From: an uncultured Planctomycetia bacterium
GTDB taxonomy: Bacteria > Planctomycetota > UBA8108 > UBA1146
Assembly (NCBI GenBank): GCA_964605665.1
Contig: CAZSDP010000013.1
Coordinates: forward strand, 49,331-113,330
Length of the DNA stretch: 64,000 nt
Reading direction: 5' to 3'
Every line of letters starts with the position of its first letter. Positions within the stretch are counted from its first letter, which is position 1. The position numbers and the translations under genes were made by a program. Positions 1-64,000 of this stretch are shown here, piece by piece. Below the pieces are notes generated by a model. It searched no databases. It had not been told where the DNA came from and worked only from the letters and a program-made list of their open reading frames with translations.

Positions 1-103
1 TTCTTCCCTTCGCTTCTTTCCAATAGGCGCTGATCGCTGTCGTGCTCTTGATTGCACGAGCCGATCCTCTCTTGAAGACCTATAGGAGAGCTTGTCGTAA
101 CCT

Positions 104-2269
104 TCAGTCATCCTTGTTCTGTTCCGAATCTCCGCCAAGAGACTCGCGCACTCGACCTTGGATCAATTCTTCGAGTTCTCGCTCTGTCTTCAAAAGATCT
201 TCGAGCTTCCGAATCATTGTCTGAACATCACCCCACTCCTCGAGCTCTTCGACGAGCGCCTTGAGCTTTCGTTCAGTCGAGCGCAAGAGCGATACGGCAT
301 CATCGATCTGTTCAGGGGTGATCTTCTGATCGTCGACCTGATCGGAAAGTTGGTCGATCGCCTCTAGCGACTGCTGCCCCTCATTTTGGACCAAATCGTC
401 GAGGCGCTCTCGTAAGTCCTCGATCAGCGGTAGGTCTTGGTAGTCGCTGAGGCGATTCTGCAGCACCCTCTCGGTCAACTCCTGGAATCTCTCGACCCCT
501 TCTTCGATACGAGAATTCACTCTCTCTTGGCTCATTCTGGCATGTCGCAGATTCGGCTGTGCGGTCTCCGGCAATTCACCACCCGAATCCTGAGCTTGCT
601 CTCGCAGATCCTCTAGCTCACGACGTGTATCGCGCTCGAGCTCATACGTCTCCTGCAACCGTTCACTCATGATGGTCACAATGTCCTCGACGATGCGCTT
701 CATTTCCTTTTCATCCACGATCGTCAGGACCCACGATCGAGACTCACCCTGCTGACCGATCGCGTCGACGGCGGTCACGCGATACTCCAATCGAGTGCCT
801 GGCTGGACCGACCACTCCGATAGGTCGAGGCTGACCTCAGTATCCGTTTCGCGAGTCCCCTCCTCGACCGACGCCAGTGCGACTCGTCGGAACGGCTCCC
901 CGGTAGAACCGAGTTCTCCTTCGAGGTGGATCACGGTCTCTGCTGAGGTGATTCCGTAGTCATCTTCGAGGTGAATCTCCAATTTCAGTAACGCCCGCGG
1001 AGTGAGCTCGAGATTGCGACCAGGGCTAACCACTTGAACGAGAGGGGCCTGGTCATTGATGACTGCGATGCGATAGCGAATCGGGCTGGGATTCTCGAAA
1101 CCGTCTTCCGATACCAGTCGGAAGAAATAGAGTCCGTTTTCCTCAACGGTGAATTGTCCGCTCAGCTCGGAACCACCACCAGAAATCGTGACCGGCTCTT
1201 CCGTCTTCGATTCTCCATCCCCTGCGCGCCGAGTTTCGATCCGACTCGCCTCGCGAATCGGTATTGAAGTTCTCGCAGCGAAGGTCACCACGGTACCTGC
1301 GGCCACCTTCAGATGGCCTCCGTCTAGGGTCAATGGCGCTCCGGAATCATTGAGTCCCGTATATTCGGGATATTCGAACGAGAGCGTCATTTGTTCGATG
1401 CGAGGTCGACTTCTGACCCCAACTTGGTACCAGGAGCTCGTGAAGTCTCCGCAGTGGATTCGAAAGCGGAAATCCCTCGATACATTCGCGAAGACCCGAC
1501 GGAACTGATCGTCACCACGCCGCTCGAGGGTCAACTCTTCTCGGGTTTCCAAGTCTTCCGCTGTCTTGAAGTACGCTTCGATTCGCGCCCTCGCTCCACC
1601 CCCTCTTTCGCGGATCGCTGAAACCGTGAGGGAGTCTCCAACCGCCAGCAATGTGTCCTTGGAGCTCGGCTGTTCGATTCTAAGAAAGTACGTCCGAGGC
1701 CAATCGATCTCTTCCAGGAGTAGGTTTCGAGCGACATAGGTCTTGGTCAGTACCGGCTCGAAGACTGCACCAAGGCCGATCGGTCCCAAGACCAAGGCAG
1801 CGAGCCAAAATGCTCGCCAGACTCGAAGCCGGGAAAGGAGTGCTCCCGGTGCGAGGTGCGCCATCTTCTCCTCTGCTTCTGCAATCGTGCGATCGAGAAG
1901 CATGGGAGAGTAGAATTGCCGATGAGGATTATCTGGCCTGGTCAGCTGTATCGACGTAATCAGTGATTGTTCGAGATCTCCAGCCGCAGACTCAATCTCA
2001 TTCGCGAGTTCATCTTCAGAAATCGGAGTCCGAGCGACGAGCAAAAAGACCTTCACTCCGATCGCCAGTAGCACCGTTGCAAACAGCAGGTAGATGCCTC
2101 GAACCTCGGTGGGAAGTGACAGAAAGTAATCGAGAAGAAAAGAGAACCACCCAAGCCCGCCCAGAAGGAACAGCCAGCGGTAGAAACCGGTCCATGCACG
2201 GAGTCGCCGACGACGCAGACGCATCTGCTTGAGTCGTCGTAGTGCAGTTTCAGGACGTGAATGGGACAT
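104..2269 (-). CDS. Membrane-anchored protein with Ig-like modules and long C-terminal coiled coil (DUF4175-like), MoxR-operon member
   Basis: About 721 aa ORF; ATG at 2269 is 7 nt after the upstream stop. Three N-terminal hydrophobic helices, a 'ELANEIESAAGDLEQSLITSIQL' motif typical of these planctomycete proteins, beta-rich middle and heptad-rich C-terminus. The family name is tentative. Confidence 0.55.
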   Translation of the reverse strand: MSHSRPETALRRLKQMRLRRRRLRAWTGFYRWLFLLGGLGWFSFLLDYFLSLPTEVRGIYLLFATVLLAIGVKVFLLVARTPISEDELANEIESAAGDLEQSLITSIQLTRPDNPHRQFYSPMLLDRTIAEAEEKMAHLAPGALLSRLRVWRAFWLAALVLGPIGLGAVFEPVLTKTYVARNLLLEEIDWPRTYFLRIEQPSSKDTLLAVGDSLTVSAIRERGGGARARIEAYFKTAEDLETREELTLERRGDDQFRRVFANVSRDFRFRIHCGDFTSSWYQVGVRSRPRIEQMTLSFEYPEYTGLNDSGAPLTLDGGHLKVAAGTVVTFAARTSIPIREASRIETRRAGDGESKTEEPVTISGGGSELSGQFTVEENGLYFFRLVSEDGFENPSPIRYRIAVINDQAPLVQVVSPGRNLELTPRALLKLEIHLEDDYGITSAETVIHLEGELGSTGEPFRRVALASVEEGTRETDTEVSLDLSEWSVQPGTRLEYRVTAVDAIGQQGESRSWVLTIVDEKEMKRIVEDIVTIMSERLQETYELERDTRRELEDLREQAQDSGGELPETAQPNLRHARMSQERVNSRIEEGVERFQELTERVLQNRLSDYQDLPLIEDLRERLDDLVQNEGQQSLEAIDQLSDQVDDQKITPEQIDDAVSLLRSTERKLKALVEELEEWGDVQTMIRKLEDLLKTERELEELIQGRVRESLGGDSEQNKDD

Positions 2270-2275
2270 CAATCG

Positions 2276-3370
2276 CTACCTCTCAAAGATCGGTAGGTAT
2301 TGGTAGGGGATTTGGAGAATGATGCACGCCATGGCCGTGCCGTAATTGGAACCAACAAGATCGGTCCAGGCCCCATTACGCTCCTGCAAACTGAGAAGAT
2401 CGCGCCAGACTCCTGGGTGCCAACTTCCCCAGTACTCACCACCACGCTGGAATGCGGCCTGAGTGGCATAGTAAATCCCGTAGTAGTAGTCGAAATTGCG
2501 AGCGGCCTCGCCTCTTCGCGGTACGTTGCGTGCGAGGTAACGCAGTCCGTCCTCGATCATGTGCCCGTCGTACACCCCAGCGCCGTAAAGAGCTGTAACT
2601 CCTGCAGCAGTGAGCGCAAAAGAAATCCTCGATTGCTGCCGACGACCACTCGGTCCCGTCTCATGCTGATACGCAAAGGCATCGTAACGGGGAGCCCAAG
2701 AGGATCGAACATAAGAGATCGCGTTGTCGATGGTGCCCTTGGGAACATGAATCCCCGCATTGTGCGCGGCCCGTAACGCCATCACTTGGCACACTGTAAT
2801 CGACATGTCTGCATCGTCTGCGCCCGGCTGGTAACGCCACCCGCCTTGTTCATTCTGAGCTTGGATGATCAGACTGACCGATCGCTTCAAGGCGGGACGA
2901 ACGGTGCTCATCCCGGTCATCCCGTAGACTTCCGCCAAGAAGAGGGTCGCGAAAGCGTGACTGTACATTCGAGATTCATTGTCGGTGATGAAGCCGTTCC
3001 CTTGCACCTGTTCCAGCACATACTGAAGGCCTCGCTCGACTTGGTCACCGTACTTGCCCACTCCAGGCAGACTACCACCGGCGAGGAAGGCGATACATGC
3101 GAGAGCAGTAACCCCAACATGCTTGCCCTTCTTCCCTCGGTACTCGAAGTGCACCTTTCGACCGATCTTGTCGGTCCATGATCCATCAGCGTTCTGGCGT
3201 GACTTCAAGAATTCAAGCCCTCGGTGGATTGCCAGTCGCGCCTGACCAACCAGCTTGGCATTCATCGGACGAACCGGCTCAGCTGATCCATCCTTGAAGA
3301 CTGCAGGGGCATTGCCCAGCAGCAGAGGGATGCTGAGTATCGACAAGAGTAATACTCGAGTGGTTTTCAT
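2276..3370 (-). CDS. Prenyltransferase/squalene-oxidase repeat protein (terpene cyclase-like alpha/alpha barrel), secreted
   Basis: QW-like repeats LKSRQNADGSW, IIQAQNEQGGWRY, LSLQERNGAW. Signal peptide MKTTRVLLLSILSIPLLLG. ATG 3370 overlaps the upstream TGA (ATGA) and has an AGGAGGTG RBS. Confidence 0.8.
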   Translation of the reverse strand: MKTTRVLLLSILSIPLLLGNAPAVFKDGSAEPVRPMNAKLVGQARLAIHRGLEFLKSRQNADGSWTDKIGRKVHFEYRGKKGKHVGVTALACIAFLAGGSLPGVGKYGDQVERGLQYVLEQVQGNGFITDNESRMYSHAFATLFLAEVYGMTGMSTVRPALKRSVSLIIQAQNEQGGWRYQPGADDADMSITVCQVMALRAAHNAGIHVPKGTIDNAISYVRSSWAPRYDAFAYQHETGPSGRRQQSRISFALTAAGVTALYGAGVYDGHMIEDGLRYLARNVPRRGEAARNFDYYYGIYYATQAAFQRGGEYWGSWHPGVWRDLLSLQERNGAWTDLVGSNYGTAMACIILQIPYQYLPIFER

Positions 3371-5586
3371 CGATTTCTTTTCACCTCCTGCTGAGGAGTA
3401 TCCTTGATAAAGCAACTGCTGATCTGGGCAGAGGTCACAATGATCCGGTCGGGTAGAACCGTGACGATTCCATCCTGAATCGGATCGTCACTGATCTCAC
3501 GCTCTAGTCCCCTGAGGGAACACAGTTTGAGGGGCCTCCCGGGAGTCGCCGAAGAACGAAGAAGTGCTTGGTAGTAGAGTCCGTCATCGGTCGAGTAGAC
3601 CAATCCGCTGTCAACGAGAGCAGGCCGAGCTCGAATTCCCTGCTGTGCTCGAAATCTCTCCGAAACTCCACGTTCGACGTCTCGGAGAGGAATCAGAGAG
3701 ATGTCGCTCTTCGCAAGAACGAGGAAATCATTCCACACCCCAACGAGATAACCATCGAGGCCCATTCGACTCTGAAGCACTCGGCCATCATTTGGATCGA
3801 GGACAAAGAGCTCTGGAGAGTCGAGAGGAGTCACCACCAAACGGTCGGCCGCCAGCAGCATCTTGTTTCGCTCCCAAATGGGGCGTCTCGGATTACGTCT
3901 GCGGCCGCGATAGGCTCTCTTTCGGGGAGCCTCATACTCAGTTGCCCAAAGCACATGGCCATCCGATCCTCGAACTCGGGCCACGACTCCGAGGTTTGTT
4001 GAGCAGTACACCGATTCGTTATCAACGATCACATCACCGAGAATTGGCTCATGGGCTGCCTCACCGAACATCGTGAGTTCTACTTGGTTCCCCACGATCG
4101 GAGCACTCCACAAACGCTTCCCGTTTCGCACGTCGAGGCAAACGAGAAAGACATCGATATAACCCTTCTTGCGCCAACCGAGGGCATAAAGTCGCCCCGA
4201 ACTGAGCACGAGAGAAGAGTTGAAACTGAGCTCTGCCAAGAAAGGATCTTGAGTCTGACGGCGGACTGTATCCCAGATGACCCGGTCGCTTCCGACTCGA
4301 ATCCCCTTTAGACCACGCTTTGGGACTTCGACGGTGATGTCGAAGCCCATGAACTGTTCATGGTCAGTTCGATCCGCCACGTAGCTGGTGACGAGGTAGT
4401 CCCCTTCTGTCACCGCATAAAACTCGATCAACCGTTCCTCTTCGTCGAACCCTGGTTCCGGGGAGAGTGAAATCTCCCCCACTTGCTTTCCAGAGTCCAC
4501 ATTGAAGCGCAGGACCTTTCGGCTGGTCGGGACAGACATCCAACCGTCCCCAAACACCGGAACGGGACTGTAGTGCACCGGTCCCCCTCGGGTGTAGTGA
4601 GGCATGATCTGGTTCTCACGCCAATAAGGGAAGGTCCGCCAAGACAAGCGTCCTCGAGTGAATGGAAGCGGTGGCAGCCCACCCGTCGAGATGGGCGGAA
4701 CAGGCACTCCTGCCGCGGGGAGTTCACGATCAAAGGTTGCGAGGTCTCGCGCTGCGTCACGCCGCACTTCGGCATCGCCAACTTGTCCGGCAAGCATCGC
4801 ACGACGAACAGTCAGCTCTTCGACACTTGATTGGATTCCAAACGTCTCCGTCTCATTCGAACGCAGGATTCGCTCTAGCCAATCCCAACTCTCTGAAGCT
4901 CGTCCGAATTGCCCATCCTCAAACCAAATGTCACCTGCCGCGAGAATTGCTCGCGGCGCACTCTTGATCAGCGGATAGAGCTGCGCCGTTCGCATCAGGC
5001 TTGCGGCATTTCGCTCCGCGAGACCACGTTCCAAAAGGGTCTCCGCCGAGAGTGAATACTCTTCTCGATAGAAGCGAACCGCAGGCGCAGGGAGGGAGGT
5101 GATGGTATCGATGATCAGCTCGGTCAGTGACACCGCAACCACATAGTCTTCATGCGCGCGCTCGAGGCTACCCGCATCGTACATCATGTGGTTGAGGCCC
5201 CAGATCTCCTCATGAAGCGTCTGCAAGTCTCGGACGGCCGATTCGAGTTCCAGCTGATCAAACTTCTCGGTCTCTCGACCATCTTTCTTTGCCTGCTCCT
5301 CAGCAACATCTTTGGTCTGATCGGGATCTTCTGAGGAAGCAGACTCTAGTACCGTTCCAATGCGACGAACAACATCACGATACCGCTGCGCCGATTCATC
5401 TCCGCGAATCACCAAGGGGATGAGAGCTTCACCAATATCGGCATGAACTGGGCTGGAGAATTGCAGCCCGGACAGAACGAGGCCGACAACAACGATCCCC
5501 ACCACCAACCACCTAGGTCCTCTTAGTGAGGTGCGTTGTTGGAGTCCAATGCGTCGAGCTTGGTGCTGGAAGGGATGATCATTCAC
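3367..5586 (-). CDS. PQQ-binding-like (BamB-type) beta-propeller protein with N-terminal TM/signal and TPR-like helical region
   Basis: Propeller blades LVCLDVRNGKRLWSAP, VARVRGSDGHVLWAT, FVLDPNDGRVL. GTG start at 5586 overlaps the upstream TGA (GTGA). Confidence 0.7.
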   Translation of the reverse strand: MNDHPFQHQARRIGLQQRTSLRGPRWLVVGIVVVGLVLSGLQFSSPVHADIGEALIPLVIRGDESAQRYRDVVRRIGTVLESASSEDPDQTKDVAEEQAKKDGRETEKFDQLELESAVRDLQTLHEEIWGLNHMMYDAGSLERAHEDYVVAVSLTELIIDTITSLPAPAVRFYREEYSLSAETLLERGLAERNAASLMRTAQLYPLIKSAPRAILAAGDIWFEDGQFGRASESWDWLERILRSNETETFGIQSSVEELTVRRAMLAGQVGDAEVRRDAARDLATFDRELPAAGVPVPPISTGGLPPLPFTRGRLSWRTFPYWRENQIMPHYTRGGPVHYSPVPVFGDGWMSVPTSRKVLRFNVDSGKQVGEISLSPEPGFDEEERLIEFYAVTEGDYLVTSYVADRTDHEQFMGFDITVEVPKRGLKGIRVGSDRVIWDTVRRQTQDPFLAELSFNSSLVLSSGRLYALGWRKKGYIDVFLVCLDVRNGKRLWSAPIVGNQVELTMFGEAAHEPILGDVIVDNESVYCSTNLGVVARVRGSDGHVLWATEYEAPRKRAYRGRRRNPRRPIWERNKMLLAADRLVVTPLDSPELFVLDPNDGRVLQSRMGLDGYLVGVWNDFLVLAKSDISLIPLRDVERGVSERFRAQQGIRARPALVDSGLVYSTDDGLYYQALLRSSATPGRPLKLCSLRGLEREISDDPIQDGIVTVLPDRIIVTSAQISSCFIKDTPQQEVKRNR

Positions 5587-8012
5587 AGGAGTCGGAATAC
5601 CTTTCGGATGACCCACTCCAGCGTCAGGAGTGAGACAAACAAGATGATTAACCATTCTGTGTCCCAGAGCGGTTGACGTTCTTCGGAAACTGGAACTTCT
5701 TTTTCAAATGGTTTCACCTCATTGACCACATTGCGGGCCTCGCTGATCCCATGGTACGACCCACCAGACAAGCGCGCAATTTCCGTCAGCCGCGCCCGGT
5801 CCATTCTCGGGTCAGCGTATTCAAGTTGAGGAACAATGACGCGATAGCTAGATCGGGCTGTATCCTCCTCAGAACTGCCTGGGAGCTTAACGGTATGCTT
5901 TCCTAGCTCTTTCGCCTCGAGTGAGACTTCGTAGTACTCAGGTCGCGCAGGATTCTGAATCGCAGTCACCTCTGAGACCTCACCAGAGTCATCTCGAGTC
6001 AGTTCCAGAATTCTCTCTTCTTGTCGAGTGGGCTTGAAGTCGGGCCCCAACGCTCGGGCGAGAACCGTAATGGCTGAGCCCAAGGTGTATTCCCGTTGGT
6101 CTGTCGAGACAGAAAAGCGCTTCGAATCTCCCAGCAACCTGCCGGCGGAGGTAAATCGAATCACCTGCCCCCAAAAGCGATAGAAGTACTTGTTGCCCAC
6201 CAACTTCCTCAAGCGCCATGTGTCATCTGTGAGAGACATGAATGTGCGCCCGCGACCGTAGTACTGGAAAGCGAAAACTGGCCGAGGTTCGTTGGTAAGG
6301 CTTGTACTCTCGGGGTGGACTGCAAGAGCCACCGCCCCACGCTTGATTCGCTTAACCTTTTGGTACCAATAGAAGCCAGGCATCGAATCATCGAGTCGGC
6401 CAGTGAATTCCCACAACTTTCTATTCTGTTCGGGATCTCCTACCAACTGCATCACTGGGTGCTCTAAGCCCTCAGGGGTCAATCGAACATTGAATGGCTG
6501 TGTGATGTTTCCACCGTCGTAGGTGCTCGCTTCAGCATCCTCGAGCTCTACTGGGAACAACTTCTCCAAAGGAGTGCCGCGGAACCGATTGGGCAGGAAC
6601 CAGCGTCCGGACATGAACACCACGCCACCGCCATGGTCATCAACGAACTCGACGAGCCATTGCATCTGTTGCTCGGTCAGATAGTTCTCAGGCACGTCCC
6701 CGAGAATCACGACGTGATACTCAAACAGGTCCTCACGCGTGCGCGGGAATCGCCGGATCGACATTGTGCCCGTTGATGACTCATTGACGTATTCAGGATC
6801 CGCTGACTGAAGAAGGATCTTCGCCTTCATAGTGGGATCCCGAATCAATGCATGCATCAAGTAGCGGTAGTCGTAGCGCGGCGGTCCTTCCACATAGAGA
6901 ACCTCGATTTTCTCATCGAGAACACGAATCGGTTTCTCTTCGAAGTTGTTTTCGGAGAAGAGCTCTCCGTCTTGCTCCTCGATCTCAACTCGCGCAGTAA
7001 ATTGACCGGGCATTCGCGGATAGAATTCGATGCGTACGGGTGTAATCTCCCCCTTTTCCCCGAGGGTCACGTAGCGAACGATCGGGGGCTGAACAGGACG
7101 ACCTGCCAGTGGGCCTTCAGTCGCCAGTAGAGTTAACTCCGCTCGGACACTCTCTCCAGCAAAGCCTTCGCTCGACACCTGAAAATCTACCGGTACGAGA
7201 TCACCTTCGAGAACGACTTCGGCAATCTCGAGGTTGAACACGCGGATGTCGCGAGGTTCGTCGGGATTGCCCACTCCAATCGTGAAAATCGGAATCTCGC
7301 GGCTGGCGAGTCGTTGCGCGGCTTCTTCGGGACGCACCACGCCCCCGTTATCGCGACCGTCACTAAACAAGACCACCGCTGCGACCGACTCGCCACGAAG
7401 CTCATTTACCGACTCGTAGATCGAGTCGCCAAGTCGAGTGACTCGACCCCGTAGCTCCAGACCATCGAAATCGATCTGTCCGGGCGTCTCAGGATTGTCC
7501 TCACCGTAGCGGGGCAGATCAGCAACGAGTTCAATCCCGTTTGAACAGGAGACAACCCTGACATTCGCCTTCTGGCGCAGTTCCTCGATGATGCCGGCTT
7601 CTTGACCAAGAACTGCCTTCACCAAATCGAGTCGATCATCGGCTGGCGTGTAGGGAGCACCGAGTATTGACGACAACTGCGATTCGAGAGCCGGATCGGC
7701 ATACCGATCAGAGATTCCCATCGAGTAGCTATCGTCGATCAAGAGCAGAATCCAAGAATTCTCTCTTTGAACGCGCTCTTCAGTGAGCGTCGGACGACAG
7801 AGAATTGCCACGACCACCGCGATGACCAGAAATCTCAGAGTCCCGAGTATCCACCGGCCAGGACTTGTGAGAGTCCCACGTTCACCGCGGTAGAACCACC
7901 ACACCCCGATCAGCATCGCGGGCAGGATGAGGAGAGCGATCACCCACAGTTCGGGCGCTCCCAGAAGTTCGATCCGCTTCTCAAATCGAGTCTCGGCAAA
8001 TGCGAGGATCAT
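5583..8012 (-). CDS. vWA domain membrane protein with Ig-like and class I glutamine-amidotransferase-like (DUF1355-like) domains
   Basis: MIDAS-like LLIDDSYSM and LFSDG motifs; KIEVLYVEGPPRYDYRYL and YHVVILGDV segments; N- and C-terminal TM helices; ATGA coupling. Confidence 0.75.
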   Translation of the reverse strand: MILAFAETRFEKRIELLGAPELWVIALLILPAMLIGVWWFYRGERGTLTSPGRWILGTLRFLVIAVVVAILCRPTLTEERVQRENSWILLLIDDSYSMGISDRYADPALESQLSSILGAPYTPADDRLDLVKAVLGQEAGIIEELRQKANVRVVSCSNGIELVADLPRYGEDNPETPGQIDFDGLELRGRVTRLGDSIYESVNELRGESVAAVVLFSDGRDNGGVVRPEEAAQRLASREIPIFTIGVGNPDEPRDIRVFNLEIAEVVLEGDLVPVDFQVSSEGFAGESVRAELTLLATEGPLAGRPVQPPIVRYVTLGEKGEITPVRIEFYPRMPGQFTARVEIEEQDGELFSENNFEEKPIRVLDEKIEVLYVEGPPRYDYRYLMHALIRDPTMKAKILLQSADPEYVNESSTGTMSIRRFPRTREDLFEYHVVILGDVPENYLTEQQMQWLVEFVDDHGGGVVFMSGRWFLPNRFRGTPLEKLFPVELEDAEASTYDGGNITQPFNVRLTPEGLEHPVMQLVGDPEQNRKLWEFTGRLDDSMPGFYWYQKVKRIKRGAVALAVHPESTSLTNEPRPVFAFQYYGRGRTFMSLTDDTWRLRKLVGNKYFYRFWGQVIRFTSAGRLLGDSKRFSVSTDQREYTLGSAITVLARALGPDFKPTRQEERILELTRDDSGEVSEVTAIQNPARPEYYEVSLEAKELGKHTVKLPGSSEEDTARSSYRVIVPQLEYADPRMDRARLTEIARLSGGSYHGISEARNVVNEVKPFEKEVPVSEERQPLWDTEWLIILFVSLLTLEWVIRKVFRLL

Positions 8013-10210
8013 GCATGCCTCCTCGCCCGTCGCCCGCTAAAGAAGCGAGCGAGCGCACTCTCTGCGATTAGCAATCCAAGCACGACCCAGAAAATTGGCA
8101 TCCAGAGATCGCCGGTTCCATAGTCGTCAATCGTCTCAATCTCGTCTTGCTTCTCGACCAGCAACAAATCGGGGTAAAGCTCTATGAGATCTTCGGGTAG
8201 CAAAGCGGTGAGATCGCCTTCTCTTGGATCGGCGTTGACCGCGAACCACTCCGACCGGCTTTCGTTCTCGCCTCGCCCACCAAACCGAATCTCGTAGGTG
8301 CCGGGAACTGACTGTCCATCGATGGAGAGGTCGAAGCTTCGCCGGTCTTCACGCTCTTCGAGAACCACCGGAACACCGTCACCGCTCGGTCTCACCAACA
8401 GCACCCTCGGCGCGTAGTCATCTGCAGAGATGACTTGTTTGAACGGTTCTCCGATTGCCAGATTACGAGAGGTCTCATCCTGTGTCGCGAGATACGGCAG
8501 AGTTTCGTAGAGAAACACCAAGTACGCGGGGGGAATCGGGAAATTGCTCCATCGTCGGCCGGCGCCGATGGTCAACGCGAGGGTTGTTCCCTTTCCGAAT
8601 CGCTTCTCCAGCAACGCGGGAGTCTCTTGAGGATCATCGAGGGTCAGAAGCACGCTCGACCCTTCAGAGGAACCTGGGCTCACGTAACCATGAATCGCCA
8701 CGTCAGCGATTCCAGCTTCAGGAGTCTCTGCGAGGTAAGAGAGACTTGGATGCTCCACGTCTGCAATCTGGAAGTGGTAGTAGGTCCTTCTTTCTCGATC
8801 TACAATCACTCGGTCTGGTTCATATGGGAACCAACCATCTCCACCCCGCCAAGAGCGTGTTCGGTAGTTTGCGGTTCTGAACCGATCTCCAGGAAAGAAG
8901 AGGACCCCGCCCCCTTCCGAGATGAACTCCTCGAGACGCTCGACTTCAGGCTCAGAGAATTCAGGAACATCAACCAAGATCAAGACGTCAAATCCGTCGA
9001 GTACTTCACCTGAAAACTGATCTGGAGTGATGGTGCTGAGAAGATAAGGACTCAACCGGACTCCAGTCTCGTCGACTCGATCTCCAGCCAGAGCTGCTTT
9101 CAGCCAATCCGCTTCGGAACTGTTGTCCTGCGCATCGTAACTTCCGTCAACGACCAGGATCTCGACCGACTCCCGAACATCGAAGACTGCGAGTCTCTCA
9201 TTGTCGACTTCAAGGTCATCGCTTCGAACCAGCGCTTTGACCCTCGTCTGTCCCACAGATCTGAAAACATGGGGAAATGAAACTGAAACACTGGCGCCCG
9301 GTTCCACTGAGATTCTTCGAGACCCCTGAACCTCACCGTCGATCCAAAGTTCTGCTTCCAACCCGGCAACTGCTTCTCGGCCATAGTTCTCGACCGTCAT
9401 TTGGAATGTCGTGGGAAGATCGACCGCCAGAAGCGGTGTGCCACATGTCACAGAAGAGACCGATACGTTGCGAGCACGAGGAGCAGAAGCTGGATGCACA
9501 AAGACTCGAGCACCCGCCTCTGTCAGCCGGCCGAGTGCCTCTCGAATCGCGGGATCGGTGGAGCCATCTCCACCAACCCAGTCGCGCTTTTGCAAATCGG
9601 AGTAGAGGTGAATCAACCAGGGAGTGTCACGTGACGAGCCCGTTGTAACCCAATCCGCCGCAACCGACAAAAGAGGCGCGACGTCCATCGACTCATAGGC
9701 GATCGACGCTTCTTCTAACTGCTCGAGAACTAGTAATGACCCGGTGTCGGTCACCACTTCCGGGGTCGGAGTGATGGTATCGGGAAATCCTCCACCGTAG
9801 ATCAACCCAACGCGATCCCCCTTCGATAGCGACTTCAACCGATCACGAGCAGAATCTGCTGCGACTCTCAGGGAGGATCGTCCGGTGCTCTGCAATGCCA
9901 TCGAGTAGCTGCGGTCGAGCAGAAACAGCTCCGAGCGACCCGCATCCCCGGTCAAGACCGGTAGAGAACCCGAGTCGAGGCTGGGCCTTGCCATCGCGAG
10001 TACGAACAACAGCACCGCCGCGGTTCGAATCAACAGCAACAGTAAATTCTCGAGACGCAGACGTCTTCGGTGCTTTTTCATGGCGCGGAGAAGGAACTCC
10101 ATCGCCGCCCATGGCACCCGCTGGTATCGCTGACGATTGATCAAATAGATGATGATCGGAATCGCTCCGAGCGATAGAAATCCTAGCATCCCTGGATTGA
10201 TCCAAGTCAT
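8009..10210 (-). CDS. BatA (aerotolerance regulator N-terminal) + vWA domain protein
   Basis: N-terminal NPGMLGFLSLGAIPIIIYLINRQRYQRVPWAAMEFLL is the BatA signature; LLDRSYSM MIDAS; C-terminal TM helix. Confidence 0.8.
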   Translation of the reverse strand: MTWINPGMLGFLSLGAIPIIIYLINRQRYQRVPWAAMEFLLRAMKKHRRRLRLENLLLLLIRTAAVLLFVLAMARPSLDSGSLPVLTGDAGRSELFLLDRSYSMALQSTGRSSLRVAADSARDRLKSLSKGDRVGLIYGGGFPDTITPTPEVVTDTGSLLVLEQLEEASIAYESMDVAPLLSVAADWVTTGSSRDTPWLIHLYSDLQKRDWVGGDGSTDPAIREALGRLTEAGARVFVHPASAPRARNVSVSSVTCGTPLLAVDLPTTFQMTVENYGREAVAGLEAELWIDGEVQGSRRISVEPGASVSVSFPHVFRSVGQTRVKALVRSDDLEVDNERLAVFDVRESVEILVVDGSYDAQDNSSEADWLKAALAGDRVDETGVRLSPYLLSTITPDQFSGEVLDGFDVLILVDVPEFSEPEVERLEEFISEGGGVLFFPGDRFRTANYRTRSWRGGDGWFPYEPDRVIVDRERRTYYHFQIADVEHPSLSYLAETPEAGIADVAIHGYVSPGSSEGSSVLLTLDDPQETPALLEKRFGKGTTLALTIGAGRRWSNFPIPPAYLVFLYETLPYLATQDETSRNLAIGEPFKQVISADDYAPRVLLVRPSGDGVPVVLEEREDRRSFDLSIDGQSVPGTYEIRFGGRGENESRSEWFAVNADPREGDLTALLPEDLIELYPDLLLVEKQDEIETIDDYGTGDLWMPIFWVVLGLLIAESALARFFSGRRARRHA

Positions 10211-11115
10211 CGAATCGTCCCCGCTCTTCGCTGTAGAAAACGGGTCATGACCACATCGAATCGTTTCGAAGTGTCGACCAGCTCATAATCGATCATCGCT
10301 CCCCGACATGTCCGCTTCACCTCGTCAACAAATGAGTTGACCTCAGACAAGTAGGCTTCACGAAGAGAATTCGGATCTGCCAGTAACTCTGGGAACTCTT
10401 CAAGCCCTTCGAACATGGTCATCCGCTGAAATGGGAAATGAAGTTCATCTGGATCCATCAGATGGAACAGAATGACCTCATGCCCCTGGTGACGAAGCCG
10501 GCGGAGGCCGAGACCGATCTTTCCGACGTCGTCGAACAAATCGGTGATCAAAATCAGCAGTGACTTGCGCTTGATCCGCTCCGAAATCCGAGAGAGCACT
10601 TCACCCAGGTCGGTCGCATCTTTTCCTGGTTCTGCAGCAACAACCCGAACCAGGTCTTGCAAGTGACCGCGACTCGAACTGATCGGAACAGAGGTCCGGA
10701 CATCATTGTCGAAGACCATCGCTCCGACAGCGTCCTGCTGCCAAAGAACCAGATACGAAAGGGCCGCAGCGAGAGTCCGACCGTACTCGAGCTTGGTCAT
10801 CGAGCTGCCGGACTTAAAGTTCATCGACTCACTGGCATCGAGTAGCACATGGGTGCGGAGATTGGTCTCTTCTTCGTATTGTTTGATGTAGTAGCGATCG
10901 GAACGTCCGTAGACCTTCCAATCGATGTGCCGAATGTCATCGCCGGGCACATATTCCCTATGCTCGGCAAACTCAACCGAAGCACCGCGGTAGGGACTCT
11001 TGTGAAGTCCCGAAATGAACCCCTCGACGATCAATCTTGCTCGGATCTCAAGACGACTGATCTTCGAGAGTTCGACGGGATCGAGATAGTTTCGGTCGCG
11101 CTCCTCAGCGGCCAT
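10207..11115 (-). CDS. DUF58 domain protein (MoxR partner, vWA-like)
   Basis: [49 protein letters not shown] and LLDASESM motifs; directly downstream of MoxR. Confidence 0.9.
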
Positions 11116-12166
11116 CCGTGGGGATCTCCTCCACCAAACGACTAATCACATGATCGGATGTCACACCCTCTGCCTCGGCCGCAAAGTTTGTCAGGATCCG
11201 ATGTCGTAGTACCGGATGTGCGACCTTCTTGATGTCGTCATAGGTCACATGGGAACGACCGGCCAGGATGGCGTTGGCTTTGCCACCCAAGACGAGGTAC
11301 TGCCCCGCACGAGGGCCTGCTCCCCAATCGATGTGCTGACGAACATGCTCAGGCGCTTCACCAGTGCTCACTCGCGTCGCTCTCGTCAGGCGCAGTGCGT
11401 ATCGGATCACCTCATCCGCTGCTGGCACACTGCGAACCAACTTCTGTAGATCGAGGATCTCTTCGCGTCCCACGACCGGTTTCACATCGATCGATTCACC
11501 ACCTGTTGTTCGTTGCATGATCGCCAACTCTTCGTCCTGAGTTGGATAGTCAACTCGAACGTTGAACATGAATCGGTCGAGCTGCGCTTCAGGTAGTGGA
11601 TAGGTACCTTCTTGCTCGATGGGGTTTTGTGTCGCGAGCACGAAGAATGGTTGCTCCAGGCGATGGCGGGTTCCACCGACGGTTACCTGCTTTTCCTGCA
11701 TCGCTTCGAGAAGCGCTGCTTGCGTCTTCGGTGGGGTACGGTTGATTTCATCCGCAAGGATCACATTGGCGAAGACCGGGCCGCTGAGAAATCTGAAATT
11801 ACGCTCCCCTGTCTCTGGATCGTCCTGAATCACTTCGGTTCCGGTGATGTCGGAAGGCATCAAGTCGGGAGTAAACTGAATTCGGTTGAAGCTCAGAGAG
11901 AGCGTCTCTGCGAGAGTGCTAATCATCAGGGTCTTCGCAAGTCCCGGAACCCCGACCAATAGGCAGTGTCCTCCTGCGAAGAGCGACAACAAGAGCTGAT
12001 CGATGACGTCGTCTTGACCAACGATCACTCGAGCGAGCTCTGTTCGAACTTCATTCGAAGCAGTTTGGATCCTCTCAAAGCGCGCCTCATCGCCTCCACC
12101 TGCGGGGCTCCCGTCTGCTGGGCTACCTGCATCAGGGGTTGGGTTGAAATCCTCTTCGGCGTGCAT
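11105..12166 (-). CDS. moxR: MoxR family AAA+ ATPase
   Basis: Walker [24 protein letters not shown], Walker [44 protein letters not shown]. Confidence 0.95.
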
Positions 12167-13014
12167 CGAGCTTCCTCTCCGGTGACCTAAGGGTGTGGGG
12201 CGTGCAGGCTGACGTCAGCCGTATCGCATCACCACCCGAGATCGGGATTGCGGGTTCCCCTGGGGAACGAGACCCGTGCAAATTGATGGCCATGACCCGC
12301 CGTTGCCTCAGCGGGTATCGTACATCCGGAGGTACTCAGGAGACTCCTGCTCCCACATTTCCCCGGAATCTCACATTTCGGCGCCCGATCCTGCGGGGTT
12401 CCCCTCCCCCGGATCGAGTCGATGAATCGCCCCATTTCAGTCTTCGCGGACGATCCGCGAAAAGACTTGGCGCATCCTCCGATATCGGTCGATCGACCCA
12501 GTTCTCCGGAGGGTTCGAGGAGAATATCGGGCCATGAGTTCCCCCGCCACCAACTGCGAGGAGAGAAGTGCCAGATCCTTCCCCAAGGCGAAAATCGCCA
12601 GAGGAATCTCACGATCCCAGAAATTCGGCATCCGGGATGAATCGGGAGTCAATTCGCACCCACCGCTTCGCTAGATTCGGCTATTACACCTTGAATCGGC
12701 CGATTCTCACCCAATCTGGGTTTTTCTGCTTCGAGGATCTCGTCGGAAGATGGCGCTCCGAGCCCTCTCCGACCACCACCGAGCCCCCCGATCCCGATTT
12801 CGAGACGTTGACTTCGCTCCTGGGGTGCATATTCTCTTCCCACCCCGTCGATTTCTTGGGCGGGGGCACTGTATTTTGAAGCCCCGAAAACGGTAGGTCG
12901 GAGCGGGAACCCCGCCGAACGGGAGGAGTTGCGACTTCCCTCGTCCGCTTTCCCATTCCCACAAATCGCGGGGAACGGCCATCGAGAAGGTGGCCAAATC
13001 GATCGTGGCCCTGA

Positions 13015-14532
13015 ATGGAAGGCACTCCGATGGATGGCGTCAATGCACGCGAGCTCTTCGCAGCCCAAAGGAGCCTGACCTACGACGACTTAATCTTGCT
13101 TCCCGGCTATATCGACTTCGGAATCGGAGAAGTCGAACTGAGTTCGAAACTGACGCGGGAAGTCTCGCTGGCAAGCCCCCTCTGCAGTTCACCGATGGAT
13201 ACCGTGACCGAGTCTGACATGGCGGTCAATCTAGCCCTTTGCGGGGGGATTGGTTTCATCCACTACAACAACACCATCGAAGAACAGTCTGAACTGGTGC
13301 GCCGAGTGAAACGATTCGAGAACGGGTTCATCACAGACCCCCTCGTCCTCGGTCCAGACCATAAGATTCGTGACATCGATGAGGTCCACCAACGTCATGG
13401 CTTTTCGGGGATCCCGATCACCGACTCCGGAGATCTTGGAGGCAAGTTGATCGGTATCGTGACCAACCGCGACATCGATTTCGAAAAGGATCGCGACATC
13501 GCTCTTCGAGAGGTGATGACCACGGACTTAGTGACTGCCGAGCAAGGACTCAGCCTCCGTGAGGCGAACAAGATCATCCGAGAATCGAAGAAGGGCAAAC
13601 TCCCCATCGTAGACCGGGCAGGGAGATTGGTTGCTCTTGTCTCAAGAACCGACTTGAAAAAGAACCGAGACTTCCCTGAGTCTTCAAAGGATGGAGAGAA
13701 CCGACTTCTCGCAGGAGCGGCGCTCTCGACTCGGTTGGAAGATCGGGATCGACTCGATGCGTTGGTGACCGCCGGCGTGGATGTGGTCGTGGTCGATTCA
13801 GCCCAAGGGAACTCCTCCTTCCAAGTCGAGATGCTCCAACATGCCAAGCGGGAATATCCCGACCTGCAGCTGATCGCCGGCAATGTGGTCACCAAGAGTC
13901 AATGTGCAAACTTGATCGCCGCTGGAGCGGATGGAATTCGTGTCGGTATGGGCCCTGGCTCGATTTGCACGACGCAAGAGACGATGGCGGTCGGGCGGGG
14001 GCAAGCTGCAGCAGTCTACAGCTGCGCCCTACACTGCCGCGAACAAGGAGTTCCCGTGATCGCCGACGGTGGAATTCGGGACATCGGTCACATTGTTAAA
14101 GCTCTCGCGATGGGGGCCTCCAGCGTGATGATGGGCTTGATGTTCGCTGGCACCGCTGAGACTCCTGGCGAGTACTACTACCAAAATGGTGTTCGTTTGA
14201 AGCGGTACCGCGGCATGGCTTCGATCGAGGCGATGGAGTCGGGTGGCGGAAAGCGGTACTTCGCAGAAGGCGAGCGGATCAAGGTCGCTCAGGGTGTCTC
14301 TGGAATGGTGATGGACAAAGGCTCCGTGAGGAACCTGATCCCCTACTTGAAACAGGGGCTACGTCACGCGCTGCAAGACATTGGCGTCCGCTCGGTTCCG
14401 TCACTCCACAGTGCACTGGACTCCGGGGATCTCACCTTCGAATTGCGCACCATCTCCGCTCAGAGAGAGGGCGGAGTGCACGACATGTACTCCTACGAAA
14501 AGCCGGTACTGGGAACGCGAGAACGCGACTAG
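13015..14532 (+). CDS. guaB: IMP dehydrogenase, eukaryote-type, with CBS/Bateman domain
   Basis: SSPMDTVTE, catalytic [18 protein letters not shown]. Eukaryotic signatures [27 protein letters not shown] and [16 protein letters not shown]. Upstream of guaA. Confidence 0.95.
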
Positions 14533-14556
14533 TCCTCCCGGAGAGAAAGGCTCGAA

Positions 14557-16113
14557 GTGACCCACGTTCTCGACCACGAGTTTTGCGCAATCCTCGACTT
14601 TGGCTCGCAATACAGCCAGCTCATCGCCCGTCGGGTTCGAGAGAACCACGTCTATTGTGAGATTCTCCCCCACGACACGACCGCTGCGACTTTGGCGTCG
14701 AAAAACATCCGAGGAGTGATCCTCTCCGGAGGGCCATGTGGAGTCTATGAGGATCACGCCCCCACCCTCGACCCTGAACTCTTCGAGTTAGGAGTTCCGG
14801 TCCTCGGGATTTGCTACGGAATGCAGGTCGCATGCCAAACCCTTGGTGGTTCGGTGACGCCTGCGGCAGAGCGTGAATACGGAGACACTCAACTCGTGGT
14901 CGACGACCAGAGCGATCCGATTTTTGGTGGGTTACCGCAGCAGCTCCAGGTCTGGATGAGTCATGGAGATCACGTGGTGTCGATCGGCGATCGCTTTGAA
15001 GCGATTGCACACACCGAGAACTCGCCTTTGGCAGTCGTCAGAGATCGCAAGCGCCAGTTCTACGGTCTCCAGTTCCACCCCGAGGTGACTCACACGCAAG
15101 ACGACGGAAAGATCCTGAAGAACTACCTCTACGATCTTTGCAAGTTCTCCGGCGACTGGAAGGTGGGCGACTACGTCGAGCAAGCAGTCGCGGAGATTCA
15201 GAAGCAGGTGGGTGATCAGCGGGTGATCTGCGCGCTTTCAGGCGGAGTCGATTCGTCGGCCGTCGCCATGCTGATCCATCGCGCGATCGGAGATCGGTTG
15301 AGCTGCTTCTTCATCGACAACGGCGTACTCCGCGAAGGTGAAGCGAGCCAGGTCAGAGAGTTGTTCGCGGAACGCTTCGGCCTCGACTTTCGATTTGTCG
15401 ATGCGAGCGATCGCTTTCTAGAGGCGCTCTCAGCGGTAGAAGATCCTGAGAGAAAGCGGAAGATCATCGGTCATCAATTCATCGAGGAGTTTCGCGAAGC
15501 TGCGAAGCTATTCGAGGGAGTCAAGTTTCTCGCCCAAGGGACGCTCTATCCTGATGTTATCGAGAGCGTTTCCCCATTTCATGGCCCCAGCGCGACCATC
15601 AAAAGTCACCACAATGTCGGAGGGCTACCCGAGGATCTCGACTTCGAATTGGTGGAGCCGCTCCGTTTCTTGTTCAAGGATGAAGCTCGCCAGATCGGCA
15701 AGGAACTCGGTCTGCCAGACGAAGTCATCCAGCGACAACCATTCCCAGGTCCTGGGTTGGCAATCCGCATCGTCGGTGAAGTGACTCGAGAACGCTTAGA
15801 GGTCCTCAGAAAAGCGGATCGAATCGTTCAGGAAGAAATCCAAAATTACCCAGATCGACTCGATATCTGGCAGAGTTTCGCCGTCCTACTACCAGTTCGC
15901 TCTGTCGGAGTACAAGGCGATCAACGCACCTACGACAATGCTGTCGCTCTGCGAGTCGTCGAGTCGACCGACGGAATGACTGCAAATTGGGTCTACCTAC
16001 CGCAAGAAACTCTCGCGCGAATCTCAAACCGAATCTGTAATGAGGTGAAGGGCGTCAACCGCGTCGTCCTCGACATCTCGAGTAAGCCACCGTCGACCAT
16101 CGAATGGGAGTAG
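14557..16113 (+). CDS. guaA: GMP synthase (glutamine-hydrolysing)
   Basis: [70 protein letters not shown]. Confidence 0.97.
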
Positions 16114-16117
16114 ATCG

Positions 16118-16627
16118 ATGCCAAATTTCCACCAGGGAGAGCTCGATGGTTCCCCGCTATCGATTGCAGTCGTCGTCTCAAGATTCAATGAATCGATCAC
16201 CGAACGTCTCGTCGATAGCTGTGTGGACGAACTGATACGGCTTGGAGTCGAAGACGAGGAAATCGATGTCTTCTGGGTTCCGGGAGCCTTTGAGATTGCA
16301 CCTGTGGTCAGTCGCCTACTCGATGACAGTCGCTACGACGCAATCATCACTTTAGGATGTGTAGTACGCGGGGAGACCAGCCACTACGATCACATCGCGC
16401 AAACCACCGCGCATCAGCTCTCTGAGCTCGCCCAAAACGACGCAATACCGGTCATCTTCGGAGTGCTCACCACAGAAAACCAGGCCCAGGCACTCGCCCG
16501 ATCGGGTGGTGAAAAGTCGGACACTGGAGAGTACGTTGCACAAACCGCAGTGGAGATGGCAAACCTGTTTGCAGAGCTGCCGGAAACTGACGACGAGGAA
16601 GAGGATGAAGTAGAGATGGTGGACTAA
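16118..16627 (+). CDS. ribH: 6,7-dimethyl-8-ribityllumazine synthase
   Basis: IAVVVSRFN, VPGAFEI, LGCVVRGETSHYD, PVIFGVLT, AVEMANL; acidic C-terminal extension. Confidence 0.93.
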   Translation: MPNFHQGELDGSPLSIAVVVSRFNESITERLVDSCVDELIRLGVEDEEIDVFWVPGAFEIAPVVSRLLDDSRYDAIITLGCVVRGETSHYDHIAQTTAHQLSELAQNDAIPVIFGVLTTENQAQALARSGGEKSDTGEYVAQTAVEMANLFAELPETDDEEEDEVEMVD

Positions 16628-16695
16628 TCGAGGTTCGCCGCGTCCGATCGACTGAACGCTTCTTCCCCAAGCTCCAAATGCGAAACTGTGTACAG

Positions 16696-17121
16696 ATGTC
16701 CAAACGCCGACAAGCTCGCGAACTCGCACTGCAGTGTCTCCATCAGTGGGACCAACAAGGCCCAGATTCTGGACTCGACGCTGCAACCGAGATCATCGAG
16801 CGGCTCGGCAGTGATCCTGAAGTTCGTCTCTACTGCGGTCGCCTGCTCGATACATTCTGGGACCACTCGATCCCGATCGATGAGAAGATCACCGCATGCG
16901 CTGCAAACTGGCGCCTCGATCGAATGGCAGTCGTCGATAGAAATGTACTCCGACTTGCCGTCACCGAACTTCTCTTTTTTGAGGACATCCCACCGAAGGT
17001 GGTGATTGACGAGGCGATCGAAATCGTGAAGAAGTTCTCCACTGAGCGATCGGGCTCGTTCGTCAACGGCATCCTCGACCGGGTGCATTCAGAACGGAGT
17101 GACACGAATGGCCCTCGGTAA
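16696..17121 (+). CDS. nusB: Transcription antitermination factor NusB
   Basis: MSKRRQARELALQ, WRLDRMAVVDRNVLR, VVIDEAIEIVKKFS...FVNGILD; ribH-nusB synteny. Confidence 0.95.
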   Translation: MSKRRQARELALQCLHQWDQQGPDSGLDAATEIIERLGSDPEVRLYCGRLLDTFWDHSIPIDEKITACAANWRLDRMAVVDRNVLRLAVTELLFFEDIPPKVVIDEAIEIVKKFSTERSGSFVNGILDRVHSERSDTNGPR

Positions 17122-18136
17122 GCTTTTCGGGCGAGGTAAAAAGGACGAAGAAAAAACCTCCTCTATCAGTGAAGCGGTATCGACGGAGGGGCAAGACTCG
17201 CAAGACGATGGGAGCGAATCTACAGCAGCTCCTGAAAAGAAAGCTGGGGCGTTCGCGGCTCTGCGCCGCGGTCTATCGAAGACTCGTGAAAAGCTCTCAT
17301 CTGTTCTCACTTTTGGCCGCAAGCTCGACGATGATCTCCTCGAAGACATTGAAACAGCTCTCATCCAGGCAGACTTCGGTCCCGTGACCGCAACCGATCT
17401 CTGCGAGCAATTACGAGATGCCTATAAAGACCGAGAGTTCTCTCCTGAGGATGCGATCCCCTTCTTGAAAGAGCGTCTGACCGAACGGCTCGGGCAAGAC
17501 ACCTCGCTGAATTTCTCTTCAGAAGGAACGAGCGTATTCGTTGTTGCGGGCGTGAACGGCACCGGGAAGACCACCTCGATTGCGAAGATCGCCCATCAGT
17601 TTCGGCAAGAAGGACGAACCGTGGTCCTCGCTGCTGCGGATACTTTTCGAGCAGCCGCGGTGGAGCAATTGGGCATCTGGAGTGAGCGACTCGGGATCAA
17701 AATGGTTAGTGGGCGCGACGGTGGCGATCCCGCCTCAGTCGTCTATGACGCTGTCTCAGAAGCTCTCGAGATGAACGCTGATGTGTTGATCATCGACACC
17801 GCAGGTCGGCTCCACACTGAGAAGGGGCTGATGGAGCAGCTCGCAAAGATAGGACGGGTGATCGATAAGAAGTTACCCGGTGCACCGCACGAGGTTCTAC
17901 AAGTCTTGGACGCCACAACTGGACAAAATGCGGTTCAACAGGCGAGGGAATTCAACAAGACGATGCCGGTGACTGGTCTGATTCTCACGAAACTCGACGG
18001 AACTGCCCGCGGAGGCGTCATCTTCCCGATTCTCGATCAGGTCGGGCTACCGGTTAAATACATTGGAGTCGGGGAGGGAATCGAGGACTTGCAGTCATTC
18101 GATCCAACTCGATTTGTCGAAGCGCTCTTCGAGTAA
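17108..18136 (+). CDS. ftsY: Signal recognition particle receptor FtsY
   Basis: GVNGTGKTTSIAKIA, AADTFRAAAVEQL, IIDTAGRL, LTKLDGTARGG, GVGEGIEDL. Confidence 0.95.
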   Translation: MALGKLFGRGKKDEEKTSSISEAVSTEGQDSQDDGSESTAAPEKKAGAFAALRRGLSKTREKLSSVLTFGRKLDDDLLEDIETALIQADFGPVTATDLCEQLRDAYKDREFSPEDAIPFLKERLTERLGQDTSLNFSSEGTSVFVVAGVNGTGKTTSIAKIAHQFRQEGRTVVLAAADTFRAAAVEQLGIWSERLGIKMVSGRDGGDPASVVYDAVSEALEMNADVLIIDTAGRLHTEKGLMEQLAKIGRVIDKKLPGAPHEVLQVLDATTGQNAVQQAREFNKTMPVTGLILTKLDGTARGGVIFPILDQVGLPVKYIGVGEGIEDLQSFDPTRFVEALFE

Positions 18137-18211
18137 AGCTCAGCCAAAACAACCTTGGCGAGACTGCTCGAAATCCCTCCACTCAGCACGAACCCACCCA
18201 AGGCCGATCTA

Positions 18212-18853
18212 TCAGAAGCGAATTCCGATTCCGCCCAATATTGTCGTGTAGGTGAACTCCTCGAGATCGTCGATCGGTTGCGTCCAAACTCCCTCGACAA
18301 AAAAGCTCAGGTGCTCCCCAGTATGAGCAACCAGCCCTCCTCCGAACTTGAAGACAGTGTCGGTTCCGTCATCGGACAATCCGATTCCTGCGAGGTCCTC
18401 GACCTCTGCATCGAGAATCCCGACGCCGGTGAGACCGTAAAACTGCAGCGGAGCATCGTTGAGATACCCCTTGAGCTGAACGGTCAAAGTGCGGCCGGTA
18501 AAGCTCCCAATATCCACAGCAGGATCTGCGAGATCAAAATCTGACTCGCCGAGTTGCTCATAGGAGAGCTCGACTGCTGCTCTTCGTTCAAGAAACCGAT
18601 ACCCGACTCTGAGGCCGGCCGAGTAGGCCGAGTTCGAGTCCACTCCAGGTGGAAGATCGAATGACTCTGCAATGCCACCGGCGACAACTGCCGCATATGG
18701 GCCGTCATTGATGACGGTCGGGGTGTCGAGGATGTGACACCCGGTTGAACCGAGTAAGAGAAGACCGATCGTCAATATGGAGTAACACCAATGACTGCAT
18801 CGAATGAGAGTGGCGCCTCTGGCGTGATCGTCCCCCATGGACCCCATTCGCAT
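18212..18853 (-). CDS. Outer-membrane beta-barrel (OmpA-like/porin family) protein, possibly lipidated
   Basis: Alternating amphipathic strands (GLRVGYRF, AVELSY, FKFGGGL, FFVEGVW); C-terminal Phe (GGIGIRF); lipobox-like LLGSTGC. True start probably a few codons downstream. Confidence 0.7.
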   Translation of the reverse strand: MRMGSMGDDHARGATLIRCSHWCYSILTIGLLLLGSTGCHILDTPTVINDGPYAAVVAGGIAESFDLPPGVDSNSAYSAGLRVGYRFLERRAAVELSYEQLGESDFDLADPAVDIGSFTGRTLTVQLKGYLNDAPLQFYGLTGVGILDAEVEDLAGIGLSDDGTDTVFKFGGGLVAHTGEHLSFFVEGVWTQPIDDLEEFTYTTILGGIGIRF

Positions 18854-18950
18854 CGAACCTCTCCAAGATCGGTTTCTGTTTCGCGTCTACATCCCATGCT
18901 TACAGGTTGCCGACCGGGGATTCAACGGATCTATTGAGCTCCGGGCACGA

Positions 18951-19343
18951 TCAGAAGCCGAGCTTCTTGAGTAGCAAGCGGTGGATCGCCTCCGACTTTT
19001 CGGCGACCGCTTGTACTTTCTTGAGTTCACCGGTATCGAGCCAAGTGCCATGCTCTGGACATCGATCGATCAAGAGATGAACACTTTCATCGTAGGAGAA
19101 GCGTTTCATCGTTTGTTTGCACTTGGGGCACGGCGCAGGCTCACTGGAACCCTCATCCCAAGCGGTCGATGCCGCGAGAATCTGCTCTCGCTCTTCGTTG
19201 CTGAATTCCAGCTCTTGGCGCTCCAAGACCTCTTGCAGCTCTCCCTGATCGAGCCAAAATCCCCAACAGTTCTCACACATATCGACTTCGACACCCTCAT
19301 AGTCGGTCAACCGAAGCGGCATTTGACACCGTGGACAATCCAT
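18951..19343 (-). CDS. Tandem zf-TFIIB zinc-ribbon protein
   Basis: Two repeats: CPRC..DMCENCWGFWLDQGEL and CPKC..DRCPEHGTWLDTGEL. Confidence 0.85.
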   Translation of the reverse strand: MDCPRCQMPLRLTDYEGVEVDMCENCWGFWLDQGELQEVLERQELEFSNEEREQILAASTAWDEGSSEPAPCPKCKQTMKRFSYDESVHLLIDRCPEHGTWLDTGELKKVQAVAEKSEAIHRLLLKKLGF

Positions 19344-19549
19344 GAGAACTCCTCTCGAGAGCCTCGAGCCCTGCTCGATCGTCAACAGGGTAACCGAGTT
19401 GCCTCAAACGGGCGAGTTCATGCTTCCAGCGCTTTGAGGCACTCCCCGCTCAGAGACACTCTCCTCAATCCACCGAGTTCCCCTCAGATCCGCTCGTAAC
19501 TCCATTTCATGGACAGAGCGCACTCTTTCAGAGTGGCCAAGTCGCTCCG

Positions 19550-20047
19550 TCAAAGAACTCCAGCTGAATTCTCCCTGGGAAGAGAATCTTGCTCTTGTTG
19601 ATCAGATTCATCCTGATCGATCGCCGGGCAAGGATCGCTTTCACAGTCGTCTCCGGCAGAAATTGGAGCCTGCGGTGAATATAGGAATGACCCCAAACCG
19701 ACCTGAATCGGACCGACCCCGATCGCAGCTCCCGCTAACCCGACTTCGAGATAGAGCAACTTCCAGAGAGCAAACTCCGCCACTGCTCCTCGATTCGATC
19801 CGCCCAGGGCCTTGATACTGAGGAGCCGCTCCTCATCAGAAAAACCCAATGTGGCATATCCGTCGATCAACCCAGAAGCTTCAATCCCCAGTCCAGGCGC
19901 TTCTGAAGGACGGGCCCGGATGACGGTGCAACTACAGAGCATCAGTGTGACCAAAATCACCGAAGCAATTCTCAAATTAACCCTCGGCCACGTTCTACGG
20001 GCCGCGACGCTCTCTCCGGCGTGAATCCTGATCGACTCCTTCAGCAT
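19550..20047 (-). CDS. Hypothetical lipoprotein
   Basis: Hydrophobic stretch ending in lipobox LMLCSC, glycine-rich beta segment, acidic tail; fills the gap between real genes on the same strand. Confidence 0.5.
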   Translation of the reverse strand: MLKESIRIHAGESVAARRTWPRVNLRIASVILVTLMLCSCTVIRARPSEAPGLGIEASGLIDGYATLGFSDEERLLSIKALGGSNRGAVAEFALWKLLYLEVGLAGAAIGVGPIQVGLGSFLYSPQAPISAGDDCESDPCPAIDQDESDQQEQDSLPRENSAGVL

Positions 20048-20134
20048 CGAACGCTCCCCTCATGCAGAATTGAAAATCGGTAGCTAGAACTGCCGGACGT
20101 ACCAACCACCATTTCATTCTGAAAATTCTCCAAT

Positions 20135-21862
20135 TTATTCTGGGGAGGCCCCTCCGATACCATCGGTCAAACTCTGATCACGTGCTGGAGAGAACCAGGA
20201 AACGACCCAACCCACCGTGATCGCGCTCACAGTACCGATCGTGTTCTTGTACAAAAACGGCAGAGGATCGATCCACCACTCGGCGATCAGCACTGAGAGA
20301 ATTCCGGCACAGATCGCCGCAATTGCCCCCGCTTCACCAACTCGGCGAGTCGCCAAAGCGAGCACGAAGACTCCGAGCAGAGCACCGTAGAACCAAGAAC
20401 CGACCTGATTGACCGCCTCAACCAAGGACCCTTCTTGATCAACGGTCAGGGCAAACCAAGCGGCAAATCCGCCGAAGAGGCAGATCGCCCCTCGAAAACC
20501 TCTCGTCTCTTTCGTATGTCCCACATCCCCTCGGGACCCTCGAGGACGAAGGTCTCGGAGCAGTACCGTGGCCATCGCATTGAACTCACTATCGATACTC
20601 GAGAGAGCAGCGGCGAAAATTGCGGCGATCAAGAGACCGATGAAGCCCCGTGGAAGATCGTGGAGGATGAAGAAGGGAAAGATGTAATTCACTTCTTTGA
20701 CCGCGCTTCCCTCGCCTCGCAATGCTTCGAGCTGTCGTTGTACTTCCGCTCGGGCGGAAAACGCTTCCAGAGAGGCACTCCGAAACTGCTCAGACTTTGA
20801 CGGGCTTTCGGCTGGTGAGCGCAACAACTCTTGAGCTGCATTTCTGGCGATTTCCCAGCGAGCTCGAGCCTCTGCGAGGGCAGCGCTCGCCTGCTGCTCC
20901 CCAGGCTCTTCGCTCAAGGAGGCCGCTTCTTTTGATACGACTGGAATGAAACTCACCGGAGGTTCTCGGAGAGTGAACACCGCAAAGAGGAGGACCCCAA
21001 TTGTGAGAATGAGAATTTGGAATGGGACCTTGGCCACAGCGTTGAAGAGTAACGCTCCCTGCTCATGACGGAGGGACTTACCAGAGAGTAGCCTCTGAGC
21101 CTGACTTTGATCACAGCCAAAGTAACTGAGAAAGAGGAGAGTCCCTCCCAAGAGCGCCGACCAAATCGTGTACTTCTCCTTGGGGTCAAATCGCCAATCC
21201 GCGAAGATCCAACGGTCAGTCGCTTCTGCCAATTGGATTGCCCCAGCCATGCCCACATCCTCAGGGAGCGCCTTGAGGGCGTATACAAAAGCCACCACCA
21301 ACCCCACGACCATCACCGACATCTGCTTCACATCCGTGGAGAGTACCGCGCGCATTCCGCCGATCGAGGTGTAGACGACAGCGATCAAGCCCATCACGAG
21401 AATCGTCAGGTCAGTCCTCAAGCCCAAGACTGCGCTGAGGATGACAGAAGGGGCAAGGAGCACGATGCCCACCGACAGCCCCCGCAGTGCCAAGAAGACC
21501 AGTGCGGAGAGAACTCGTGTCTTCATTCCGAACCGTTTTCCAAGAAACTCGTACACGGTGAAAACGCGTTCTCGGTGGTAAAGAGGCAACAAGGTGAAAG
21601 CGAGGATCAACATCGCAAGCGGAAGTGCGTAATAAAACTGAGCGAAGCGGACCCCGTCGATCCAACCCTGACCGGTGGTGGTGACCATAGTAATCGCCGA
21701 AGCTTGGGTGGCCATGATCGACAGTCCCATCACCCACCAGGGAGCGCTCCTCCCAGCAAGAAACAGATCCTCGGCGCTGTCACTCTTTCGGGATCGACGA
21801 ATCCCGTCCAAGATCACCCAGCTGAGAAACGCGAAGAAGATCGCCCAGTCGAGTAGACTCAC
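20135..21862 (-). CDS. Sodium:solute symporter (SSS) family transporter
   Basis: LFLAGRSAPWWVMGLSIMATQASAIT, YTSIGGMRAVLSTDVKQ, AAALSSIDSEFNAMAT; about 13 TM helices. GTG start (VSLLDW) is inferred. Confidence 0.9.
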   Translation of the reverse strand: MSLLDWAIFFAFLSWVILDGIRRSRKSDSAEDLFLAGRSAPWWVMGLSIMATQASAITMVTTTGQGWIDGVRFAQFYYALPLAMLILAFTLLPLYHRERVFTVYEFLGKRFGMKTRVLSALVFLALRGLSVGIVLLAPSVILSAVLGLRTDLTILVMGLIAVVYTSIGGMRAVLSTDVKQMSVMVVGLVVAFVYALKALPEDVGMAGAIQLAEATDRWIFADWRFDPKEKYTIWSALLGGTLLFLSYFGCDQSQAQRLLSGKSLRHEQGALLFNAVAKVPFQILILTIGVLLFAVFTLREPPVSFIPVVSKEAASLSEEPGEQQASAALAEARARWEIARNAAQELLRSPAESPSKSEQFRSASLEAFSARAEVQRQLEALRGEGSAVKEVNYIFPFFILHDLPRGFIGLLIAAIFAAALSSIDSEFNAMATVLLRDLRPRGSRGDVGHTKETRGFRGAICLFGGFAAWFALTVDQEGSLVEAVNQVGSWFYGALLGVFVLALATRRVGEAGAIAAICAGILSVLIAEWWIDPLPFLYKNTIGTVSAITVGWVVSWFSPARDQSLTDGIGGASPE

Positions 21863-21919
21863 AGCTGCCCAACTTCCTGGAGGAACGACATGTACTTGGA
21901 CCACCGACGAGAACTCGAA

Positions 21920-24505
21920 ATGACAAACGAGCGATTCACCCCCCGCGGTTCTCTGATTTCGGGGATAACACTCCTCGTTCTCACCCTATTCTCCCCCAAC
22001 TCACTGTCTGCTGACGAGGCGATCCTCGCCCCCCCCAATGAGACGGTGAGAGTACCTCTACTTCTCAGAAAACTACATACGACCCATCGAGCCCTCTATG
22101 TGACGGCCCATCCCGATGACGAAGACGCGGGCCTGATCTCGCGCCTGGTTCATGGCGAAGGGATCGACTTAACGCTCCTCACCTTGACGAGGGGTAATGG
22201 AGGGCAAAATGAGATCGGAAAAGAACTGCATGGTGCAATTGCCGCCTTGCGCACCGCGGAACTCGAGAGTGCACACCGTTACGACGGAGCCACCCAGTGG
22301 TTTGGAACAGCAGACGATTTTGGTTACTCCTTCAGCGTCGAGGAGACTCTCGAAAACTGGGGAGAGAACCGAATGCTCCGCGAACTTGTCGGCGCGATTC
22401 GGCAAGCACAACCCGATGTCATCTTCACGATGTCGCCGGATGGAACCGGCGGTGGCCAACACCACCAGGCTTCAGCGCGTCTCACCGAAAGAGCTCTGCA
22501 CATTGCAGCAGAAGAAACTTGGCCTGAGTTGGGGCCTCCCCACGCCACCGCGCGTCTCTTCGCTGTCGTCTGGGGAGATGCAGAAGTTGAAAACCTCTGC
22601 GAAGTGAACCTCGATCGTTACGATCCCCTACTCGGGGCCAGTTATGCAGAGATCGGAAGCAGATCTCGATCGATGCACAAGTGCCAGGGAATGGTCACGG
22701 TCGACCCCCCACTGCCCCGCCGATCCACCCGACTTCAATTGCGGTACGACCGATCAGGGGTACTCACTGAGCTCTCGCACCCATTCCAGGATCTTCCGAA
22801 GCGCGCGTTTCTCGATCGGTCAGGCAACGAAACAACGATCTCACGCGCACTCCACCGGATCGTCGATGTGATGCGGGAAGGACCTTTTTGGGAAACCAGC
22901 CCCCATGTCGGATCTGCGCTCGCCCTCCTCAGGCTAGACCCTCTCTTCGCCCGCGCACTGCGAGATGCACCAAACTCAGCCGCGATGGCCACCCTTGACC
23001 GCAACCGGCGGGAAGCCGCTCAGCATTCCGCAGGACTGAGAATTCAAGCGTTCGCCGCGAGTCCATTTGTCGGCACTGACGAAGAAGCTGCGGTGACCTT
23101 CGCTGCCGAAAACCGAGGGAACGGTCAGATCGAGGTGGAACTCTGGCTTGAGGCGACAGGAAAGAGGACCGAACCAACTCGCTGGCTGCTCGCCCCAGGT
23201 GAACGAAGACTCAAGACCGCGAAACTCCCCCCGCAACTGTTGACCACCCTCCTGCAAGGACCAGTTGAAGGGGAGATTCCCGCCCGACCGGCACCAATTC
23301 GGCTCACCGGCCTAGCGGTGATTTCCTTACCCCTGGGAGAAGAGGATATAAATCCACCATCACAGACATTAGAGCTGGTTCCCATCCCTGTGGTAGCGCG
23401 TTGGAAAGACGAAGTCTTTCCGATGTTACGGTCCACGATCCTCCGAGTCGTGCCCGATCCGAGCATTCGGCCGGCTAGATCTCAGGAGGTCGCCATTGCG
23501 AAGCCTGATCAACCAGCAGTTGCACATGGAGAGTTCCGCCTCTCAACCCGCCATGCCGGCGACGTCGAGATCGAACTCAAGGTCGAAGACTCACGTTGGG
23601 AACTCGAACCGAACGCTGTGGTCGTCCAGTCTCCCGGAGCAGGAATTGAAGTTTCTGTACCCTTTACCGTCACATCGCCATCTGGATTCGGAGATCTGAG
23701 CACAACTGTTCGTGCACAAGCACGCCGCCTAGACTCCTCGGAGTTCGGTGAAATTTGGAGTCGCCGTGGATACCGAAGAATTGAGTATCCCCACATCGGA
23801 ACCACTGCACTCGAAGAGCTCGCGGAAGTAACGGTCGGTCGAATTGAAGCTCAGGTCCTTCCCAAACGAGTCGGCTACATCGAAGGGGTCGGAGACCCCC
23901 TACCCCGAGCGATGTCGGTACTCGGCATCGAGGTCGCCGACCTCAAGGAGCAAGATCTTCGCGAAGGAGATTTATCGAGACTCGATACGATCGTCGTCGG
24001 AGTTCGAGCTTACAAAGTTCGGCGAGATCTCCGTGCCGCCCAGGGACGCCTGATGGAGTGGATCGCGGGCGGTGGAACCCTCGTCGTCCAATATCACAAG
24101 TTCGAATTCAACGCAGAAGACGGCTCGAGTCCCTATGTTCCCTTCCGCGGGGCTGCAGTCGGCAGAGGTCGCATCACCGACGAACATGCTCCTCCAGTCA
24201 TTCAGCAATTCGATCACCCACTCCTGACGACTCCAAATCAGATCCGTCCTCGGGACTGGGAGAACTGGATCCAAGAGCGAGGCCTCTACTTCCTCAACGT
24301 CTCCCCGAGAGCGGTCACCAACTACTCAGATCTGATCCTTTTTGAGGATCCCTTCCCCTACAACGCAGGGATAAGAGGGGGAGCGCTGGTCGAAGCGCAG
24401 TACGGTAAAGGCCGCTGGATCTACGTCGGACTCGGACTCTGGCGGCAAACTCCTGCTGGTGTTCCTGGCGCATACCGTCTGCTGGCGAATTTGCTCGCTC
24501 GCTGA
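21920..24505 (+). CDS. PIG-L/LmbE family deacetylase, secreted, with Ig-like and C-terminal class I GATase-like domains
   Basis: TAHPDDED metal motif, LTRGNGGQNEIG, LRTAELESA, DFGYSFSVEETL, GGGQHHQAS. C-terminal IGYIEGVGD..VQY..WIQERGLYF region. Signal peptide present. Confidence 0.88.
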   Translation: MTNERFTPRGSLISGITLLVLTLFSPNSLSADEAILAPPNETVRVPLLLRKLHTTHRALYVTAHPDDEDAGLISRLVHGEGIDLTLLTLTRGNGGQNEIGKELHGAIAALRTAELESAHRYDGATQWFGTADDFGYSFSVEETLENWGENRMLRELVGAIRQAQPDVIFTMSPDGTGGGQHHQASARLTERALHIAAEETWPELGPPHATARLFAVVWGDAEVENLCEVNLDRYDPLLGASYAEIGSRSRSMHKCQGMVTVDPPLPRRSTRLQLRYDRSGVLTELSHPFQDLPKRAFLDRSGNETTISRALHRIVDVMREGPFWETSPHVGSALALLRLDPLFARALRDAPNSAAMATLDRNRREAAQHSAGLRIQAFAASPFVGTDEEAAVTFAAENRGNGQIEVELWLEATGKRTEPTRWLLAPGERRLKTAKLPPQLLTTLLQGPVEGEIPARPAPIRLTGLAVISLPLGEEDINPPSQTLELVPIPVVARWKDEVFPMLRSTILRVVPDPSIRPARSQEVAIAKPDQPAVAHGEFRLSTRHAGDVEIELKVEDSRWELEPNAVVVQSPGAGIEVSVPFTVTSPSGFGDLSTTVRAQARRLDSSEFGEIWSRRGYRRIEYPHIGTTALEELAEVTVGRIEAQVLPKRVGYIEGVGDPLPRAMSVLGIEVADLKEQDLREGDLSRLDTIVVGVRAYKVRRDLRAAQGRLMEWIAGGGTLVVQYHKFEFNAEDGSSPYVPFRGAAVGRGRITDEHAPPVIQQFDHPLLTTPNQIRPRDWENWIQERGLYFLNVSPRAVTNYSDLILFEDPFPYNAGIRGGALVEAQYGKGRWIYVGLGLWRQTPAGVPGAYRLLANLLAR

Positions 24506-24530
24506 ATTGGGCGAGTCTGCCCCCCCGGAC

Positions 24531-24559
24531 TTGACACTTTCACGTGACTCCCTGAAAGT
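24531..24559 (+). promoter_or_regulatory. Candidate sigma70 -35 box with overlapping palindromic operator for the sugar operon
   Basis: TTGACA at 24531-24536 overlapped by the perfect inverted repeat ACTTTCA-N10-TGAAAGT (24536-24559), about 40 nt upstream of the GTG at 24599. No canonical -10. Confidence 0.4.
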
Positions 24560-24598
24560 CGCGGTGTTTCCCACTCCATTCGACGAAAGAGGTACGCC

Positions 24599-25654
24599 GT
24601 GAAGACGATGCGCGGACCCGCTCTGTTTCTTGCTCAATTCATGGGAGAGACCCCGCCATTTAACCAGCTCGACACCATTGCTGAGTGGTGTGCGGGGATC
24701 GGTTATGCAGGGGTGCAGATCCCCGCTTGGGATGATCGTTGTATCGACTTGGCCACTGCAGCAGAGTCGAAAGACTATTGCGAAGACTGGATGGCGCGAC
24801 TCGCAAAGTATGAGATTGCCCCCACCGAGCTTGCGACTCACCTCCAAGGTCAACTGGTCGCTGTCCATCCTGCATACGACGAAATGTTTGACGCCTTCGC
24901 AGCTCCAGAGGTTCGCGGCAAGCCAAAAGAACGCACCGCTTGGGCCACTGAGCAAGTATGCCGCGCTCTCCGGGCAAGCGCCCACCTCGGCTTAACAGCG
25001 ATGCCAACCTTCAGTGGTGCTCTCGCCTGGCCATATGTCTACCCCTGGCCACAGAGACCCGCTGGCTTGATCGAGGAAGCATTCCGGGAACTGGCCCAGC
25101 GTTGGGAGCCGATCTTGAAAGTCGCCGATGAGGTGGGAGTTGATTGCGCCTTCGAGATTCACCCCGGTGAAGATCTTCACGACGGCGCAAGCTTCGAAAT
25201 GTTTCTCGAGGCCACCGGCCATCACCCTCGGGTTGCCATCAACTATGACCCGAGCCACTTCGAATTGATGGCTCTCGACTATCTCGACTTCATCGATATC
25301 TACCACTCTCACATCAAAGCATTCCACGTCAAAGATGCAGAACTTGTGCGTAGCGGCCGTTCTGGAGTCTACGGAGGATACCTCGATTGGAAAGATCGCC
25401 CCGGTCGATTCCGTTCACCGGGAGATGGTGCCATCGACTTCCAAGGGATCTTCACGAAACTCGCGCGCTACGATTATGACGGTTGGGCAGTGGTCGAATG
25501 GGAATGCCCGTATAAAGACGCAGCAGTTGGGGCAGCAGAATCTGTTGAGTTCGTCCTCTCCCACATCATTCAGGTGACCGAGAAGTCATTCGATGACTTT
25601 GCCGGCACCGATGGTGATCAAGCCCTCAATAGAAAAATTCTCGGGATTGAATAG
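24599..25654 (+). CDS. Sugar phosphate isomerase/epimerase family TIM-barrel protein (xylose-isomerase-like; candidate 3-keto-glycoside eliminase/hydratase)
   Basis: MKTMRGPALFLAQF family start; metal ligands FEIHPGEDLHD, NYDPSH, FHVKDAE, VVEWEC. Confidence 0.85.
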   Translation: MKTMRGPALFLAQFMGETPPFNQLDTIAEWCAGIGYAGVQIPAWDDRCIDLATAAESKDYCEDWMARLAKYEIAPTELATHLQGQLVAVHPAYDEMFDAFAAPEVRGKPKERTAWATEQVCRALRASAHLGLTAMPTFSGALAWPYVYPWPQRPAGLIEEAFRELAQRWEPILKVADEVGVDCAFEIHPGEDLHDGASFEMFLEATGHHPRVAINYDPSHFELMALDYLDFIDIYHSHIKAFHVKDAELVRSGRSGVYGGYLDWKDRPGRFRSPGDGAIDFQGIFTKLARYDYDGWAVVEWECPYKDAAVGAAESVEFVLSHIIQVTEKSFDDFAGTDGDQALNRKILGIE

Positions 25655-25664
25655 GAGCAGGTTG

Positions 25665-26798
25665 ATGGCAAACCGTATTCGGCTCGGCATGATCGGAGGC
25701 GGCCAAGGCGCGTTCATCGGGGCCGTGCACCGCATCGCCTCACGACTCGACGATCGGTTCGACTTGGTGGCGGGATGCTTCTCACAAGACCCAGAAAACA
25801 CTCGGCTGACCGGAGCTGAATTGGGCATCGATCCGCAACGATGCTACGAGAATTGGGAATCGCTGATCAAATCTGAAGCGTCTCTACCTGCCGACAAGCG
25901 AATTGAAGCGGTCAGCATCGTCACCCCGAACCATGTGCATCATGCTCCCGCAAAGATGGCGCTCGAATCAGGATTTCATGTCATCTGCGATAAGCCACTC
26001 TGCGTTTCAGTAGAAGAAGCTGAAGACCTCGAAGCGACTGTGAGGAAGAGTGATCGTGTTTTCGCTCTCACTCACAACTATGTCGGATCTCCTATGGTTC
26101 GCGAGGCTCGCGAACGAATCGAGCGCGGGGACTTGGGTACCCTCCGCAAGGTCTATGTCGAGTACCTCCAGGGTTGGCTCTCAGAGCCTCTCGAAGAAAC
26201 TGGTCAGAAGCAGGCTGCTTGGCGTACTGACCCAGCTCGCTCTGGGCCAGTCGGTGCTCTCGGCGACATCGGAACTCATGCGTTTCAACTCCTGGAACAT
26301 GTCACCGGGGCGCGTGTCACCAACTTGCTCGCGAGCCTTGAAACCTTCGTGGATGGGCGTGCGCTCGATGACGACGACATGATTCTCTTGCGGCTATCAA
26401 ATTGCGCGACGGGAACGCTCTGTGCTTCCCAGGTATGCTTCGGGCGCGAAAACGGACTTCGACTGAGGGTTTTCGGGACCAAGGGAGCATTGGAGTGGAA
26501 CCAAGAACACCCCAACGACTTGAGATTGACTGGCTCTGACGGTTCGGTTCGAACAATACGGACCGCGACAGGTTCCTGTGGAGAAGCGAGTCTATCTCTT
26601 GCCAGAACACCTCCGGGTCACCCAGAGGGTTATCTCGAAGCCTTCGCAAACATATACTCTGCATTCGCGAGAGCCATTCGAGGTGAAGAGGAGCTACTCG
26701 AGGAGCCATTCCCAGGAATCGAAGATGGAGTTCGTGGGATTCGCTTCATCGCCGCTGCTCTGGAGAGCTCGACGGACAATCGCTGGATTGAGTTTTGA
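25665..26798 (+). CDS. Gfo/Idh/MocA family NAD(P)-dependent sugar oxidoreductase
   Basis: GMIGGGQGAFIGAVHRIA, IVTPNHVH, HVICDKPL, GALGDIGTH, PPGHPEGYLEAFANIY. ATG 25665 follows an AGGAG RBS. Confidence 0.92.
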   Translation: MANRIRLGMIGGGQGAFIGAVHRIASRLDDRFDLVAGCFSQDPENTRLTGAELGIDPQRCYENWESLIKSEASLPADKRIEAVSIVTPNHVHHAPAKMALESGFHVICDKPLCVSVEEAEDLEATVRKSDRVFALTHNYVGSPMVREARERIERGDLGTLRKVYVEYLQGWLSEPLEETGQKQAAWRTDPARSGPVGALGDIGTHAFQLLEHVTGARVTNLLASLETFVDGRALDDDDMILLRLSNCATGTLCASQVCFGRENGLRLRVFGTKGALEWNQEHPNDLRLTGSDGSVRTIRTATGSCGEASLSLARTPPGHPEGYLEAFANIYSAFARAIRGEEELLEEPFPGIEDGVRGIRFIAAALESSTDNRWIEF

Positions 26799-26939
26799 AG
26801 GACTTCCAACGGGCAAGCTTCTTGTAACTCAATCAACAAAAGAAGCGATCTAATGATCGAGGGTATCGTCGGTCTACTTCACCAACTTCATAGGTTGGGG
26901 ACCGCCCAGTTGCATCTGCTGTAAATTGAGGTCGAGACC

Positions 26940-28124
26940 ATGACAGATTTCGCCGATTACGATCCGCGGCCAGAAGATCGCTTTACCTTTGGACTCTGGA
27001 CCGTTGGAAACCCAGGTCGGGACCCCTTCGGAGAAGCCGTGAGGGAGCGCCTCGCCCCCACTCACATCGTCAGAGAGCTCGCACGCGCGGGCGCTTATGG
27101 GGTCAATCTTCACGACAACGATCTGATTCCCTTCGGGTCGAGCGCCTCAGAGCGAGATGCCATTGTGTCCGACTTCAAACAAGCCCTCGCAGATCATGGT
27201 TTACGAGTCCCGATGTGCACGACCAATCTGTTTTCGCATCCGATTTTCAAAGACGGTGCTCTCACCGCTGACGACCCACAGATCAGAGCATTCGCACTTC
27301 GAAAAGTGATGGACTCGATGGACCTCGGCGTCGAGCTCGGAGCTGAAGTCTACGTGTTCTGGGGTGGACGGGAAGGAGCCGAAGCGGACGTCGCTCGCGA
27401 TCCACGCACTTGGATCGCTCGATACAGAGAGTCTCTAGACTTTCTTTGTGAGTACTCACGTAGCCAAGGATACTCTTATCGTTTCGCCTTGGAGGCGAAG
27501 CCGAACGAGCCAAGAGGAGACATCTATTTCGCAACTACCGGTCACATGTTGCACTTCATCACAACCTTGGCCCACCCAGAGATGGTCGGAGTAAACCCAG
27601 AGGTTGCCCATGAAAACCTCGCCGGCCTCAACTTCGTACACAATGTTGGTCAAGCATTGGAAGCAGAGAAGCTCTTCCACATCGATTTGAATGCTCAAAA
27701 GATTGGTCGCTACGACCAAGACTTACGATTCGGATCCGAAGATCTCAAGGGTGCCTTTCTGTTAGTGCGCCTACTCGAAGGAGGGTATGGAGGCTTCCCG
27801 AGGTGGGAAGGAATGCGTCACTTCGACGCCCATGCCTACCGCACCGAGGACGAAGCGGGCGTTTGGGAGTTTGCTCGCGGCTGCATGCGCACCTACAAGA
27901 TCTTGGCCGCGAAGGCGCGAGCATTTGACGCAGATCCTGAAGTACAAGAGCTGTTGGCACCGCCCCAGTCTCCGGAGGTCTCCGGGTACTTGGCTGAGTT
28001 CTCTCCCGATCATGCGGACGCGATTCGAAACTCGCCTTGCGATCTCTCTGTGCTTTCACGGCAGGGGAAGCAGCATGAACGGCTCGATCAGCTACTCATA
28101 GAACACCTACTCGGCGTCCGATAG
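26940..28124 (+). CDS. xylA: Xylose isomerase, class I (Thermus/Streptomyces type)
   Basis: [73 protein letters not shown]; 394 aa class I length. Confidence 0.95.
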
Positions 28125-28140
28125 TTCCCTAGGAGGATCT

Positions 28141-29628
28141 GTGGCTCTGACGATTGGTATCGATGTCGGCACTCAGGGGGTCAAAGGAATCGCGCTCGAC
28201 CCTGCCAAATCTAAAGCTCCACTCGCTCGCGCCTCCCGCAATCTTCACCTGATCGATGGACTTCCCCTCGGTGCAGCAGAGCAACACCCCGAGGATTGGT
28301 GGCAGGCGACGTGCGAAGTTATCGACGAGCTACTCTCCACAGATCGATTACAACGAAGCTCATTGAAAGCAATCGGAGTTTCAGGCCAGCAACATGGCTC
28401 GGTTTTTCTCGATAAGAATGACGAGGTGATTCGGCCAGCAAAACTCTGGTGTGACACCTCGACTGTCGCCGAAGCGAGAGCGATCTCTGAGTTGATCGGT
28501 CACCCTCTTCCGGTGGGATACACTGCGAGCAAGATTCGTTGGCTCGCCGACACAGAACCCGAGAACTGGCGAAAAACCGATGCGGTTCTTCTTCCACACG
28601 ACTTCATCAATCTGCGTCTATCGGGTCAGCGCGCAATGGAAGCGGGTGACGCATCGGGAACCGGATACTTCGATCCAAGTCGCCGTGACTGGGATCCGAC
28701 AATCGTCGACGCCGTTGCGGATCAACTCGGATCTCGCCTTCCTACGCTCGTCGAGCCGGATGTTGCGATCGGCACAGTCTCTCCCGCAATCGCAGAGAGA
28801 TTCGGTATCGCAAAGACGGTTCTGGTTTCACCAGGCGGCGGGGACAACATGATGAGCGCCATCGGAGCCGGAGCCACCAGGTCGGGAATCGTGATCACGA
28901 GCCTTGGCACTTCCGCGACTGTTTTCACCCGCAGTGATCGACCCGTGATCGATCAGACTGGTGCGATCGCCCCGTTCTGTTCTTCCGATGGAGCATGGCT
29001 GCCCCTTCTCTGCACCATGAACTGCACCAATGTCACGGAAGAGGTGAGAACAGCGTTCCAACTCTCCAAGAGAGAAGATCTCGAAGATCTGACAACGCTC
29101 GCCTCCCAGATTCCACCTGGGTGCGATGGTCTTTCCTTCATCCCATTTCTCGTCGGTGAACGAGTTCCGGACTTGCCGCAGGCAACTGGAACCATCGAAG
29201 GTCTAACCCCAGGATCACTGAGGCCCGCACCGCTGTTTCGTGCAGCTCTAGAAGGGGTCACTATCAATCTATCCCTCGGTGTCGACCGACTTCGGGAACT
29301 CGGCATCTCCATTGAAGAGGTCAGGTTGGTGGGAGGAGGATCAAAGAACTCACTGTGGAGAACCTTGGTCGCCGACCTCTTCGACGCAAAGGTAACGATC
29401 CCCCACGAGCCAGAGTCTGCGGCCCTAGGCGCAGCACTTCAGTCTCAGTGGATCGTCGCACGTGAAGAAGATCATGATGTGAGCCTCGATCAAATTGCCC
29501 AGCAATGCATCAGCTTCACCACGACCGAGATCAATCCCGATCGAGAGCGCCAAGCATCCTTGAAGCCGGTCCGTGATCGCTATCAGCAGCGCATCGAACA
29601 GCTTCTTCGCCAATCGAATTCGCCTTAG
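28141..29628 (+). CDS. xylB: Xylulokinase
   Basis: IGIDVGTQGVK, GVSGQQHG, PAKLWCD, DASGTG, GGGDNM, SLGTSATV, GERVP, LVGGGSK; follows xylA. Confidence 0.93.
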   Translation: MALTIGIDVGTQGVKGIALDPAKSKAPLARASRNLHLIDGLPLGAAEQHPEDWWQATCEVIDELLSTDRLQRSSLKAIGVSGQQHGSVFLDKNDEVIRPAKLWCDTSTVAEARAISELIGHPLPVGYTASKIRWLADTEPENWRKTDAVLLPHDFINLRLSGQRAMEAGDASGTGYFDPSRRDWDPTIVDAVADQLGSRLPTLVEPDVAIGTVSPAIAERFGIAKTVLVSPGGGDNMMSAIGAGATRSGIVITSLGTSATVFTRSDRPVIDQTGAIAPFCSSDGAWLPLLCTMNCTNVTEEVRTAFQLSKREDLEDLTTLASQIPPGCDGLSFIPFLVGERVPDLPQATGTIEGLTPGSLRPAPLFRAALEGVTINLSLGVDRLRELGISIEEVRLVGGGSKNSLWRTLVADLFDAKVTIPHEPESAALGAALQSQWIVAREEDHDVSLDQIAQQCISFTTTEINPDRERQASLKPVRDRYQQRIEQLLRQSNSP

Positions 29629-30008
29629 TCCTATGCTGATTCGATCTCGAGGGCTTCTCAGAAGAGGATGAGACGGTCGGTACTTCGTTGGGAGTCGATT
29701 CCAGGCGGCCCATTCCCCCGCTGACCACCCAGGAAACACTCTCCCTAGCAGCATCCCAAGGATCGACGAGCGTCCTCGGTCCGAGTAAGCTAGACTAGTA
29801 CGCTTGAGACAAGTCGCTTTGAAGAATCATAATCAATCCGGCGATTACAAACTTCGATCGAGTTCCTTCAAGAGCTTCGAGTCGAAGAGTCAGCTTGATC
29901 GCAGTCTTGAATCCTGCGGTTGGGTGATCGCCTCCAGTGAATTCGATCCGAGTATCTGCGCCGGTATCGCGTGGTCTAACTGAAAAACACTAGAGAGAAT
30001 CGCCACCC

Positions 30009-31685
30009 GTGGAATCAACGTGTGTACTGAGCTGGAAAATCAACGGTAAGCTGGTACGCCATTCCATCGATGGAGGCTCCGCAGTTCTCGGCCGTGACTC
30101 TAAATGCGAGATTCGGATCAATCTAGAAACGATCTCTCGACGCCACGCCCTGTTTCGTTATGAAGCAGGCGGGTGGTATGTGAGTGATCTGGGTTCGAGA
30201 AATCTCGTCTATGTGAATGGAGTCCAGGTTGATAAACACTCCCTGGAGGACGGGGACCGAATCCTCGTCGGTGAAGTTGAGCTCTTCTGTGGCCTGACTC
30301 GTGGAGCACCTTCGAACGCCGAAATCGTCCTCTCGGAGGCTCACCCCGAAGAGAGCATTGCGCGATCGATTCGTATGGACGATCTCGCGGCGAGCCTGAG
30401 TGAGGACTCTCGGGGTCTTCCCATCTCTATGCATGCCAGCCAAGCAACTTCAGTTGAAGATCTCCAAGAAAGCTCGATCAGCCTGCCGATCGGGATGCCA
30501 CTCCTCGAGCTGTTCCAAACCGCGTCTGAGACTCTTCTTTCTGGAAGAGATCTTGATTCGATGCTCGACCGAGTTCTCGAATTGATGTTTCGATCACTTC
30601 CGAAGATCGAGAGAGGGCTGGTCTGTCTCCTTGAAGGCGATGAACTGGTCGCTCGGGCTCATCGGTCACCGATCGGTGCTCAAAGTGTTCACAAGGTCAA
30701 TTTATCGCGAAGCGTCGCTGACTCCGCCATCAAAGAACGCGAAGCGGTATTGGTCCAAGACGCACGACTCGATGAGAGGTTCAACACTGCTGAGAGCATC
30801 GTCGCCCTACGAATTCGCTCTGCGATGTGCGCTCCATTGACTCATGGCGATGAGATCTTGGGAATTGTCTATGTCGATTCGACACTTCCCGGACAGGCAT
30901 TTTCTGAGGACGATCTCGCACTCCTCTCGACTTTGAGCATGCTGAGTGCCGTCGCGGTTGAGCAAGCGCGCCTTCGCGAAGAGATGGAATGGGAGAAAGA
31001 ACTTCGCGGTGACCTCAGCAAGTTCCTCCCCCCCCAACTGGTCGATCAGCTCGTCGAAGGTGAAGTCAGTGCTGCGGAGGCGATGAAGACTCGTGAAGCA
31101 GAGATCACGGTTTTCTTTGCAGATATGGTTGGATTCACTCGGCTCTCTGAGCAACTCTCCGCAACCGAGATCACTGCCTTACTGAATGAAATCTTCGCGC
31201 AGTTAACGGAAGTGATCTTCCAACATGGTGGGACGATTGACAAATACAACGGAGATGAGATCGTCGCGTTTTTCGGAGCTCCAAAGGAGCAACCCGACCA
31301 TGCGATTCGCGCAGTGAGAGCTTGCCTTGGTATGCAAAAATCTATCGAAGCTTTCAATGAGAACCCTTCACACGATCGCCCGAAATTAGAAATGCGAATC
31401 GGAGTCAATACTGGTTTCGCGACTGTGGGAGGGATTGGACATCCGAAGCGCCTCGACTACTCGGTAATCGGGGATGTGGTCAATACGGCAAAGCGTCTTG
31501 AGTCGACGATCTGTCCTCCGGGCGAAGTCGTCGTCGGCACAGCAACTCGCACCGCGCTCTCCGAGTCATTTGTTTGTGAAGAGCTCGAGCCCGTGCCACT
31601 CAAAGGTAAGGCGGAAAAAGTCACCCCATGGCGAGTACTCACAGAGGTCACCGCGCAAGAATCTGCTGAGGAAGATCAACGCTGA
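30009..31685 (+). CDS. FHA-GAF-class III adenylate cyclase
   Basis: FHA (LGRD..ISRRHA..DLGSRN.VYVNG), GAF (SIVALRIRSAMCAPL..GIVYVDS), cyclase (FFADMVGFT, IDKYNGD, LDYSVIGDVVNTAKRLES). Lys/Asp pair indicates ATP specificity. Confidence 0.9.
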   Translation: MESTCVLSWKINGKLVRHSIDGGSAVLGRDSKCEIRINLETISRRHALFRYEAGGWYVSDLGSRNLVYVNGVQVDKHSLEDGDRILVGEVELFCGLTRGAPSNAEIVLSEAHPEESIARSIRMDDLAASLSEDSRGLPISMHASQATSVEDLQESSISLPIGMPLLELFQTASETLLSGRDLDSMLDRVLELMFRSLPKIERGLVCLLEGDELVARAHRSPIGAQSVHKVNLSRSVADSAIKEREAVLVQDARLDERFNTAESIVALRIRSAMCAPLTHGDEILGIVYVDSTLPGQAFSEDDLALLSTLSMLSAVAVEQARLREEMEWEKELRGDLSKFLPPQLVDQLVEGEVSAAEAMKTREAEITVFFADMVGFTRLSEQLSATEITALLNEIFAQLTEVIFQHGGTIDKYNGDEIVAFFGAPKEQPDHAIRAVRACLGMQKSIEAFNENPSHDRPKLEMRIGVNTGFATVGGIGHPKRLDYSVIGDVVNTAKRLESTICPPGEVVVGTATRTALSESFVCEELEPVPLKGKAEKVTPWRVLTEVTAQESAEEDQR

Positions 31686-31715
31686 ATTTGTCAGGACCGT
31701 GGAGACAATGAGGCG

Positions 31716-33209
31716 TCATTGAAGTCCTTGAACCACCAGTTCGAGAATCCCATCCCCATCGAGATCTGCTGGTAACGCGACGTGGGCTTGGAAAGAAGTC
31801 CCCTTGGGACGCTGGCCTGCCGCTTCGAATCCAAAGTCCTTCAAGCCAGAGTCATTCGTCGCGAGAATTTGAATCAGGTCGATCGCACCATCCCCATCGA
31901 TATCTCGCAGAGGTCGAAGTCCTGGGTCAGCGCCAACGCGCCACCCCTCCGAAGGGACTTCACTTTGATCCCAGGGGAGAAGAGGAAGACCTTCTGGAGA
32001 GAACCGCAAAGGTCTCAATGGTCGCTCTCCCACTCTCTGACCGAGGAGGCCGGGAACCCGAAAACCCTCTGCGTCTTCTTTCCCCGGCAATATCTCTAGG
32101 GGATGCTCGGGAGAAACCAAACCGATAGCAGGCCCCTGCGCTTCCTCGAGCAGTGCCGATTCACCAAAGTGATAGACAGAGAGACCGCTTCCCAAAGGGG
32201 ACACTCTCTCCGGATCGGATGAGGTCGGCCAAACGATGATCTCGTCCCGACCATCGCCATCAACATCGGCGACATCCCAAGCCGTGATTCCCAGCGGAGC
32301 CACCCGACGCAATGCTGGAGCAACCGGATGGGGAACTCCCTGATCGTCGACGGAGCAGATCCAAAGATCGGAGTCTGCTCGCCGTCCACCACCATAAAGG
32401 CTGTGGACTCCTGCGGCATCCGCAGCAGTGAGCTGGGCTAGCTTCGCAGGATGATCTCCACCGGGATAGAGCGCGGACATCACCGACTGAGTCGCTTTAC
32501 CGTGTCCTAGTCCAAGAAGATGTCCCATCTCATGGAGCAACACTGTGCTGAGTTCAACGATTTTAGGTCGCCGAAGCGCAACCCCCTGCGGCGAATGCGA
32601 GCCCTCCTTCGATCCCGCTGAACCTTGAGCAACTGTCCATTCCAAATCCGCATTCAAATGGATGAAGCCGGTCCCTTCCCAGCTGGGGTCGGTCGCATGA
32701 GCGACCCCACCGTCCCAACCGAGAAAGGGAGAGCAATCATCATGTCGACCTCGTCGCCAAGAGATCACGAAGTCCGGTTCGACTCCGTCCTCAGCCTCTC
32801 GAAACTGCACCACTCCGGTTCGTGCCCACTGGGCTCCCATCGCCTCAATCGTCTCGCGCACCTGGCTCTCGGGAAGTTTCTCACCTTCCGGCTCGTAGCT
32901 CCAAGTCAACCGCGATCCACCAGCAGCCCTTCGTCCGCGAACCTCAAAGGGTGGAAACCAAGGTCCGCGATTCGGCCATGAGGAGAGTTCTTGATCGCCA
33001 GGAGACCCGAGCACGAAATCGAGCAGAGCGTCGTGCTCAGGCTCCGCTCCGCTCTGCTCCTTCTTCGAATCGGAATCTGAGCCGGCATTCGGCCCACAGC
33101 CACCACTTAGAACAACGGTGCACAGAAGGAGGAGCACCCAGAACCCGCTCTGCAGGCAGCTGACTCGGTGAGCGGAGTTGTCAGTCAGAATCAAGGCGAA
33201 CCCGTGCAT
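31716..33209 (-). CDS. Matrixin (M10) metalloprotease lipoprotein with FG-GAP-like repeats
   Basis: HEMGHLLGLGH zinc motif, Met-turn SVMSALY, structural Zn H-D-H-H (HDDCSPF..GVAHA..IHLN), DVDGDGRDE/DIDGDGAID/DLDGDGILE repeats, lipobox LSGGC. Start uncertain (33209-33344). Confidence 0.85.
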   Translation of the reverse strand: MHGFALILTDNSAHRVSCLQSGFWVLLLLCTVVLSGGCGPNAGSDSDSKKEQSGAEPEHDALLDFVLGSPGDQELSSWPNRGPWFPPFEVRGRRAAGGSRLTWSYEPEGEKLPESQVRETIEAMGAQWARTGVVQFREAEDGVEPDFVISWRRGRHDDCSPFLGWDGGVAHATDPSWEGTGFIHLNADLEWTVAQGSAGSKEGSHSPQGVALRRPKIVELSTVLLHEMGHLLGLGHGKATQSVMSALYPGGDHPAKLAQLTAADAAGVHSLYGGGRRADSDLWICSVDDQGVPHPVAPALRRVAPLGITAWDVADVDGDGRDEIIVWPTSSDPERVSPLGSGLSVYHFGESALLEEAQGPAIGLVSPEHPLEILPGKEDAEGFRVPGLLGQRVGERPLRPLRFSPEGLPLLPWDQSEVPSEGWRVGADPGLRPLRDIDGDGAIDLIQILATNDSGLKDFGFEAAGQRPKGTSFQAHVALPADLDGDGILELVVQGLQ

Positions 33210-33392
33210 CTCACCCCTGATCTTCAACAGCAGTCTTCTGATGCAGCTTGACCAGGCCCGACGAAAGGACCCCTGATCGAGCGCGAAGGGCACAGAGAAA
33301 CCGATTCTCGAGTCGGGCACAAGATGTGAAAGCGCCCTGACCAACTCACAGCTGGCCAGGGCACGTTGAAATCAATGAGGGATCAGCACGCT

Positions 33393-34541
33393 TTAAAGAT
33401 CTTGGAGGAACATCAGCAATGCTTGTTGATCGGCAGTAAAGAGGGCCTGGTAGGCCATTCTCGAGTTGAGCGCTTCGTCATCGTGGATCAAGATCGCGTC
33501 CTCGAGAGTTGTTGCCCGACCATCGTGAAGATATGGCGCGGTATTTCGGATGCCCCAAAGCGGGGGAGTCCGATACATGCCAGATGGAGCGTCCGGTTCC
33601 TCCATCCCCCGGAATGAATCGGGATAGATGTCGTGAAGAAGCAGATCGGAGTAAAGAGGCACGGGGCCCTGAGATCCGGTGAGGCTTGGAATGTGACACG
33701 TCGCACAGCCGATCGAGTTGAAGAGGGCTTCACCTGTCGCGATCGCTGGGTCAGTACCTCCAACACGTGGCGGATAAGCCAAGTTCTCCAGGTAGAAGGT
33801 CAGGTCTTCGAGATCACCGGCGGAGACTTCTGGATCGAGCACTCCATCGGAATCGGAGAGCAACCCAAAACCTCTGCCGTTGTCGCTGACGGTCAGCCCA
33901 ATCTCCCCGCTGAGAGCATCGTGAGAAAAGTCATCAACTGTCGGAACCTGAGCCTTCCAACCGAACTTTCCAACTTCCATCACCCCCCCGACATTGAGGA
34001 GGCGCGCCACACCGCGAACCCCGTCACCATCGGTATCGAACGGGTCTTCATTCGCGAGGATCGTCGCATCGGAAATCGTCTGGATCAGGCCGATACCCAA
34101 GGCTGACGGAGTCTGCCGCTGCTCAAAAACATCGGCAGTGGGGTCAGCTTCTTCTCGTCGGGGAGAATCCATACGACGGAGCTTACTGGCGACCTGTCCC
34201 CCGGGGAGATTCAGGAATGGCCCATTCCCGTTGTTGTCATTCGCAAAGCGGAAGACGTTCACGTCGAGTCCACCCGCCGCTCCGATGACCGGCTTCTGGT
34301 GACAGCTACGGCAAGAATCCGCGTTCAAGTCGGGTGTACCCAACCCTTGGGAGAGTCGCCAATCTCGATCGAACACCTTACGGCCTCGGATCCATTGGTC
34401 GAGATCCGCCCCAGTCAACGGTACCGGCGGTCCCCCTTCAGTTCCTGCGGGGGGCACTGGTGTCGTATCGTCGATGATCTCGGCATGAAGTGCCGTCACG
34501 ACCAAACTGAGGAACACTAAACTCAGAATCGAATTCTTCAT
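33393..34541 (-). CDS. Di-heme oxidoreductase family protein (DUF1111, bCcP/MauG-like), secreted
   Basis: Two CxxCH motifs (CRSCH, CATCH), GKFGWKA, LYSDLLLHD, YRTPPLWG..PYLHDGRATTLEDAILIH; signal peptide; TAATG coupling to the upstream paralog. Confidence 0.9.
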   Translation of the reverse strand: MKNSILSLVFLSLVVTALHAEIIDDTTPVPPAGTEGGPPVPLTGADLDQWIRGRKVFDRDWRLSQGLGTPDLNADSCRSCHQKPVIGAAGGLDVNVFRFANDNNGNGPFLNLPGGQVASKLRRMDSPRREEADPTADVFEQRQTPSALGIGLIQTISDATILANEDPFDTDGDGVRGVARLLNVGGVMEVGKFGWKAQVPTVDDFSHDALSGEIGLTVSDNGRGFGLLSDSDGVLDPEVSAGDLEDLTFYLENLAYPPRVGGTDPAIATGEALFNSIGCATCHIPSLTGSQGPVPLYSDLLLHDIYPDSFRGMEEPDAPSGMYRTPPLWGIRNTAPYLHDGRATTLEDAILIHDDEALNSRMAYQALFTADQQALLMFLQDL

Positions 34542-36016
34542 TAGAGTGCCTCCAAAAACTGAATAACTAAGTCTTGTTCAGCAGCGCTCAAGTTGGAGTA
34601 GGCATCTCTGATCGCCTGCGCTTCTCCACCATGTAACAGAATCGCTTCGTGCATCGATCCCGCACGTCCGTCGTGCAACCAGGGCCCATGGAATCGCACT
34701 CCCCAAAGGGGTTGAGTGCGAAACTCGCTGGCGGTCGAATCGAGAGGATCGATCGTTGAGAACTGCGGAGCCCCCATCGAGATCCCATCTGCGAGTATCG
34801 GTCCCATATCGTGGAGCAAAAGGTCAGTGTAAGCCTCGAGGTTGCCCACCGCTGAAGGAAGCGTCGGCAAGTGACACGCGACACAATTCAAGCTGTTGAA
34901 GAGTGCTTCACCCTGCTGCTCCTCTGAATTGAACGGCTTGCGAGGCGGCGGAGCGACGAACTTGTTGAAAACGAGGACGTCGGCAAAGTCAGAAGGGCTA
35001 AACTCGGGATCAGGAGTTCCATCATTGTCGAATGTTGCGGCGTCGAATCCCGCTCCTACCTGGAATTTGTAGCTGACGATTCCATCGCTTCCAAAGACCG
35101 GCACCGTCGTGATCCCCATCTGGTTGAACGCTGCGCCGCGGATAAACGCCTCAAGGAAATTCGCCTGCAACTTGTATCCGAAACGACCGAAGTTTCCGAA
35201 GCCGTCGGTATTGTAACGACCGCTGATTCCATCCCCATTCGAGTCATTCGGGTCGGAGTTCCCGATGATCGTCGTATTGCTGACAAACTCGAAGAGTCCA
35301 ACCCCAAAGAATGGTGGAGCATTTCGATGTGCGGGGTAGACCGGTTGTCCGAGTGCTTGAATCGAACCGGAGACCGGGATCGAGGGTCGATTGCCGTCGA
35401 TCTCGCCGTAGCTCGGCATCACCAAGCTCGGGACTCCCGCGACATGGGTTTGATTGGGAGGGTCACCGACCCCAACCAAGAAGAAGTTCCTGTATACGGG
35501 AGCAGAACCACCGATGGTGGGATGACTGTGGCACGCTTCGCAGCTTCCCGCATTGAAGAGAGGTCCCAACCCCTCTTCTGGCGTGAAGACCTTGGCCATC
35601 AACTCGCGGCCGTTCAAGAAGGAGCTGAACTCGTCTGCGTTCAAGCCAGGAATCGCGTCACCCACATTACACGGGGCGTGTGCGTCGCAATCGAGACTGT
35701 CAGAGGTTGGATCGGGCCCACAGACTCCAAAGGGAGCACCGGGAGGTGGCCCTCCAGAAAACAAGAAGCCGAAGAGATAAATGGGGTCCGCAAGGTTGGT
35801 CGTGCCATCGTCATTGGTGTCCATCGCATCCACGCAATAGACGACCTCGCCGAGGAACAAGACCTCAAGAGACGCGACACCATCGGCAATATTGACGATG
35901 TTGTCGGTATTCACGTCTCCGCGAATAAAGTCACGCCCTTCGACAGCTCCCATTCCAAAAATGAGCACTGCGAAAAAACAGACTACCCAGCAACTCATGG
36001 TGGGTCGTAGTTTCAT
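34541..36016 (-). CDS. Dockerin + di-heme oxidoreductase family protein (DUF1111), secreted
   Basis: Signal peptide, dockerin FIRGDVNTDNIVNIAD..CVDAMDTNDDGTTNLAD, CEACH and CVACH, GRFGYK, YTDLLLHD, FRTQPLWG..PWLHDGRA. Start 36016 (the ORF extends to 36076). Confidence 0.88.
   Translation of the reverse strand: MKLRPTMSCWVVCFFAVLIFGMGAVEGRDFIRGDVNTDNIVNIADGVASLEVLFLGEVVYCVDAMDTNDDGTTNLADPIYLFGFLFSGGPPPGAPFGVCGPDPTSDSLDCDAHAPCNVGDAIPGLNADEFSSFLNGRELMAKVFTPEEGLGPLFNAGSCEACHSHPTIGGSAPVYRNFFLVGVGDPPNQTHVAGVPSLVMPSYGEIDGNRPSIPVSGSIQALGQPVYPAHRNAPPFFGVGLFEFVSNTTIIGNSDPNDSNGDGISGRYNTDGFGNFGRFGYKLQANFLEAFIRGAAFNQMGITTVPVFGSDGIVSYKFQVGAGFDAATFDNDGTPDPEFSPSDFADVLVFNKFVAPPPRKPFNSEEQQGEALFNSLNCVACHLPTLPSAVGNLEAYTDLLLHDMGPILADGISMGAPQFSTIDPLDSTASEFRTQPLWGVRFHGPWLHDGRAGSMHEAILLHGGEAQAIRDAYSNLSAAEQDLVIQFLEAL
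35669..35929 (-). repeat. Dockerin-type repeat 1 (4-Cys variant)
   Basis: FIRGDVNTDNIVNIAD..LF..CVDAMDTNDDGTTNLADPI..LFSGGPPP..CGPDP..LDC..C. Confidence 0.8.
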
Positions 36017-36568
36017 TCTAGGCCTTCCGCACGTGTCATCTCTGCTCGATTCGCTTTGCACAAATCGCTGGCTCACCCATCAATGATCACGCGAAATTCG
36101 AGAATTCCTCAACGACTTCTGCGGAAAGTACCGGCGGGATGGCTGAGCAGGTCTTCCCTTCCCAGCCTTTGGACTTTTCCAGAAGGTAAATCCGTCTACG
36201 AACGCTTCGTGCGTTGAGAGAAGCCCGAGCGCAGTCAGAAATCAGAGAACCTAAATCAGAGAATCAAGAAGTCTCTTTCTCTCGCTATCTCAAGCCCCCC
36301 ACCTGTCTAATTTTACCGGAACGAAGGCTCTCCGTGAACCTAACGATCAAAACTCGCCTCTTCATGCCGAGGAGAACGTTCTCAGCGAGTAAAAGTTGCC
36401 GGACTCGATTTCCGAGTCCGACACTCTCTTTCCGAAGACCGCACTCTTTCGGAGAGGTGCAACTCCGGAGAATCCCCCACAAGCCATTACTAACAAAGGA
36501 CTTGTGCGATCAAGAAGACGCCGGCCTCTCCCTTGCCTTATTCACAAGGCGACTGGAAGGAGTCCTCA

Positions 36569-37603
36569 GTGAATCCCCTGTTCAGCATTTTTCTTTCGAT
36601 CGGTGCCCTCGCCATCGCGGCTGCCTACCCCTATCTCATCCGCCATCATCGCGTGCAAAGAGCCTTTCGGTCTCTGTTCCCAGGAGGAGAAAAAGCGCAT
36701 CACCACCGTGGATTCGCCGCGATTTCCCCTTCCGAGCTGAATCAACCGAAGGACTGGATGATCCGCCGAAACATCGTTGAGGGGGCGATCCTCACCGCTT
36801 TCGTCGCACTCCTGCTGTTCGTGGCAGGAAACTCCGATGGCGCCTCCGGTCATCTCTCCACGCCGCTCGCTGCGCTCCTCGGAGTCAGCGGAGCCATCCT
36901 CGCCCGCCATCTCTGGATCACCCATGAGCAGTTGAATGAAGTGCGACGCTGCACGGAGAGTATGCGCCAAGGAGGCTTCGAAGGATCATGGCGAGGGAAC
37001 TCCGAAGATCCGGTTCCCTTCCGACAGTCGCTTCTCTTCGCCTTGCAGGAAGCGACAAATCTAGAAGTGGTCGCGCCGAGTGGACTCGAAGCACTTTCGA
37101 TTCTCTCGCATCCCGCACGTGCTGTGTTTGAGGCACCACATCCCGCGCTTGCCGGAAAACGTTTGCGGCTGATCGTGCTCCCACCCCGCAGTCAAAAAAC
37201 CGACCCACAAAAGACGATTCGCAGCTGCGCTGAAGAAGCGATCAGTCGAGCGGGTTCTACTCCAGAGAAACACTGGCGACGCCTGCAAAATGCTCTGGAA
37301 ATTCAACGACGTTGGAATAGCGACTACGGCTGTCAGATCGAGGTCCGTTTCTTGGAGGGGCGTCCAATTCACGCACTCTTTCTCGCGGGAGTACGCGGCT
37401 GGTTCCGCCCTTGGTTTGGATCACGACACCAGTGGTATGAAGTCGCCTCCCGCGGTGCGGGAAACGACCTTCGCACCTCGATCGAAGACTTCTTCGAAAG
37501 TTCTTGGCAAGAAGCGAGTGAAGAACTGTCCGTCTTTCTCCGTAAGGATGGGAGATCTGCCGTGATGTCGACGAGCGGATCGGACGGTATTCACAAAGTC
37601 TAA
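36569..37603 (+). CDS. Membrane protein (3 TM) with C-terminal degenerate PLD-like domain (DUF5919-like)
   Basis: GTG with GGAAGGAG RBS; three hydrophobic helices; pattern LEVV..GL / LRLIVLPP / IEVRFL / FFESSWQEA resembles DUF5919/TrmB-type PLD fold without HKD. The domain call is tentative. Confidence 0.55.
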   Translation: MNPLFSIFLSIGALAIAAAYPYLIRHHRVQRAFRSLFPGGEKAHHHRGFAAISPSELNQPKDWMIRRNIVEGAILTAFVALLLFVAGNSDGASGHLSTPLAALLGVSGAILARHLWITHEQLNEVRRCTESMRQGGFEGSWRGNSEDPVPFRQSLLFALQEATNLEVVAPSGLEALSILSHPARAVFEAPHPALAGKRLRLIVLPPRSQKTDPQKTIRSCAEEAISRAGSTPEKHWRRLQNALEIQRRWNSDYGCQIEVRFLEGRPIHALFLAGVRGWFRPWFGSRHQWYEVASRGAGNDLRTSIEDFFESSWQEASEELSVFLRKDGRSAVMSTSGSDGIHKV

Positions 37604-37716
37604 CCAGGAAGTTGTGGCAACCGTTCTTTCAGAGTAGACGCCGTCTCCCTGGATTGTCGGTCGGAGGTGGCTCGCTCCGGATAATCGTCTTTGCGCTCCG
37701 CCTTCGCAGCTTGAGC

Positions 37717-38499
37717 TCAGCCCTTCACGCCGGTGATGATCGCGATGGCGAGGAGAGCAGCAACCACCGCGATCGCTCGCCGGGCCCACCGCTCCCCACC
37801 GCGCAGAGTGAGCTTTGCCCCGATCATTCCTCCCACAACATATGTCGGAAGAAGGGCGAGCATCACCTCGAAGTCCACCTGACCACGGACGAGATAAACC
37901 AATCCGGCCGCAGCAGAGAGCGCGAAGACCATCCACACCTTGACTTCCACCATCTGCACCAGCGGAAGCCTCAACAGGGATGGCAAGTAGAGGAGCATCA
38001 GCACCCCGATTCCCGCCCCGACGAAACCGCCGTAGACTCCGAAGAGGAAGGTCATCACCAATCCGACCGGTGGAAGCGCTCGACCGGCAGTGGCGCCACT
38101 CGAGTCTTCGCCACCAGTCGAACTCGATTCACTCCCAGCGCGCGTGGGAGCAAAAAAGAGAATGACCCCTGCGAGTAAAATCCAGCCGAGCAATTTCTCA
38201 AAGAGTGCCGGATCGAGAATCGAGGCGAGAATTGCCCCCGGAATCGCTCCCAGCACCGCCAGGATGACGGGCACCATCGTCGTTCGACGAGTCGCTCCAG
38301 TTTTTCCACGAAATGTCCTCGCCGCAGCTCCAGCTTGGAACGCGACACACAACCGGTTCGTACCATTGGCAATCAGAGGATCAAAGTTCAAGTAGATCAG
38401 CAGGGGCAAGACGATGGAGGTTCCACCTCCCACGAGTGTATTGACAATTCCCGCGACTAGTCCGGTGCCCGCGATCGCAAGCCACTCGTATAACTCCAA
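37717..38499 (-). CDS. Sulfite exporter TauE/SafE family membrane protein
   Basis: AGIVNTLVGGG, ANGTN, GVYGGFVGAGIG, GGMIGAKL; about 8 TM helices. Confidence 0.88.
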   Translation of the reverse strand: MELYEWLAIAGTGLVAGIVNTLVGGGTSIVLPLLIYLNFDPLIANGTNRLCVAFQAGAAARTFRGKTGATRRTTMVPVILAVLGAIPGAILASILDPALFEKLLGWILLAGVILFFAPTRAGSESSSTGGEDSSGATAGRALPPVGLVMTFLFGVYGGFVGAGIGVLMLLYLPSLLRLPLVQMVEVKVWMVFALSAAAGLVYLVRGQVDFEVMLALLPTYVVGGMIGAKLTLRGGERWARRAIAVVAALLAIAIITGVKG

Positions 38500-38679
38500 C
38501 GGTGTTGTCCCTTCTGAACTCGCTTGAGATCCCCTATTCAGGGAGAATCACCACCCACGACTCTGGGAGGATACCGAGGTCGGGTACGAATTCCCTGGAT
38601 AGTTCTGTCTCTGAGGTCTAGATGTCCGCTCTGGAGAGAAGTTTGGCGACTGCCCTGACGTCAGCTCGGGAAGGAGACC

Positions 38680-39210
38680 ATGAATTCTCGGCTCATTCTC
38701 GAAGTGGGTGACCTGACCGATTACGCCGTGGATGCGATCGTGAATGCAGCTCATGAGAGCCTGTTGGGGGGTGGAGGCGTGGACGGCGCCATCCACGCCG
38801 CTGCCGGCCCCGAGCTCCTCGAGGCGTGCCGACCACTCGGTGGCTGCGAGCCAGGTGAGGCAAAGATGACCCCTGGATTTGAATTGCCCGCTCGAAACGT
38901 GATTCACACCGTAGGGCCTCGCTGGAGTGGTGGTCTCTCCGGAGAGGATGAGATTCTCGCGTCTTGCTACCGATGCTCACTCACCCTCGCCTGTGCAAAC
39001 CAATTGAACACGGTCGCATTCCCTGCCATCGGTACGGGTGTCTTTCGATTTCCACCCGAGCGGGCTGCGAAGATCTCCTTGAGTACCGTTGTCGATTTTC
39101 TCGACTCCGGAGCTGGAAAGTCGCTCGATCGGGTCATCATGGTCTACTTCCGAGACGAAACCCGAATGCTGGCTGAGAAGATCTTGGCCCAGGTTGGAAC
39201 TGCACGATGA
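38680..39210 (+). CDS. Macro domain protein (YmdB-like O-acetyl-ADP-ribose deacetylase)
   Basis: GDLT..VDAIVNAAH..LLGGGGVDGAIH, VIHTVGP, AFPAIGTGVFRFP. Confidence 0.9.
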   Translation: MNSRLILEVGDLTDYAVDAIVNAAHESLLGGGGVDGAIHAAAGPELLEACRPLGGCEPGEAKMTPGFELPARNVIHTVGPRWSGGLSGEDEILASCYRCSLTLACANQLNTVAFPAIGTGVFRFPPERAAKISLSTVVDFLDSGAGKSLDRVIMVYFRDETRMLAEKILAQVGTAR

Positions 39211-39932
39211 CTCCCCAGCCAAACCCCTCTGATTCTGCAAAACCGCTGGTGGTTCTCCTCCACGGCATCCTCCTTAACCGCTGGTTTCTTTGGCCTTTAG
39301 AACGATTTCTGAAGAGTCGGGGGCATCGAACCCTCAACCTCAGCTACCCATCGACCCGATCTACGATCGAGGGGCTGACCGAAGAGATCGCGAGCCGGAT
39401 ATCCGCTGAGCGGGCGAAACGTGCCGCACCGCGGGTGAGCCTGGTGACCCACTCTCTCGGCGGCCTGATTGGACGGCGCTTGATCAGTCAAGGGCTGCTG
39501 CTCGGCGCTCATCGATTCGTGCAGGTCGTCCCGCCGAACCGAGGAAGTGCCATGGCACGTGCTTGGCGAGATCAAGCGATCTACCGAGCACTTTACGGCA
39601 CCGGGGCAGGGTGGCAGCTGGGCGAATCCCAGGACGCCATCGACGAGATCTGTGGAAGACCGGAGGAAGTCGAATGGGGCATCGTGATGGGGAGGACGGC
39701 TCACGGTCTGCGAAGCTCGCTGCTGCAAGCTCCACACGACGGGGTGGTGAGTCAGTCAGAGATGCGGATCACGAACGTTCCCACGATATCGATCGACATG
39801 GGGCACACGCCGATACTCTTCCTCCCAGAGATGTGGCACGAAGCGGCGTCCTTCCTCGAACGAGGAGTATTCAAGGAATCCAGAGTGGAGTCTCCACCTC
39901 CCTCACACCACTCGGAACTCTCAAACGAATGA
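39207..39932 (+). CDS. Alpha/beta hydrolase (esterase/lipase-like)
   Basis: VLLHG, nucleophile elbow THSLGG, PPNRGS, HDGVV, GHT; ATGA-coupled to the macro gene. Confidence 0.8.
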   Translation: MTPQPNPSDSAKPLVVLLHGILLNRWFLWPLERFLKSRGHRTLNLSYPSTRSTIEGLTEEIASRISAERAKRAAPRVSLVTHSLGGLIGRRLISQGLLLGAHRFVQVVPPNRGSAMARAWRDQAIYRALYGTGAGWQLGESQDAIDEICGRPEEVEWGIVMGRTAHGLRSSLLQAPHDGVVSQSEMRITNVPTISIDMGHTPILFLPEMWHEAASFLERGVFKESRVESPPPSHHSELSNE

Positions 39933-40720
39933 ACCGAAAATCACCGACAGCTCCCCAAAAGCGAGCGATCCTTGTCGGTGCGAGCAACATCACCCTCGGT
40001 CTCCCATGGGTGATCCCGGCGGTCGAAGAACGGCTGGAAGCACCGGTCGAAATCACTGGGGCCTGGGGACATGGTCGTTCATACGGTGAGCCCTCGAGCC
40101 TCCTGTATCGAACGCTGCGCGGAATCATCCACTCCAAGTTGTGGTCTCACCTCGAGGATCGACCCGAACTCCCCACCTTTGCCTGTGTCACAGACGTCGG
40201 GAATGACATCGCATTTGGGGAAAGCCCCGACCAGATCATGAAATGGGTCACTGTCGTCTTCGAACGATTTGCCGAAATGAACGCGCAAGTCGTGGTCACC
40301 GGCTTGCCCATCGATCGCCTATACAACCAATCGAAGCTTAACTTCTTCCTGATCCGAGTTTTGTTTTTCCCTCAGTATCCCCTGCGTCAACCAGACATCC
40401 TCGCGAAGGTGGATGAAGTCAACGGCCGCCTCGGGGAGCTCACCCAAAAATTCGGGTTCCACTTCGTCCAACCGAAAGAGCGCTGGTACGGACTAGATCC
40501 GATCCACATCCAGTTCCCGAAGCAAAAGGAAGCGTGGGAATTCATCCTGCGCAGCTGGACCACCGATCAGTCGGAGGCCCACAAACGGATGACCAACTTA
40601 CGCCGTGCAATCGAGCTTTATTCGATGAGGCCAGAGCGCTACGACATCTTCGGGGAGAAGTTCCTGACTCACCAGCCGGCATATACCACCAAACGCGGCA
40701 GCACGATCTCGATGTTCTGA
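39929..40720 (+). CDS. SGNH/GDSL-like hypothetical hydrolase
   Basis: Block I-like LVGASNITLG, GHGRSYG, TDVGNDI, C-terminal GLDPIH. ATG 39929 overlaps the upstream TGA; the longer ORF from 39563 overlaps the hydrolase. Confidence 0.65.
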   Translation: MNRKSPTAPQKRAILVGASNITLGLPWVIPAVEERLEAPVEITGAWGHGRSYGEPSSLLYRTLRGIIHSKLWSHLEDRPELPTFACVTDVGNDIAFGESPDQIMKWVTVVFERFAEMNAQVVVTGLPIDRLYNQSKLNFFLIRVLFFPQYPLRQPDILAKVDEVNGRLGELTQKFGFHFVQPKERWYGLDPIHIQFPKQKEAWEFILRSWTTDQSEAHKRMTNLRRAIELYSMRPERYDIFGEKFLTHQPAYTTKRGSTISMF

Positions 40721-40955
40721 AGGGCTCAAGGTTGAGGGCGGACACTCGCTGCCCAACGATCGCAGCCAGCCACCCTGCAGTCGCGAAGACTGAGGGTCAT
40801 ATCCCCCGGAGCCCCCCCAAAAACCCTCGTCACTTCTCTTTCGCCCTCCCGATCCACTTGACCCCCTCGTGCGAGGGGCGGAAGCTATTGTCCTCGGCTT
40901 ACTTCCGCACTCGCGGAGACTCTCGCCGAGATCATCCTCGTGACGGGAGCCTGAC

Positions 40956-42764
40956 GTGGCTGACGCGATCATCAACGACTTTTCACTGCGTATTGCGACC
41001 GCAAACGGAACCGGAAGCCAGACTTCAAACCTGATCATCTTCCGCGCCTTGTTTCACATGGGACTCGCACCGAGTTCGAAGAACCTCTTTCCATCCAACA
41101 TCGCTGGACTGCCGACTTGGTATCAAATCAGGGTGAGTCCAGATGGTTGGCAAGCTCGACGCGACAACTGGCAAATCTTGTTGCCGCTCAATCCACAGAC
41201 GTTGGCACAAGATCTTTCCGAGTCTGAGCCAGGAACCATCGTCATCGATAACAGTGATCAGAAGGGGGTCGACCAGACCCTTTTCGATGACTTCACGCGA
41301 TACCCAGTGCCATTCGACACCATCGCACGCCAGGGAGTTAAGGACGTCAAACTTCGTCCAAAATTGAAGAACCTGATTTACGTCGGGATCGTCGCCGAAC
41401 TGATCGAGATTCCCGAAGAGTCGCTTCGATCCGCAATCGACTCCGTCTTCTCGAAAAAACCAGCAGTGGCAGACATCAACTTCGACGCAGCGATGCTCGG
41501 GGTGGAATACGCTCGGGAGAATTTCGCCTCGAAACCGCCCTTCAAGGTTGAAGCGGCCGATCAAACCAAAGGGAAGATCCTCATGGAGGGCAATGATGCT
41601 GCTGCCCTCGGCTGCGTCTTTGGGGGTTGCAGTGTGGTGTCCTGGTATCCCATCACCCCCGCAAGTTCGTTGGCAGAGTATCTGATCGGGCACCTACCCC
41701 GCTTGCGCCAAAGCGATGCAGACGGAGACTCCCGCTATATTGTGATTCAAGCGGAAGACGAACTCGCTGCGATCGGTATCGCTCTTGGGGCAGGTTGGGC
41801 GGGAGCTCGATCGATGACCTCGACGAGTGGTCCAGGAGTGTCCTTGATGGGAGAGAATCTCGGCCTCGGATACTTCGCAGAAATACCGACGGTCGTCTTC
41901 GACATTCAGCGCGTCGGGCCATCGACCGGTCTCCCCACCCGAACTCAACAAAGCGACTTACTGCAGATCGCATTTCAATCGCACGGCGATACACGCTTCC
42001 CGATGCTCCTACCAGCCAGCGTGCCAGAGGCTTTTGAATTTTCCTGTCAAGCATTCGATCTGGCTGAGCATTACCAGACTCCGATCTTCGTCGTTTCAGA
42101 TCTCGATCTCGGCATGAATCTCTGGGTCTCTGATCCACCCACCTATCCCGAGGCGCCGATCGATCGAGGTAAGATTGCGACGGATGAATTTCTGAAGAAG
42201 ACTAAAGACTGGGGACGATATCTCGACATCGACGGGGACGGAGTTCCCTATCGCACAGTTCCCCAAAAGTCGACTGATCCCCGCACTGCCCATCTGACCC
42301 GCGGATCAGGGCATGACGAATATGGGCGATACTCGGAAGATCCAGAAGTCTACTCGCGTAATCTCGATCGACTGGCGAGGAAGATCGACGGTACGGTCGA
42401 TCGGCTTCCTCCGCCACTATCGACTGCCGGTCAGCGAGACGATCTTGGCGTGATCGCATTCGGCACCACAGACTTTGCCATGCAGGAGGCTCTCTCCAAT
42501 CTCGATTCGCCTCCGGCATATCTACGCCTTCGATCGTGGCCCTTCCATAGTGAGGTCGAAGAGTTCATACGCCAATTTGAATCTGTGATTGTCGTCGAAC
42601 AGAATCAACAGGGCCAGATGGGGCAACTCTTGCGAATCGCCTATCCAGAACTCGCTCCTCGAATTCAGAGCGCGCTCTACTACGGCGGCTTACCGCTGAC
42701 GGCAGCATTCGTCCAAGATGCCATCGAAGAGCATCGGTCAACTCCCGGCACCGTGAAAGCATAG
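40956..42764 (+). CDS. 2-oxoacid:acceptor (ferredoxin) oxidoreductase subunit alpha (gamma-alpha fusion)
   Basis: ATANGTGSQT, GNDAAALG..YPITPASS, QAEDELAAIG..GA..TSTSGPG, QRVGPSTGLPTRTQQSD. Confidence 0.93.
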   Translation: MADAIINDFSLRIATANGTGSQTSNLIIFRALFHMGLAPSSKNLFPSNIAGLPTWYQIRVSPDGWQARRDNWQILLPLNPQTLAQDLSESEPGTIVIDNSDQKGVDQTLFDDFTRYPVPFDTIARQGVKDVKLRPKLKNLIYVGIVAELIEIPEESLRSAIDSVFSKKPAVADINFDAAMLGVEYARENFASKPPFKVEAADQTKGKILMEGNDAAALGCVFGGCSVVSWYPITPASSLAEYLIGHLPRLRQSDADGDSRYIVIQAEDELAAIGIALGAGWAGARSMTSTSGPGVSLMGENLGLGYFAEIPTVVFDIQRVGPSTGLPTRTQQSDLLQIAFQSHGDTRFPMLLPASVPEAFEFSCQAFDLAEHYQTPIFVVSDLDLGMNLWVSDPPTYPEAPIDRGKIATDEFLKKTKDWGRYLDIDGDGVPYRTVPQKSTDPRTAHLTRGSGHDEYGRYSEDPEVYSRNLDRLARKIDGTVDRLPPPLSTAGQRDDLGVIAFGTTDFAMQEALSNLDSPPAYLRLRSWPFHSEVEEFIRQFESVIVVEQNQQGQMGQLLRIAYPELAPRIQSALYYGGLPLTAAFVQDAIEEHRSTPGTVKA

Positions 42765-42772
42765 GGGTCTGT

Positions 42773-43813
42773 ATGAGTGATGCACCTCCAGCACCAAAAA
42801 CGAACCGACTCGGTCTGACCAAAAAGGACTACGCGGGTGGTCCATCGACCATGTGCAAAGGTTGCGGACACGACCGCATTTCGGAAGCGATCATTCAAGC
42901 AGCCTTCGACCTAGGACTCGAAGCGGAAAACTTGATCAAAATGAGCGGCATTGGCTGCTCCTCGAAGACACCTGCGTACTTCATCAGTCGCGCCTTTGGC
43001 CTCAACTCGACCCACGGTCGAATGCCCAGCTTCGCAACTGGGGCGCACGTTGCGAATCGTAGCATGATCCCCTTGGGAGTCTCGGGGGACGGGGATACCG
43101 CCTCCATCGGAATGGGCCAATTTGTCCATCTCATCCGGCGCAATACGAAGATGTTGTACATCGTCGAGAACAACGGAGTCTACGGTCTCACGAAAGGACA
43201 GTTCTCCGCGACAGCAGACCGAGAGAGCCCTAGCAAGAGAGGCGCGTTCCCCACCGAAGAAGCCATCGATCTTTGTGGCCTTGCGCTCGAACTAGGTGCT
43301 GGATTTGTCGCACGTAGCTTCTCGGGAGACAAGAAACAGCTCGTTCCTCTACTTCAGGCTGCCCTCAGCTACGACGGCCTCGCGTTTATCGACGTGATAT
43401 CGCCCTGTGTCACATTCAACAATCACGAAACATCCACCAAAAGCTACACCTACCAAAAAGAACATGACGTTCACTTTCATGACCCCACCTTCATTCCGAC
43501 CTTCGAGCACATCGACATCGATTACGAAGAGGGTGAAGTGCGCCGAGTCGAGCTTCATGATGGATCACAGCTCGTATTGAGGAAACTCGATCGTGATTAC
43601 GACCCAACCGATGCTCTGATCGCAGCTCAAGCAATTCGAGAGACTCGGGTGCAAGGTGAGGTGTTGACCGGAATGATCTATGTCTCCACCGATCGGCCTT
43701 CGCTGACAAAGGCCTCAAAGTTGACGAAGAAGCCTCTGTCGATGCTAGAGGAGTCCGAACTTCGTCCCAGTCGAGAGTCCTTCGATCAATTGATCGAAGG
43801 TTACCGCCTCTAA
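42773..43813 (+). CDS. 2-oxoacid:ferredoxin oxidoreductase subunit beta
   Basis: CKGCGHD, SGIGCSSK, HGRMP, TPP motif GDGD..ENNGVYGLTKGQFS, SPCVTFN. Confidence 0.93.
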   Translation: MSDAPPAPKTNRLGLTKKDYAGGPSTMCKGCGHDRISEAIIQAAFDLGLEAENLIKMSGIGCSSKTPAYFISRAFGLNSTHGRMPSFATGAHVANRSMIPLGVSGDGDTASIGMGQFVHLIRRNTKMLYIVENNGVYGLTKGQFSATADRESPSKRGAFPTEEAIDLCGLALELGAGFVARSFSGDKKQLVPLLQAALSYDGLAFIDVISPCVTFNNHETSTKSYTYQKEHDVHFHDPTFIPTFEHIDIDYEEGEVRRVELHDGSQLVLRKLDRDYDPTDALIAAQAIRETRVQGEVLTGMIYVSTDRPSLTKASKLTKKPLSMLEESELRPSRESFDQLIEGYRL

Positions 43814-43845
43814 GACCTGAACGAACTCGAATCGAAGATGGAAAA

Positions 43846-43876
43846 AGGGGAGACACCCCGGTCGGATGTCTCCCCT
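43846..43876. terminator. Probable bidirectional intrinsic terminator between convergent genes
   Basis: Perfect 10-bp stem AGGGGAGACA (43846-43855) / TGTCTCCCCT (43867-43876), A-run on the left; lies between the beta-subunit stop (43813) and the convergent stop (43894). Confidence 0.7.
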
Positions 43877-43893
43877 CTTAGAGCGACCTACTA

Positions 43894-44982
43894 TCAAAAA
43901 CAGGTGCTCTGATCACACATCAACAGATCCTCAGGAACTGCTGGCTGCCCATCGAATCCACAATCGGGAAATGGAGCGGGAATCGTCGCGCCTATCGGGG
44001 AGAAGAGCGCGGTAAGAAGCAGAATCGCGTCCCCGATATCAATCACACCATCGTTGTTCGCATCTGAGCTATCCCAACAAGATGCCACCACCGCCGGAAC
44101 TCCGGGCGACGGAAAGAGAAAGCTCAAGATATGGATCGCATCGGCGATGTTCGTTCCCCCATCGACATTGGAATCGCCACGGATGAATCGCCCCTCCGGG
44201 CCATCCCCGAGCCACTGAATGCCGGTCAAGGAGGTCCCTCCCAAAACGTTGGAAAACACCACTTCGCCGGTGGGCCCAATCTCGAAGTATGTTCCGGTGA
44301 CCGCGTCGAGAATCAGGAACGTCTCCGTCAAAACTCGATAATCGAGTGAACAGGGTTCGATCAACGAAGTCTGTACTGAAACATTCGAGATTTCATTTCC
44401 CTGGAGGTCGAGGAGGTGGATCGTATCGTCGTCTCTACCCACTACTGCGATGAAACTATCCTGCGCATCGATTCCCCCAATCTCATAGGGTAAATCGATC
44501 GACTGCGATACAGACCCACTGGCGTCAAAGCGCAGGACTCGACCAGAACGAGTCGCCATCAGCAACTCACCGGAGAGGATCCCAAGGTCTACAGGGCATT
44601 CGAAATTGACAGCATCGCAGATCACGCCTGGGATACTCACGACATCAACAATCATTCGATTGGCTCGATCGAGCCGCCCGAAGTTGGGAGCCACTCCCGT
44701 CGCGTTCGATCCGACGACGTAGATCTCGTCGTCGAGTACGGCCATCCCAGCGACTTGACCGAAATTGGCGGGGGCCGTGAACAACTCGGTCCCGGTCACC
44801 ATTCCATCACCACTATGCTGGCTAATTGCAAAGTCTGCTTGAGGAGACATCGGCGCGGAATCTGCGCTCAGAATCGAATCGGTGTCCAATTGGATCTGCG
44901 CTTCGACCCCCCCCACCACACAAGAGAGGAGAGCAAAACCGACAGTGGCTAAGCCTTTGTTCAAGATTCGAGTCGTCTGCAT
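43894..44982 (-). CDS. Secreted beta-propeller-like protein with C-terminal dockerin
   Basis: Signal peptide ending VEA-Q; repeated short beta blades (GMAVLDDEIYVVG, GGIDAQDSFIAVV, SLDYRV..FLILD); dockerin FIRGDSNVDGGTNIAD..CWDSSDANNDGVIDIGD. Confidence 0.7.
   Translation of the reverse strand: MQTTRILNKGLATVGFALLSCVVGGVEAQIQLDTDSILSADSAPMSPQADFAISQHSGDGMVTGTELFTAPANFGQVAGMAVLDDEIYVVGSNATGVAPNFGRLDRANRMIVDVVSIPGVICDAVNFECPVDLGILSGELLMATRSGRVLRFDASGSVSQSIDLPYEIGGIDAQDSFIAVVGRDDDTIHLLDLQGNEISNVSVQTSLIEPCSLDYRVLTETFLILDAVTGTYFEIGPTGEVVFSNVLGGTSLTGIQWLGDGPEGRFIRGDSNVDGGTNIADAIHILSFLFPSPGVPAVVASCWDSSDANNDGVIDIGDAILLLTALFSPIGATIPAPFPDCGFDGQPAVPEDLLMCDQSTCF
43897..44187 (-). repeat. Dockerin-type repeat 2 (4-Cys variant)
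   Basis: FIRGDSNVDGGTNIAD..LF..CWDSSDANNDGVIDIGDAI..LF..PAP..CG..LMC..C. Confidence 0.8.
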
Positions 44983-45060
44983 TCAATTCTTCCGATTGAG
45001 CGTGACTAGAGTCCTCACCTCATCGAAGCGACGGGCAATCACAATTGAATCGAGATGTCC

Positions 45061-46434
45061 TCATGCAAAGAGCCCGAGTGGGGTAAATCCAACCGGATCC
45101 ACCGCCGCCGCTTGAGAGTATCCCGGGATGATCTGTTCGATCAGAGCTGGATCATCGCCGAAGTAACTCTGAAAGATCTCACCGAACACAGCTCTGAAGT
45201 CGGTCCGGTGAGCAACGTATCGGGAATTATCAGAGAAGAGGTCCCCTGTTGTCCAGCTAGTTGCATCGCAATTGTAGACCCCCCCCACCACCGATCCTCC
45301 GGTAATCAACATCGTTCCCGCAGAACCGTGATCTGTCCCTCCGCTGCCATTTTCGCGGGATGTTCGGCCAAATTCGCTCATGACCACCACCAGGACGTCC
45401 TCCCACTGATCGGCGAGATCTCGGGAAAGAGCGCGCAGGCCCTCTGCGAGTTGTGCCAAGAGAGTGGGGTGATCCGCGCTTTGGTTAGTATGTGTGTCAA
45501 ATCCCGAATGGTTGAGGCCAAGGATCCGAACTGGAGTCCGTTTGAGGAGCATCGCCGTTTCTGCCAGCCGGTCACCGAGAGTCCCCGTCGGATAAACCGC
45601 ACCATTTGCTGGGACGTAGGCTCCCTGCTGCAGAGCCGCCTGCACGACGTCGATCGACTGTCCAAGCTGCACACCGGTGGCGTGTAGGAGCGATCGATAG
45701 GGCTTGGTGGAATCGTCTTCCGGGCCTCCGTAAAGCCCGTAGAACCCGTCTCCATCCGCGCCCCCAGTCGTCGACGGGAGCATCCCGAGAAAACGATCGA
45801 GCTCCGCTTGGCTTCCAGGAAATGCGTAGTCGGTACTCCTGGGGAATGCAGGGACTGGAATATCACCTTGGTATGCCATCGGTAGACTTGAATCGACCGC
45901 AGCCGCCACCAATGGTGCGTTACCCAGATCAAGATTTGCGGCGAGCTTTCGGTACAACATTCCTTCCCGGAATGCTTCTTCACCTGGCTTGCCTGTTTCC
46001 CAGAACAACTGCCCGCTGAAGTGACTGCGGGTCAAGTTCTGATAGCCAACTCGTTGGATAATCGCGAGCTGCCCCGGCCCCGCAACTCCATTCAAGGAGC
46101 TGTGATTGTAGATCTCCATCAACGGTTCCAGCCCTGGATTGAGCTGAGCGAATCCATTGCCAAGGTCGATGGCAGAGCTCTCTGGAATGAACAAAGACGG
46201 TCGGTTTGCTAGCGAATACTCCGCGTCTCCGCGCGGAATAACAGTGTTCACCGAGTCGTTCCCACCCCGTAAGAAGATCGTCACCATCTTGCGTGTCGGT
46301 GGAATTCCGCCCGCAATCAATCGACGAGTGAGCCATGCCGGTGAAGTCGCTGAAGCTCCCAAGCCGAGTCCGAGACTCGCCCCGAGACTTCGTAACATAA
46401 ATTTTCGTCTATCCATCATCGGTCGTTCCTTCAT
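45061..46434 (-). CDS. DUF1501 domain protein, Tat-exported
   Basis: Twin-arginine DRRKFM signal, IFLRGGNDSVNTVIP, GFDTHTNQ, SEFGRT..ENGSGGTDHG, DFRAVF; ATGA-coupled to DUF1800. Confidence 0.9.
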   Translation of the reverse strand: MKERPMMDRRKFMLRSLGASLGLGLGASATSPAWLTRRLIAGGIPPTRKMVTIFLRGGNDSVNTVIPRGDAEYSLANRPSLFIPESSAIDLGNGFAQLNPGLEPLMEIYNHSSLNGVAGPGQLAIIQRVGYQNLTRSHFSGQLFWETGKPGEEAFREGMLYRKLAANLDLGNAPLVAAAVDSSLPMAYQGDIPVPAFPRSTDYAFPGSQAELDRFLGMLPSTTGGADGDGFYGLYGGPEDDSTKPYRSLLHATGVQLGQSIDVVQAALQQGAYVPANGAVYPTGTLGDRLAETAMLLKRTPVRILGLNHSGFDTHTNQSADHPTLLAQLAEGLRALSRDLADQWEDVLVVVMSEFGRTSRENGSGGTDHGSAGTMLITGGSVVGGVYNCDATSWTTGDLFSDNSRYVAHRTDFRAVFGEIFQSYFGDDPALIEQIIPGYSQAAAVDPVGFTPLGLFA

Positions 46435-49400
46435 TGGAAACTCCAGCGAGGCATACTCAACATCAGCCCAACCAGTTTCTGCACTCGATCCTGATAGTCT
46501 GGAGCCGTCGGATCGAAGGGGCCCATCGTCCCATCCGGTAAAGTCTGGGCGAACCGTTGCAACAAGAGGCGCTCTGTAGCATTCATTGTCCCCTGGTAGA
46601 GAAGATCGTCGAAGAGATCGATGATCTCAAATTCAGACTGAGCATTTGCAGCATTGAGGATCTGTATCGGATCCCAGCTGAATCGGGCACTGACATTGTC
46701 CGCCACCGTTCGAACGAAGTTGACTCGCTCGAGCAAGGAAGTGGTTCCGATCCAGCGATCTCCACGTTCTGGCCAGCCATCGGGATCATCCCGATCAAAG
46801 AGGCTCATGCCCATACTTTGAAGAGTGTCGGTCAAACTACGCCCATCGAAATCTGCGTCGAGTGCACGCATTGTCGAAACCATGTGCTCAAAAGGTGTTT
46901 TAACTTTCGCTCGGCGAGACAATTCACTGCGGAAGACACTACCGACATCATCCACAGCCAAAATTGTACGAACGACGGTTTCTATGTTGCCGGGTGGGCT
47001 CGTCGAATACCACGCAGCGATCGCATCTGCGAGAAGAGCCCGCAATGGAAGTGGCGCGGAGAGATCATGCGCACTCGCTAGATCGATTTCGTCGGAGATG
47101 AGAAGCCCAATCAACTTGACGCTGATGAACTCGGCCGCAGAGGGGTGCTGAACAATCTGATTGATCACATCGAGGCCATCTTGGACGCCGTCGGCGCCGA
47201 GGCGCCCAGCTGGAATCGTCAGCTGATGGGGTGTCCCCGCGAAGATGATTTTCTCCGTCGTGTCATGCTGTGCCGGGTCAAACCGGAAAATCCAATGCCC
47301 TTGTCGGTCATCCACATCGAGATATCCAGGGCCGGGGGACCAGCGATAAAGACGCGGCAAACACGAGAGATCACCATTCGTGAGGTTCACATTGTGAACC
47401 TGAATTGCCAGAACATTTGTCCCAACCAACAGCTCTTCACGAAACCGATCGAGTGAAACAATGAGGGGATCTCTTGTCACTTCGTGCCCAGAGCTGAACT
47501 CGTTGAAGGCGGGAGGTGTTCCCGTTGCGCTCATCGAGCCCGACCGCGCAACTTCACGGCCATTGAGGTAAACCACCACACCGTCATCGTAGGCGACATG
47601 GAGTTCGAGAACTTCTGGAAAGTGAATGTCGCTGAGAGTGAAGGACCTGCGAAGGTAGACGCTACCGTAATTCCCTTGCATGTCGGTGAGCACGGTCGCG
47701 TCGTCCCCATCCCCAAAGCCGATACCGGTTGGTCCCTGTAACCAGGCGGAATCATCGAATCCGATCTCAGCCCATGCGGTGGTCGGTTCTCCACTCAATC
47801 CAGGGGAAGGCTCGGCAGTTCCCTTCCAGTAATTCCAAACATCACCGATCTCGATGATGGGGGTTTCTAAGATCACATTCGGCTCGTCAATCTGGGGATT
47901 GATCGCGTTGGCAGGGAATGGTTGAAGTGACTCGAAGGGAACCTTACTGACTGTCCACCCAGTAAAGCAGCGAGACACTTCTTCGACATCTGCCTGGGTA
48001 TATCCATTGTCTACGCCGAGTCCGAAGAGCTCCAAAATCTCCCGGGCATAGTTCTCATTCGGCTGTGCCGCCAAATTCAAAACCGAATCGAGATAGATGA
48101 GCATCGATGGGCTCGTTGCAGAGTAAAGCAGCAGATCTCCAAAATTCCCGAATGCATTGTCGGTGAAGAACTGGAATTCCTCTCGCTCGATCTCCGCGGC
48201 TTCACGCCGAGCCTGTCGAGATTCAATGACGCGCTCGTCATATCGATCTCTCGACCTCTGGAGAACGTCCTGAACTTTGTCGAGATCTGTTGTGAAGTGG
48301 TTATCCCAGAACATCGCGAGAACATTTCGCAGCTGATTCTCTGAGTAACGCGATCGGGCAAATGCAAAGCGCTGCAAACTCTCTTTATCGCGCATCATCG
48401 AGCGAGAAGGAAATGTCGTGGGTTCTTGTACAACCACTCGTGGATCGAGAAAGAAGTCCCCTTGAGTCAAATTTCGATTGTGCCCCTGTATCGCGAGGAT
48501 GTTCTCTCCCGGCACCAACAGCGAACTCGGAATCACGAAGTACTCCGGAATACCTGGTCCATGCTGGGATGTGGTTCCCTCATCGTGTGCCGGAAAAGTG
48601 GCCGTCAGATTAGAACGACCGACTTCAGTCCCATTCACCCAGGCCACAAACCCGTCATCGTAGTCGCAGTAGAGCGCCACAGCCGGAAGTGAAGCGGGAT
48701 CTGGAACAAAGAATGAGGCCCGGCATGCAATCGAGGTGTAGTTCCCCTGCATGTCGAGAAGTAACGTACCGCCACGACCAAAAGAGAGCCGAAATGGGGC
48801 CGGCGCTATCTCCCAGGTCGAATCATCAAAAGCGGGCAACTGCCAATCGAGTGGGAATGGTGAGGTCCCCTTCTGATACCGAAAGAATGACTCCTTCACC
48901 AAAATCTCACGGTCTCTCGTGCGTTCAAATGTGGTCAAGGATGCTGCTTCACGTGTGAGCAAATCAGCATTCAAACTCTCGTCGATCCCCAGAATCTGCT
49001 GATCGATCCAAGGTCCAAATCCGGTGGCGATCAGCTGATCAGTGTCGCCCGGCCTGGCACCGAAGGTGGCCCTCGCCAATAGATGGCCTGCCTGCAACCG
49101 CTCAGGGTCCGGTCCGCCACATGGAGGGAAATTACACTCCAGTGGATCGAGACTTGGATCAGGACCGCAGTCGATCGGACCGGGAGGAGGAGGAGGGGCG
49201 CCACCGGAAAAGATGTAGGCGAGAACATTGATCGGGTCTGAAATCGTCAGCGACCCAGAGTCATCCACGTCTGCCGCATCTCGGCAATCGACATGCCAGC
49301 CGAGGAACAAGTGACCGAGAACCACGACGGCGTCGCTGACATCGACGGCGCCATCATTGGAGGCATCACCTCGACGAAACTCGGGTTCAACCGCACCCGC

Positions 49401-49460
49401 ACTCGACAAGGAACCGAGAAGGGCAAAGAAGAGCACCCAAACACAAAATCGACACTTCAT
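46431..49460 (-). CDS. DUF1800 family protein with N-terminal dockerin and two inserted galactose-binding-like modules
   Basis: HLLARATFG, LRNVLAMFWDNHF, MLIYLD, PNENYAREILELFGLG, FDPAQHD, KVKTPFE, DPDGW. Dockerin FRRGDASNDGAVDVSD. Two FDDSxW..DMQGNY..YDDG..NG.EV modules. Confidence 0.88.
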   Translation of the reverse strand: MKCRFCVWVLFFALLGSLSSAGAVEPEFRRGDASNDGAVDVSDAVVVLGHLFLGWHVDCRDAADVDDSGSLTISDPINVLAYIFSGGAPPPPPGPIDCGPDPSLDPLECNFPPCGGPDPERLQAGHLLARATFGARPGDTDQLIATGFGPWIDQQILGIDESLNADLLTREAASLTTFERTRDREILVKESFFRYQKGTSPFPLDWQLPAFDDSTWEIAPAPFRLSFGRGGTLLLDMQGNYTSIACRASFFVPDPASLPAVALYCDYDDGFVAWVNGTEVGRSNLTATFPAHDEGTTSQHGPGIPEYFVIPSSLLVPGENILAIQGHNRNLTQGDFFLDPRVVVQEPTTFPSRSMMRDKESLQRFAFARSRYSENQLRNVLAMFWDNHFTTDLDKVQDVLQRSRDRYDERVIESRQARREAAEIEREEFQFFTDNAFGNFGDLLLYSATSPSMLIYLDSVLNLAAQPNENYAREILELFGLGVDNGYTQADVEEVSRCFTGWTVSKVPFESLQPFPANAINPQIDEPNVILETPIIEIGDVWNYWKGTAEPSPGLSGEPTTAWAEIGFDDSAWLQGPTGIGFGDGDDATVLTDMQGNYGSVYLRRSFTLSDIHFPEVLELHVAYDDGVVVYLNGREVARSGSMSATGTPPAFNEFSSGHEVTRDPLIVSLDRFREELLVGTNVLAIQVHNVNLTNGDLSCLPRLYRWSPGPGYLDVDDRQGHWIFRFDPAQHDTTEKIIFAGTPHQLTIPAGRLGADGVQDGLDVINQIVQHPSAAEFISVKLIGLLISDEIDLASAHDLSAPLPLRALLADAIAAWYSTSPPGNIETVVRTILAVDDVGSVFRSELSRRAKVKTPFEHMVSTMRALDADFDGRSLTDTLQSMGMSLFDRDDPDGWPERGDRWIGTTSLLERVNFVRTVADNVSARFSWDPIQILNAANAQSEFEIIDLFDDLLYQGTMNATERLLLQRFAQTLPDGTMGPFDPTAPDYQDRVQKLVGLMLSMPRWSFQ
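49119..49379 (-). repeat. Dockerin-type repeat 3 (4-Cys variant)
   Basis: FRRGDASNDGAVDVSD..LF..CRDAADVDDSGSLTISDPI..IFSGGAPPPPP..CGPDP..LEC..C. Confidence 0.8.
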
Positions 49461-49501
49461 GACCAAACCTGCCCAATTCAGGACTCTGATGATCTCGCCG
49501 G

Positions 49502-49565
49502 GTCACTCACGCTGTGAAGTCACCCAAGCTGAGAAGTCACCCCTTGCATAGCGCGCGAAAGTCAC
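49502..49565. repeat. Four GTCAC direct repeats upstream of the DUF1800-DUF1501 operon
   Basis: GTCAC at 49502, 49519, 49536 and 49561 (spacing 17, 17, 25). The two middle copies share GAAGTCACCC. Confidence 0.5.
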
Positions 49566-49756
49566 GATAGAACGGGAGACGAGACCTCCCGCCACGTTGG
49601 CTTCATCTTACCCGGAGAAATGAGGCTGACCGGGGGAAATCCCCACAATTCATCGCCCGAAAGAGCTGGCGTTTCCGGAAAATAAGGCAATTGAGATCAC
49701 CAGGAGAGTTCTCCGGCCCGGGTGAACGGCTCAGTCGCGATCAGTGGTTTTCACGT

Positions 49757-51124
49757 TCAGCTGACGATACGTAGGTCTTCCACAATCGCGCCGGGAAGTA
49801 GCGCCCCCCCCAACGATCGTCGTCCGTAGGAGCGTCCATCGGAAATTTGCTCTCGATCCGCGGTCAAACCGATCAAGCGCTCTCCCAGTAGATCGAGCAC
49901 CGAGTCGTCGAATCGAGCGACCTCGATTGGTTCCGCGATCTCTCCATCGCGCACTCGAAATGCAGCAAATCGAGTCAAGCCAGTGACGCTGGCGGTAGCC
50001 CGGTCGGAGAGATTTAGATAATGAAGATACTCGAGCCACAAACCGTCTCCCACTCGCTCAGCCAACTCTTCCTGCTGAAGGCTTCCCCCAGAAATTTCAA
50101 AGGACTGCGGCATCTCCAGAGCTTCAGATCCCGTCGTTGGCACGTTGAACTCCATGGAACTACGGCCTGAAACCAAGGTGCTGCACGCTTGACCTCCATC
50201 GAAGAGAGGAACTTGCGGAGGGCGGCGTAGTCCTTCCGAATTGAAGGGTGCAATCCAACCCAGCCGAGTACTCTCCTGCATGGAGAACTCTTGGGACAAA
50301 CTTTGGTCTTTGTGCAAAGAGACGAAGGGGCTCGTTCCGTTTCGCAAAGCAAGTTGAGAAAATGCTCCTCGGTACCCGAGAGTCTGCATGACCATCTTCC
50401 ACCCAACAGGAGCGATGTAGGCCCGATACCGACCTGGCTGAAGAGACGAGCGATTCTCCCGCAACTTCTTAGCGTGCTGCTCAGCTCGTTGAATCCGACG
50501 CTCAAATGATCCGCGATCCCATTCAGACCCGCCGAGATAGACTTTAGCCGCACGGTCTTCTCCGACGCAAAGCGACAGTTCGAGGTGATAGGTGTTTGTC
50601 TCATACCAACGCCTCAAACCGATCGAAGTCGCAACCGCTTCGACAACCCGCCCCGCCATGTAGTGCCCGACCCACTCGGCATGCGATGTCTTGGAGCGAT
50701 CCAAAACCTCAGACATCAATTCATGGCTCGGCGGCAGTCGATTCACCTCTCGATCTTCGGTCGACTCGACTGAATCGGGAAAGACGAGGTGCGGATCTTC
50801 TGGAACCTCTTCGAGAAGGGAGGAGAGTTCTCCCACCAGCTGTCTCAGTGGAAATCGGTCCTGAGCGATCGAACCGACAAGATCGACGGAGCCAGCGACC
50901 TGACGTTGCCCCTCGATCAACTGCACCCGCAAATTACGTTGTGTGATCTTCCCGCATTGACGAATCACTCCACCATTGAACCGAACGGAATCAGAATCTT
51001 CCGCCGTGAGCCGACAAGTAAAGGCCTGCTCCCTCTGGAGGAGGTCGGTGAGATAAGCCACCACATCGTGAAACCACGCCTGCACGGTGTCTTTAGCCCT
51101 TTCCGGTGCCGAAAACTTCGACAT
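49757..51124 (-). CDS. TldE/PmbA-like metallopeptidase partner subunit
   Basis: EDSDSVRFNGGVIRQCG, PGRYRAYIAP, WLEYLHYLNLSDR..TGLTR; no HExxxH; follows tldD with overlap. Start uncertain. Confidence 0.8.
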   Translation of the reverse strand: MSKFSAPERAKDTVQAWFHDVVAYLTDLLQREQAFTCRLTAEDSDSVRFNGGVIRQCGKITQRNLRVQLIEGQRQVAGSVDLVGSIAQDRFPLRQLVGELSSLLEEVPEDPHLVFPDSVESTEDREVNRLPPSHELMSEVLDRSKTSHAEWVGHYMAGRVVEAVATSIGLRRWYETNTYHLELSLCVGEDRAAKVYLGGSEWDRGSFERRIQRAEQHAKKLRENRSSLQPGRYRAYIAPVGWKMVMQTLGYRGAFSQLALRNGTSPFVSLHKDQSLSQEFSMQESTRLGWIAPFNSEGLRRPPQVPLFDGGQACSTLVSGRSSMEFNVPTTGSEALEMPQSFEISGGSLQQEELAERVGDGLWLEYLHYLNLSDRATASVTGLTRFAAFRVRDGEIAEPIEVARFDDSVLDLLGERLIGLTADREQISDGRSYGRRSLGGALLPGAIVEDLRIVS

Positions 51125-52577
51125 TCTTGAAGAAGCAATAAGGGCTGGAGTGTCCCACTTCGATCATCTGATTCGGCTCTCCCTTGCCGCAATTGGGGGT
51201 TCCAAGCACCGTGACCGTCGACCGGTCTCCAACTGCCGCCAGTGAGCGCCAAAAGTCACTGGACCGGCCTCGATATCCTGGGTTGCGCACCATGGTCGTT
51301 CGCTCGCCGTCTTCGATGAGCCAACCCACTTCGCATCCAAACTGGAAGTTACGACGTGAATCATCGATCGACCAAGATGAATTCACATCCATCAGGACGC
51401 CGTTCCCTGCTTTCTGAAGCAGGGTTTCGTAGGAGTCTTCCCCAGGTTCCAGATTGATGTTTGCCATTCGATCGATCGGTGGTCGATTCCAGCTGCAAGC
51501 GCGTGAGCACGAAACCCCCGCCACATCGAGTCTCTGCTGACTGACCGCTCCTCCGATGCCGCGCTTGAGGATCCCCCCTTCGATCAGATGCGTCCGCTCA
51601 GCTGGAGACCCTTCGTCATCGAAGGCGTAACTGGCAAACTCATTGGAGACCGTCGGATCAAAGGTGACATTGAGTAAATCAGATCCATAGCGCAGAGAAC
51701 CAAAATCTTCGCGACGCACGAAAGTCGTTCCTGCGAAGTTCCTCTCGTCACCGAGAATTCGATCGAGTTCCAATGGGTGCCCGATCGACTCATGGATCTG
51801 AAGGATCATCTGGGCTGGTCCAAGGACCAAGTTCTGAACCCCATCGGGACAGAGTGGAGCACTCAATAGCGCGATCGCCTCGTCTCTCAACTGAGCAGGA
51901 ACAGAATCAAATTCGAGTTCGTCGAGTGCTTCTAACCCACTCTGACGACAAGCCCCTCGCCCCCCCAGGGACCGCTGTTGCGTCTCGCCTCCGTCCGAAG
52001 CGACGGCGAGCATTCCGGGCGCGATCGTTTCAATCTGTTGAGAGACTTCGATATTGTCAGTTGTGACAAATCGAGTCTCCGTTCGGCTGTACTCCAGAGT
52101 GGCGCGCCGATCTCGTATCCTGGAATCTGCGGCGAGAATCTCATCCGCTTCTCGAAGTCGATCGATCTTTTCGCGAGTACTCCTCGACTGCCAAGAGTCC
52201 CTGACCGAGGTGCGATAGCTGCCTGAGGCCTGAGGACGCTGCAGTGTCGAAAAGTTCGCCACGCTGCGCCCCTGGCTCTGAATCGCCCAATGGTGAGCCT
52301 CCCGCGCTGCCTGATAGAGTCCCGCGAAAGTGAGATCGCTCGTCGCCGAATAACCGATCCCACCTTGATCGATGACGGTGACCATGACGCCTTGCGAGTG
52401 ATTGAGGCTCAACGGCTCTAGCGTGCCACGACGAATCGAAAGCCCTTCTCGTCTTCGCTCCACCCAACGAAGGGAGCAGAACTCGACCTTGGGAGCGATG
52501 CGCGCCAGAGTCTCCGTCAATTCTTCAGGGCTGGCGAGACGATCAGCAGGGCGGTTCCGCGGAACTTTCTCCGACAC
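51093..52577 (-). CDS. tldD: TldD family metalloprotease
   Basis: HESIGHPLELDRILG zinc motif, FDDEG, IDRMANINLEPG, SIDDSRRNFQFGCE, PNCGKGEPNQ..VGHSSP. Confidence 0.9.
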   Translation of the reverse strand: MSEKVPRNRPADRLASPEELTETLARIAPKVEFCSLRWVERRREGLSIRRGTLEPLSLNHSQGVMVTVIDQGGIGYSATSDLTFAGLYQAAREAHHWAIQSQGRSVANFSTLQRPQASGSYRTSVRDSWQSRSTREKIDRLREADEILAADSRIRDRRATLEYSRTETRFVTTDNIEVSQQIETIAPGMLAVASDGGETQQRSLGGRGACRQSGLEALDELEFDSVPAQLRDEAIALLSAPLCPDGVQNLVLGPAQMILQIHESIGHPLELDRILGDERNFAGTTFVRREDFGSLRYGSDLLNVTFDPTVSNEFASYAFDDEGSPAERTHLIEGGILKRGIGGAVSQQRLDVAGVSCSRACSWNRPPIDRMANINLEPGEDSYETLLQKAGNGVLMDVNSSWSIDDSRRNFQFGCEVGWLIEDGERTTMVRNPGYRGRSSDFWRSLAAVGDRSTVTVLGTPNCGKGEPNQMIEVGHSSPYCFFKNVEVFGTGKG

Positions 52578-52743
52578 GAGGAATGGCTCCTTCCAAATGC
52601 GAAAAGTCGAGAATGAAACTGCGACAGGACCGACCGGCGGTGAGAGCGCAGATCAGGCGGGAAAGAGAACAACCGATCCCCAGCAACATCAGGTCTTCAG
52701 ATCATGCCTGAAGGCTGACGACGCGTCGATCCCTAGCCCACGA

Positions 52744-53916
52744 TCACTCCTCTCGCCACTCCTTCGGGAGCTCTCCTTCACCACCGCGCATCACTGCGAC
52801 AGGCTCCGCTCCATCCCAAACCACGAGATCCGCACGACAACCGCGGCCAAGTCGACCGGCTCTTGGTAATCCCAGATCAAGTGCGGGAGCGGTTGAACCG
52901 AGAGCAACTAGCTGCTGAGGCTCTAGGTCGAGTGCTTCAGAAGTCCGTCTCAAAGCCTCTGGCAAGAAGGTCACACTCCCAGCGAGAGTTCCATCGCCGA
53001 GCGTAGCGCGGACACCGTCGCTCTGAACTTCTTGCCCACAAAATGTCCCAGCAGCAGTCCCGAGCCCTGCCAGCGGCATCGCGTCGCTCACTGCCAGTAA
53101 TCCACTCGGCCCCTTGAGGCGCAATGCGAGCTCTATGATCTGGTCATCCACGTGTAAGCCGTCGCAGATCATCTCAACTCGCACCCTCGGATCGAGGAGC
53201 AACTCCAGCACCGGGCCGGGTGCTCGGTGGTGAATCGGCGGCATGGCATTACATAGGTGGGTCGCTCGCCAAGCACCCGCCGCAATCGCACCTCGAGCAA
53301 TTTGGGCATCACAGGACGTGTGGCCGATGGAAAGTATGATGCCTTGGGAGCGAATCCGGGAAATCATCGATGGTGAGATCGACTCCGGAGCAAACGTCAT
53401 CATCCGAAGTTTGCCACCGGCGGCAGTCAGTAAACGTTCGAAGCAAGATTCATCGAAGGCGAAGATCCCCGACTCAGGAAGCGCCCCCTTGCGATCTGCA
53501 GCGAGAAAGGGCCCTTCCAAGTGTATCCCAGCAAACAACGGAGACATTGTGCAAGCTCTCGCGGCATTCGCGAGTCGATCGATCAGCTCCCCTTCAGGTC
53601 CAGGGTGCAGAGTGATCAATAGACTTGTGACCCCACTCTCGAGAAATTTCGGGGCCACGGAGGCGATCGTCTCAGCATCGTCACGGTAAAAGTCGACACC
53701 CCAGCCCCCATGAACATGCAGATCGATCAGTCCCGGGGTGACGCGAAGGCCGGATAAGTCGTGAATCTCCGATCCCTGACCCTTTCCAGCTGGGGCAAAG
53801 GAATCGACCATCGGTCCCCGGATCACGATGTCGGTGTGAACCACACGATCGGGGAGGACCGCTTCCGCATTACGAAGTACTCGTGGTATGGCATCGTCGA
53901 CGCGATGATCACTCAC
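52744..53916 (-). CDS. nagA: N-acetylglucosamine-6-phosphate deacetylase
   Basis: PGLIDLHVHG, IHLEGPF, MTFAPE, GHT, THLCNAM..HHRAPG, DGLHV, VSDAM, LAGS; GTG at 53916 with GGAG RBS. Confidence 0.9.
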   Translation of the reverse strand: MSDHRVDDAIPRVLRNAEAVLPDRVVHTDIVIRGPMVDSFAPAGKGQGSEIHDLSGLRVTPGLIDLHVHGGWGVDFYRDDAETIASVAPKFLESGVTSLLITLHPGPEGELIDRLANAARACTMSPLFAGIHLEGPFLAADRKGALPESGIFAFDESCFERLLTAAGGKLRMMTFAPESISPSMISRIRSQGIILSIGHTSCDAQIARGAIAAGAWRATHLCNAMPPIHHRAPGPVLELLLDPRVRVEMICDGLHVDDQIIELALRLKGPSGLLAVSDAMPLAGLGTAAGTFCGQEVQSDGVRATLGDGTLAGSVTFLPEALRRTSEALDLEPQQLVALGSTAPALDLGLPRAGRLGRGCRADLVVWDGAEPVAVMRGGEGELPKEWREE

Positions 53917-54895
53917 CCCGAATCTCCTTACCATCACTGGAAACCGACTGTGCTGCGAGGCAAAGAGCGCCGATCATTCCTGCAGAGTTCTTTCTCTCCG
54001 CAGATGTGACAGTCAATCGCTCACGAGCTTTCGGCAAGAGACTCTCTTCAAGGGTCTCGATCACGATCTTTCTATGTTGGGGACGGGCATCGAGAATCCC
54101 TCCTCCCAAAATGAGAATCTCGGGATTGATCAGATGAATCACCGACACCAGACCTCGACCGAGGGCTCGGGCACCTTCATCCAAGATCTCCTCCGCCAAC
54201 GCGTTCCCAGAAGTGGCCGCGGTCAATAGATCGGGTAATTCAGGATCAGCATCCCCCTCACCGGAAAGGACCTCTCCTCGCGCATCCGCTTGGCGCAACC
54301 ACTCATCCGTCATCGACCGCCCACCGGCATACGCCTCGATACAACCCGTCAATCCACAGTGACAAGCGCGCCCACCCGCTACCAACAGTGAGTGGCCCAA
54401 CTCCATGGCGCCGCCATTTGCGCCACGCAAAAGTTGCCCCTCAATCACGGCTCCGCCCCCCACGCCGGTTCCGATCGTCGCCATCACCAAACTGTGGCAA
54501 CCACTGCCAGCCCCTCGACAGTACTCTCCCCAGGCAGCTGCGTTGGCATCATTCTCAATGACTGCGGGAAGCCCGAAGCTCTCCCGGAAGAAGGCGGGAA
54601 GATCGGTCCCGTGCCAGCCACCAAGATTGGCGACCGGATAGCGAATCTTGCCGGAGGCGTGATCGACGACCCCCGGGGTGCCGAGACCGAGCGCCATGAC
54701 CTTGCCGCCGCGGTTCTCTGCTTCAGCGATCGCGGTTCTCGTCGCCGCTTCCAGCGCTTCGAGAATCGCAGTCCCCCCCTCCCGACCTCGGCTCTTACTC
54801 CTACCGTGCCATAGGAGTTCTCCGCTCGCGCGTCCGACGCCGATTTTCACCTCGGTACCTCCGAGGTCGAGTCCTATGAAGAGCGCTTCCGTCAC
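53909..54895 (-). CDS. ROK family sugar kinase (glucokinase/GlcNAc kinase)
   Basis: GLDLGGT, ENDANAAAWGE, TIGTGVGGG, ELGH, CHCGLTGCIEAY zinc motif, ILGGG. Start GTG 54895 (alternative ATG 54943). Confidence 0.9.
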   Translation of the reverse strand: MTEALFIGLDLGGTEVKIGVGRASGELLWHGRSKSRGREGGTAILEALEAATRTAIAEAENRGGKVMALGLGTPGVVDHASGKIRYPVANLGGWHGTDLPAFFRESFGLPAVIENDANAAAWGEYCRGAGSGCHSLVMATIGTGVGGGAVIEGQLLRGANGGAMELGHSLLVAGGRACHCGLTGCIEAYAGGRSMTDEWLRQADARGEVLSGEGDADPELPDLLTAATSGNALAEEILDEGARALGRGLVSVIHLINPEILILGGGILDARPQHRKIVIETLEESLLPKARERLTVTSAERKNSAGMIGALCLAAQSVSSDGKEIRGE

Positions 54896-55000
54896 CGCGG
54901 CTCCTGTCCTACGATTTGCAGTTGTCGAAAGGGGCCTTGGCATTCAGTTCTCATCGGAGACCGAATCACCAAGCTCTCCAGCAACCCCAGGATAACCGGA

Positions 55001-55885
55001 GTGGTCCGCGTGCTTTCATTGATCTTGACAGCTCTACCGATTTTGATCGCTTGGCTACTCTCCGCTAACTGGGGCCCAGGAACACACATTCGCCTGGCAG
55101 AAAGACTCATCGAAGAGGACAGTGATCAGATTCCGAGCGATCTCAGGTCACTGATCAAGACCCACCAAGATCACTTTCTCTATGGCAACATCGCCGCTGA
55201 CATCATTCACTACAAGAACTATGGCGGTCTCAAGAACCACTGCCACAATTGGAATATCCGAGAACGCTTACTCAGTCATGCACACACTGATGCTGAGCAT
55301 GCTTTCATTCTCGGTTACCTCTGTCATCTCGCCGCCGACGTCATCGCTCACCACCACTTCGTTCCCTTCCATATCGTATATGGACTTCCACCGCGTCTAC
55401 TTGGACATGTGTACTGGGAGGCTCGATTGGATGGAAGAGTCGCTGAGCATCATTGGGATAGAATCGATCTGCTTCGGGTCAATAAGAGCATTCAACAGAA
55501 TGACGAGTTGATTCTCAAAGCGGTGCCAAAACGCGCATTCAGCCACGTCACGAACAAGTTGATTTTCAACCACGTCCTTCTCGCTCGATCACGTCGCTCT
55601 TGGCGAGCCATCATCGACCAAATGGGCTCTCGAGAACCTCGTGGGGTGCTACAAGACAAGTTTATCCAGGACTGCGACGACGCCTGCCGGAAGTCTTTGA
55701 TCGCCACATTTCAGGAGGATTCTCTCCAAGCCTTGAGAGAGCTGGACCCCAATGGCCACCTCCAACTCTCTGATTGTCGACTCTTGCGACAAGAATTGAT
55801 CGAAGACTACGGAAGCCGAACTGCTGCGGTGGAGGCCTCTCGACAAGCTGCATCGCTCAAGTTTGGCCTAAATGACACGGTATAG
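55001..55885 (+). CDS. Zinc-dependent phospholipase C family protein
   Basis: Signal followed by W-G-P-G-T-H (N-terminal Trp/His Zn ligands), GNIAADI, HCHNW, GYLCHLAADVIAHHHFVP, HVYWE. Confidence 0.85.
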   Translation: MVRVLSLILTALPILIAWLLSANWGPGTHIRLAERLIEEDSDQIPSDLRSLIKTHQDHFLYGNIAADIIHYKNYGGLKNHCHNWNIRERLLSHAHTDAEHAFILGYLCHLAADVIAHHHFVPFHIVYGLPPRLLGHVYWEARLDGRVAEHHWDRIDLLRVNKSIQQNDELILKAVPKRAFSHVTNKLIFNHVLLARSRRSWRAIIDQMGSREPRGVLQDKFIQDCDDACRKSLIATFQEDSLQALRELDPNGHLQLSDCRLLRQELIEDYGSRTAAVEASRQAASLKFGLNDTV

Positions 55886-56048
55886 AGCAACCCTAACCGC
55901 GGTCCTCCGCTCCCAAAATCGCCTCCCGGTAGTCTAAATCTCAGTCAAGTTCGACCCCCTCGAGTCCGATCACGATGTGGTGGATCTCTACATCCACACG
56001 TCGAGACAGATCTAGACCTCTGAGAGTTCGACCGGAAAGGAGCGGAGA
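55886..56048 (+). promoter_or_regulatory. Candidate structured 5' leader with anti-Shine-Dalgarno for the K+ channel gene
   Basis: CTCCGCTCC (55905-55913) is exactly complementary to GGAGCGGAG (56039-56047), which covers the SD before GTG 56049. Direct repeat AGTTCGACC at 55948 and 56025. Confidence 0.3.
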
Positions 56049-57092
56049 GTGGAATCTCGAAATGCTCTCCACGCCCTGGACGGCGGAAGCCGAGCTCGGC
56101 AACGAGCGCGATTCATGCGCGCTCTGCTGGCAATTCTCTCGGTCATTCTCTTCGGAACATTCGGTCTCTGCGCCATCGAAGGATGGAGTGGATGGCAGTC
56201 TCTCTACTTCACCTTGATCACCATCACGACTGTTGGCTACGGCGACATGGGATTGTCGGAGGTGGGCCAGAAATTCACGACCATCATTTTGGTGCTCGGA
56301 ATTGCCACCACCACCTACGCCTTCGGACAATTGGTACAGGCGGCCATCGCCTACCAGCTCGATTGGAGATTTCGCATGCAAAAGCGAATCGACAAGTTAT
56401 CTGACCACTCCATCGTTTGTGGAGCGGGGAGATGCGGCCGCGCCGCCTGTGAAAAGCTGAGACAGGAAGGGCGCCAGCTCGTCTTGATCGACCTCGACGC
56501 TGCGCACTTGGACTGGTGTCGTGAATTGGAAATCCCATTCATTCGCGGGTGCGCCACAGAGGATGAGACGCTGCGTAGTGCGGGAATCGAACGCGCCCAT
56601 GGCATTATCTGCGCGACCGATTCCGACGCAGAGAACATCATGATTTGCCTCACCTCTCGCGAGCTGAATCGAAATGTTGTCGTGGTGAGTCGTGCAAACC
56701 AGCGAGAGTCGATCGGAAAATTGGAACGGGCTGGGGCATCGCACGTCATCGCTCCCGCGGTGGACAGCGGAAGGGAACTTGCGAGTACTCTCGTCCGTCC
56801 CCATGTCAGTCGATTCCTCAGAGAGTCTTACGCCGCCGAGAGCCGCTTTAGAATGACGGCAGTCCCCATCGAGGAGAACTCCGCTGCGATCGGTATCACA
56901 ACGCGAAAATTGGGAGACGAGGAACCGAACGTCGTCTTCGTCGCGATCCAGAAACCGGGTCGAGAGATGGAGATTCGTCCGATGGCTGACGATCCTCTCG
57001 ATGCCGGAGATCTTCTGATCGTCCTCGGAGACCCCGAAGCGGTTACTCGACTTGCTGAATGGACCTCTCACCCAAATACAATCGAGGCTTGA
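56049..57092 (+). CDS. Potassium channel protein (2TM pore + RCK/TrkA_N + TrkA_C)
   Basis: Selectivity filter TTVGYGD, Rossmann VCGAGRCG, DAENIMI, KLERAGASHV, DLLIVLG. Confidence 0.93.
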   Translation: MESRNALHALDGGSRARQRARFMRALLAILSVILFGTFGLCAIEGWSGWQSLYFTLITITTVGYGDMGLSEVGQKFTTIILVLGIATTTYAFGQLVQAAIAYQLDWRFRMQKRIDKLSDHSIVCGAGRCGRAACEKLRQEGRQLVLIDLDAAHLDWCRELEIPFIRGCATEDETLRSAGIERAHGIICATDSDAENIMICLTSRELNRNVVVVSRANQRESIGKLERAGASHVIAPAVDSGRELASTLVRPHVSRFLRESYAAESRFRMTAVPIEENSAAIGITTRKLGDEEPNVVFVAIQKPGREMEIRPMADDPLDAGDLLIVLGDPEAVTRLAEWTSHPNTIEA

Positions 57093-57149
57093 TCGCCGAA
57101 ACGACCAAGCCTCGATAGTGAGTCAGTTCAGTTATTGCAGTCCGAGCTC

Positions 57150-58517
57150 TCAGGGACAGGCGCTCGTATCGTTGCAATCTAGGGGATCGGTATCAGAAGG
57201 GTCGACTCCACAAGAGAGTCCCGGCGCTGGAGGAGGCGCCCCCCCGACGAAGAGATAAGTAAACACGTAGATCGCGTCGGCGAGATCGAGAGCTCCCGAA
57301 TCATTGGAGTCTGCGGCATCTATGCATCCCAAGGCTCCCATCAGGAACAAGAAGTTCAAGATCGTCACCCCATCTGCAACATTGACCATGGCGTCGACGT
57401 TCGCGTCACCACGAATGAACTGCTCCAAGGGAATGCATTCGACGGTCTCGCAAATGAGGGTGGAATCGACGCCACACGAGCCCGCAACGGAGACGCAAAC
57501 ATCGTGTGGGCCATCGCTGGGAAGAGTGACCAAGGCACTGTTTCCCGCCACTCCCGATTGAACAACCGACCCGTCGACCGTGATCGTTGCGGTGTACGGG
57601 GGAAGCGGCCCGGTGAATCCAGACCAACTCAGACTGACTTCACAACCGGTCGGACCTTGAGCAGGCTCAGCGGTCAGAATCCCACCCGAAGGTGCTGGAT
57701 CGACCGTGCAATCAGCATCGCAACAAGTGGAAACCGAAGGCTGACCACCGATGATTGGGGTCAGGCAAACTTGACGACTTCCGCTTTGACCGGGAAGCAC
57801 CGTTCCATCGTCGGGCAGGCTATAAGTGGTGGCGGTTCCGGAGAGGGTCGTCGCCAATACACCGTCGATGCGCACTTCGATAGCGTCGTAGACGAAAGCA
57901 TTGGTCCAGGAGAGCTCGAAGTTACAAGCACACGGGCTTCCAGCTGCCACGCAGTTCAATCCGGTGATCGAGGGATCGAGAATGGTGATTTCCCCCGAAA
58001 GTTGATCGGGAATCACTTGGGCGCTAGACGGTTCAACGACAATTACCTCGACCGGTGGAACTCCGATCGTTGCACAAAAGTTGACGGTGCTAACCGAGCC
58101 GATGCCGCCCAGTGGTGAGTATGTCGCTCGTGCAAGCTCATAGTCCGCCCCGGGAAGTAGAGGGGAACAGAGCATAAAGCAAATGATCACCCCTTGGGTG
58201 AAACCGCCACTCTCCATGTCGAGAGACTCGAATTCCGGTGCACCCCCCCCATTACTTGTCTGGGTAGTGTCTCCGCTGGTGATCGCCTGCAAGGTCAGCT
58301 CTGCACTACTGTGACAAACTCCGTATGACCAACCGCTCAAGTTGATGCCACTGGAGCTGTCGAGAATTACGCCCACTTCCGCTTCGATACCTGGTGGCGT
58401 CATCGCACTCTCGAGCTGTATTTGATATGCATTCTGTTTTGCATCACTCACACTACAAAAAGCCAAGAGTGAAATGAGTCCGATGGCCACTTTGGTGTAT
58501 CGCGGTTTCCCGTGCAT
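57150..58517 (-). CDS. Secreted cohesin-like + two Cys-rich Ig/FN3-like + dockerin protein
   Basis: GGAGGAG RBS before ATG 58517, signal peptide. Beta-sandwich VGVILDSS..LSGWSYGVCH..GFTQGVII..YELARATY..VNFC resembles a cohesin. Two LSW-containing modules. Dockerin FIRGDANVDAMVNVAD..CIDAADSNDSGALDLAD. Confidence 0.7.
   Translation of the reverse strand: MHGKPRYTKVAIGLISLLAFCSVSDAKQNAYQIQLESAMTPPGIEAEVGVILDSSSGINLSGWSYGVCHSSAELTLQAITSGDTTQTSNGGGAPEFESLDMESGGFTQGVIICFMLCSPLLPGADYELARATYSPLGGIGSVSTVNFCATIGVPPVEVIVVEPSSAQVIPDQLSGEITILDPSITGLNCVAAGSPCACNFELSWTNAFVYDAIEVRIDGVLATTLSGTATTYSLPDDGTVLPGQSGSRQVCLTPIIGGQPSVSTCCDADCTVDPAPSGGILTAEPAQGPTGCEVSLSWSGFTGPLPPYTATITVDGSVVQSGVAGNSALVTLPSDGPHDVCVSVAGSCGVDSTLICETVECIPLEQFIRGDANVDAMVNVADGVTILNFLFLMGALGCIDAADSNDSGALDLADAIYVFTYLFVGGAPPPAPGLSCGVDPSDTDPLDCNDTSACP
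57153..57419 (-). repeat. Dockerin-type repeat 4 (4-Cys variant)
   Basis: FIRGDANVDAMVNVAD..LF..CIDAADSNDSGALDLADAI..LFVGGAPPPAP..CGVDP..LDC..C. Confidence 0.8.
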
Positions 58518-58760
58518 AACGCACTCCTCCAAACCGAGTGTTGGGCGTTCTGAAAATCACCCTATCAGCGCTCCTCGAATCGGGAAGGACAAGACTTTGC
58601 GCCTTCGTCTTCCACCGATTGAGAGAGCGTCAATTCAACAAATCAACGACAACCAAGACTCGTTCTAACTCACCCCTTTGCGCTCAATCTTCTTCATGCA
58701 GATCTAAACGCGATTTGATAAGGGAACGTCTTGAAGATGAGTGGAAAAGTCGTTGCAGTC

Positions 58761-58793
58761 AAAAAAGTGAAGGCCCCCTAGCGTTAGGGGCCT
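58761..58793 (-). terminator. Intrinsic terminator on minus strand overlapping the sORF stop
   Basis: Minus strand reads AGGCCCCTAACGCTAGGGGGCCT-TCAC-TTTTTT: GC-rich stem followed by a U-tract. Confidence 0.65.
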
Positions 58794-58861
58794 CTTACTC
58801 CTCCACGTCTCGCCCGACAGCTTTCAACCGTTGTGACCGCCGAGTTTGAATCCACCGACAT
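58784..58861 (-). CDS. Putative 25-aa small ORF/leader peptide MSVDSNSAVTTVESCRARRGGVRGP
   Basis: Translated by hand on the minus strand; strong SD GAGGTGGAG directly upstream of ATG 58861; TAA lies inside the terminator hairpin. Below the ORF-track cutoff. Confidence 0.4.
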   Translation of the reverse strand: MSVDSNSAVTTVESCRARRGGVRGP

Positions 58862-59260
58862 TCTCCACCTCAAATCGGAAAAGGTCTAGTCACCAACTGA
58901 GACTGAATTGCCAAATGGATCGCGTCAGACGAAGAGAGTTTTTCAGGAGAAGATCCGTACCCCCCAATGTACGTGTCCTCGATCCTCACGGAATGAGAGG
59001 TTCAGACTCTCGCTACATCGGTCACTTGAGACAGAATAGGGAAGATCAGCTCTGCTTGTCTTTTGATCCCAGGCGGCCTCCGGGAATGGCACTGAAATCC
59101 CCACTCAACACCGGTCAAAAAACCGCGTCATCCGTCCGAATTCGAGCAGATCTACCGACAAAATGAACAATCTCAATGTCGCCCCTTCGGCTCTTTAAGA
59201 GTCCCGCTTAAGCACACGGCTCGCCCTCCAACGACTCTCACACTTCAGCTGAGTGCTCTC

Positions 59261-59309
59261 CTAGTCGGGAAGATGATCCCCTAACCACCGGGGATCGGAT
59301 CTTCCCTAG
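59261..59309. other. Long imperfect hairpin in intergenic region
   Basis: CTAG..GGGAAGAT-GATCCCC-(TAACCACC)-GGGGATC..ATCTTCCC-TAG. Confidence 0.5.
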
Positions 59310-59422
59310 CCCGAACCGTGGTACTTTCTCAATCTGCAGGCTGCCGAGAGCAGATCGCAATCGGAACGGAGCGATGGCACTCCGCCGATTCTCCAAGAGC
59401 GCAGGTGAAAGGTCGGGAGTTC

Positions 59423-62400
59423 TTGAACTCACCCCAGAAGCCGCTTCAGTTGTTCATGGCTTTCTTCACAGTTCTCTTCCTCTGGCAGAATCCAGTCGAC
59501 AGCCAGAGTGGCGACCGCGCTGGCGAAGCTCAACCGGAGAACTGGAGAGAGTGGGAGGTCCCACCTGCTCCCCCACTCAGCCCAGAGGAACAGCTGAGGT
59601 CTTTTCGCGTGGCCCCCGGGTTTCGAGTCGAACTGGTCGCGGCCGATCCCCTGATCGTCGATCCGATCACCATCGACTTCGATGAACACGGCCGACTCTG
59701 GGCAATCGAATTACGCGCATACATGCCCAATGTCGACGGCGAGGGGGAGTGCGATCCCCTCGGAACTGTCGTCGTTCTCGAGGATCTCGACGGCGATGGG
59801 ACCTACGACCGGAGAAATGAGTTTCTCACTGGATTAGTCAATCCGCGCGCCCTCGCCCTGGTTGACGGAGGCGTGCTCGTGGGAGAGCCGCCCTATCTCT
59901 GGTACTGCCGAGACGTCGACGGTGATCTTCGTTCAGACTGGAAGATGGAGATCACTCGCTTCGGAAGTCCCAATCCCGATCACCTTGAACACACAGAAAA
60001 CGGTCTTCTTCGAAATCTCGACAACTGGCTCTACTGCGCAAAGTCTTCGCGACGATTCAAATTCTCCCGAGGCGAAGACGACGTACCGTACGTGAAGGAA
60101 GAACCCACCGCGTTTCGGGGACAATGGGGAATCGCCTCCGATGCCCAGGGACGACTGCACTACAACGGCAATTCGAGTTATCTATACGGTGATCCGTGGC
60201 CAGCTGAGTATCTGCTGCGCGGATCGGTTTGCGGTCGCGCCATCGGACAGTCTCCGGGCATCGGCGAGCGACTGGTGGATGACGAAGCAGTTTTCAGCAT
60301 TCGCGTGAATCCTGGAATCAATCGCGGATATCAACCGGGAATGCTCCGTAAAGATGGTCGCTTAGCGCGCACCACCTCGGTCAGTGGTCTCGCCATCGAA
60401 CGTGGAGGGTGCTTCCCAACGGAGTATCGCGGGAACGCCTTCATTCCCGAACCCGCAGGCAATGTGGTCGCTAATTTCCGATCGAAGGATCACCGAGGAG
60501 AATTGCATCGCACCCAGAGGTTGTTTCCCGACGAAGATTGGGGTTCACGAGCATTTCTAGCGAGTTCCGATGAACGATTTCGGCCGGTCGACTGCGCATT
60601 CGGACCTGAGGGAGCGCTCTATGTGGTCGATCTTTACCGAGGCATTTTGCAACACCGCCAGTATGTGACCAGTTATCTCCGCTCCCAGATTCTCGAGCGT
60701 GGTCTCGATCGCCCGGTCGGATTGGGTCGTATCTGGAGAGTTGTCCCAGAGAATTGGTCGCCGCCGAAGCAAACTCTCGACCAACACTTCCGCGACCTCC
60801 CAGCCTGCGTGCGATCGCTCTCACATGAAAGTGGCTGGATACGAGAGGTCGCCCAGCGAAAACTGATCGAAGCAAATGACCCCACGATCGTTCCCCTCTT
60901 AAATGCGAAGGTGAGTTCTGGCCCGACCATCGGCAGAATCCATGCTCTATGGACTCTCGAGGGACTCCAATCGCAAGATGTTGAAACGATCCGCACAGCA
61001 CTTGCTTTCAGTGATGCGCAGCTGAGAATCCAAGCTCTGCGGGTTGCGGAGAGATCGATCGGAAGTGATCAGGAAGAACGAGTTCTCGACGCACTCCTAG
61101 AGCTCACCGAAGATCCCGATCTGCAAGTCCGACGGCAGCTGATGTTCTCTCTCGGTGCATTTGATCGGGAGCGCGCGCGTCGAGCGATGCTCGAGCTCGT
61201 CCTGGCGGACAGTGGAGACCCGATCATTCGTCTCGCCCTCGCCAGCGGAATCAAAGGCCATCATGAGAGTCTGATTCGCTCACTCCTAGAATCGCGCGAC
61301 CAAGAACTCCGAGCGCTCGATCGGCTCCTCTTCGTGGAGCTGACAGCGAGTTGGATCGCTACCGATCGGTCAAGAATCGACCGAGCCCTCGAACTCGCTC
61401 ATACGTACTTTGACCAATCTTCAGAAGAAGTCCTCGCCATACTGGACGGAGTCCTACTGATTCTCGAACGTCGTGGCACCCCGCCTGCGGTTCTAAACCT
61501 TCCCCCTGACCTCCTCTCGAGAACCGAGCGATCTGGCGCATTGACCGCCCGCCTCGAGAGGTTGGCCAACCGCCTCCGTTGGTCACAGATAGATCTGAAC
61601 AACGCCGAGGCGGATTCTCCTCTGACTCCCCTGCCAGAAGCTTACGCAGGATTCGAGGAGCGAGGGGCTGCACTCTTTCCAACCTGCGCGGTTTGCCACG
61701 GCGTCACTGGGGAGGGGATTCAGGGGTTGGCGCCTCCTCTCCGAAACTCTCAATTCCTCAACTCTGATTCAGCCCTCGTTCGCATTATCCGAGACGGTCT
61801 CACCGGAGCTCTACAGGTCGATGGTCAGGAGTGGGATCTGACGATGCCTGGGCATAGTGCTGATGCGCGTTTCGATCACGTCGGAGTCGCGTCTCTCATC
61901 ACCTGGCTCAGACGACAGTGGGGTCACCGCGCTCCTCCGATCTCGGCAGAAACTGTCGAAGAGATTTTCCAGCGAGACTCAACTCGAAATCTCCCATGGA
62001 CCGCTGCCGAGCTCTTCGATACCGATTCGAGTGAGAGCGCCAAGGCGGCCTCAGCGTTCAAGGTAAATCGTCTCGAAGCAGATCACAGCTGGATCGATTT
62101 GTTCGACGGAACATCTTTGAAAGGCTGGTCAACTCAAGGAGGTCGAGCGCAATATCGAGTCGAAGGTGACTCGATCGTCGGCCAGAGTGTTCCCAACTCT
62201 CCCAATACATTTCTTTGTACCGATCGATCATTCTCCGATTTCGAGCTGCAGTATGAATTCAAAGTCGACCCTGCTCTGAACTCAGGAGTTCAGATTCGAA
62301 GTCGAGTGGGAGAAGATGGCATCGTTCGAGGCTTGCAAATTGAGATCGACGTCGATCTGAATCGGCAGCGCTTTTGGAGCGCGGGCATCTACGAAGAGGG

Positions 62401-62665
62401 TGGACGAGGTTGGCTCGCCGACTTGGCGAAGAATCGCGAGGCAAGAGAAGCAGCGCTGCCACACGACTGGAATCGTGTTCGAGTCCGGGCAATCGGTGGA
62501 TCGATCGAAACATGGATCAATGACGTCCCGGCGGCGAAGCTGTGGGATACAAAAGCACTCGAAGGAATCATCGGGCTACAAGTCCACGGAGTCGGAACAC
62601 GCCAGGATCCCCTCGAAGTACGCTGGCGGAAGATCAGATTACTCCCCCTCGATCAGAAAGACTGA
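59423..62665 (+). CDS. PVC-type heme-binding dehydrogenase-like protein: beta-propeller + HEAT repeats + cytochrome c + DUF1080 (3-keto-disaccharide hydrolase-like)
   Basis: FRVAPGFRVELVAADPLIVDPITIDFDEHGRLWAIE, DLDGDG..FLTGL, RFRPV..GPEGALYVVD, HEAT region, CAVCH with distal MPG, C-terminal WIDLFDGTSLKGW..DFELQYEFK..NSGVQIRS..WN..GLQVH. Start uncertain (59318-59456). Confidence 0.85.
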   Translation: MNSPQKPLQLFMAFFTVLFLWQNPVDSQSGDRAGEAQPENWREWEVPPAPPLSPEEQLRSFRVAPGFRVELVAADPLIVDPITIDFDEHGRLWAIELRAYMPNVDGEGECDPLGTVVVLEDLDGDGTYDRRNEFLTGLVNPRALALVDGGVLVGEPPYLWYCRDVDGDLRSDWKMEITRFGSPNPDHLEHTENGLLRNLDNWLYCAKSSRRFKFSRGEDDVPYVKEEPTAFRGQWGIASDAQGRLHYNGNSSYLYGDPWPAEYLLRGSVCGRAIGQSPGIGERLVDDEAVFSIRVNPGINRGYQPGMLRKDGRLARTTSVSGLAIERGGCFPTEYRGNAFIPEPAGNVVANFRSKDHRGELHRTQRLFPDEDWGSRAFLASSDERFRPVDCAFGPEGALYVVDLYRGILQHRQYVTSYLRSQILERGLDRPVGLGRIWRVVPENWSPPKQTLDQHFRDLPACVRSLSHESGWIREVAQRKLIEANDPTIVPLLNAKVSSGPTIGRIHALWTLEGLQSQDVETIRTALAFSDAQLRIQALRVAERSIGSDQEERVLDALLELTEDPDLQVRRQLMFSLGAFDRERARRAMLELVLADSGDPIIRLALASGIKGHHESLIRSLLESRDQELRALDRLLFVELTASWIATDRSRIDRALELAHTYFDQSSEEVLAILDGVLLILERRGTPPAVLNLPPDLLSRTERSGALTARLERLANRLRWSQIDLNNAEADSPLTPLPEAYAGFEERGAALFPTCAVCHGVTGEGIQGLAPPLRNSQFLNSDSALVRIIRDGLTGALQVDGQEWDLTMPGHSADARFDHVGVASLITWLRRQWGHRAPPISAETVEEIFQRDSTRNLPWTAAELFDTDSSESAKAASAFKVNRLEADHSWIDLFDGTSLKGWSTQGGRAQYRVEGDSIVGQSVPNSPNTFLCTDRSFSDFELQYEFKVDPALNSGVQIRSRVGEDGIVRGLQIEIDVDLNRQRFWSAGIYEEGGRGWLADLAKNREAREAALPHDWNRVRVRAIGGSIETWINDVPAAKLWDTKALEGIIGLQVHGVGTRQDPLEVRWRKIRLLPLDQKD

Positions 62666-63091
62666 GCAGATCAGCGACCTACGTTTGAGGGAATCTCATA
62701 GCGCTTCGGAGTCGCTCCCACCTCTGATTTTTCTCAGCAAGACGAGCTCGAGCAGCTTCCTTCGGTGAGCTCTACCTCCTCCGCCACGCAGCAGCTCCTT
62801 CCAACAACGCACCGACAGTTCAGGAGCAATGAAGCGCAACCCGCTCATCTCAACTGCAAAGCCCGAAAATCGTAAAATCGCTGCTCTTTCAGAGGCTCTA
62901 GAGATGCGATTCTCCGACGGAGTGAAACGGACGATGCCCTCAAGGGCCGATTCGCGTTAGCATGTGGAAACTCGGGCCGGTGGTGATCGGTGCTCCGAGG
63001 CCCTCTCGAAATTGGTCAACGACTTGTTCTGACTGATTTCGAGAAGTCTGTTCCTTGGGAATTCTCAACAACATCAGATTGGAGGCCAACG

Positions 63092-64000
63092 ATGCACAAA
63101 GGCATCGTGTGGGTGGTCGCCCTATTCCTCGGCTTGCTGAGTCAATTCGCGATCGGAACCACAAGGTTGGGTTCGATATGCTCGGCACAGACCGAGCCGA
63201 GAAGCGGTATCGAAGAGCGCGAGATCGGAGTTCATGCCCTGACCGGGGCGACGATCATCACGACACCAGGAACTCAGATCGAAGATGGCATCATCTTGAT
63301 CCGGCGTGGAGTGATCGAAGCGGTTGGAAAACGAATCGCCATTCCGCAGGAAGCACGGGTTTGGGATCTGAGCGGCCACACGATCACCGCCGGCTGGATC
63401 GATCTGGACTTCCGGCTCGAGCCAAAACTCCCTACTGAAGGAGAATCGCGAGAAGGACGCGCTTGGAACGATCGAGTGCATCCTGAGATCGACATCTCCG
63501 AGGGACTCCAAATCGATGAAGATCAGGCAAAGTCTCATCGAGAGTCTGGCTTCGCGATCGCCCTTGCAACACCGTCGAAGGGCATTCTCGCTGGTCAAGG
63601 TTCTCTCGTTCGAATGACGGGCCGGGACGATCGTCGAACCGTGTTGGCACATCGAATGATGCAGATTGCCTCACTGGAGCATGGCGGTTGGGGAGATGGA
63701 GGATACCCAGGATCGCGTATGGGAGCGATCGCACTCCTTCGGCAGTCGCTGCTCGATGCCCAGTGGTACCAAGAAGCGTGGCAACAACATCAAACATCTC
63801 CCGCCGCGATCCCCAGACCGGAAGTCAACATCGCCCTCGCGGCGATGGGACCGGTAATCAACGGAGATCAGCCGATCGCACTGCGGTCTCGAGATGTCCT
63901 CGATCTATTGAGTCTGGGCAAAATTGCAAGTGAGTTCGGACTGCGGGGATTCGCATTCGGAAGCGGCGAGGAGCAGCTCTGGCTCCCCGAGGTCGCTCAA
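63092..64000 (+). CDS. Secreted amidohydrolase family protein (5' part, truncated by window end)
   Basis: Not in the ORF track because it is open-ended. Translated by hand: GGAGG RBS, MHKGIVWVVALFLGLL signal, HALTGATII..GIILIRRGVIEAVG..DLSGHTITAGWID, YPGSRMGAIALLRQSLLDAQWY. Confidence 0.85.
   Translation, partial: MHKGIVWVVALFLGLLSQFAIGTTRLGSICSAQTEPRSGIEEREIGVHALTGATIITTPGTQIEDGIILIRRGVIEAVGKRIAIPQEARVWDLSGHTITAGWIDLDFRLEPKLPTEGESREGRAWNDRVHPEIDISEGLQIDEDQAKSHRESGFAIALATPSKGILAGQGSLVRMTGRDDRRTVLAHRMMQIASLEHGGWGDGGYPGSRMGAIALLRQSLLDAQWYQEAWQQHQTSPAAIPRPEVNIALAAMGPVINGDQPIALRSRDVLDLLSLGKIASEFGLRGFAFGSGEEQLWLPEVAQ

Follow-up and report, generated by a model that had tools for sequence, protein, structure and literature searches.

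The IMP dehydrogenase (IMPDH) gene of the window, the 64-kb stretch of DNA analysed here, very probably serves a marine Planctomycetota bacterium as its housekeeping guaB. The encoded enzyme appears to belong to an old, monophyletic clade of eukaryote-type enzymes that has been inherited vertically in this lineage, and for which regulation by ATP and GTP through three nucleotide sites is predicted. The gene and its surroundings are as follows:

12808..12835, plus strand: promoter-like element TTGACT-16-TATTCT, whose -35 box and TAnnnT -10 box are kept in related Planctomycetota loci
13030..14532, plus strand: guaB, eukaryote-type IMP dehydrogenase of 500 aa (ORF identification and family models)
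14557..16113, plus strand: guaA, bacterial-type glutamine-hydrolysing GMP synthase of 518 aa, starting 24 nt past the guaB stop
16118-16627, plus strand: ribH (Pfam families taken from syntenic relatives)
16678-17121, plus strand: nusB (Pfam families taken from syntenic relatives)
17099-18136, plus strand: ftsY (Pfam families taken from syntenic relatives)

The open reading frame reported in the initial annotation, 13015..14532 on the plus strand, exists, and all ten of the peptide strings quoted from it were found at the expected places. This mechanical ORF encodes 505 aa, and residue numbers throughout follow it. The true start is almost certainly the ATG at 13030 and not that at 13015, giving a product of 500 aa, because a close relative (L082, whose IMPDH is 97% identical) has ACG in place of the first ATG, a GAAGG lies ~8 nt 5' of the second ATG, and gene callers and homologues begin with MDG or MTDG, with 500-aa products in four independent assemblies. 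A leader of ~195 nt separates the promoter-like element from guaB. An Rfam scan of the region 5' of guaB returned nothing at gathering score, the only match being isrD at chance level (E = 9), and the leader folded no better than shuffled sequences (z -0.47). In relatives a 172-aa ORF has been called between moxR and guaB; it is not a gene, as indels of 1–2 nt between the window and L082 break its frame.

By its match to family models the window protein is an IMP dehydrogenase (EC 1.1.1.205). It scored 609.7 bits against NCBIfam TIGR01302 (cut-off 481.5) and 430.6 bits against PF00478 (IMPDH), with PF00571 (CBS) matched in two stretches as a CBS pair that interrupts the catalytic barrel, and models of GMP reductase and GuaB1 remained far under their cut-offs (e.g., NF052358, 237 vs 675). 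Ranking against PDB chains placed human IMPDH1 at the top (649 bits, E 5.5e-194), followed by human IMPDH2 (625), Ashbya (604), Cryptococcus (580) and the kinetoplastid enzymes (494–496), and all the chains that scored above the best bacterial one, that of B. anthracis (388 bits), were eukaryotic. BLASTP identities were 59% to both human IMPDH1 and Phytophthora, as against 44%, 41% and 39% to the canonical GuaB of B. anthracis, S. coelicolor and E. coli, respectively. On these similarities the window IMPDH belongs to the eukaryote-type subfamily, as the initial annotation had recognized.

The closest relatives of the window IMPDH were all bacterial, numbering in the hundreds and sharing 60–97% identity with it. 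One monophyletic clade (100% NJ bootstrap), also recovered in the ML tree, comprised at least 196 distinct sequences from bacteria. Its members come from marine and anammox Planctomycetota (Kuenenia, Scalindua, Brocadiales), Armatimonadota, Moduliflexota and Hydrogenedentota, as well as from many Leptospira species (all those sampled) and Turneriella, with the phyla intermixed and the internal branches short. The eukaryote-type enzyme is thus the standard IMPDH of a large, multi-phylum bacterial group and not a peculiarity of one genome. The Vampirovibrionia constitute a second bacterial lineage with a eukaryote-type IMPDH. Exemplified by Vampirovibrio chlorellavorus, these Vampirovibrionia/Melainabacteria enzymes are 62% identical to the window protein and have its site-3 and KKGK residues, but they form a clade apart, tend to join the stramenopiles and retain the eukaryotic YRGMGS and DSSQG states. 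In the literature covered, outside which lay the potentially relevant Hedstrom reviews, we found no account of the bacterial clade or of IMPDH regulation in Leptospira or Planctomycetota.

The surroundings of the gene are those of a resident. The GuaA encoded next to it is a GMP synthase of the usual bacterial kind (NF000848, 769.9 bits), in agreement with the initial annotation, and the co-directional, closely packed ribH, nusB and ftsY (16118..18136) make up, together with guaBA, a housekeeping cluster. The order guaB-guaA-ribH-nusB-ftsY is kept in Planctomycetota and was the same in four independent assemblies, and guaA lay directly 3' of guaB in all 24 scorable loci of the Planctomycetota lineage, over IMPDH identities from 86% down to ~60%. 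The base composition of guaB (GC 57.0%, GC3 66.9%) was similar to that of guaA and of the whole window, and a tblastn search with the window protein found no second IMPDH within the 64 kb.

These data bear on the suggestion, also made in the initial annotation, that the gene came from a eukaryote or giant virus, which as a recent event would mean that this planctomycete, or a close ancestor, took up such an IMPDH in place of or in addition to a canonical guaB. The window protein is indeed nearer to eukaryotic IMPDHs than to any characterised bacterial one, and IMPDH genes do occur on giant-virus contigs. However, its nearest relatives lie within the 100%-supported bacterial clade, and opisthokonts, stramenopiles and land plants are each monophyletic (88%, 98% and 100% support) with the window sequence nested in none of them. 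The flap insertion of opisthokonts is absent from the window protein, and the upstream promoter as well as the guaB-guaA synteny is kept across the lineage. The giant-virus (Nucleocytoviricota) IMPDHs found on metagenomic contigs (L088, L089 and L090) lie among the eukaryote-type branches of the tree and have the Arg/Gln pair described below, but they are only 45–48% identical to the window protein, sit on long branches and lack the majority of the site-3 and KKGK residues; the window gene does not derive from them. The monophyly of the clade, synteny conserved down to ~60% identity and native composition exclude a recent transfer into the source organism, and this reading, to which we attach hardly any probability, is effectively refuted.

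The residues of the active site and of the adjoining inhibitor site were mapped onto those of the human enzyme:

13939..13941, plus strand: Arg309, at the position of human Arg322 in the mycophenolate site (E. coli has Lys)
13966..13968, plus strand: Cys318, the catalytic residue of the GSICTTQ loop (human Cys331)
14254..14259, plus strand: Arg414-Tyr415 flap catalytic dyad, equivalent to human Arg429-Tyr430
14290..14292, plus strand: Gln426, at the position of human Gln441 (E. coli and most canonical GuaB have Glu)

The catalytic Cys is invariant across the 196 clade members, and the IMP-binding Asp of the IADGG motif is present as D351. With these residues the window IMPDH would be expected to oxidise IMP to XMP with NAD+ through a covalent Cys318-XMP* intermediate, whose hydrolysis would be aided by the Arg414-Tyr415 dyad, and the XMP would be passed to the GMP synthase encoded directly downstream. 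The match of Arg309 and Gln426 to the human residues had been pointed out in the initial annotation and was borne out here; in the bacterial clade the Arg was found in 196/196 and the Gln in 195/196 members, at positions where mycophenolate-resistant enzymes have Lys and Glu. Its further proposal, that these two positions separate eukaryotic from bacterial enzymes cleanly, did not hold, since the Arg/Gln pair or mixed pairs also occur in several other prokaryotic and viral representatives. Work from the Hedstrom laboratory reportedly attributes to the Arg/Gln pair part only of mycophenolate selectivity. The A/Y pair is an Ala and a coupled Tyr that are key to the selectivity of bacteria-selective GuaB inhibitors (PMC11481871). 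In the window enzyme this pair is A/D, with Ala263 (194/196 of the clade) and an Asp at the coupled position as in human (196/196). The Ala stands at the position of eukaryotic Ser276, so the NAD site of the clade is not purely eukaryotic.

For the regulatory domain we adopted the nucleotide sites of Buey et al. 2015 (PMC4660370) and matched the residues to those of the Ashbya and human enzymes:

13303..13701, plus strand: regulatory Bateman domain, a CBS pair whose nucleotide sites are of the eukaryote type (Pfam CBS; Ashbya/human mapping)
13321-13326, plus strand: N103-G104
13471-13473, plus strand: site-1 D153
13555-13569, plus strand: L181 and N185
13588-13599, plus strand: KKGK motif, residues 192-195
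13639-13689, plus strand: V209, R211, D213, L214, K216, R218 and K225
13699-13701, plus strand: N229, at the position of Ashbya K245

The segment from RTDL to SKD, which the initial annotation had linked to the third GTP/GDP site, does hold residues of sites 2 and 3. Six site-3 residues of Ashbya gossypii IMPDH, the enzyme that served to define the third GTP/GDP site (PDB 5TC3, 5MCP and 4Z87; 55% identity), are identical in the window enzyme: N118, G119, L196, N200, L229 and K240, corresponding to N103, G104, L181, N185, L214 and K225. The site-2 Arg and Asp (R226/D228 in Ashbya) are likewise present. The KKGK motif (K192-K193-G194-K195; R-V-E-K in E. coli) contains a Gly, Gly 209 in Ashbya, where the RIEK motif of prokaryotes has the Glu that coordinates Mg-ATP (PMC4660370); this Gly is invariant in 196/196 clade members. 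The window enzyme differs from that of Ashbya in lacking the fungal flap insertion and at two site-3 positions. L224 is replaced conservatively by V209 (Ile in human), and K245, which sandwiches the guanine ring, is replaced by Asn229, followed by Arg. The K245 position is occupied by Lys in 186/196 clade members (95%), as well as in a relative 86% identical to the window enzyme (L001), and by Asn in 4/196 clade members; Asn229 could weaken site 3 in the window enzyme itself. An Asn was also seen at this position in the stramenopile Cafeteria.

Canonical GuaB enzymes (E. coli, P. aeruginosa, B. anthracis, S. coelicolor and M. smegmatis) share with the window enzyme the reaction, the fold, the Cys and Arg-Tyr residues, the guaA partner, the Ala of the A/Y pair and both canonical CBS sites (1 and 2). 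They differ in overall identity (only 39–44%), in having a RIEK-type Glu in place of the KKGK Gly, Lys/Glu in place of Arg309/Gln426, and the Tyr of the A/Y pair where the window has Asp, and they are without the site-3 residues (S-G-R-L in E. coli). The pocket in which canonical GuaB of Firmicutes and Actinobacteria binds (p)ppGpp, defined in S. coelicolor by R71, R125, N144, E188, K206 and K210 (PMC9462843), was not present in the window enzyme when these positions were compared. It has L, G, N, G, T and K there, which is the human/Ashbya pattern, as against R, R, N, E, K and K in B. anthracis and S. coelicolor.

Since the eukaryotic set of sites has been kept and both the (p)ppGpp pocket and the RIEK Glu are absent, regulation of the fungal/human type is the most likely for the window enzyme. 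[quoted passage not shown] On the model of the fungal and human enzymes, its octamers would be extended and active when sites 1 and 2 hold ATP, and compacted and inhibited when sites 2 and 3 hold GTP or GDP. We infer GTP inhibition, octamer switching and mycophenolate sensitivity from homology. As the PDB chains ranked above B. anthracis are all eukaryotic, the proposal for the bacterial clade stands on residue conservation. An enzyme of this kind could be eukaryote-like in sequence only, with its Bateman residues serving ATP binding, octamer contacts or another ligand and with no inhibition by GTP/GDP at a third site. The Asn in place of the stacking Lys245 is compatible with such an arrangement, and the IMPDHs of land plants and kinetoplastids show that eukaryote-type enzymes can lose site 3. 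We nevertheless think it unlikely. The residues N118, N200 and K240 of site 3 and the KKGK Gly are 100% invariant in 196 bacterial sequences that are ~58–86% identical to the window enzyme and differ at ~40% of positions, and the alternative inhibitor pocket of bacteria, that for (p)ppGpp, is missing. Moreover, the single substitution N200K in Ashbya abolishes GTP/GDP inhibition (PMC4660370). Fungal/human-type regulation accordingly remains our preferred prediction.

Human IMPDH1 and IMPDH2 (PDB 7RER, 1JCN, 1B3O and 6U8E) offer the closest comparison. They have in common with the window enzyme 59% identity over the full length, the domain layout, the catalytic Cys, the Arg-Tyr dyad, Arg322/Gln441, the KKGK motif and, in sites 2 and 3, N198, R224, D226, L227 and K238. 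By contrast, human Ser276 is Ala in the window enzyme, whose gene lies in a bacterial guaBA operon and which has none of the short insertions that in human IMPDH1 follow DIDF, precede the ELV motif and lie within the flap. The window enzyme also lacks the N-terminal tail with Tyr12 and has Glu343 at the position of Arg356, which argues against a filament interface, and filaments of the vertebrate style would not be expected. The initial annotation had described both filament contacts as lost. The Glu was confirmed, but the residue aligned with Tyr12 precedes the probable start, and since these contacts are conserved in chordates only (PMC7018514) their loss is uninformative.

The deeper origin of the clade was approached by in-house ML analyses that used a single matrix and three outgroup schemes for rooting, with the prokaryotic outgroups verified by gene context. 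Eukaryotes were thinly sampled: a profile search for diverse, slow-evolving ones brought in chiefly Vampirovibrionia and vertebrates, and the trees contained no Amoebozoa, Discoba, Alveolata, Rhizaria, haptophytes or red or green algae. A maximum-likelihood phylogeny of eukaryotic, viral and bacterial IMPDHs had been put forward in the initial annotation as a check on its reading. The bacterial clade was recovered, but the root varied with the outgroup. As the three schemes gave different roots, we claim no direction of transfer. A clade uniting the bacterial clade with the Vampirovibrionia received a RELL of 0.08 or less.

An early eukaryotic IMPDH that already had site 3 could quite possibly have been acquired once by a bacterium; in that event the enzyme would, at a like level of plausibility, have gone on to spread between phyla (Planctomycetota, Spirochaetota, Armatimonadota and others), with a separate acquisition by the Vampirovibrionia. 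With all outgroups the ML backbone was (picoeukaryote,(plants,(stramenopiles,(Vampirovibrionia,(bacterial clade, opisthokonts))))), and over all 945 backbones eukaryote monophyly had a RELL of 0.000 (delta-lnL -31). The unrooted quartet was always {bacterial clade + opisthokonts | Vampirovibrionia + stramenopiles}, with a RELL of 0.004 or less for an opisthokont-stramenopile clade, and the mixed phyla and short internal branches of the bacterial clade fit such a spread. However, the basal position of plants, picoeukaryote and giant viruses tracks branch length, which is the pattern of long-branch attraction, and any long-branched unit that was added went basal (RELL 0.96 and 0.86). In addition, the KH-type z for eukaryote monophyly was just 1.76, and the model and sampling described above weigh against reading much into this backbone.

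It may equally well be that the clade is an old, native bacterial type of IMPDH, sister to the eukaryotic enzyme, which was the second alternative of the initial annotation, or donor of it. We regard this reading as a realistic one, if short of probable, and under it both the KKGK motif and the GTP site 3 would be older than eukaryotes. With verified prokaryotic outgroups only and long-branch units removed, the best backbone was (bacterial clade,((Vampirovibrionia, stramenopiles), opisthokonts)), and the analogues with plants added gave the same picture; among the topologies listed, those in which the bacterial clade branched first had a summed RELL of ~0.74 without plants, and they were also in the majority with plants. 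More distant bacterial IMPDH types, P0170 (Spirochaetaceae) and P0244, already have site-3 residues, so the eukaryotic features need no eukaryotic source. The clade also retains bacterial-like states absent in eukaryotes (GMGPGS, and Ala at human Ser276), and a 2026 preprint likewise has bacteria, in that case Chlamydiota, as sisters of the LECA IMPDH clade. Against this, the rooting flips once giant-virus or fast-evolving eukaryotic sequences join, the Vampirovibrionia still nest among eukaryotes, and the patchy, intermixed phyla would still require much horizontal transfer among bacteria.

Within the window the gene is an ordinary one, the lineage's normal guaB, and its subfamily is large and old in bacteria, monophyletic across several phyla and vertically inherited in this Planctomycetota lineage. 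Reviews and primary papers on IMPDH describe the third guanine-nucleotide site as exclusive to eukaryotes and bacterial enzymes as regulated either through competition of ATP with GTP at site 2 or through (p)ppGpp. To these a third bacterial category can be added, and it is a common one: an enzyme of complete eukaryote type, in which the site-3 residues do not vary over at least 196 sequences from several phyla. There is a caution for drug design, as the target in Leptospira resembles the human enzyme in having Arg/Gln and in lacking the Tyr of the A/Y pair; inhibitors selective for bacterial GuaB would therefore be expected to miss it, and mycophenolate-type compounds may hit it. The clade adds a data point on bacterial input to eukaryotic nucleotide metabolism. 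We put forward, tentatively and with some doubt, that it is the sister or source of eukaryotic IMPDH, in which case the three-site ATP/GTP switch would be a bacterial invention that eukaryotes inherited and that would still be at work in Leptospira, in anammox bacteria and in marine Planctomycetota.

The gene under study and its downstream neighbour are as follows:
13015-14532, + strand: guaB, a mechanically called ORF of 505 residues
starting 24 nt after guaB, + strand: guaA, encoding an ordinary bacterial GMP synthase (NF000848, 769.9 bits)

All peptides quoted in the initial annotation were found in the ORF at 13015-14532. The guaB product scored 609.7 bits against TIGR01302 (NCBIfam; cut-off 481.5), identifying it as an IMP dehydrogenase (IMPDH), and fell far under the cut-offs of the GMP-reductase and GuaB1 models. 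Pfam assigned PF00478 and two CBS stretches, and alignment located the catalytic cysteine (C318), the flap dyad (R414-Y415) and the IMP-binding aspartate (D351), numbered on the 505-residue ORF. Translation almost certainly begins at the second ATG (13030), giving 500 residues. This is because locus L082, whose IMPDH is 97% identical, has ACG in place of the first ATG (13015) in otherwise conserved surroundings that include the second ATG and a GAAGG about 8 nt 5' of it, and because MDG or MTDG is the start called in four independent assemblies and seen in more distant homologues. In L036, a Planctomycetia MAG, several copies of a tandem repeat of about 15 nt, ATGCACGCGGACGGG, lie at or just upstream of the guaB start (about 2170-2260) and would encode a repeated MHADG at the N-terminus.

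This IMPDH is clearly eukaryote-like, as initially claimed. In a search of all PDB sequences the best matches were human IMPDH1 (649 bits), human IMPDH2 (625), Ashbya (604), Cryptococcus (580) and kinetoplastid enzymes (494-496), while the top bacterial chain, from B. anthracis, reached only 388 bits. BLASTP identities were 59% to human IMPDH1 and to Phytophthora, 55-58% to fungi and 47% to olive, versus 44%, 41% and 39% to the GuaB of B. anthracis, S. coelicolor and E. coli. When the library searched was reduced to 50%-identity clusters, the nearest two representatives were one stramenopile and one fungus. The bacterial clade to which the protein belongs, however, differs from eukaryotes in having Ala at human Ser276 in 194 of 196 sequences (window Ala263, 13801-13803), shares GMGPGS with E. 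coli, and has an A/D pair at the GuaB-inhibitor selectivity positions, where bacterial GuaB has A/Y and human S/D. Judged by these residues, the clade is not purely "eukaryotic".

Three guanine-nucleotide sites have been defined in Ashbya IMPDH (Buey et al., PMC4660370). The non-canonical third comprises N118, G119, L196, N200, L224, L229, K240, K245 and a KKGK motif whose Gly takes the place of the Glu in the prokaryotic RIEK motif (PMC4660370); this site was termed exclusive to eukaryotes by Buey et al. (PMC4660370) and by later reviews. We mapped residues using PDB alignments of the Ashbya, Cryptococcus and human enzymes, and E. coli GuaB from MG1655, aligned to the window protein. N103, G104, L181, N185, L214 and K225 are the same residues as in Ashbya site 3, V209 stands at the L224 position (Ile in human), N229 at that of K245, and KKGK occupies 192-195. 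The protein also has site-2 R211/D213 and site-1 D153, with R309/Q426 at the positions of human R322/Q441. The regulatory residues are as the initial annotation described them. By contrast, E. coli GuaB has S-G-R-L, RVEK, V..F and K/E at the matching positions.

Across 196 distinct bacterial eukaryote-type sequences, N118, G119, L196, N200, K240, the KKGK Gly, R226, D228, R322 and the catalytic Cys were 100% invariant and Q441 was kept in 195; the K245 position was Lys in 186, the Asn of the window belonging to a minority of four. As the pocket is invariant while about 40% of positions differ, the alignment indicates that selection acts on site 3. The (p)ppGpp pocket of the S. coelicolor and B. 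subtilis enzymes consists of R71, R125, N144, E188, K206 and K210, and the window protein has L, G, N, G, T and K there, a pattern identical in human and Ashbya. Since the site residues are kept and the (p)ppGpp pocket is absent, the best-supported model, by homology, is the eukaryotic octamer mechanism, in which ATP in sites 1 and 2 would give extended, active octamers and GTP or GDP in sites 2 and 3 would give compacted, inhibited ones.

The filament contacts were proposed to be lost. The human Arg356 position is indeed occupied by Glu343, but the residue that aligns to Tyr12 precedes the probable start codon and both contacts are conserved among chordates only (PMC7018514). Their loss is thus uninformative, being expected for any non-vertebrate IMPDH, and the claim is empty.

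The best 120 matches among 5.8 billion proteins were all bacterial or metagenomic (64-100% identity), and those that were named came from Planctomycetota or Spirochaetota. A survey of one genome per GTDB species, with relatives 58-86% identical, found eukaryote-type IMPDH in marine Planctomycetota MAGs, anammox Planctomycetota (Kuenenia, Scalindua, Brocadiales), many cultured Leptospira (among them L. interrogans, L. borgpetersenii, L. weilii, L. ellisii and L. adleri), a MAG that bears the name L. biflexa, Turneriella and other Spirochaetota, Armatimonadota, Moduliflexota (Vecturithrix, Moduliflexus) and Hydrogenedentota. Binning errors may account for a few of the MAG labels (Caldithrix, Syntrophaceae, Proteobacteria, Bacillota). 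Two loci from one cave dataset, L059 ("Caldithrix sp.") and L063 ("Turneriella parva"), have near-identical IMPDH genes that are sister tips with 100% bootstrap, more likely a sign of misbinning or mislabelling than of an occurrence in Calditrichota. A second, separate eukaryote-type lineage occurs in Vampirovibrionia/Melainabacteria, often on megabase contigs, and took the top ranks of a balanced profile search; its IMPDHs (P0348, P0341, P0361, P0343, P0504 and others) are the most consensus-like eukaryote-type sequences. Public databases label the sequences of the bacterial clade plainly "IMP dehydrogenase". With relatives across several bacterial phyla, the gene is not a peculiarity of this genome.

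More distant bacterial IMPDHs also carry the site-3 set, as in P0170 from Spirochaetaceae (N-G-L-N...K...K plus the motif Gly) and P0244 (S-G-L-N, KKGK, K, K). Consequently, the "eukaryotic" features need no eukaryotic source. The Arg/Gln pair did not hold up as a domain-specific marker.

The initial annotation had considered transfer from a eukaryote or giant virus. A recent transfer into this organism is contradicted by the monophyly of the bacterial clade, by conserved guaB-guaA synteny and by native composition. The neighbouring GuaA is, as had been stated, of ordinary bacterial type, and guaA lies immediately 3' of the IMPDH gene in 24/24 scorable Planctomycetota-lineage loci, over which IMPDH identity falls from 86% to about 60%; it does not directly follow the gene in Spirochaetota or Armatimonadota loci. 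The genes ribH, nusB and ftsY follow guaA on the same strand with near-zero spacing, and a MoxR-DUF58-BatA operon lies upstream on the opposite strand. Assemblies from JGI, NCBI, ENA and Logan all show this gene order, which rules out a chimeric assembly. The GC content of guaB (57.0%; GC3 66.9%) is similar to that of guaA and the whole window, the remainder of which is Planctomycetota-like (DUF1800, DUF7133, xylose-isomerase-like barrels) and, over its 64 kb, holds no second IMPDH. Two adjoining genes, for an FHA-GAF-adenylate/guanylate cyclase protein (30009-31685, + strand) and a matrixin (Peptidase_M10) with FG-GAP repeats (31716-33344, - strand), have domain types better known from eukaryotes.

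Comparison of window 12800-13029 with the regions upstream of position 6001 in L004-L018 (loci of relatives) revealed a promoter with a -35 TTGACT and a -10 TAnnnT box, some 195-220 nt before guaB, that is conserved across the Planctomycetota lineage. After the -10 box comes a GC-rich hairpin that shows compensatory changes (CCCCG...CGGGG in the window, CCCC...GGGG in relatives). The last 230 nt are nearly identical between the window and L082, versus about 80% farther upstream. The guaB leader had no Rfam match and folded no better than shuffles (z -0.47). A 172-residue ORF between moxR and guaB (window 12290-12810; L082 7263-7781) is probably not a gene: its frame is broken in the window, and 1-2-nt indels separate the two copies. 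The version called in relatives had no Pfam hits. Synteny, assemblies, composition and promoter together argue for long vertical inheritance of guaB within the lineage, and the gene is ordinary for its genome.

In a neighbour-joining tree (Scoredist, 200 bootstraps) the 27 sampled bacterial sequences were monophyletic (100%), as were opisthokonts (88%), stramenopiles (98%) and land plants (100%), so that the window sequence falls outside all the eukaryotic groups sampled. The flap insertion of opisthokonts is likewise missing from it. A 94% cluster contained stramenopiles, opisthokonts, Vampirovibrionia and the bacterial clade. For maximum likelihood (65 taxa, 475 columns) we used a home-written program with a Gonnet 1992-derived rate matrix and four gamma categories (alpha about 1), and applied RELL resampling to all backbones that link the major groups. 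Of the 945 backbones scored with the full set of outgroups, the best was (picoeukaryote,(plants,(stramenopiles,(Vampirovibrionia,(bacterial clade, opisthokonts))))), and eukaryote monophyly received a RELL of 0.000 (delta-lnL -31, KH-type z 1.76).

The nearest "outgroup" representatives proved to lie on giant-virus contigs with NCLDV capsid, P8 core protein, ribonucleotide reductase, eIF-1a and Rpb6 genes. Of these giant-virus-like metagenomic contigs, L088 has its own IMPDH and GMP synthase (7001-8440 and 9651-11246), and L089 (7001-8521) and L090 (7001-8476) each have an IMPDH. In trees these IMPDHs adjoin the eukaryote-type crown and distort its rooting. Another near representative lay on a compact eukaryotic contig. 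P0150, an IMPDH-like protein grouping with a compact-eukaryote sequence (it clusters with P0154, on locus L086), keeps KKGK and has GNTSLNS instead of GSGSICT in its catalytic loop, thus lacking the catalytic Cys, and may be a pseudo-enzyme. The contig of P0138 (L087) encodes an IMPDH with a flap insertion of about 20 residues, a Fapy-DNA glycosylase and many small ORFs without Pfam hits.

When the giant-virus and compact-eukaryote units were removed and outgroups of prokaryotic context kept, the best backbones had the bacterial clade as the first branch, sister to a group of eukaryotes and Vampirovibrionia; of the topologies listed, those with this order had a summed RELL of about 0.74 without plants and a majority with plants too. 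Either long-branched unit, giant viruses or picoeukaryote, moved to the base when re-added (RELL 0.96 and 0.86), which is a signature of long-branch attraction. The stable unrooted split was {bacterial clade + opisthokonts / Vampirovibrionia + stramenopiles}, and an opisthokont-stramenopile clade never exceeded a RELL of 0.004; therefore, at least one bacterial group is nested among eukaryotes. Vampirovibrionia are the better candidate, and their grouping with stramenopiles, not with the other bacteria, in the likelihood backbones suggests that these algal predators were party to a transfer of their own. The position of the bacterial clade depends on the root, which a single-matrix model and thin eukaryote sampling do not fix. 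A 2026 preprint independently describes bacteria (Chlamydiota) as sisters to the IMPDH clade of LECA.

Full-text literature searches and key allostery papers yielded no description of the bacterial clade, nor of IMPDH regulation in Leptospira or Planctomycetota, and an earlier mention is possible. The broader conclusion is readily testable: a complete eukaryote-type IMPDH, with allosteric regulation as predicted here, is the normal enzyme of several bacterial phyla, contradicting the regulation literature.

Follow-up and report, generated by a model that had tools for sequence, protein, structure and literature searches.

The window, by which we mean the whole 64-kb stretch of DNA analysed here, carries a DUF1800 gene followed on the same strand by a DUF1501 gene and by the gene of a further exported protein (Table 1). 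The initial annotation had described the DUF1800 product as a 1010-aa protein whose core is interrupted by two homologous inserts. The gene lies in a single, uninterrupted ORF (46431..49466, (-)), and translation from its ATG gives 1009 rather than 1010 aa; all peptides quoted in that annotation were located in the translated protein. The Pfam DUF1800 model (PF08811) matches it with 287.4 bits (2.8e-85; gathering score 26.1 bits), which places it in the family. The match is broken into three separate stretches, the best of which (aa 417-506) falls within core segment B, and the two inserts are indeed homologous, sharing 35% identity over 205 columns (blastp, E=2e-25; each ~165-175 aa).

Table 1 Features of the DUF1800-DUF1501 locus (positions are those of the window)
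Feature	Position	Strand	Residues and description	Basis
DUF1800 gene	46431..49460	(-)	1009 aa + stop; ATG 49460, TGA 46431-46433	ORF list, translation, Pfam
Putative Sec-type signal peptide	49389..49460	(-)	aa 1-24 (MKCRFCVWVLFFALLGSLSSAGA, followed by V); lacks an RR motif	Read by eye
Dockerin-type module	49125..49397	(-)	aa 22-112	Family HMM, 108.6 bits
DUF1800 core segment A	48906..49100	(-)	aa 121-185	Piece mapping to relatives; alignments A1, A3
Insert 1	48420..48905	(-)	aa 186-347; galactose-binding-domain-like beta-sandwich	Insert-family HMM, 161 bits
DUF1800 core segment B	47859..48419	(-)	aa 348-534; invariant FWxNHF, NENYARExxEL, TGW	Alignments A3, A7
Insert 2	47340..47858	(-)	aa 535-707; galactose-binding-domain-like beta-sandwich	HMM, 185 bits; AF2; Foldseek
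DUF1800 core segment C	46434..47339	(-)	aa 708-1009	Alignments A3, A7
DUF1501 gene	45061..46434	(-)	457 aa	ORF; Pfam DUF1501 (PF07394), 107.8 bits
Downstream exported protein	43894..44982	(-)	362 aa; C-terminal dockerin-type module (43942-44202)	No Pfam match

A cluster representative (P0001) of equal length is 93% identical to the window protein, and the JGI contig KVRMV2_100036809 encodes exactly the same protein. The DNA comes from a metagenome contig, and 13 mismatches and 9 indels across 23 kb separate it from the JGI contig, as might be the case if the architecture were an assembly or gene-fusion artefact, produced by a chimeric contig or by read-through of separate genes. However, the ORF is unbroken, and the same architecture is found in a 63%-identical orthologue and in more than 20 representative clusters. 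A chimera was rejected because short contigs of three independent metagenome runs (marine, mat and vent) cover every insert/core and DUF1800/DUF1501 junction, and we give an artefact practically no chance.

A length of 470-560 aa is typical of DUF1800 proteins, many of which open with SRRxFL (alignment A7 consensus). The window protein, in contrast, starts with the putative Sec-type signal, and its canonical core is supplemented by a dockerin-type module and by the two beta-sandwich domains nested in it. This core retains every column that is invariant across 42 diverse DUF1800 members, among them FWxNHF, NENYARExxEL, TGW and HD..K, and in core segment C the invariant residues are H732, K737, K782, R865, G895, W903 and R912. 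No solved sequence relatives of the core were found. Insert 2 occupies a loop of ~8 residues that is bounded by the invariant motifs TGW and HD..K, and in an insert-less relative (P0042) the insertion sites hold just ~16 and ~4 residues.

Corresponding peptides mark the two inserts: WQLPAFDDSTW, LDMQGNYTS and YDDGFVAWVNGTEV start at aa 206, 235 and 267 of insert 1, and WAEIGFDDSAW, TDMQGNYGS and YDDGVVVYLNGREV at aa 563, 592 and 624 of insert 2. They differ in an acidic loop, GYGDGDD, which insert 2 retains as GFGDGDDATVL and which is missing from insert 1, where FRLSFGRGG is found instead. Trp, Arg, Asn and Asp residues are conserved invariantly in the insert family. No Pfam-A model covers the module, as none of the 48 family members reached threshold with any model.

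The AF2 model of insert 2 is of high confidence (pLDDT 94.8, pTM 0.90). The Foldseek search proposed in the initial annotation was run with this model and returned 268 PDB matches at E<=1e-3; among the 50 listed, almost every one is a GH2 N-terminal jelly-roll (E~5e-7, probability 1.0), although the match is moderate in extent (TM ~0.57, rmsd 4.5-7 A, identity 13-20%). The insert-family profile also matches the N-terminal region of the rhamnosidase SaRha78A (3w5m) at 4.3e-8, in a stretch that may correspond to CBM67 or to its neighbours, and the GH2 enzyme 7cwd, with a beta-galactosidase-type N-terminal domain, at 1.5e-5. The motifs FDDSxW and (D)DG..(Y)LNG.EV.R are common to the insert family and its GH2/GH78 matches. 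The modelling thus confirms a predicted galactose-binding-domain-like beta-sandwich fold for both inserts, which resemble the GH2 and GH78 domains in fold and in a weak but significant profile similarity. Unlike those enzymes, the window protein has no glycoside hydrolase catalytic domain, and its inserts belong to no Pfam family at threshold. Since the structures closest to the inserts are N-terminal parts of GH2 and GH78 enzymes, and not proven stand-alone lectins, the earlier term 'lectin-like' describes the fold as opposed to binding: it is the fold that stood up, and carbohydrate binding is a putative property of the inserts.

The N-terminal module is composed of two DxxxDGxxxxxD Ca-loop/helix repeats followed by a PPxP...CGxDPxxDxLxC extension. 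Its earlier designation as a dockerin did not hold at the level of Pfam, where the window copy reaches 15.9-16.5 bits with Dockerin_1 (PF00404), under the gathering score of 22.9. Membership in the family was borne out, in that a profile of 30 copies matches solved PDB dockerins at E=4e-11 to 1e-7 and 24 of these 30 members match Dockerin_1 (best 2.6e-9). The module is accordingly predicted to belong to the dockerin type I family, an assignment established through the family profile only. With cellulosomal type I dockerins it shares the two Ca-binding loop-helix repeats and the profile match to solved structures. It differs from them in its Pro-rich, Cys-containing extension, in falling under the Pfam cut-off, and in being N-terminal in the window protein, whereas 41 of 73 copies of the module family are C-terminal. 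Non-cellulosomal cohesin/dockerin assemblies ('planctosome') have been proposed for Planctomycetes (PMC6461901), in the same non-cellulolytic, PVC-like, marine setting as the window module. No cohesin was matched among the window ORFs scanned, nor did the N-terminal part of a 460-aa protein encoded elsewhere in the window match the PDB. Because three other exported proteins of the window carry copies of the module, it is generic in the source organism and reads as 'exported and possibly docked' rather than as 'glycan substrate'.

The DUF1800 stop codon overlaps the DUF1501 ATG as caATGAagg, the ATGA coupling reported initially, and the DUF1501 product, by exceeding the Pfam gathering score (27 bits), belongs to its family. 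Its N-terminus, MKERPMMDRRKFML, contains a twin-arginine motif (D-R-R-K-F-M-L, aa 8-14) followed by a Gly/Ala/Leu-rich stretch. The start could lie instead at the ATG of codon 6 or 7, since cluster members of 451/452 aa exist. Tat export, as claimed for this protein, agrees with the motif, whose RR is invariant in eight homologues; it is not backed by the Pfam TAT_signal model, which matches two of the eight homologues, the window copy not being among them. The two N-termini support predicted export signals on both proteins. The putative metal ligands named earlier, GFDTH, SEFGRT and (T)DHG, are all present, and their cores proved invariant across the eight homologues (D313-T314-H315, E354-T358 and T367-D368-H369); the full set of invariant blocks comprises GGND (57-60), SH (137-138), DTH (313-315), EFGRT (354-358) and GTDH (366-369). 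DUF1501 had no PDB sequence match, hence no solved sequence relatives, and hhalign of its profile (A5) gave no significant match to E. coli AslA or PhoA (probabilities <1%). A catalytic role for DUF1501 is suggested by this motif reading and by the alkaline phosphatase/sulfatase Pfam clan, in which we take PF07394 to be placed.

The DUF1800-DUF1501 pairing noted initially proved very tight: of 51 evaluable DUF1800 loci, 49 have DUF1501 as the next gene downstream, on the same strand, and so do all seven insert-bearing loci that have downstream DNA. The overlap is not seen in more distant relatives, where 20-53 nt separate the genes. The window DUF1501 is 48-52% identical to partners of insert-bearing DUF1800 proteins and <=34% identical to other partners. 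At the sequence level DUF1501 is shown to co-diversify with DUF1800, the partners of insert-bearing DUF1800 forming a branch of their own, separate from that of the canonical pair. The survey of insert frequency suggested at the outset was also carried out, and 71 of 80 DUF1800 loci lack inserts. The nested-insert architecture is no one-off: more than 20 representative clusters (50% identity) bear it, the N-I-core-I-core order occurs in P0001-P0016 and others and at loci L001 and L007-L015, and there are variants with a single insert or with three. Proteins from Verrucomicrobiota MAGs belong to the same subfamily. These comparisons place the window pair in a distinct and largely marine DUF1800-DUF1501 subfamily that is real and recurrent.

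Flanking genes other than DUF1501 are not conserved, and no conserved glycan-related neighbours of the pair were found, a glycosidase adjoining it in only one of five loci. The gene of the 362-aa protein starts 78 nt past DUF1501 and possibly forms one operon with it. This protein is not conserved in relatives; at L001 its place is taken by an FG-GAP/HYR protein that ends in a dockerin-type module. Outside DUF1800, the insert module is mostly found in several copies within giant proteins that also have CotH, LTD, T9SS sorting or C-terminal dockerin-type modules, and this occurrence points to its extracellular use.

The literature found on DUF1800-DUF1501 notes the operon structure and the Tat signal and nothing beyond, and no function of the pair is given in the sources searched, including PMC5122149. 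The window pair shares with the canonical one the invariant core, the downstream position of DUF1501 and its twin arginines. A second point of comparison is offered by the PSCyt1/PSCyt2/PSD1 + DUF1501 modules that Kamneva et al. (2012, PMC3542564) described in Planctomycetes and Verrucomicrobia, where F5_F8_type_C or Laminin_G_3 modules are attached to the proteins that accompany DUF1501. There a Tat-exported DUF1501 is combined with a large exported partner, sometimes with carbohydrate-binding-type modules, an arrangement like the one predicted for the window pair. In the window, however, the partner is a DUF1800 protein with no cytochrome c motif, and the modules are nested in the core instead of appended and represent a family that no Pfam model covers.

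The explanation that we consider best as a whole, with a probability of about 50%, is an extracellular DUF1800-DUF1501 complex. The two proteins would work jointly outside the cytoplasm. DUF1501, exported by Tat and hence folded and probably metal-loaded in the cytoplasm, would be the catalytic subunit, its invariant Asp/His/Thr/Ser motifs forming a predicted metal site, and DUF1800 would be its substrate-handling partner. The two beta-sandwich inserts, of which insert 2 is placed beside the invariant TGW/HD-K motifs, may keep the complex attached to a substrate that is polymeric or bound to a surface, with a glycan or glycoconjugate as the likeliest candidate. The dockerin-type module would anchor the complex on the cell surface or on a cohesin-like receptor, and may do likewise for the organism's other carriers. 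The architecture hints at a polymer- or surface-bound substrate and does not prove it. Of the grounds for the glycan- or surface-associated substrate first suggested, the galactose-binding-like fold persists and the generic dockerin lends no weight; nor do the neighbouring genes. The loss of the acidic loop from insert 1, the moderate insert match (TM ~0.57) and the fact that the closest insert relatives are enzyme-attached domains rather than characterised lectins count against this explanation, as do the unconserved flanking genes, the failure to find a cohesin among the window ORFs scanned and the negative comparisons of the core and of DUF1501 with solved proteins.

These same observations bear on whether the inserts bind carbohydrate at all. 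They might be structural, protein-protein or adhesion modules, such as spacers, oligomerisation domains or binders of proteins or mineral surfaces, in which case nothing would be learned about a glycan substrate. The GH2 domains that they match best mostly play a structural role in the enzyme, some copies have lost the acidic loop, glycan-related neighbours are not conserved, and in giant adhesin-like proteins the module is found alongside CotH kinase, lamin-tail and dockerin modules. On the other hand, carbohydrate-binding modules dominate the fold class, the invariant Trp/Arg/Asn/Asp residues are typical of sugar sites, and the profile extends to SaRha78A, where it matches the N-terminal region of an enzyme whose CBM67 binds rhamnose in a Ca-dependent manner (PMC4690510). 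We regard non-carbohydrate inserts as a tentative alternative that deserves to be taken seriously. It appears unlikely that DUF1800 is itself the enzyme, with inserts that complete or gate its active site as the GH2 jelly-roll does and with DUF1501 as an accessory or maturation factor. The polar residues invariant across the 42 members (H, NENYARE..E, D, HD, K, K, R, R) are all present in the window protein, and the short loop hosting insert 2 lies between two invariant motifs, as such a role would have it. But the core must work alone in the 71 insert-less loci, and DUF1501 too has invariant Asp/His motifs, together with a putative Tat signal, a feature typical of cofactor-bearing enzymes.

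A more specific proposal can be built on the extracellular complex with a catalytic DUF1501. The insert-bearing pairs could be marine PVC-type extracellular complexes, docked to a scaffold or surface, whose inserts constitute a new and very large CBM family that feeds ester-modified glycans to a DUF1501 metallo-hydrolase; this seems to us rather improbable. Substrates of this kind would be, for example, a sulfated or phosphorylated polysaccharide or glycoconjugate.

Similar decoration of DUF1501 partners was already described in 2012, and the present case reveals no chemistry. DUF1800-DUF1501 is among the more widespread bacterial gene pairs of unassigned function, and the binding-type modules within the core, together with the co-diversifying DUF1501, support DUF1800 as a putative substrate-handling subunit. 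If true, the reading of the inserts as a CBM family would give a first substrate class for the whole DUF1800-DUF1501 system. Insert 2, with its pLDDT of ~95, is a small, well-folding domain suited to expression and ligand screening, and because the module is a very abundant extracellular domain without a Pfam model, knowledge of its ligand would allow thousands of giant surface proteins to be annotated.

The window protein was described in the initial annotation as a large DUF1800 protein interrupted by two homologous inserts, and this description proved correct. The product spans 1009 aa, counted from the ATG at 49460, the canonical DUF1800 size being 470–560 aa. Pfam DUF1800 matched it in three separate stretches (E = 2.8e-85, 287 bits, cut-off 26.1), and inserts 1 and 2 are 35% identical over 205 columns (E = 2e-25). 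All the peptides quoted in that annotation were located, at aa 206, 235 and 267 and at aa 563, 592 and 624. Every residue invariant among 42 aligned diverse DUF1800 proteins is retained in the window protein, namely the H of FWxNHF, NENYARE..EL, Y, D, TGW, HD, K, K, R, G, W and R. Insert 2 occupies a ~8-residue loop with the invariant TGW on one side and the invariant HD..K on the other. Because an insert-less relative (P0042) has core segments only ~16 and ~4 residues apart at the two insert sites, the inserts are clean domain insertions into short loops. The N-terminus, read by eye, is a Sec-type signal peptide without RR, whereas most short canonical DUF1800 proteins of the alignment (loci L024–L082) carry an N-terminal SRRxFL motif, which suggests Tat export for them too. 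Searches of the PDB with the full-length protein and with 10-sequence and 42-sequence DUF1800 profiles found no relative of the core, dockerin matches aside.

Coordinates of the gene pair, the inserts and the dockerin-type modules
Feature	Position	Strand	Remark
DUF1800 ORF	46431..49466	-	single uninterrupted reading frame
DUF1501 ORF	45061..46434	-	457 aa; Pfam DUF1501 107.8 bits, cut-off 27
Insert 1	aa 186-347		insert-family HMM, 161 bits
Insert 2	aa 535-707		insert-family HMM, 185 bits
Dockerin-type, N-terminal of DUF1800	49125-49397	-	
Dockerin-type, C-terminal of 362-aa protein directly downstream of pair	43942-44202	-	
Dockerin-type, N-terminal of di-haem DHOR protein	35669-35941	-	
Dockerin-type, C-terminal of 460-aa protein	57156-57431	-	

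Contig KVRMV2_100036809 of JGI metagenome 3300002231 (L006, 137 kb) is 99.9% identical to the window over 36431-59451, with 13 mismatches and 9 indels. The TldD gene (51093..52577) and the gene of the 460-aa protein (57150..58532, -) are split by frameshifts on the JGI version and intact in the window. Near-identical sequence was present in marine, microbial-mat and hydrothermal-vent metagenome runs, and no RNA runs with the locus were found. Short contigs from three runs cross every insert/core junction as well as the DUF1800/DUF1501 junction, refuting an assembly chimera or artefact as the source of the architecture. One marine run (X1) has a 17-nt insertion (GTCACTCACGCTGTGAA) at ~49501, upstream of the DUF1800 start; it falls in the putative promoter of this gene, a region with repeated GGGTGACTTC-like motifs.

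AlphaFold2 modelling of insert 2 from 48 aligned insert-module copies yielded an all-beta sandwich (pLDDT 94.8, pTM 0.90), for which Foldseek returned 268 PDB matches at E ≤ 1e-3. Among the 50 matches listed, nearly all were the N-terminal 'sugar-binding' jelly-roll of GH2 beta-galactosidases or beta-glucuronidases, the best with E = 5.5e-7, probability 1.0, TM ~0.57 and rmsd 4.5–7 Å. Matches of the insert sequence profile fell in the N-terminal part of SaRha78A, a GH78 rhamnosidase (3w5m; residues 155–233 and 256–354, E = 4.3e-8), and at the N-terminus of 7cwd, a GH2 enzyme (1.5e-5). The galactose-binding-like fold attributed to the inserts is thus borne out by model, structural search and profile matches alike. 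A Ca-dependent rhamnose-binding CBM67 has been described in SaRha78A (PMC4690510), and the insert-matched residues may or may not be this CBM67. None of the 48 insert-module members reached any Pfam-A family cut-off, with isolated weak matches in three only, and searches of Pfam and NCBIfam with the isolated inserts gave only sub-threshold matches (BetaGal_gal-bd, 0.15; rhamnosidase equivalog, 0.023). Insert 2 retains the acidic GxGDGDDATVL loop of the insert family; this loop is gone (FRLSFGRGG) from insert 1 of both the window protein and its orthologue. A test for separate orthologous lineages of inserts 1 and 2 gave identities of ~40% throughout, about equal within and between proteins, and these values do not reveal which insert was acquired first.

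HMMER, run in full over 1.84 billion representatives, returned 42,848 matches at E ≤ 1e-3, and the architectures of the best 150 were surveyed by mapping six query pieces onto them. The order dockerin-type–core–insert–core–insert–core recurred in P0001–P0005, P0010 and P0014, each the representative of a 50%-identity cluster. These proteins are 38–47% identical to the query, except for P0001, a 93% identical protein of equal length in a public collection. P0003 (1665 aa) has a ~650-aa N-terminal extension before the dockerin-type module. Two inserts without a dockerin-type module were found in P0006, P0007, P0012, P0013 and P0015. Within the best 150 of the 42,848 matches, more than 20 clusters carry two inserts, five the second insert alone, and about eight a dockerin-type module without an insert. 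P0008 has a third insert within the last core segment, and its cluster includes Verrucomicrobiota MAG proteins; such third-insert variants (P0008; locus L014, 7227-11228) measure 1213–1333 aa. For these MAG proteins, as in public records of the insert-bearing architecture generally, the sole annotation is 'DUF1800 family protein'. The genome scan recovered a 63% identical orthologue of identical architecture (L001). In the metagenome scan, insert-bearing loci made up 9 of the 80 best-scoring among at least 572 confirmed relatives, a share that is probably lower in truth because the query used for the ranking itself bears inserts.

Most of the best 150 of the 42,848 matches are giant proteins outside the DUF1800 family, with 2–7 copies of the insert module and often a dockerin-type module last. 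Extracellular and very abundant, this ~170-aa module has no Pfam-A model at threshold (P0017–P0150; locus L002, 7923-11315); the largest proteins bearing it reach 5206 aa, and in Draconibacterium it occurs on a protein with CotH, LTD and T9SS sorting domains.

The N-terminal module of the window protein consists of two DxxxDGxxxxxD loop-helix repeats after the signal peptide, followed by a PPPPPGP..CGPDPxLDxLxC extension. The copy itself scored 15.9–16.5 bits against Pfam Dockerin_1, under the cut-off of 22.9. Its proposed dockerin identity stands at the level of the family, as a dockerin-type module, because a profile built on 30 relatives' copies matched solved dockerins (4e-11 to 1e-7) and 24 of these 30 copies match Dockerin_1. 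HMM searches located four dockerin-type copies in the 64-kb window, so the module is not special to the DUF1800 gene; the ~90-aa modules of these four exported proteins have a common PPxP...CGxDPTxDxLxC extension. Among relatives, 41 of 73 copies sit at the C-terminus, and P0048 and P0119 are built of 5–7 tandem copies. The module appears to serve this organism as a general means of sorting or anchoring. No cohesin was found in the scanned window ORFs; a published proposal holds that Planctomycetes have a non-cellulosomal cohesin/dockerin assembly (PMC6461901). By eye, the N-terminal 200 aa of the 460-aa dockerin-bearing protein resemble a cohesin-like beta module (…INLSGWSYGVCHSSAELTLQAITSG…), a reading left unsupported by the lack of any Pfam match or PDB sequence match.

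The DUF1800 stop and the DUF1501 ATG overlap in caATGAagg, confirming the predicted ATGA coupling. The DUF1501 N-terminal sequence is MKERPMMDRRKFML, but Met6 or Met7 might be the start instead, as proteins of 451 and 452 aa occur in its cluster. Across eight DUF1501 sequences GGND, SH, DTH, EFGRT and GTDH are invariant, which overlap the three motifs (GFDTH, SEFGRT, DHG) previously singled out as likely metal ligands. In 49 of 51 evaluable loci the gene directly downstream of DUF1800, on the same strand, is DUF1501, and it is next in 7/7 insert-bearing loci with downstream DNA, at gaps of 20–53 nt. The window DUF1501 is 48–52% identical to partners of insert-bearing DUF1800 proteins versus at most 34% to partners of plain ones, indicating that the two proteins diversify together. 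Presumably DUF1501 belongs to the alkaline-phosphatase clan of Pfam; hhalign gave no significant match between its profile and E. coli AslA or PhoA, and PDB searches with DUF1501 and its 8-sequence profile found no relative, only a trivial Tat-signal match. The literature searched treats DUF1800-DUF1501 as an operonic, Tat-linked pair of unknown function (PMC5122149).

Five distant insert-bearing loci were compared and have no third gene conserved beside the pair; their neighbours include an M56 peptidase, an FAD oxidase, a PSCyt/PSD protein, a xylose-isomerase-like protein, a TolC-like protein, ValRS and an acyltransferase. Only at L013, the sole glycan-related neighbourhood among the five, do a GH78 alpha-L-rhamnosidase and a MalK-type sugar ABC ATPase flank the pair (5271-7526; 12166-13422). 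Only the close orthologue L001 shares the window's upstream TldD/PmbA genes. Elsewhere in the window, two di-haem DHOR/RoxA-like peroxidase genes in tandem (33393..34541 and 34541..36076, -), of which the latter has a dockerin-type module, adjoin an M10 matrixin/FG-GAP protein (31716..33344, -); together (31716-36076, -) they may form another exported enzyme set. A BatA/VWA/DUF4175 cluster (104-12166, -) and a DUF7133-HEAT-cytochrome c-3-keto-disaccharide hydrolase protein (59318-62665, +) are typical of Planctomycetota and Verrucomicrobiota.

The locus encodes an exported two-gene module whose DUF1800 core is intact and holds two nested galactose-binding-domain-like modules; a dockerin-type module is present as well, and the two partners co-diversify. 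DUF1501 would be the cofactor-bearing catalytic subunit, given its predicted Tat export and invariant Asp/His motifs, and DUF1800 the subunit handling the substrate, because it gains binding modules as PSCyt/PSD1 proteins, the other class of DUF1501 partners, do; the latter sometimes carry F5_F8_type_C or Laminin_G_3 modules (PMC3542564). The inserts may keep the complex on its substrate, a polymer and probably a glycan, and the dockerin-type module may tether the complex to the cell surface or a scaffold. We put this reading as a whole, a near-certain architecture combined with glycan targeting, at a probability of roughly 0.5; targeting of glycans by the inserts is in itself a tentative proposal.

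The closest relatives of the inserts are enzyme-attached domains (GH2, GH78) rather than proven stand-alone binders. That the inserts are instead structural or adhesion modules without sugar specificity appears rather unlikely. We consider it distinctly improbable that DUF1800 is itself an enzyme whose active site the inserts complete, as in GH2 enzymes. The initial annotation is upheld in what it observed and supported only in part in its interpretation.

The insert-bearing architecture reveals none of the chemistry of the pair, and comparable decoration of DUF1501 partners was noted earlier. It is new for this known orphan pair and recurrent in marine PVC-type metagenomes, and its small, well-folding binding-type domains offer a cheap experimental handle.

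What the first reader, a model, noticed from the sequence alone, without database searches (positions are those of the whole stretch)
57150..58517. Single protein with cohesin-like N-terminus and dockerin C-terminus: adaptor scaffoldin or self-polymerising filament
Seen: signal peptide, a ~150-aa beta-sandwich (GWSYGVCH..GFTQGVII..YELARATY..VNFC), two Cys-rich LSW-containing Ig/FN3-like modules, then a dockerin. There is no catalytic domain. Inference: a cohesin and dockerin at opposite ends could chain head-to-tail into fibres or a lattice, or bridge cargo to an anchoring scaffoldin as adaptor scaffoldins do in cellulosomes. The many paired Cys would rigidify the rod.
Basis: partly seen in the sequence, partly recalled or inferred. 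Interest (0 to 1): 0.65.

Follow-up and report, generated by a model that had tools for sequence, protein, structure and literature searches.

The report
Planctomycete cohesin–dockerin adaptor protein
This gene encodes a secreted, non-enzymatic protein with a cohesin socket at one end and a dockerin plug at the other, one member of a large uncharacterised family in marine Planctomycetota that probably links other plug-tagged proteins into extracellular complexes unrelated to cellulose breakdown.

Summary
Window 57150-58517 (- strand) encodes a 455-aa protein made of five parts: signal peptide (1-26), cohesin-fold domain (29-181), two homologous Cys-rich FN3-like modules (184-271, 280-361), and a two-EF-hand dockerin (366-424) with a conserved Cys tail (425-455). 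No catalytic domain was found.

The target itself matches no Pfam model. Membership rests on three things:
- A pLDDT 89.6 model whose N-domain superposes on type I cohesins (TM 0.78-0.82).
- Family profiles that hit cohesin and dockerin PDB chains (7e-5, 7e-6).
- Relatives that pass the Pfam cut-offs for both Cohesin and Dockerin_1.

The family is large. A representative search gave 234 clusters at E<=1e-30. It is multi-copy in at least 33 MAGs, nearly all labelled Planctomycetota, with architectures C-C-D, C-D and C-m-m-D. Almost every cohesin protein ends in this dockerin.

The window holds one cohesin and four dockerins. The other three tag a di-haem oxidoreductase, a DUF1800 protein and an unknown protein. 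There is no cellulolytic context.

The best reading is a ScaC-like adaptor in a non-cellulosomal "planctosome"-type network. Binding partners, and the choice between adaptor and self-polymer, remain untested. I class it as a new member of a known but experimentally uncharacterised kind.

The parts
57150..58517 (-). Whole gene: 455-aa secreted cohesin - 2x FN3-like - dockerin protein (stop codon 57150-57152)
   Evidence: ORF list. The exact product is on record in NCBI, JGI, ENA and Logan assemblies. AF2 model with a 29-sequence alignment has mean pLDDT 89.6.
58440..58517 (-). Signal peptide, residues 1-26 (basic n-region KPRYTK, hydrophobic core VAIGLISLLAFCSV, SDA|KQ cleavage site)
   Evidence: Read directly from the sequence. 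Predicted helix 8-25 with lower pLDDT. No dedicated signal-peptide predictor was available.
57975..58433 (-). Cohesin-fold domain, residues 29-181, 'GWSxGxC' subtype with 4 Cys
   Evidence: Family N-domain HMM hit at residues 29-181, E 4.5e-54. Foldseek TM 0.78-0.82 to cohesins 5nrk_A, 2vn5_A, 1g1k_A and 3ul4_A. Profile versus PDB gives 5lxv_A ScaC cohesin at 7.4e-5. Of 29 homologues, 12 hit Pfam Cohesin.
57705..57968 (-). Cys-rich FN3-like module m1, residues 184-271 (7 Cys; C.C.....WTN...YD.I....DG)
   Evidence: Module HMM hits. Beta strands 185-271 in the model. Foldseek and profile hits to FN3 arrays. No Pfam family.
57435..57680 (-). Cys-rich FN3-like module m2, residues 280-361 (5 Cys), homologous to m1
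   Evidence: The same module HMM hits both copies. Beta strands 280-361 in the model.
57246..57422 (-). Dockerin: two EF-hand-like Ca2+ loops plus helices, residues 366-424 (loop 1 D371-D382, loop 2 D403-D414, invariant C398 between them)
   Evidence: Target alone versus PDB dockerins gives E 0.033; the family profile gives 7.3e-6. Of 29 homologues, 15 hit Pfam Dockerin_1. Helices 380-392 and 412-424 in the model. D371, D382 and D414 are invariant; N373, D403 and G408 are >=90% conserved.
57153..57245 (-). Conserved Pro/Cys tail of the dockerin, residues 425-455 (GGAPPPAPGLSCGVDPSDTDPLDCNDTSACP; C436, C448, C454)
   Evidence: The Cys residues are conserved in 28-29 of 29 homologues. The same tail follows all four dockerins of the window.
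57081..57116 (-). Terminator-like hairpin (16-bp stem) 34 nt downstream of the stop, overlapping the end of the convergent K+ channel gene
   Evidence: Consensus scan. The number of such sites in the region is not above chance, so this is weak evidence.
35669..35935 (-). Candidate partner: N-terminal dockerin plus tail of a di-haem oxidoreductase (DHOR) protein (ORF 34541-36076)
   Evidence: Family dockerin HMM E 7.4e-34. Pfam DHOR 1.9e-35. 51% identical to the target's dockerin.
43900..44193 (-). Candidate partner: C-terminal dockerin plus tail of a 362-aa protein with no Pfam family (ORF 43894-44982)
   Evidence: Family dockerin HMM E 6.3e-24. No Pfam hit.
49119..49385 (-). Candidate partner: N-terminal dockerin plus tail of a 1011-aa DUF1800 protein (ORF 46431-49466), next to its DUF1501 neighbour (45061-46434)
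   Evidence: Family dockerin HMM E 8.5e-28. Pfam DUF1800 2.9e-85 and DUF1501 8.9e-31.

Best explanation
The gene encodes a secreted, non-catalytic adaptor scaffoldin of a non-cellulosomal cohesin-dockerin system in a marine Planctomycetota bacterium. After Sec export, the N-terminal cohesin acts as a socket for the Ca2+-dependent dockerin of another secreted protein. Candidates in the same 64 kb are a dockerin-tagged di-haem oxidoreductase, a DUF1800 protein and an unknown 362-aa protein. The two disulfide-rich FN3-like modules act as a stiff spacer. The C-terminal dockerin, probably clasped by disulfides through its Cys tail, plugs into a cohesin on another family member. Because nearly every cohesin protein of the family also carries a dockerin, the expected product is a chained or branched extracellular assembly that carries diverse cargo, not a classical one-scaffold cellulosome. 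Shown here: the domain architecture, the folds, family membership by homology, the distribution of the family, and the absence of a cellulolytic context. Inferred: export, Ca2+ binding, disulfides, every cohesin-dockerin pairing, and the adaptor role.
For: Architecture SP-Coh-m-m-Doc with a high-confidence model (pLDDT 89.6). Cohesin fold: TM 0.78-0.82 to type I cohesins, with the GH84C cohesin-FN3 construct as top hit. Profile hits to cohesins (best is the ScaC adaptor cohesin 5lxv_A, 7.4e-5) and to dockerins (7.3e-6). Relatives pass the Pfam cut-offs for Cohesin (P0039, 37.6 bits) and Dockerin_1 (P0016 148.8 bits; L087 49.3 bits), and the Pfam-cohesin stretch of P0039 coincides with the family N-domain HMM hit. 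EF-loop ligand positions are conserved. The window has one cohesin and four dockerins of the same type. Cohesin and this dockerin are tightly coupled: cohesin ORFs lacking a dockerin were almost all cut by block edges. Dockerin cargo is diverse and non-cellulolytic: DHOR, DUF1800, FG-GAP propellers, purple acid phosphatase and HYR arrays. Published precedents exist: the planctosome adaptor (PMC6461901) and dockerin plus multi-cohesin proteins in ANME archaea (PMC9012536).
Against: The target matches neither Pfam Cohesin nor Dockerin_1, even at E<=1, so both modules are divergent. No cohesin-dockerin binding was tested or modelled. No anchoring protein (cohesin plus a membrane or cell-wall anchor) was seen in the window. 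No transcript evidence was found. The gene is not clustered with the other dockerin genes or with any secretion or assembly genes. Paralogous cohesins and dockerins within one MAG are both strongly diverged (median 36% and 44% identity), so partners cannot be guessed from proximity.
Confidence: 0.55

Rival explanations
1. Self-polymerising unit. The protein's cohesin recognises its own dockerin, so monomers chain head-to-tail into Ca2+-dependent fibres. With C-C-D paralogues these would become branched lattices that form an extracellular matrix or coat. This can coexist with the adaptor role.
For: Cohesin and dockerin sit at opposite ends of a rod-like spacer. Almost all cohesin proteins of the family carry one dockerin, and C-C-D, D-C-D and poly-D architectures are common, which suits network formation. 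The R. bromii Amy4 cohesin binds its own dockerin, and the authors of that paper note further such pairs in other microbial systems (PMC4611034).
Against: In the canonical adaptor scaffoldins, as I recall from the cellulosome literature (not checked here), cohesin and dockerin specificities differ, which prevents self-aggregation. There is no modelling or binding evidence here. Paralogous dockerins and cohesins are diverse, which fits a specificity code better than a single homotypic pair.
Confidence: 0.2
2. Dockerin-tagged binding subunit. The cohesin-fold domain has lost or never had dockerin binding and instead recognises a substrate or surface ligand such as a glycan, peptide or mineral. 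The protein would then be cargo, displayed through its dockerin, rather than a scaffold.
For: The target fails the Pfam Cohesin model. The N-domain diversifies strongly among paralogues (median 36% identity), as variable ligand binders do. In the planctosome model the cohesin/dockerin-containing protein is assigned substrate binding, through its hyaline repeat domain (PMC6461901). If every cohesin protein also has a dockerin, something else must serve as the root anchor.
Against: The single-domain structural matches among the 50 listed Foldseek hits are all cohesins, and none of the 50 is described as a CBM or lectin. Profile matches are cohesin-specific. The strict co-occurrence of this domain with this dockerin type is most simply explained by a functional pairing.
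Confidence: 0.18
3. The dockerin-like module is not a cohesin ligand in this lineage. It would be a general Ca2+-stabilised surface-retention or sorting tag that binds a non-cohesin receptor such as a cell-envelope component. The cohesin-like domain would then be functionally unrelated to it.
For: The module occurs after the signal peptide or at the C-terminus of very different proteins. Dockerins outnumber cohesins 4:1 in the window. No anchor with a cohesin was found.
Against: A surplus of dockerins over cohesins is normal in cellulosomal genomes (from my own knowledge, not checked here). The module is homologous to characterised cohesin-binding dockerins. Cohesin domains are expanded in the same genomes.
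Confidence: 0.07

Closest known systems
Ruminococcus flavefaciens ScaC adaptor scaffoldin (cohesin structure 5lxv_A)
   Same: Both are small, secreted and non-catalytic, with a cohesin at the N-terminus and a dockerin at the C-terminus. The ScaC cohesin is the best PDB sequence match of the family's N-domain profile (7.4e-5) and a Foldseek hit (TM 0.65).
   Different: ScaC belongs to a Gram-positive cellulosome with GH cargo and a sortase-anchored root (from my own knowledge). Here the host lineage is Planctomycetota and the cargo candidates are redox or unknown proteins. Two Cys-rich FN3-like spacers are inserted and the dockerin carries a Cys tail. Sequence identity is low and the Pfam models are not matched.
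'Planctosome' adaptor proposed for freshwater Planctomycetes (Nemodlikiaceae; Andrei et al. 2019, PMC6461901)
   Same: Same phylum. Both are non-cellulolytic cohesin/dockerin proteins with a signal peptide and a beta-sandwich repeat spacer, proposed to bridge dockerin-tagged enzymes.
   Different: The published adaptor is SP-dockerin-HYR-cohesin (order reversed, HYR spacer) with peptidase cargo and an LTD-anchored partner. Here the order is cohesin-m-m-dockerin, the spacer has no HYR match, and no peptidase cargo or LTD anchor was seen in the window. The planctosome itself is a hypothesis; the five other papers that use the word did not look from their titles like experimental follow-ups, and I did not read them.
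Ruminococcus bromii Amy4 (amylosome)
   Same: One protein carries both a cohesin and a dockerin in a non-cellulosomal setting.
   Different: Amy4 carries a GH13 catalytic module and is a Firmicute protein. The target has no catalytic domain.
Clostridium perfringens GH84C cohesin-FN3 construct (2w1n)
   Same: This is the best Foldseek match (E 9.7e-11). It is a non-cellulosomal cohesin directly followed by an FN3 module, the same local arrangement as residues 29-271.
   Different: It is part of a large glycoside hydrolase. Sequence identity is 11%, and the low whole-query TM reflects different inter-domain geometry.
Dockerin plus multi-cohesin proteins of ANME archaea, and Archaeoglobus fulgidus cohesin/dockerin proteins
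   Same: These are non-cellulosomal proteins that combine one dockerin with one to five cohesins, with non-glycosidase dockerin cargo (PMC9012536). They parallel the C-D, C-C-D and C-C-C-D relatives found here.
   Different: They are archaeal, have different partner sets (ABC-transporter binding proteins, S-layer proteins) and lack the Cys-rich m module and the Cys tail.

Membership tests
Cohesin (Pfam PF00963) | About 140-150-aa nine-stranded beta jelly-roll fold of cohesins | tested here: met
   AF2 model domain 32-179. Foldseek to 5nrk_A TM 0.82 and rmsd 2.8 A; 2vn5_A 0.82; 1g1k_A 0.81; 3ul4_A 0.78.
Cohesin (Pfam PF00963) | Sequence match to the curated family model at its gathering score | tested here: not met
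   The target has no Pfam hit even at E<=1. Met only by relatives: 12 of 29 homologues hit Cohesin (best 3e-6), and P0039 scores 37.6 bits against a cut-off of 24.1, on the stretch matched by the family N-domain HMM.
Cohesin (Pfam PF00963) | Profile-level sequence homology to experimentally characterised cohesins | tested here: met
   The N-domain profile (52 sequences) against PDB gives 11 cohesins among 14 hits, best 5lxv_A at 7.4e-5 and 4uyp_A at 1.8e-3. The aligned stretch covers only the first ~55 residues.
Cohesin (Pfam PF00963) | Ca2+-dependent, high-affinity binding of a dockerin | not testable with these tools
Dockerin type I (Pfam PF00404) | Two tandem ~22-residue segments, each an EF-hand-like Ca2+ loop followed by a helix | tested here: met
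   Loops D371-A-N-V-D-A-M-V-N-V-A-D382 and D403-S-N-D-S-G-A-L-D-L-A-D414. Helices 380-392 and 412-424. Loop positions 1, 3 and 12 are invariant or >=90% conserved.
Dockerin type I (Pfam PF00404) | Sequence match to the curated family model at its gathering score | tested here: not met
   The target has no Pfam hit and gives only E 0.033 to the PDB dockerin 2y3n_B. Relatives meet it: 15 of 29 homologues hit Dockerin_1, with P0016 at 148.8 bits, P0039 at 40.8 and L087 at 49.3 against a cut-off of 22.9. The family profile versus PDB dockerins gives 7.3e-6.
Adaptor scaffoldin (ScaC / ScaB type) | Secreted non-catalytic protein with at least one cohesin plus one dockerin | tested here: met
Adaptor scaffoldin (ScaC / ScaB type) | Cohesin and dockerin of the same protein have different specificities, bridging cargo to an anchoring scaffoldin | not testable with these tools
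   This needs binding assays or complex modelling.
Adaptor scaffoldin (ScaC / ScaB type) | An anchoring scaffoldin (cohesin plus a cell-surface anchor) in the same genome | tested here: inconclusive
   None in the 64-kb window, where the only cohesin is the target's. The rest of the genome was not available. In related MAG blocks one 945-aa Big_2/Big_7 protein ends in a cohesin without a dockerin (L052).
Cellulosome component | Association with plant-cell-wall glycoside hydrolases or CBMs | tested here: not met
   No GH or CBM family was found in the 39 window proteins scanned. The dockerin cargo is DHOR, DUF1800 and an unknown protein. Cargo in relatives is FG-GAP, phosphatase, HYR and a galactose-binding-like domain (GBD_T9SS_assoc).
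'Planctosome' adaptor (PMC6461901) | SP - dockerin - HYR repeat - cohesin in a Planctomycetes genome, with peptidase cargo | tested here: not met
   The domain order is reversed. There is no HYR match in the target or in 29 homologues. No dockerin-tagged peptidase is in the window: the M10 matrixin at 31716-33344 has no dockerin. The phylum is consistent: the blocks with family domains come from 33 MAGs, nearly all labelled Planctomycetota.
Fibronectin type III-like module | Seven-stranded beta-sandwich of ~90 aa similar to FN3 | tested here: inconclusive
   Foldseek aligns the query to FN3 arrays (8peq_B 2.2e-9, 6xay_B 1.9e-8), but as multi-domain alignments with high rmsd. Profile hits to FN3 chains are weak, E 0.02-0.4. 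Pfam fn3 is matched in only 1 of 29 homologues, at 0.056.

The most novel reading that the evidence does not exclude
Marine Planctomycetota build a self-assembling, branched extracellular protein network from dozens of paralogous cohesin-dockerin proteins per genome (C-D, C-C-D, C-m-m-D, D-C-D, poly-D and m-array giants). In this network every scaffold unit is also a plug, two position-specific cohesin subtypes set the wiring, and disulfide-clasped dockerins attach redox enzymes, phosphatases and propeller proteins. That would be a general-purpose 'planctosome' matrix rather than a degradative cellulosome. The target would be one spacer-bearing link in it.
Probability: 0.3. Interest if true: 0.75.

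Novelty: new member of a known kind. Interest (0 to 1): 0.45.

Why it matters
Cohesin-dockerin pairing is a well-studied protein assembly system, but it has been characterised almost only in cellulolytic Firmicutes. This gene is a clean, well-modelled example of the same plug-and-socket logic in marine Planctomycetota. There the modules are so divergent that standard Pfam annotation misses them in the target.

The family behind the gene has several unusual properties:
- It is large and combinatorial.
- It couples cohesin and dockerin in nearly every protein.
- It tags non-glycosidase cargo, including a di-haem oxidoreductase.

If the pairings are real, they would explain how these bacteria organise their extracellular enzymes. 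They would also supply new orthogonal, disulfide-stabilised cohesin-dockerin pairs for protein engineering. The published 'planctosome' hypothesis would become directly testable with a small, expressible protein set: one cohesin and four dockerins from a single 64-kb region.

Tried and rejected
- **Homology search tool.** I used the representative search instead.
- **Single-sequence structure prediction.** It gave an unusable model (pLDDT 38), which I discarded in favour of the alignment-based model.
- **Locus searches in genome contigs.** The search for related loci found nothing with the single protein. I replaced it with a hand-made degenerate DNA pattern for the cohesin motif. Four of the 115 matching blocks carried no family domain at my HMM thresholds and are probably chance matches, including the only 'Hellea' block.
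- **Exact-product look-up.** The look-up given with the stop codon included failed. It worked through a cluster member.
- **Other libraries and RNA.** NCBIfam gave only a sub-threshold CelK dockerin match. The RNA-run search returned nothing.
- **CBM or generic Ig reading of the N-domain.** Rejected, because the single-domain structural hits are all cohesins and none of the 50 listed hits is described as a CBM or lectin.
- **Lipoprotein reading.** Rejected, because LAFC is a poor lipobox with Phe at position -1.
- **The + strand ORF 57504-58118 inside the gene.** I treated it as a shadow ORF of a GC-rich gene and did not scan it.
- **Cellulosome reading.** Rejected for lack of any GH or CBM in the proteins scanned.
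- **One shared dockerin address tag.** I tested whether paralogues share a single conserved dockerin. They do not: median identity within a MAG is 44% for dockerins and 36% for cohesins.
Full report
**The observation**

Window 57150-58517 on the - strand is one ORF of 455 aa starting at an ATG. A TTG 15 nt upstream would add five residues. Exactly this 455-aa product is on record in public assemblies. Variants at least 90% identical lie in the same gene neighbourhood on contigs from NCBI (GCA_035092285.1), JGI, ENA and Logan assemblies. Sequencing runs that hold the DNA are labelled as marine, hydrothermal-vent, subsurface and microbial-mat metagenomes. No RNA run was found.

The N-terminus, MHGKPRYTKVAIGLISLLAFCSVSDA|KQ, reads as a Sec signal peptide. 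This is my reading of the sequence, supported by a helix at residues 8-25 in the model. The gene stands alone. It is convergent with a TrkA-type K+ channel gene and divergent from a DUF7133 / cytochrome c / 3-keto-disaccharide-hydrolase gene. A 16-bp-stem hairpin follows the stop codon.

**What the standard libraries say**

The target matches no Pfam family, even at E<=1. NCBIfam gives only a sub-threshold match to the dockerin end of CelK. Against PDB sequences the target alone reaches type I dockerins only marginally (2y3n_B, E 0.033, residues 368-422). On its own sequence, then, neither 'cohesin' nor 'dockerin' would be called.

**Family evidence**

- It returned 23,841 clusters at E<=1e-3, 9,632 at E<=1e-10 and 234 at E<=1e-30.
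- These include about twenty full-length homologues of roughly 440 aa, the closest 47% identical.
- An alignment of 29 full-length proteins (A1) shows the conserved architecture.
- Scanned individually, 15 of the 29 hit Pfam Dockerin_1 (best 2.7e-6) and 12 hit Pfam Cohesin (best 3e-6).
- A profile of A1 hits PDB dockerins (7.3e-6) with its C-terminal part and PDB cohesins (5lxv_A, 1.5e-4) with its N-terminal part.
- A 52-sequence profile of the N-domain alone returns 14 PDB hits, 11 of them cohesins. The best is the R. flavefaciens ScaC cohesin at 7.4e-5.
- More distant relatives pass the curated Pfam cut-offs for both modules. P0039 scores 37.6 bits for Cohesin and 40.8 for Dockerin_1. P0016, with seven dockerins by my HMM, scores 148.8 bits for Dockerin_1.
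- The Pfam-cohesin stretch of P0039 coincides with a hit of my family N-domain HMM.

**Structure**

Single-sequence prediction failed (pLDDT 38). With A1 as the alignment, the model has mean pLDDT 89.6. It contains:
- a beta domain at residues 32-179;
- two beta modules at 185-271 and 280-361;
- helices at 380-392, 399-402 and 412-424.

The Foldseek search against the PDB gave these results:
- The top hit is the cohesin-FN3 double module of C. perfringens GH84C (2w1n, E 9.7e-11).
- Isolated type I cohesins match with target-normalised TM 0.78-0.82 and rmsd 2.7-3.1 A over about 153 columns (5nrk_A, 2vn5_A, 1g1k_A, 3ul4_A, 6kgc_A).
- The middle of the protein aligns with FN3 arrays.
- None of the 50 listed hits is described as a CBM or lectin.

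**Anatomy**

- *Cohesin, residues 29-181.* It has 4 Cys and belongs to the 'GWSxGxC' subtype.
- *Modules m1 (184-271, 7 Cys) and m2 (280-361, 5 Cys).* They are homologous to each other; one module HMM hits both, at 1e-13 and 6e-18. The conserved signature is C.C.....W[TS]N...YD.I....DG. No Pfam family covers them.
- *Dockerin, residues 366-424.* It has two EF-hand-like loops, D371..D382 and D403..D414. Positions 1, 3 and 12 of the loops are invariant or at least 90% conserved. The two repeats resemble each other: (V/L)-A at loop positions 10-11, then a hydrophobic helix ending in LF. Such symmetry is the hallmark of dual-binding-mode dockerins. That reading is an inference only.
- *Tail, residues 425-455.* A Pro-rich stretch is followed by C436, C448 and C454. 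Together with C398, which lies between the two EF hands, these Cys are present in 28-29 of 29 homologues. I infer a disulfide 'clasp'. No coordinates were available to check this.

**Context in the window**

HMMs built from A1 and run on the six-frame translation of the window gave a clear count. They find one cohesin, the target's, and four dockerin-plus-tail modules at E 7e-36 to 6e-24. The other three dockerins are:
- N-terminal on a di-haem oxidoreductase (DHOR, ORF 34541-36076);
- C-terminal on a 362-aa protein with no Pfam family (ORF 43894-44982);
- N-terminal on a 1011-aa DUF1800 protein (ORF 46431-49466), which sits beside its DUF1501 neighbour.

The four dockerins are 40-51% identical to one another. 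The rest of the window is ordinary chromosome. It includes IMPDH, GMP synthase, FtsY, a MoxR/DUF58/BatA/VWA operon, sugar-metabolism genes and TldD/PmbA genes, and none of the 39 proteins scanned matched a glycoside hydrolase or CBM family. From my own knowledge, the DUF1501/DUF1800 and DUF7133 proteins are typical of Planctomycetota.

**Distribution and architectures**

A degenerate DNA pattern for the cohesin motif was scanned across the species-representative genomes.
- Of these, 111 carry genuine family domains.
- The blocks with family domains come from 33 MAGs. Most are labelled Planctomycetota, Planctomycetia or Planctomycetes bacterium. A few are labelled only 'bacterium', and two carry the labels Bacillota and Proteobacteria.
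- Several blocks, and 1 to 11 complete cohesin...dockerin proteins, were recovered per MAG. These are lower bounds.

In those blocks the architectures are C-C-D (123), C-D (53), C-C-C-D (12) and C-m-m-D (1). Among the top 150 representatives they are C-C-D (36), C-m-m-D (20), C-D (14) and D-C-D (10). The representatives also include poly-dockerin proteins and giants with up to 23 m modules ending in a dockerin.

Cohesin ORFs without a dockerin were almost all cut by a block edge. In this family, therefore, a cohesin nearly always comes with one dockerin.

Dockerin-only proteins in the same blocks and among the representatives carry FG-GAP propellers, a purple-acid-phosphatase-type metallophosphatase, galactose-binding-like domains and a 13-HYR array.

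Within a MAG, paralogous cohesins are 36% identical at the median and paralogous dockerins 44%. Both modules have diversified, so there is no single shared address tag.

In C-C-D proteins the first cohesin is nearly always the Cys-bearing 'GWSxGxC' subtype and the second usually is not. This points to two cohesin subtypes with fixed positions.

**Mechanism**

I commit to the adaptor reading at about 0.55.
1. The protein is exported.
2. Its cohesin takes the dockerin of another secreted protein.
3. Its FN3-like modules act as a disulfide-stiffened spacer.
4. Its own dockerin plugs into a cohesin of another family member.

Because scaffold units are themselves plugs, the expected product is a chained or branched assembly carrying non-glycosidase cargo. 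Only the architecture, the folds, the homology, the distribution and the lack of a cellulolytic context are shown. Export, Ca2+ binding, disulfides and every pairing are inferred.

The self-polymer idea (about 0.2) is compatible with the adaptor reading and has an experimental precedent. The R. bromii Amy4 cohesin binds its own dockerin as well as those of other amylases (PMC4611034).

A third reading (about 0.18) makes the cohesin fold a diversified ligand binder and the protein a piece of dockerin-tagged cargo. A fourth (about 0.07) treats the dockerin as a non-cohesin surface tag.

That is the obvious decisive computation.

**Comparison with what is known**

- *ScaC of R. flavefaciens.* It works like this small cohesin-dockerin adaptor. 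ScaC's cohesin is also the best sequence match of the family profile.
- *The 'planctosome' adaptor.* The target resembles the adaptor proposed from genomes of freshwater Planctomycetes, SP-dockerin-HYR-cohesin with peptidase cargo (PMC6461901). It differs in domain order, spacer type and cargo. The five other papers that use the word did not look from their titles like experimental follow-ups, and I did not read them.
- *ANME archaea.* Proteins with one dockerin and several cohesins are also described there (PMC9012536).
- *Cellulosomes.* The target is not a cellulosome component, because the defining association with plant-cell-wall enzymes is absent.
- *Pfam membership.* Membership in Pfam Cohesin and Dockerin_1 fails at the level of the target's own score. 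It is supported by fold, by profile homology and by relatives that do pass.

**Verdict**

The domain interpretation is supported, and the functional alternatives remain open. This is a new, divergent member of a known kind: a non-cellulosomal cohesin-dockerin adaptor. The more interesting result is the family around it, which is large, combinatorial, mostly invisible to Pfam in the target's branch, and confined largely to uncultured marine Planctomycetota. Interest 0.45.

Noticed in passing
window 57435-57968 (-); relatives P0011, P0018 and others: The Cys-rich FN3-like 'm' module (C.C.....W[TS]N...YD.I....DG) has no Pfam family. It occurs in arrays of up to 23 copies in 1,300-2,600-aa proteins that end in the same dockerin.
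   Followed up: partly
loci L006-L120 and representatives P0011-P0160: In C-C-D relatives the first cohesin is almost always the Cys-bearing 'GWSxGxC' subtype and the second a different subtype. This suggests two position-specific cohesin specificities. The DNA pattern used to fetch the loci required the first subtype somewhere in the block, but it did not fix its position.
   Followed up: partly
window 57153-57422 (-), 35669-35935 (-), 43900-44193 (-), 49119-49385 (-): All four dockerins carry a conserved Pro-rich, Cys-containing tail (CG.DP..D.L.C....C). They also share an invariant Cys between the EF hands, a probable disulfide clasp. An 'RGD' immediately precedes the first Ca2+ loop in all four, and the Arg is at least 90% conserved across the 29-sequence alignment.
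   Followed up: partly
window 31716-36076 (-): The dockerin-tagged di-haem oxidoreductase (34541-36076) is immediately followed by an untagged DHOR paralogue (33393-34541) and then by an M10 matrixin plus FG-GAP protein (31716-33344). This looks like a secreted redox/protease gene set.
   Followed up: no
window 45061-49466 (-): The DUF1800 protein is about twice the usual length (1011 aa; its DUF1800 match is split into 3 stretches). It carries an N-terminal dockerin and two internal repeats of a ~100-aa segment ('FDDS.W...DMQGNY....R.F...YDDG.V..NG.EV.RS'). Its DUF1501 partner lies downstream.
   Followed up: no
window 57081-57116 (-): A hairpin with a 16-bp stem (8 GC pairs) starts 34 nt after the target's stop codon and overlaps the 3' end of the convergent K+ channel gene. 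It may be a bidirectional terminator, but the count of such sites in the region is not above chance.
   Followed up: no
window 104-12166 (-): A long operon of the type MoxR AAA+ / DUF58 / BatA-VWA / VWA / PQQ-propeller / prenyltransferase-like / DUF4175. I did not see any link to the finding.
   Followed up: no
locus L052 2195-5029 (-): A 945-aa protein with Big_2, Big_7 and CarboxypepD_reg domains ends in a family cohesin without a dockerin. It is the only complete ORF seen with a full-length cohesin domain and no dockerin, and so a candidate root or anchor type.
   Followed up: partly
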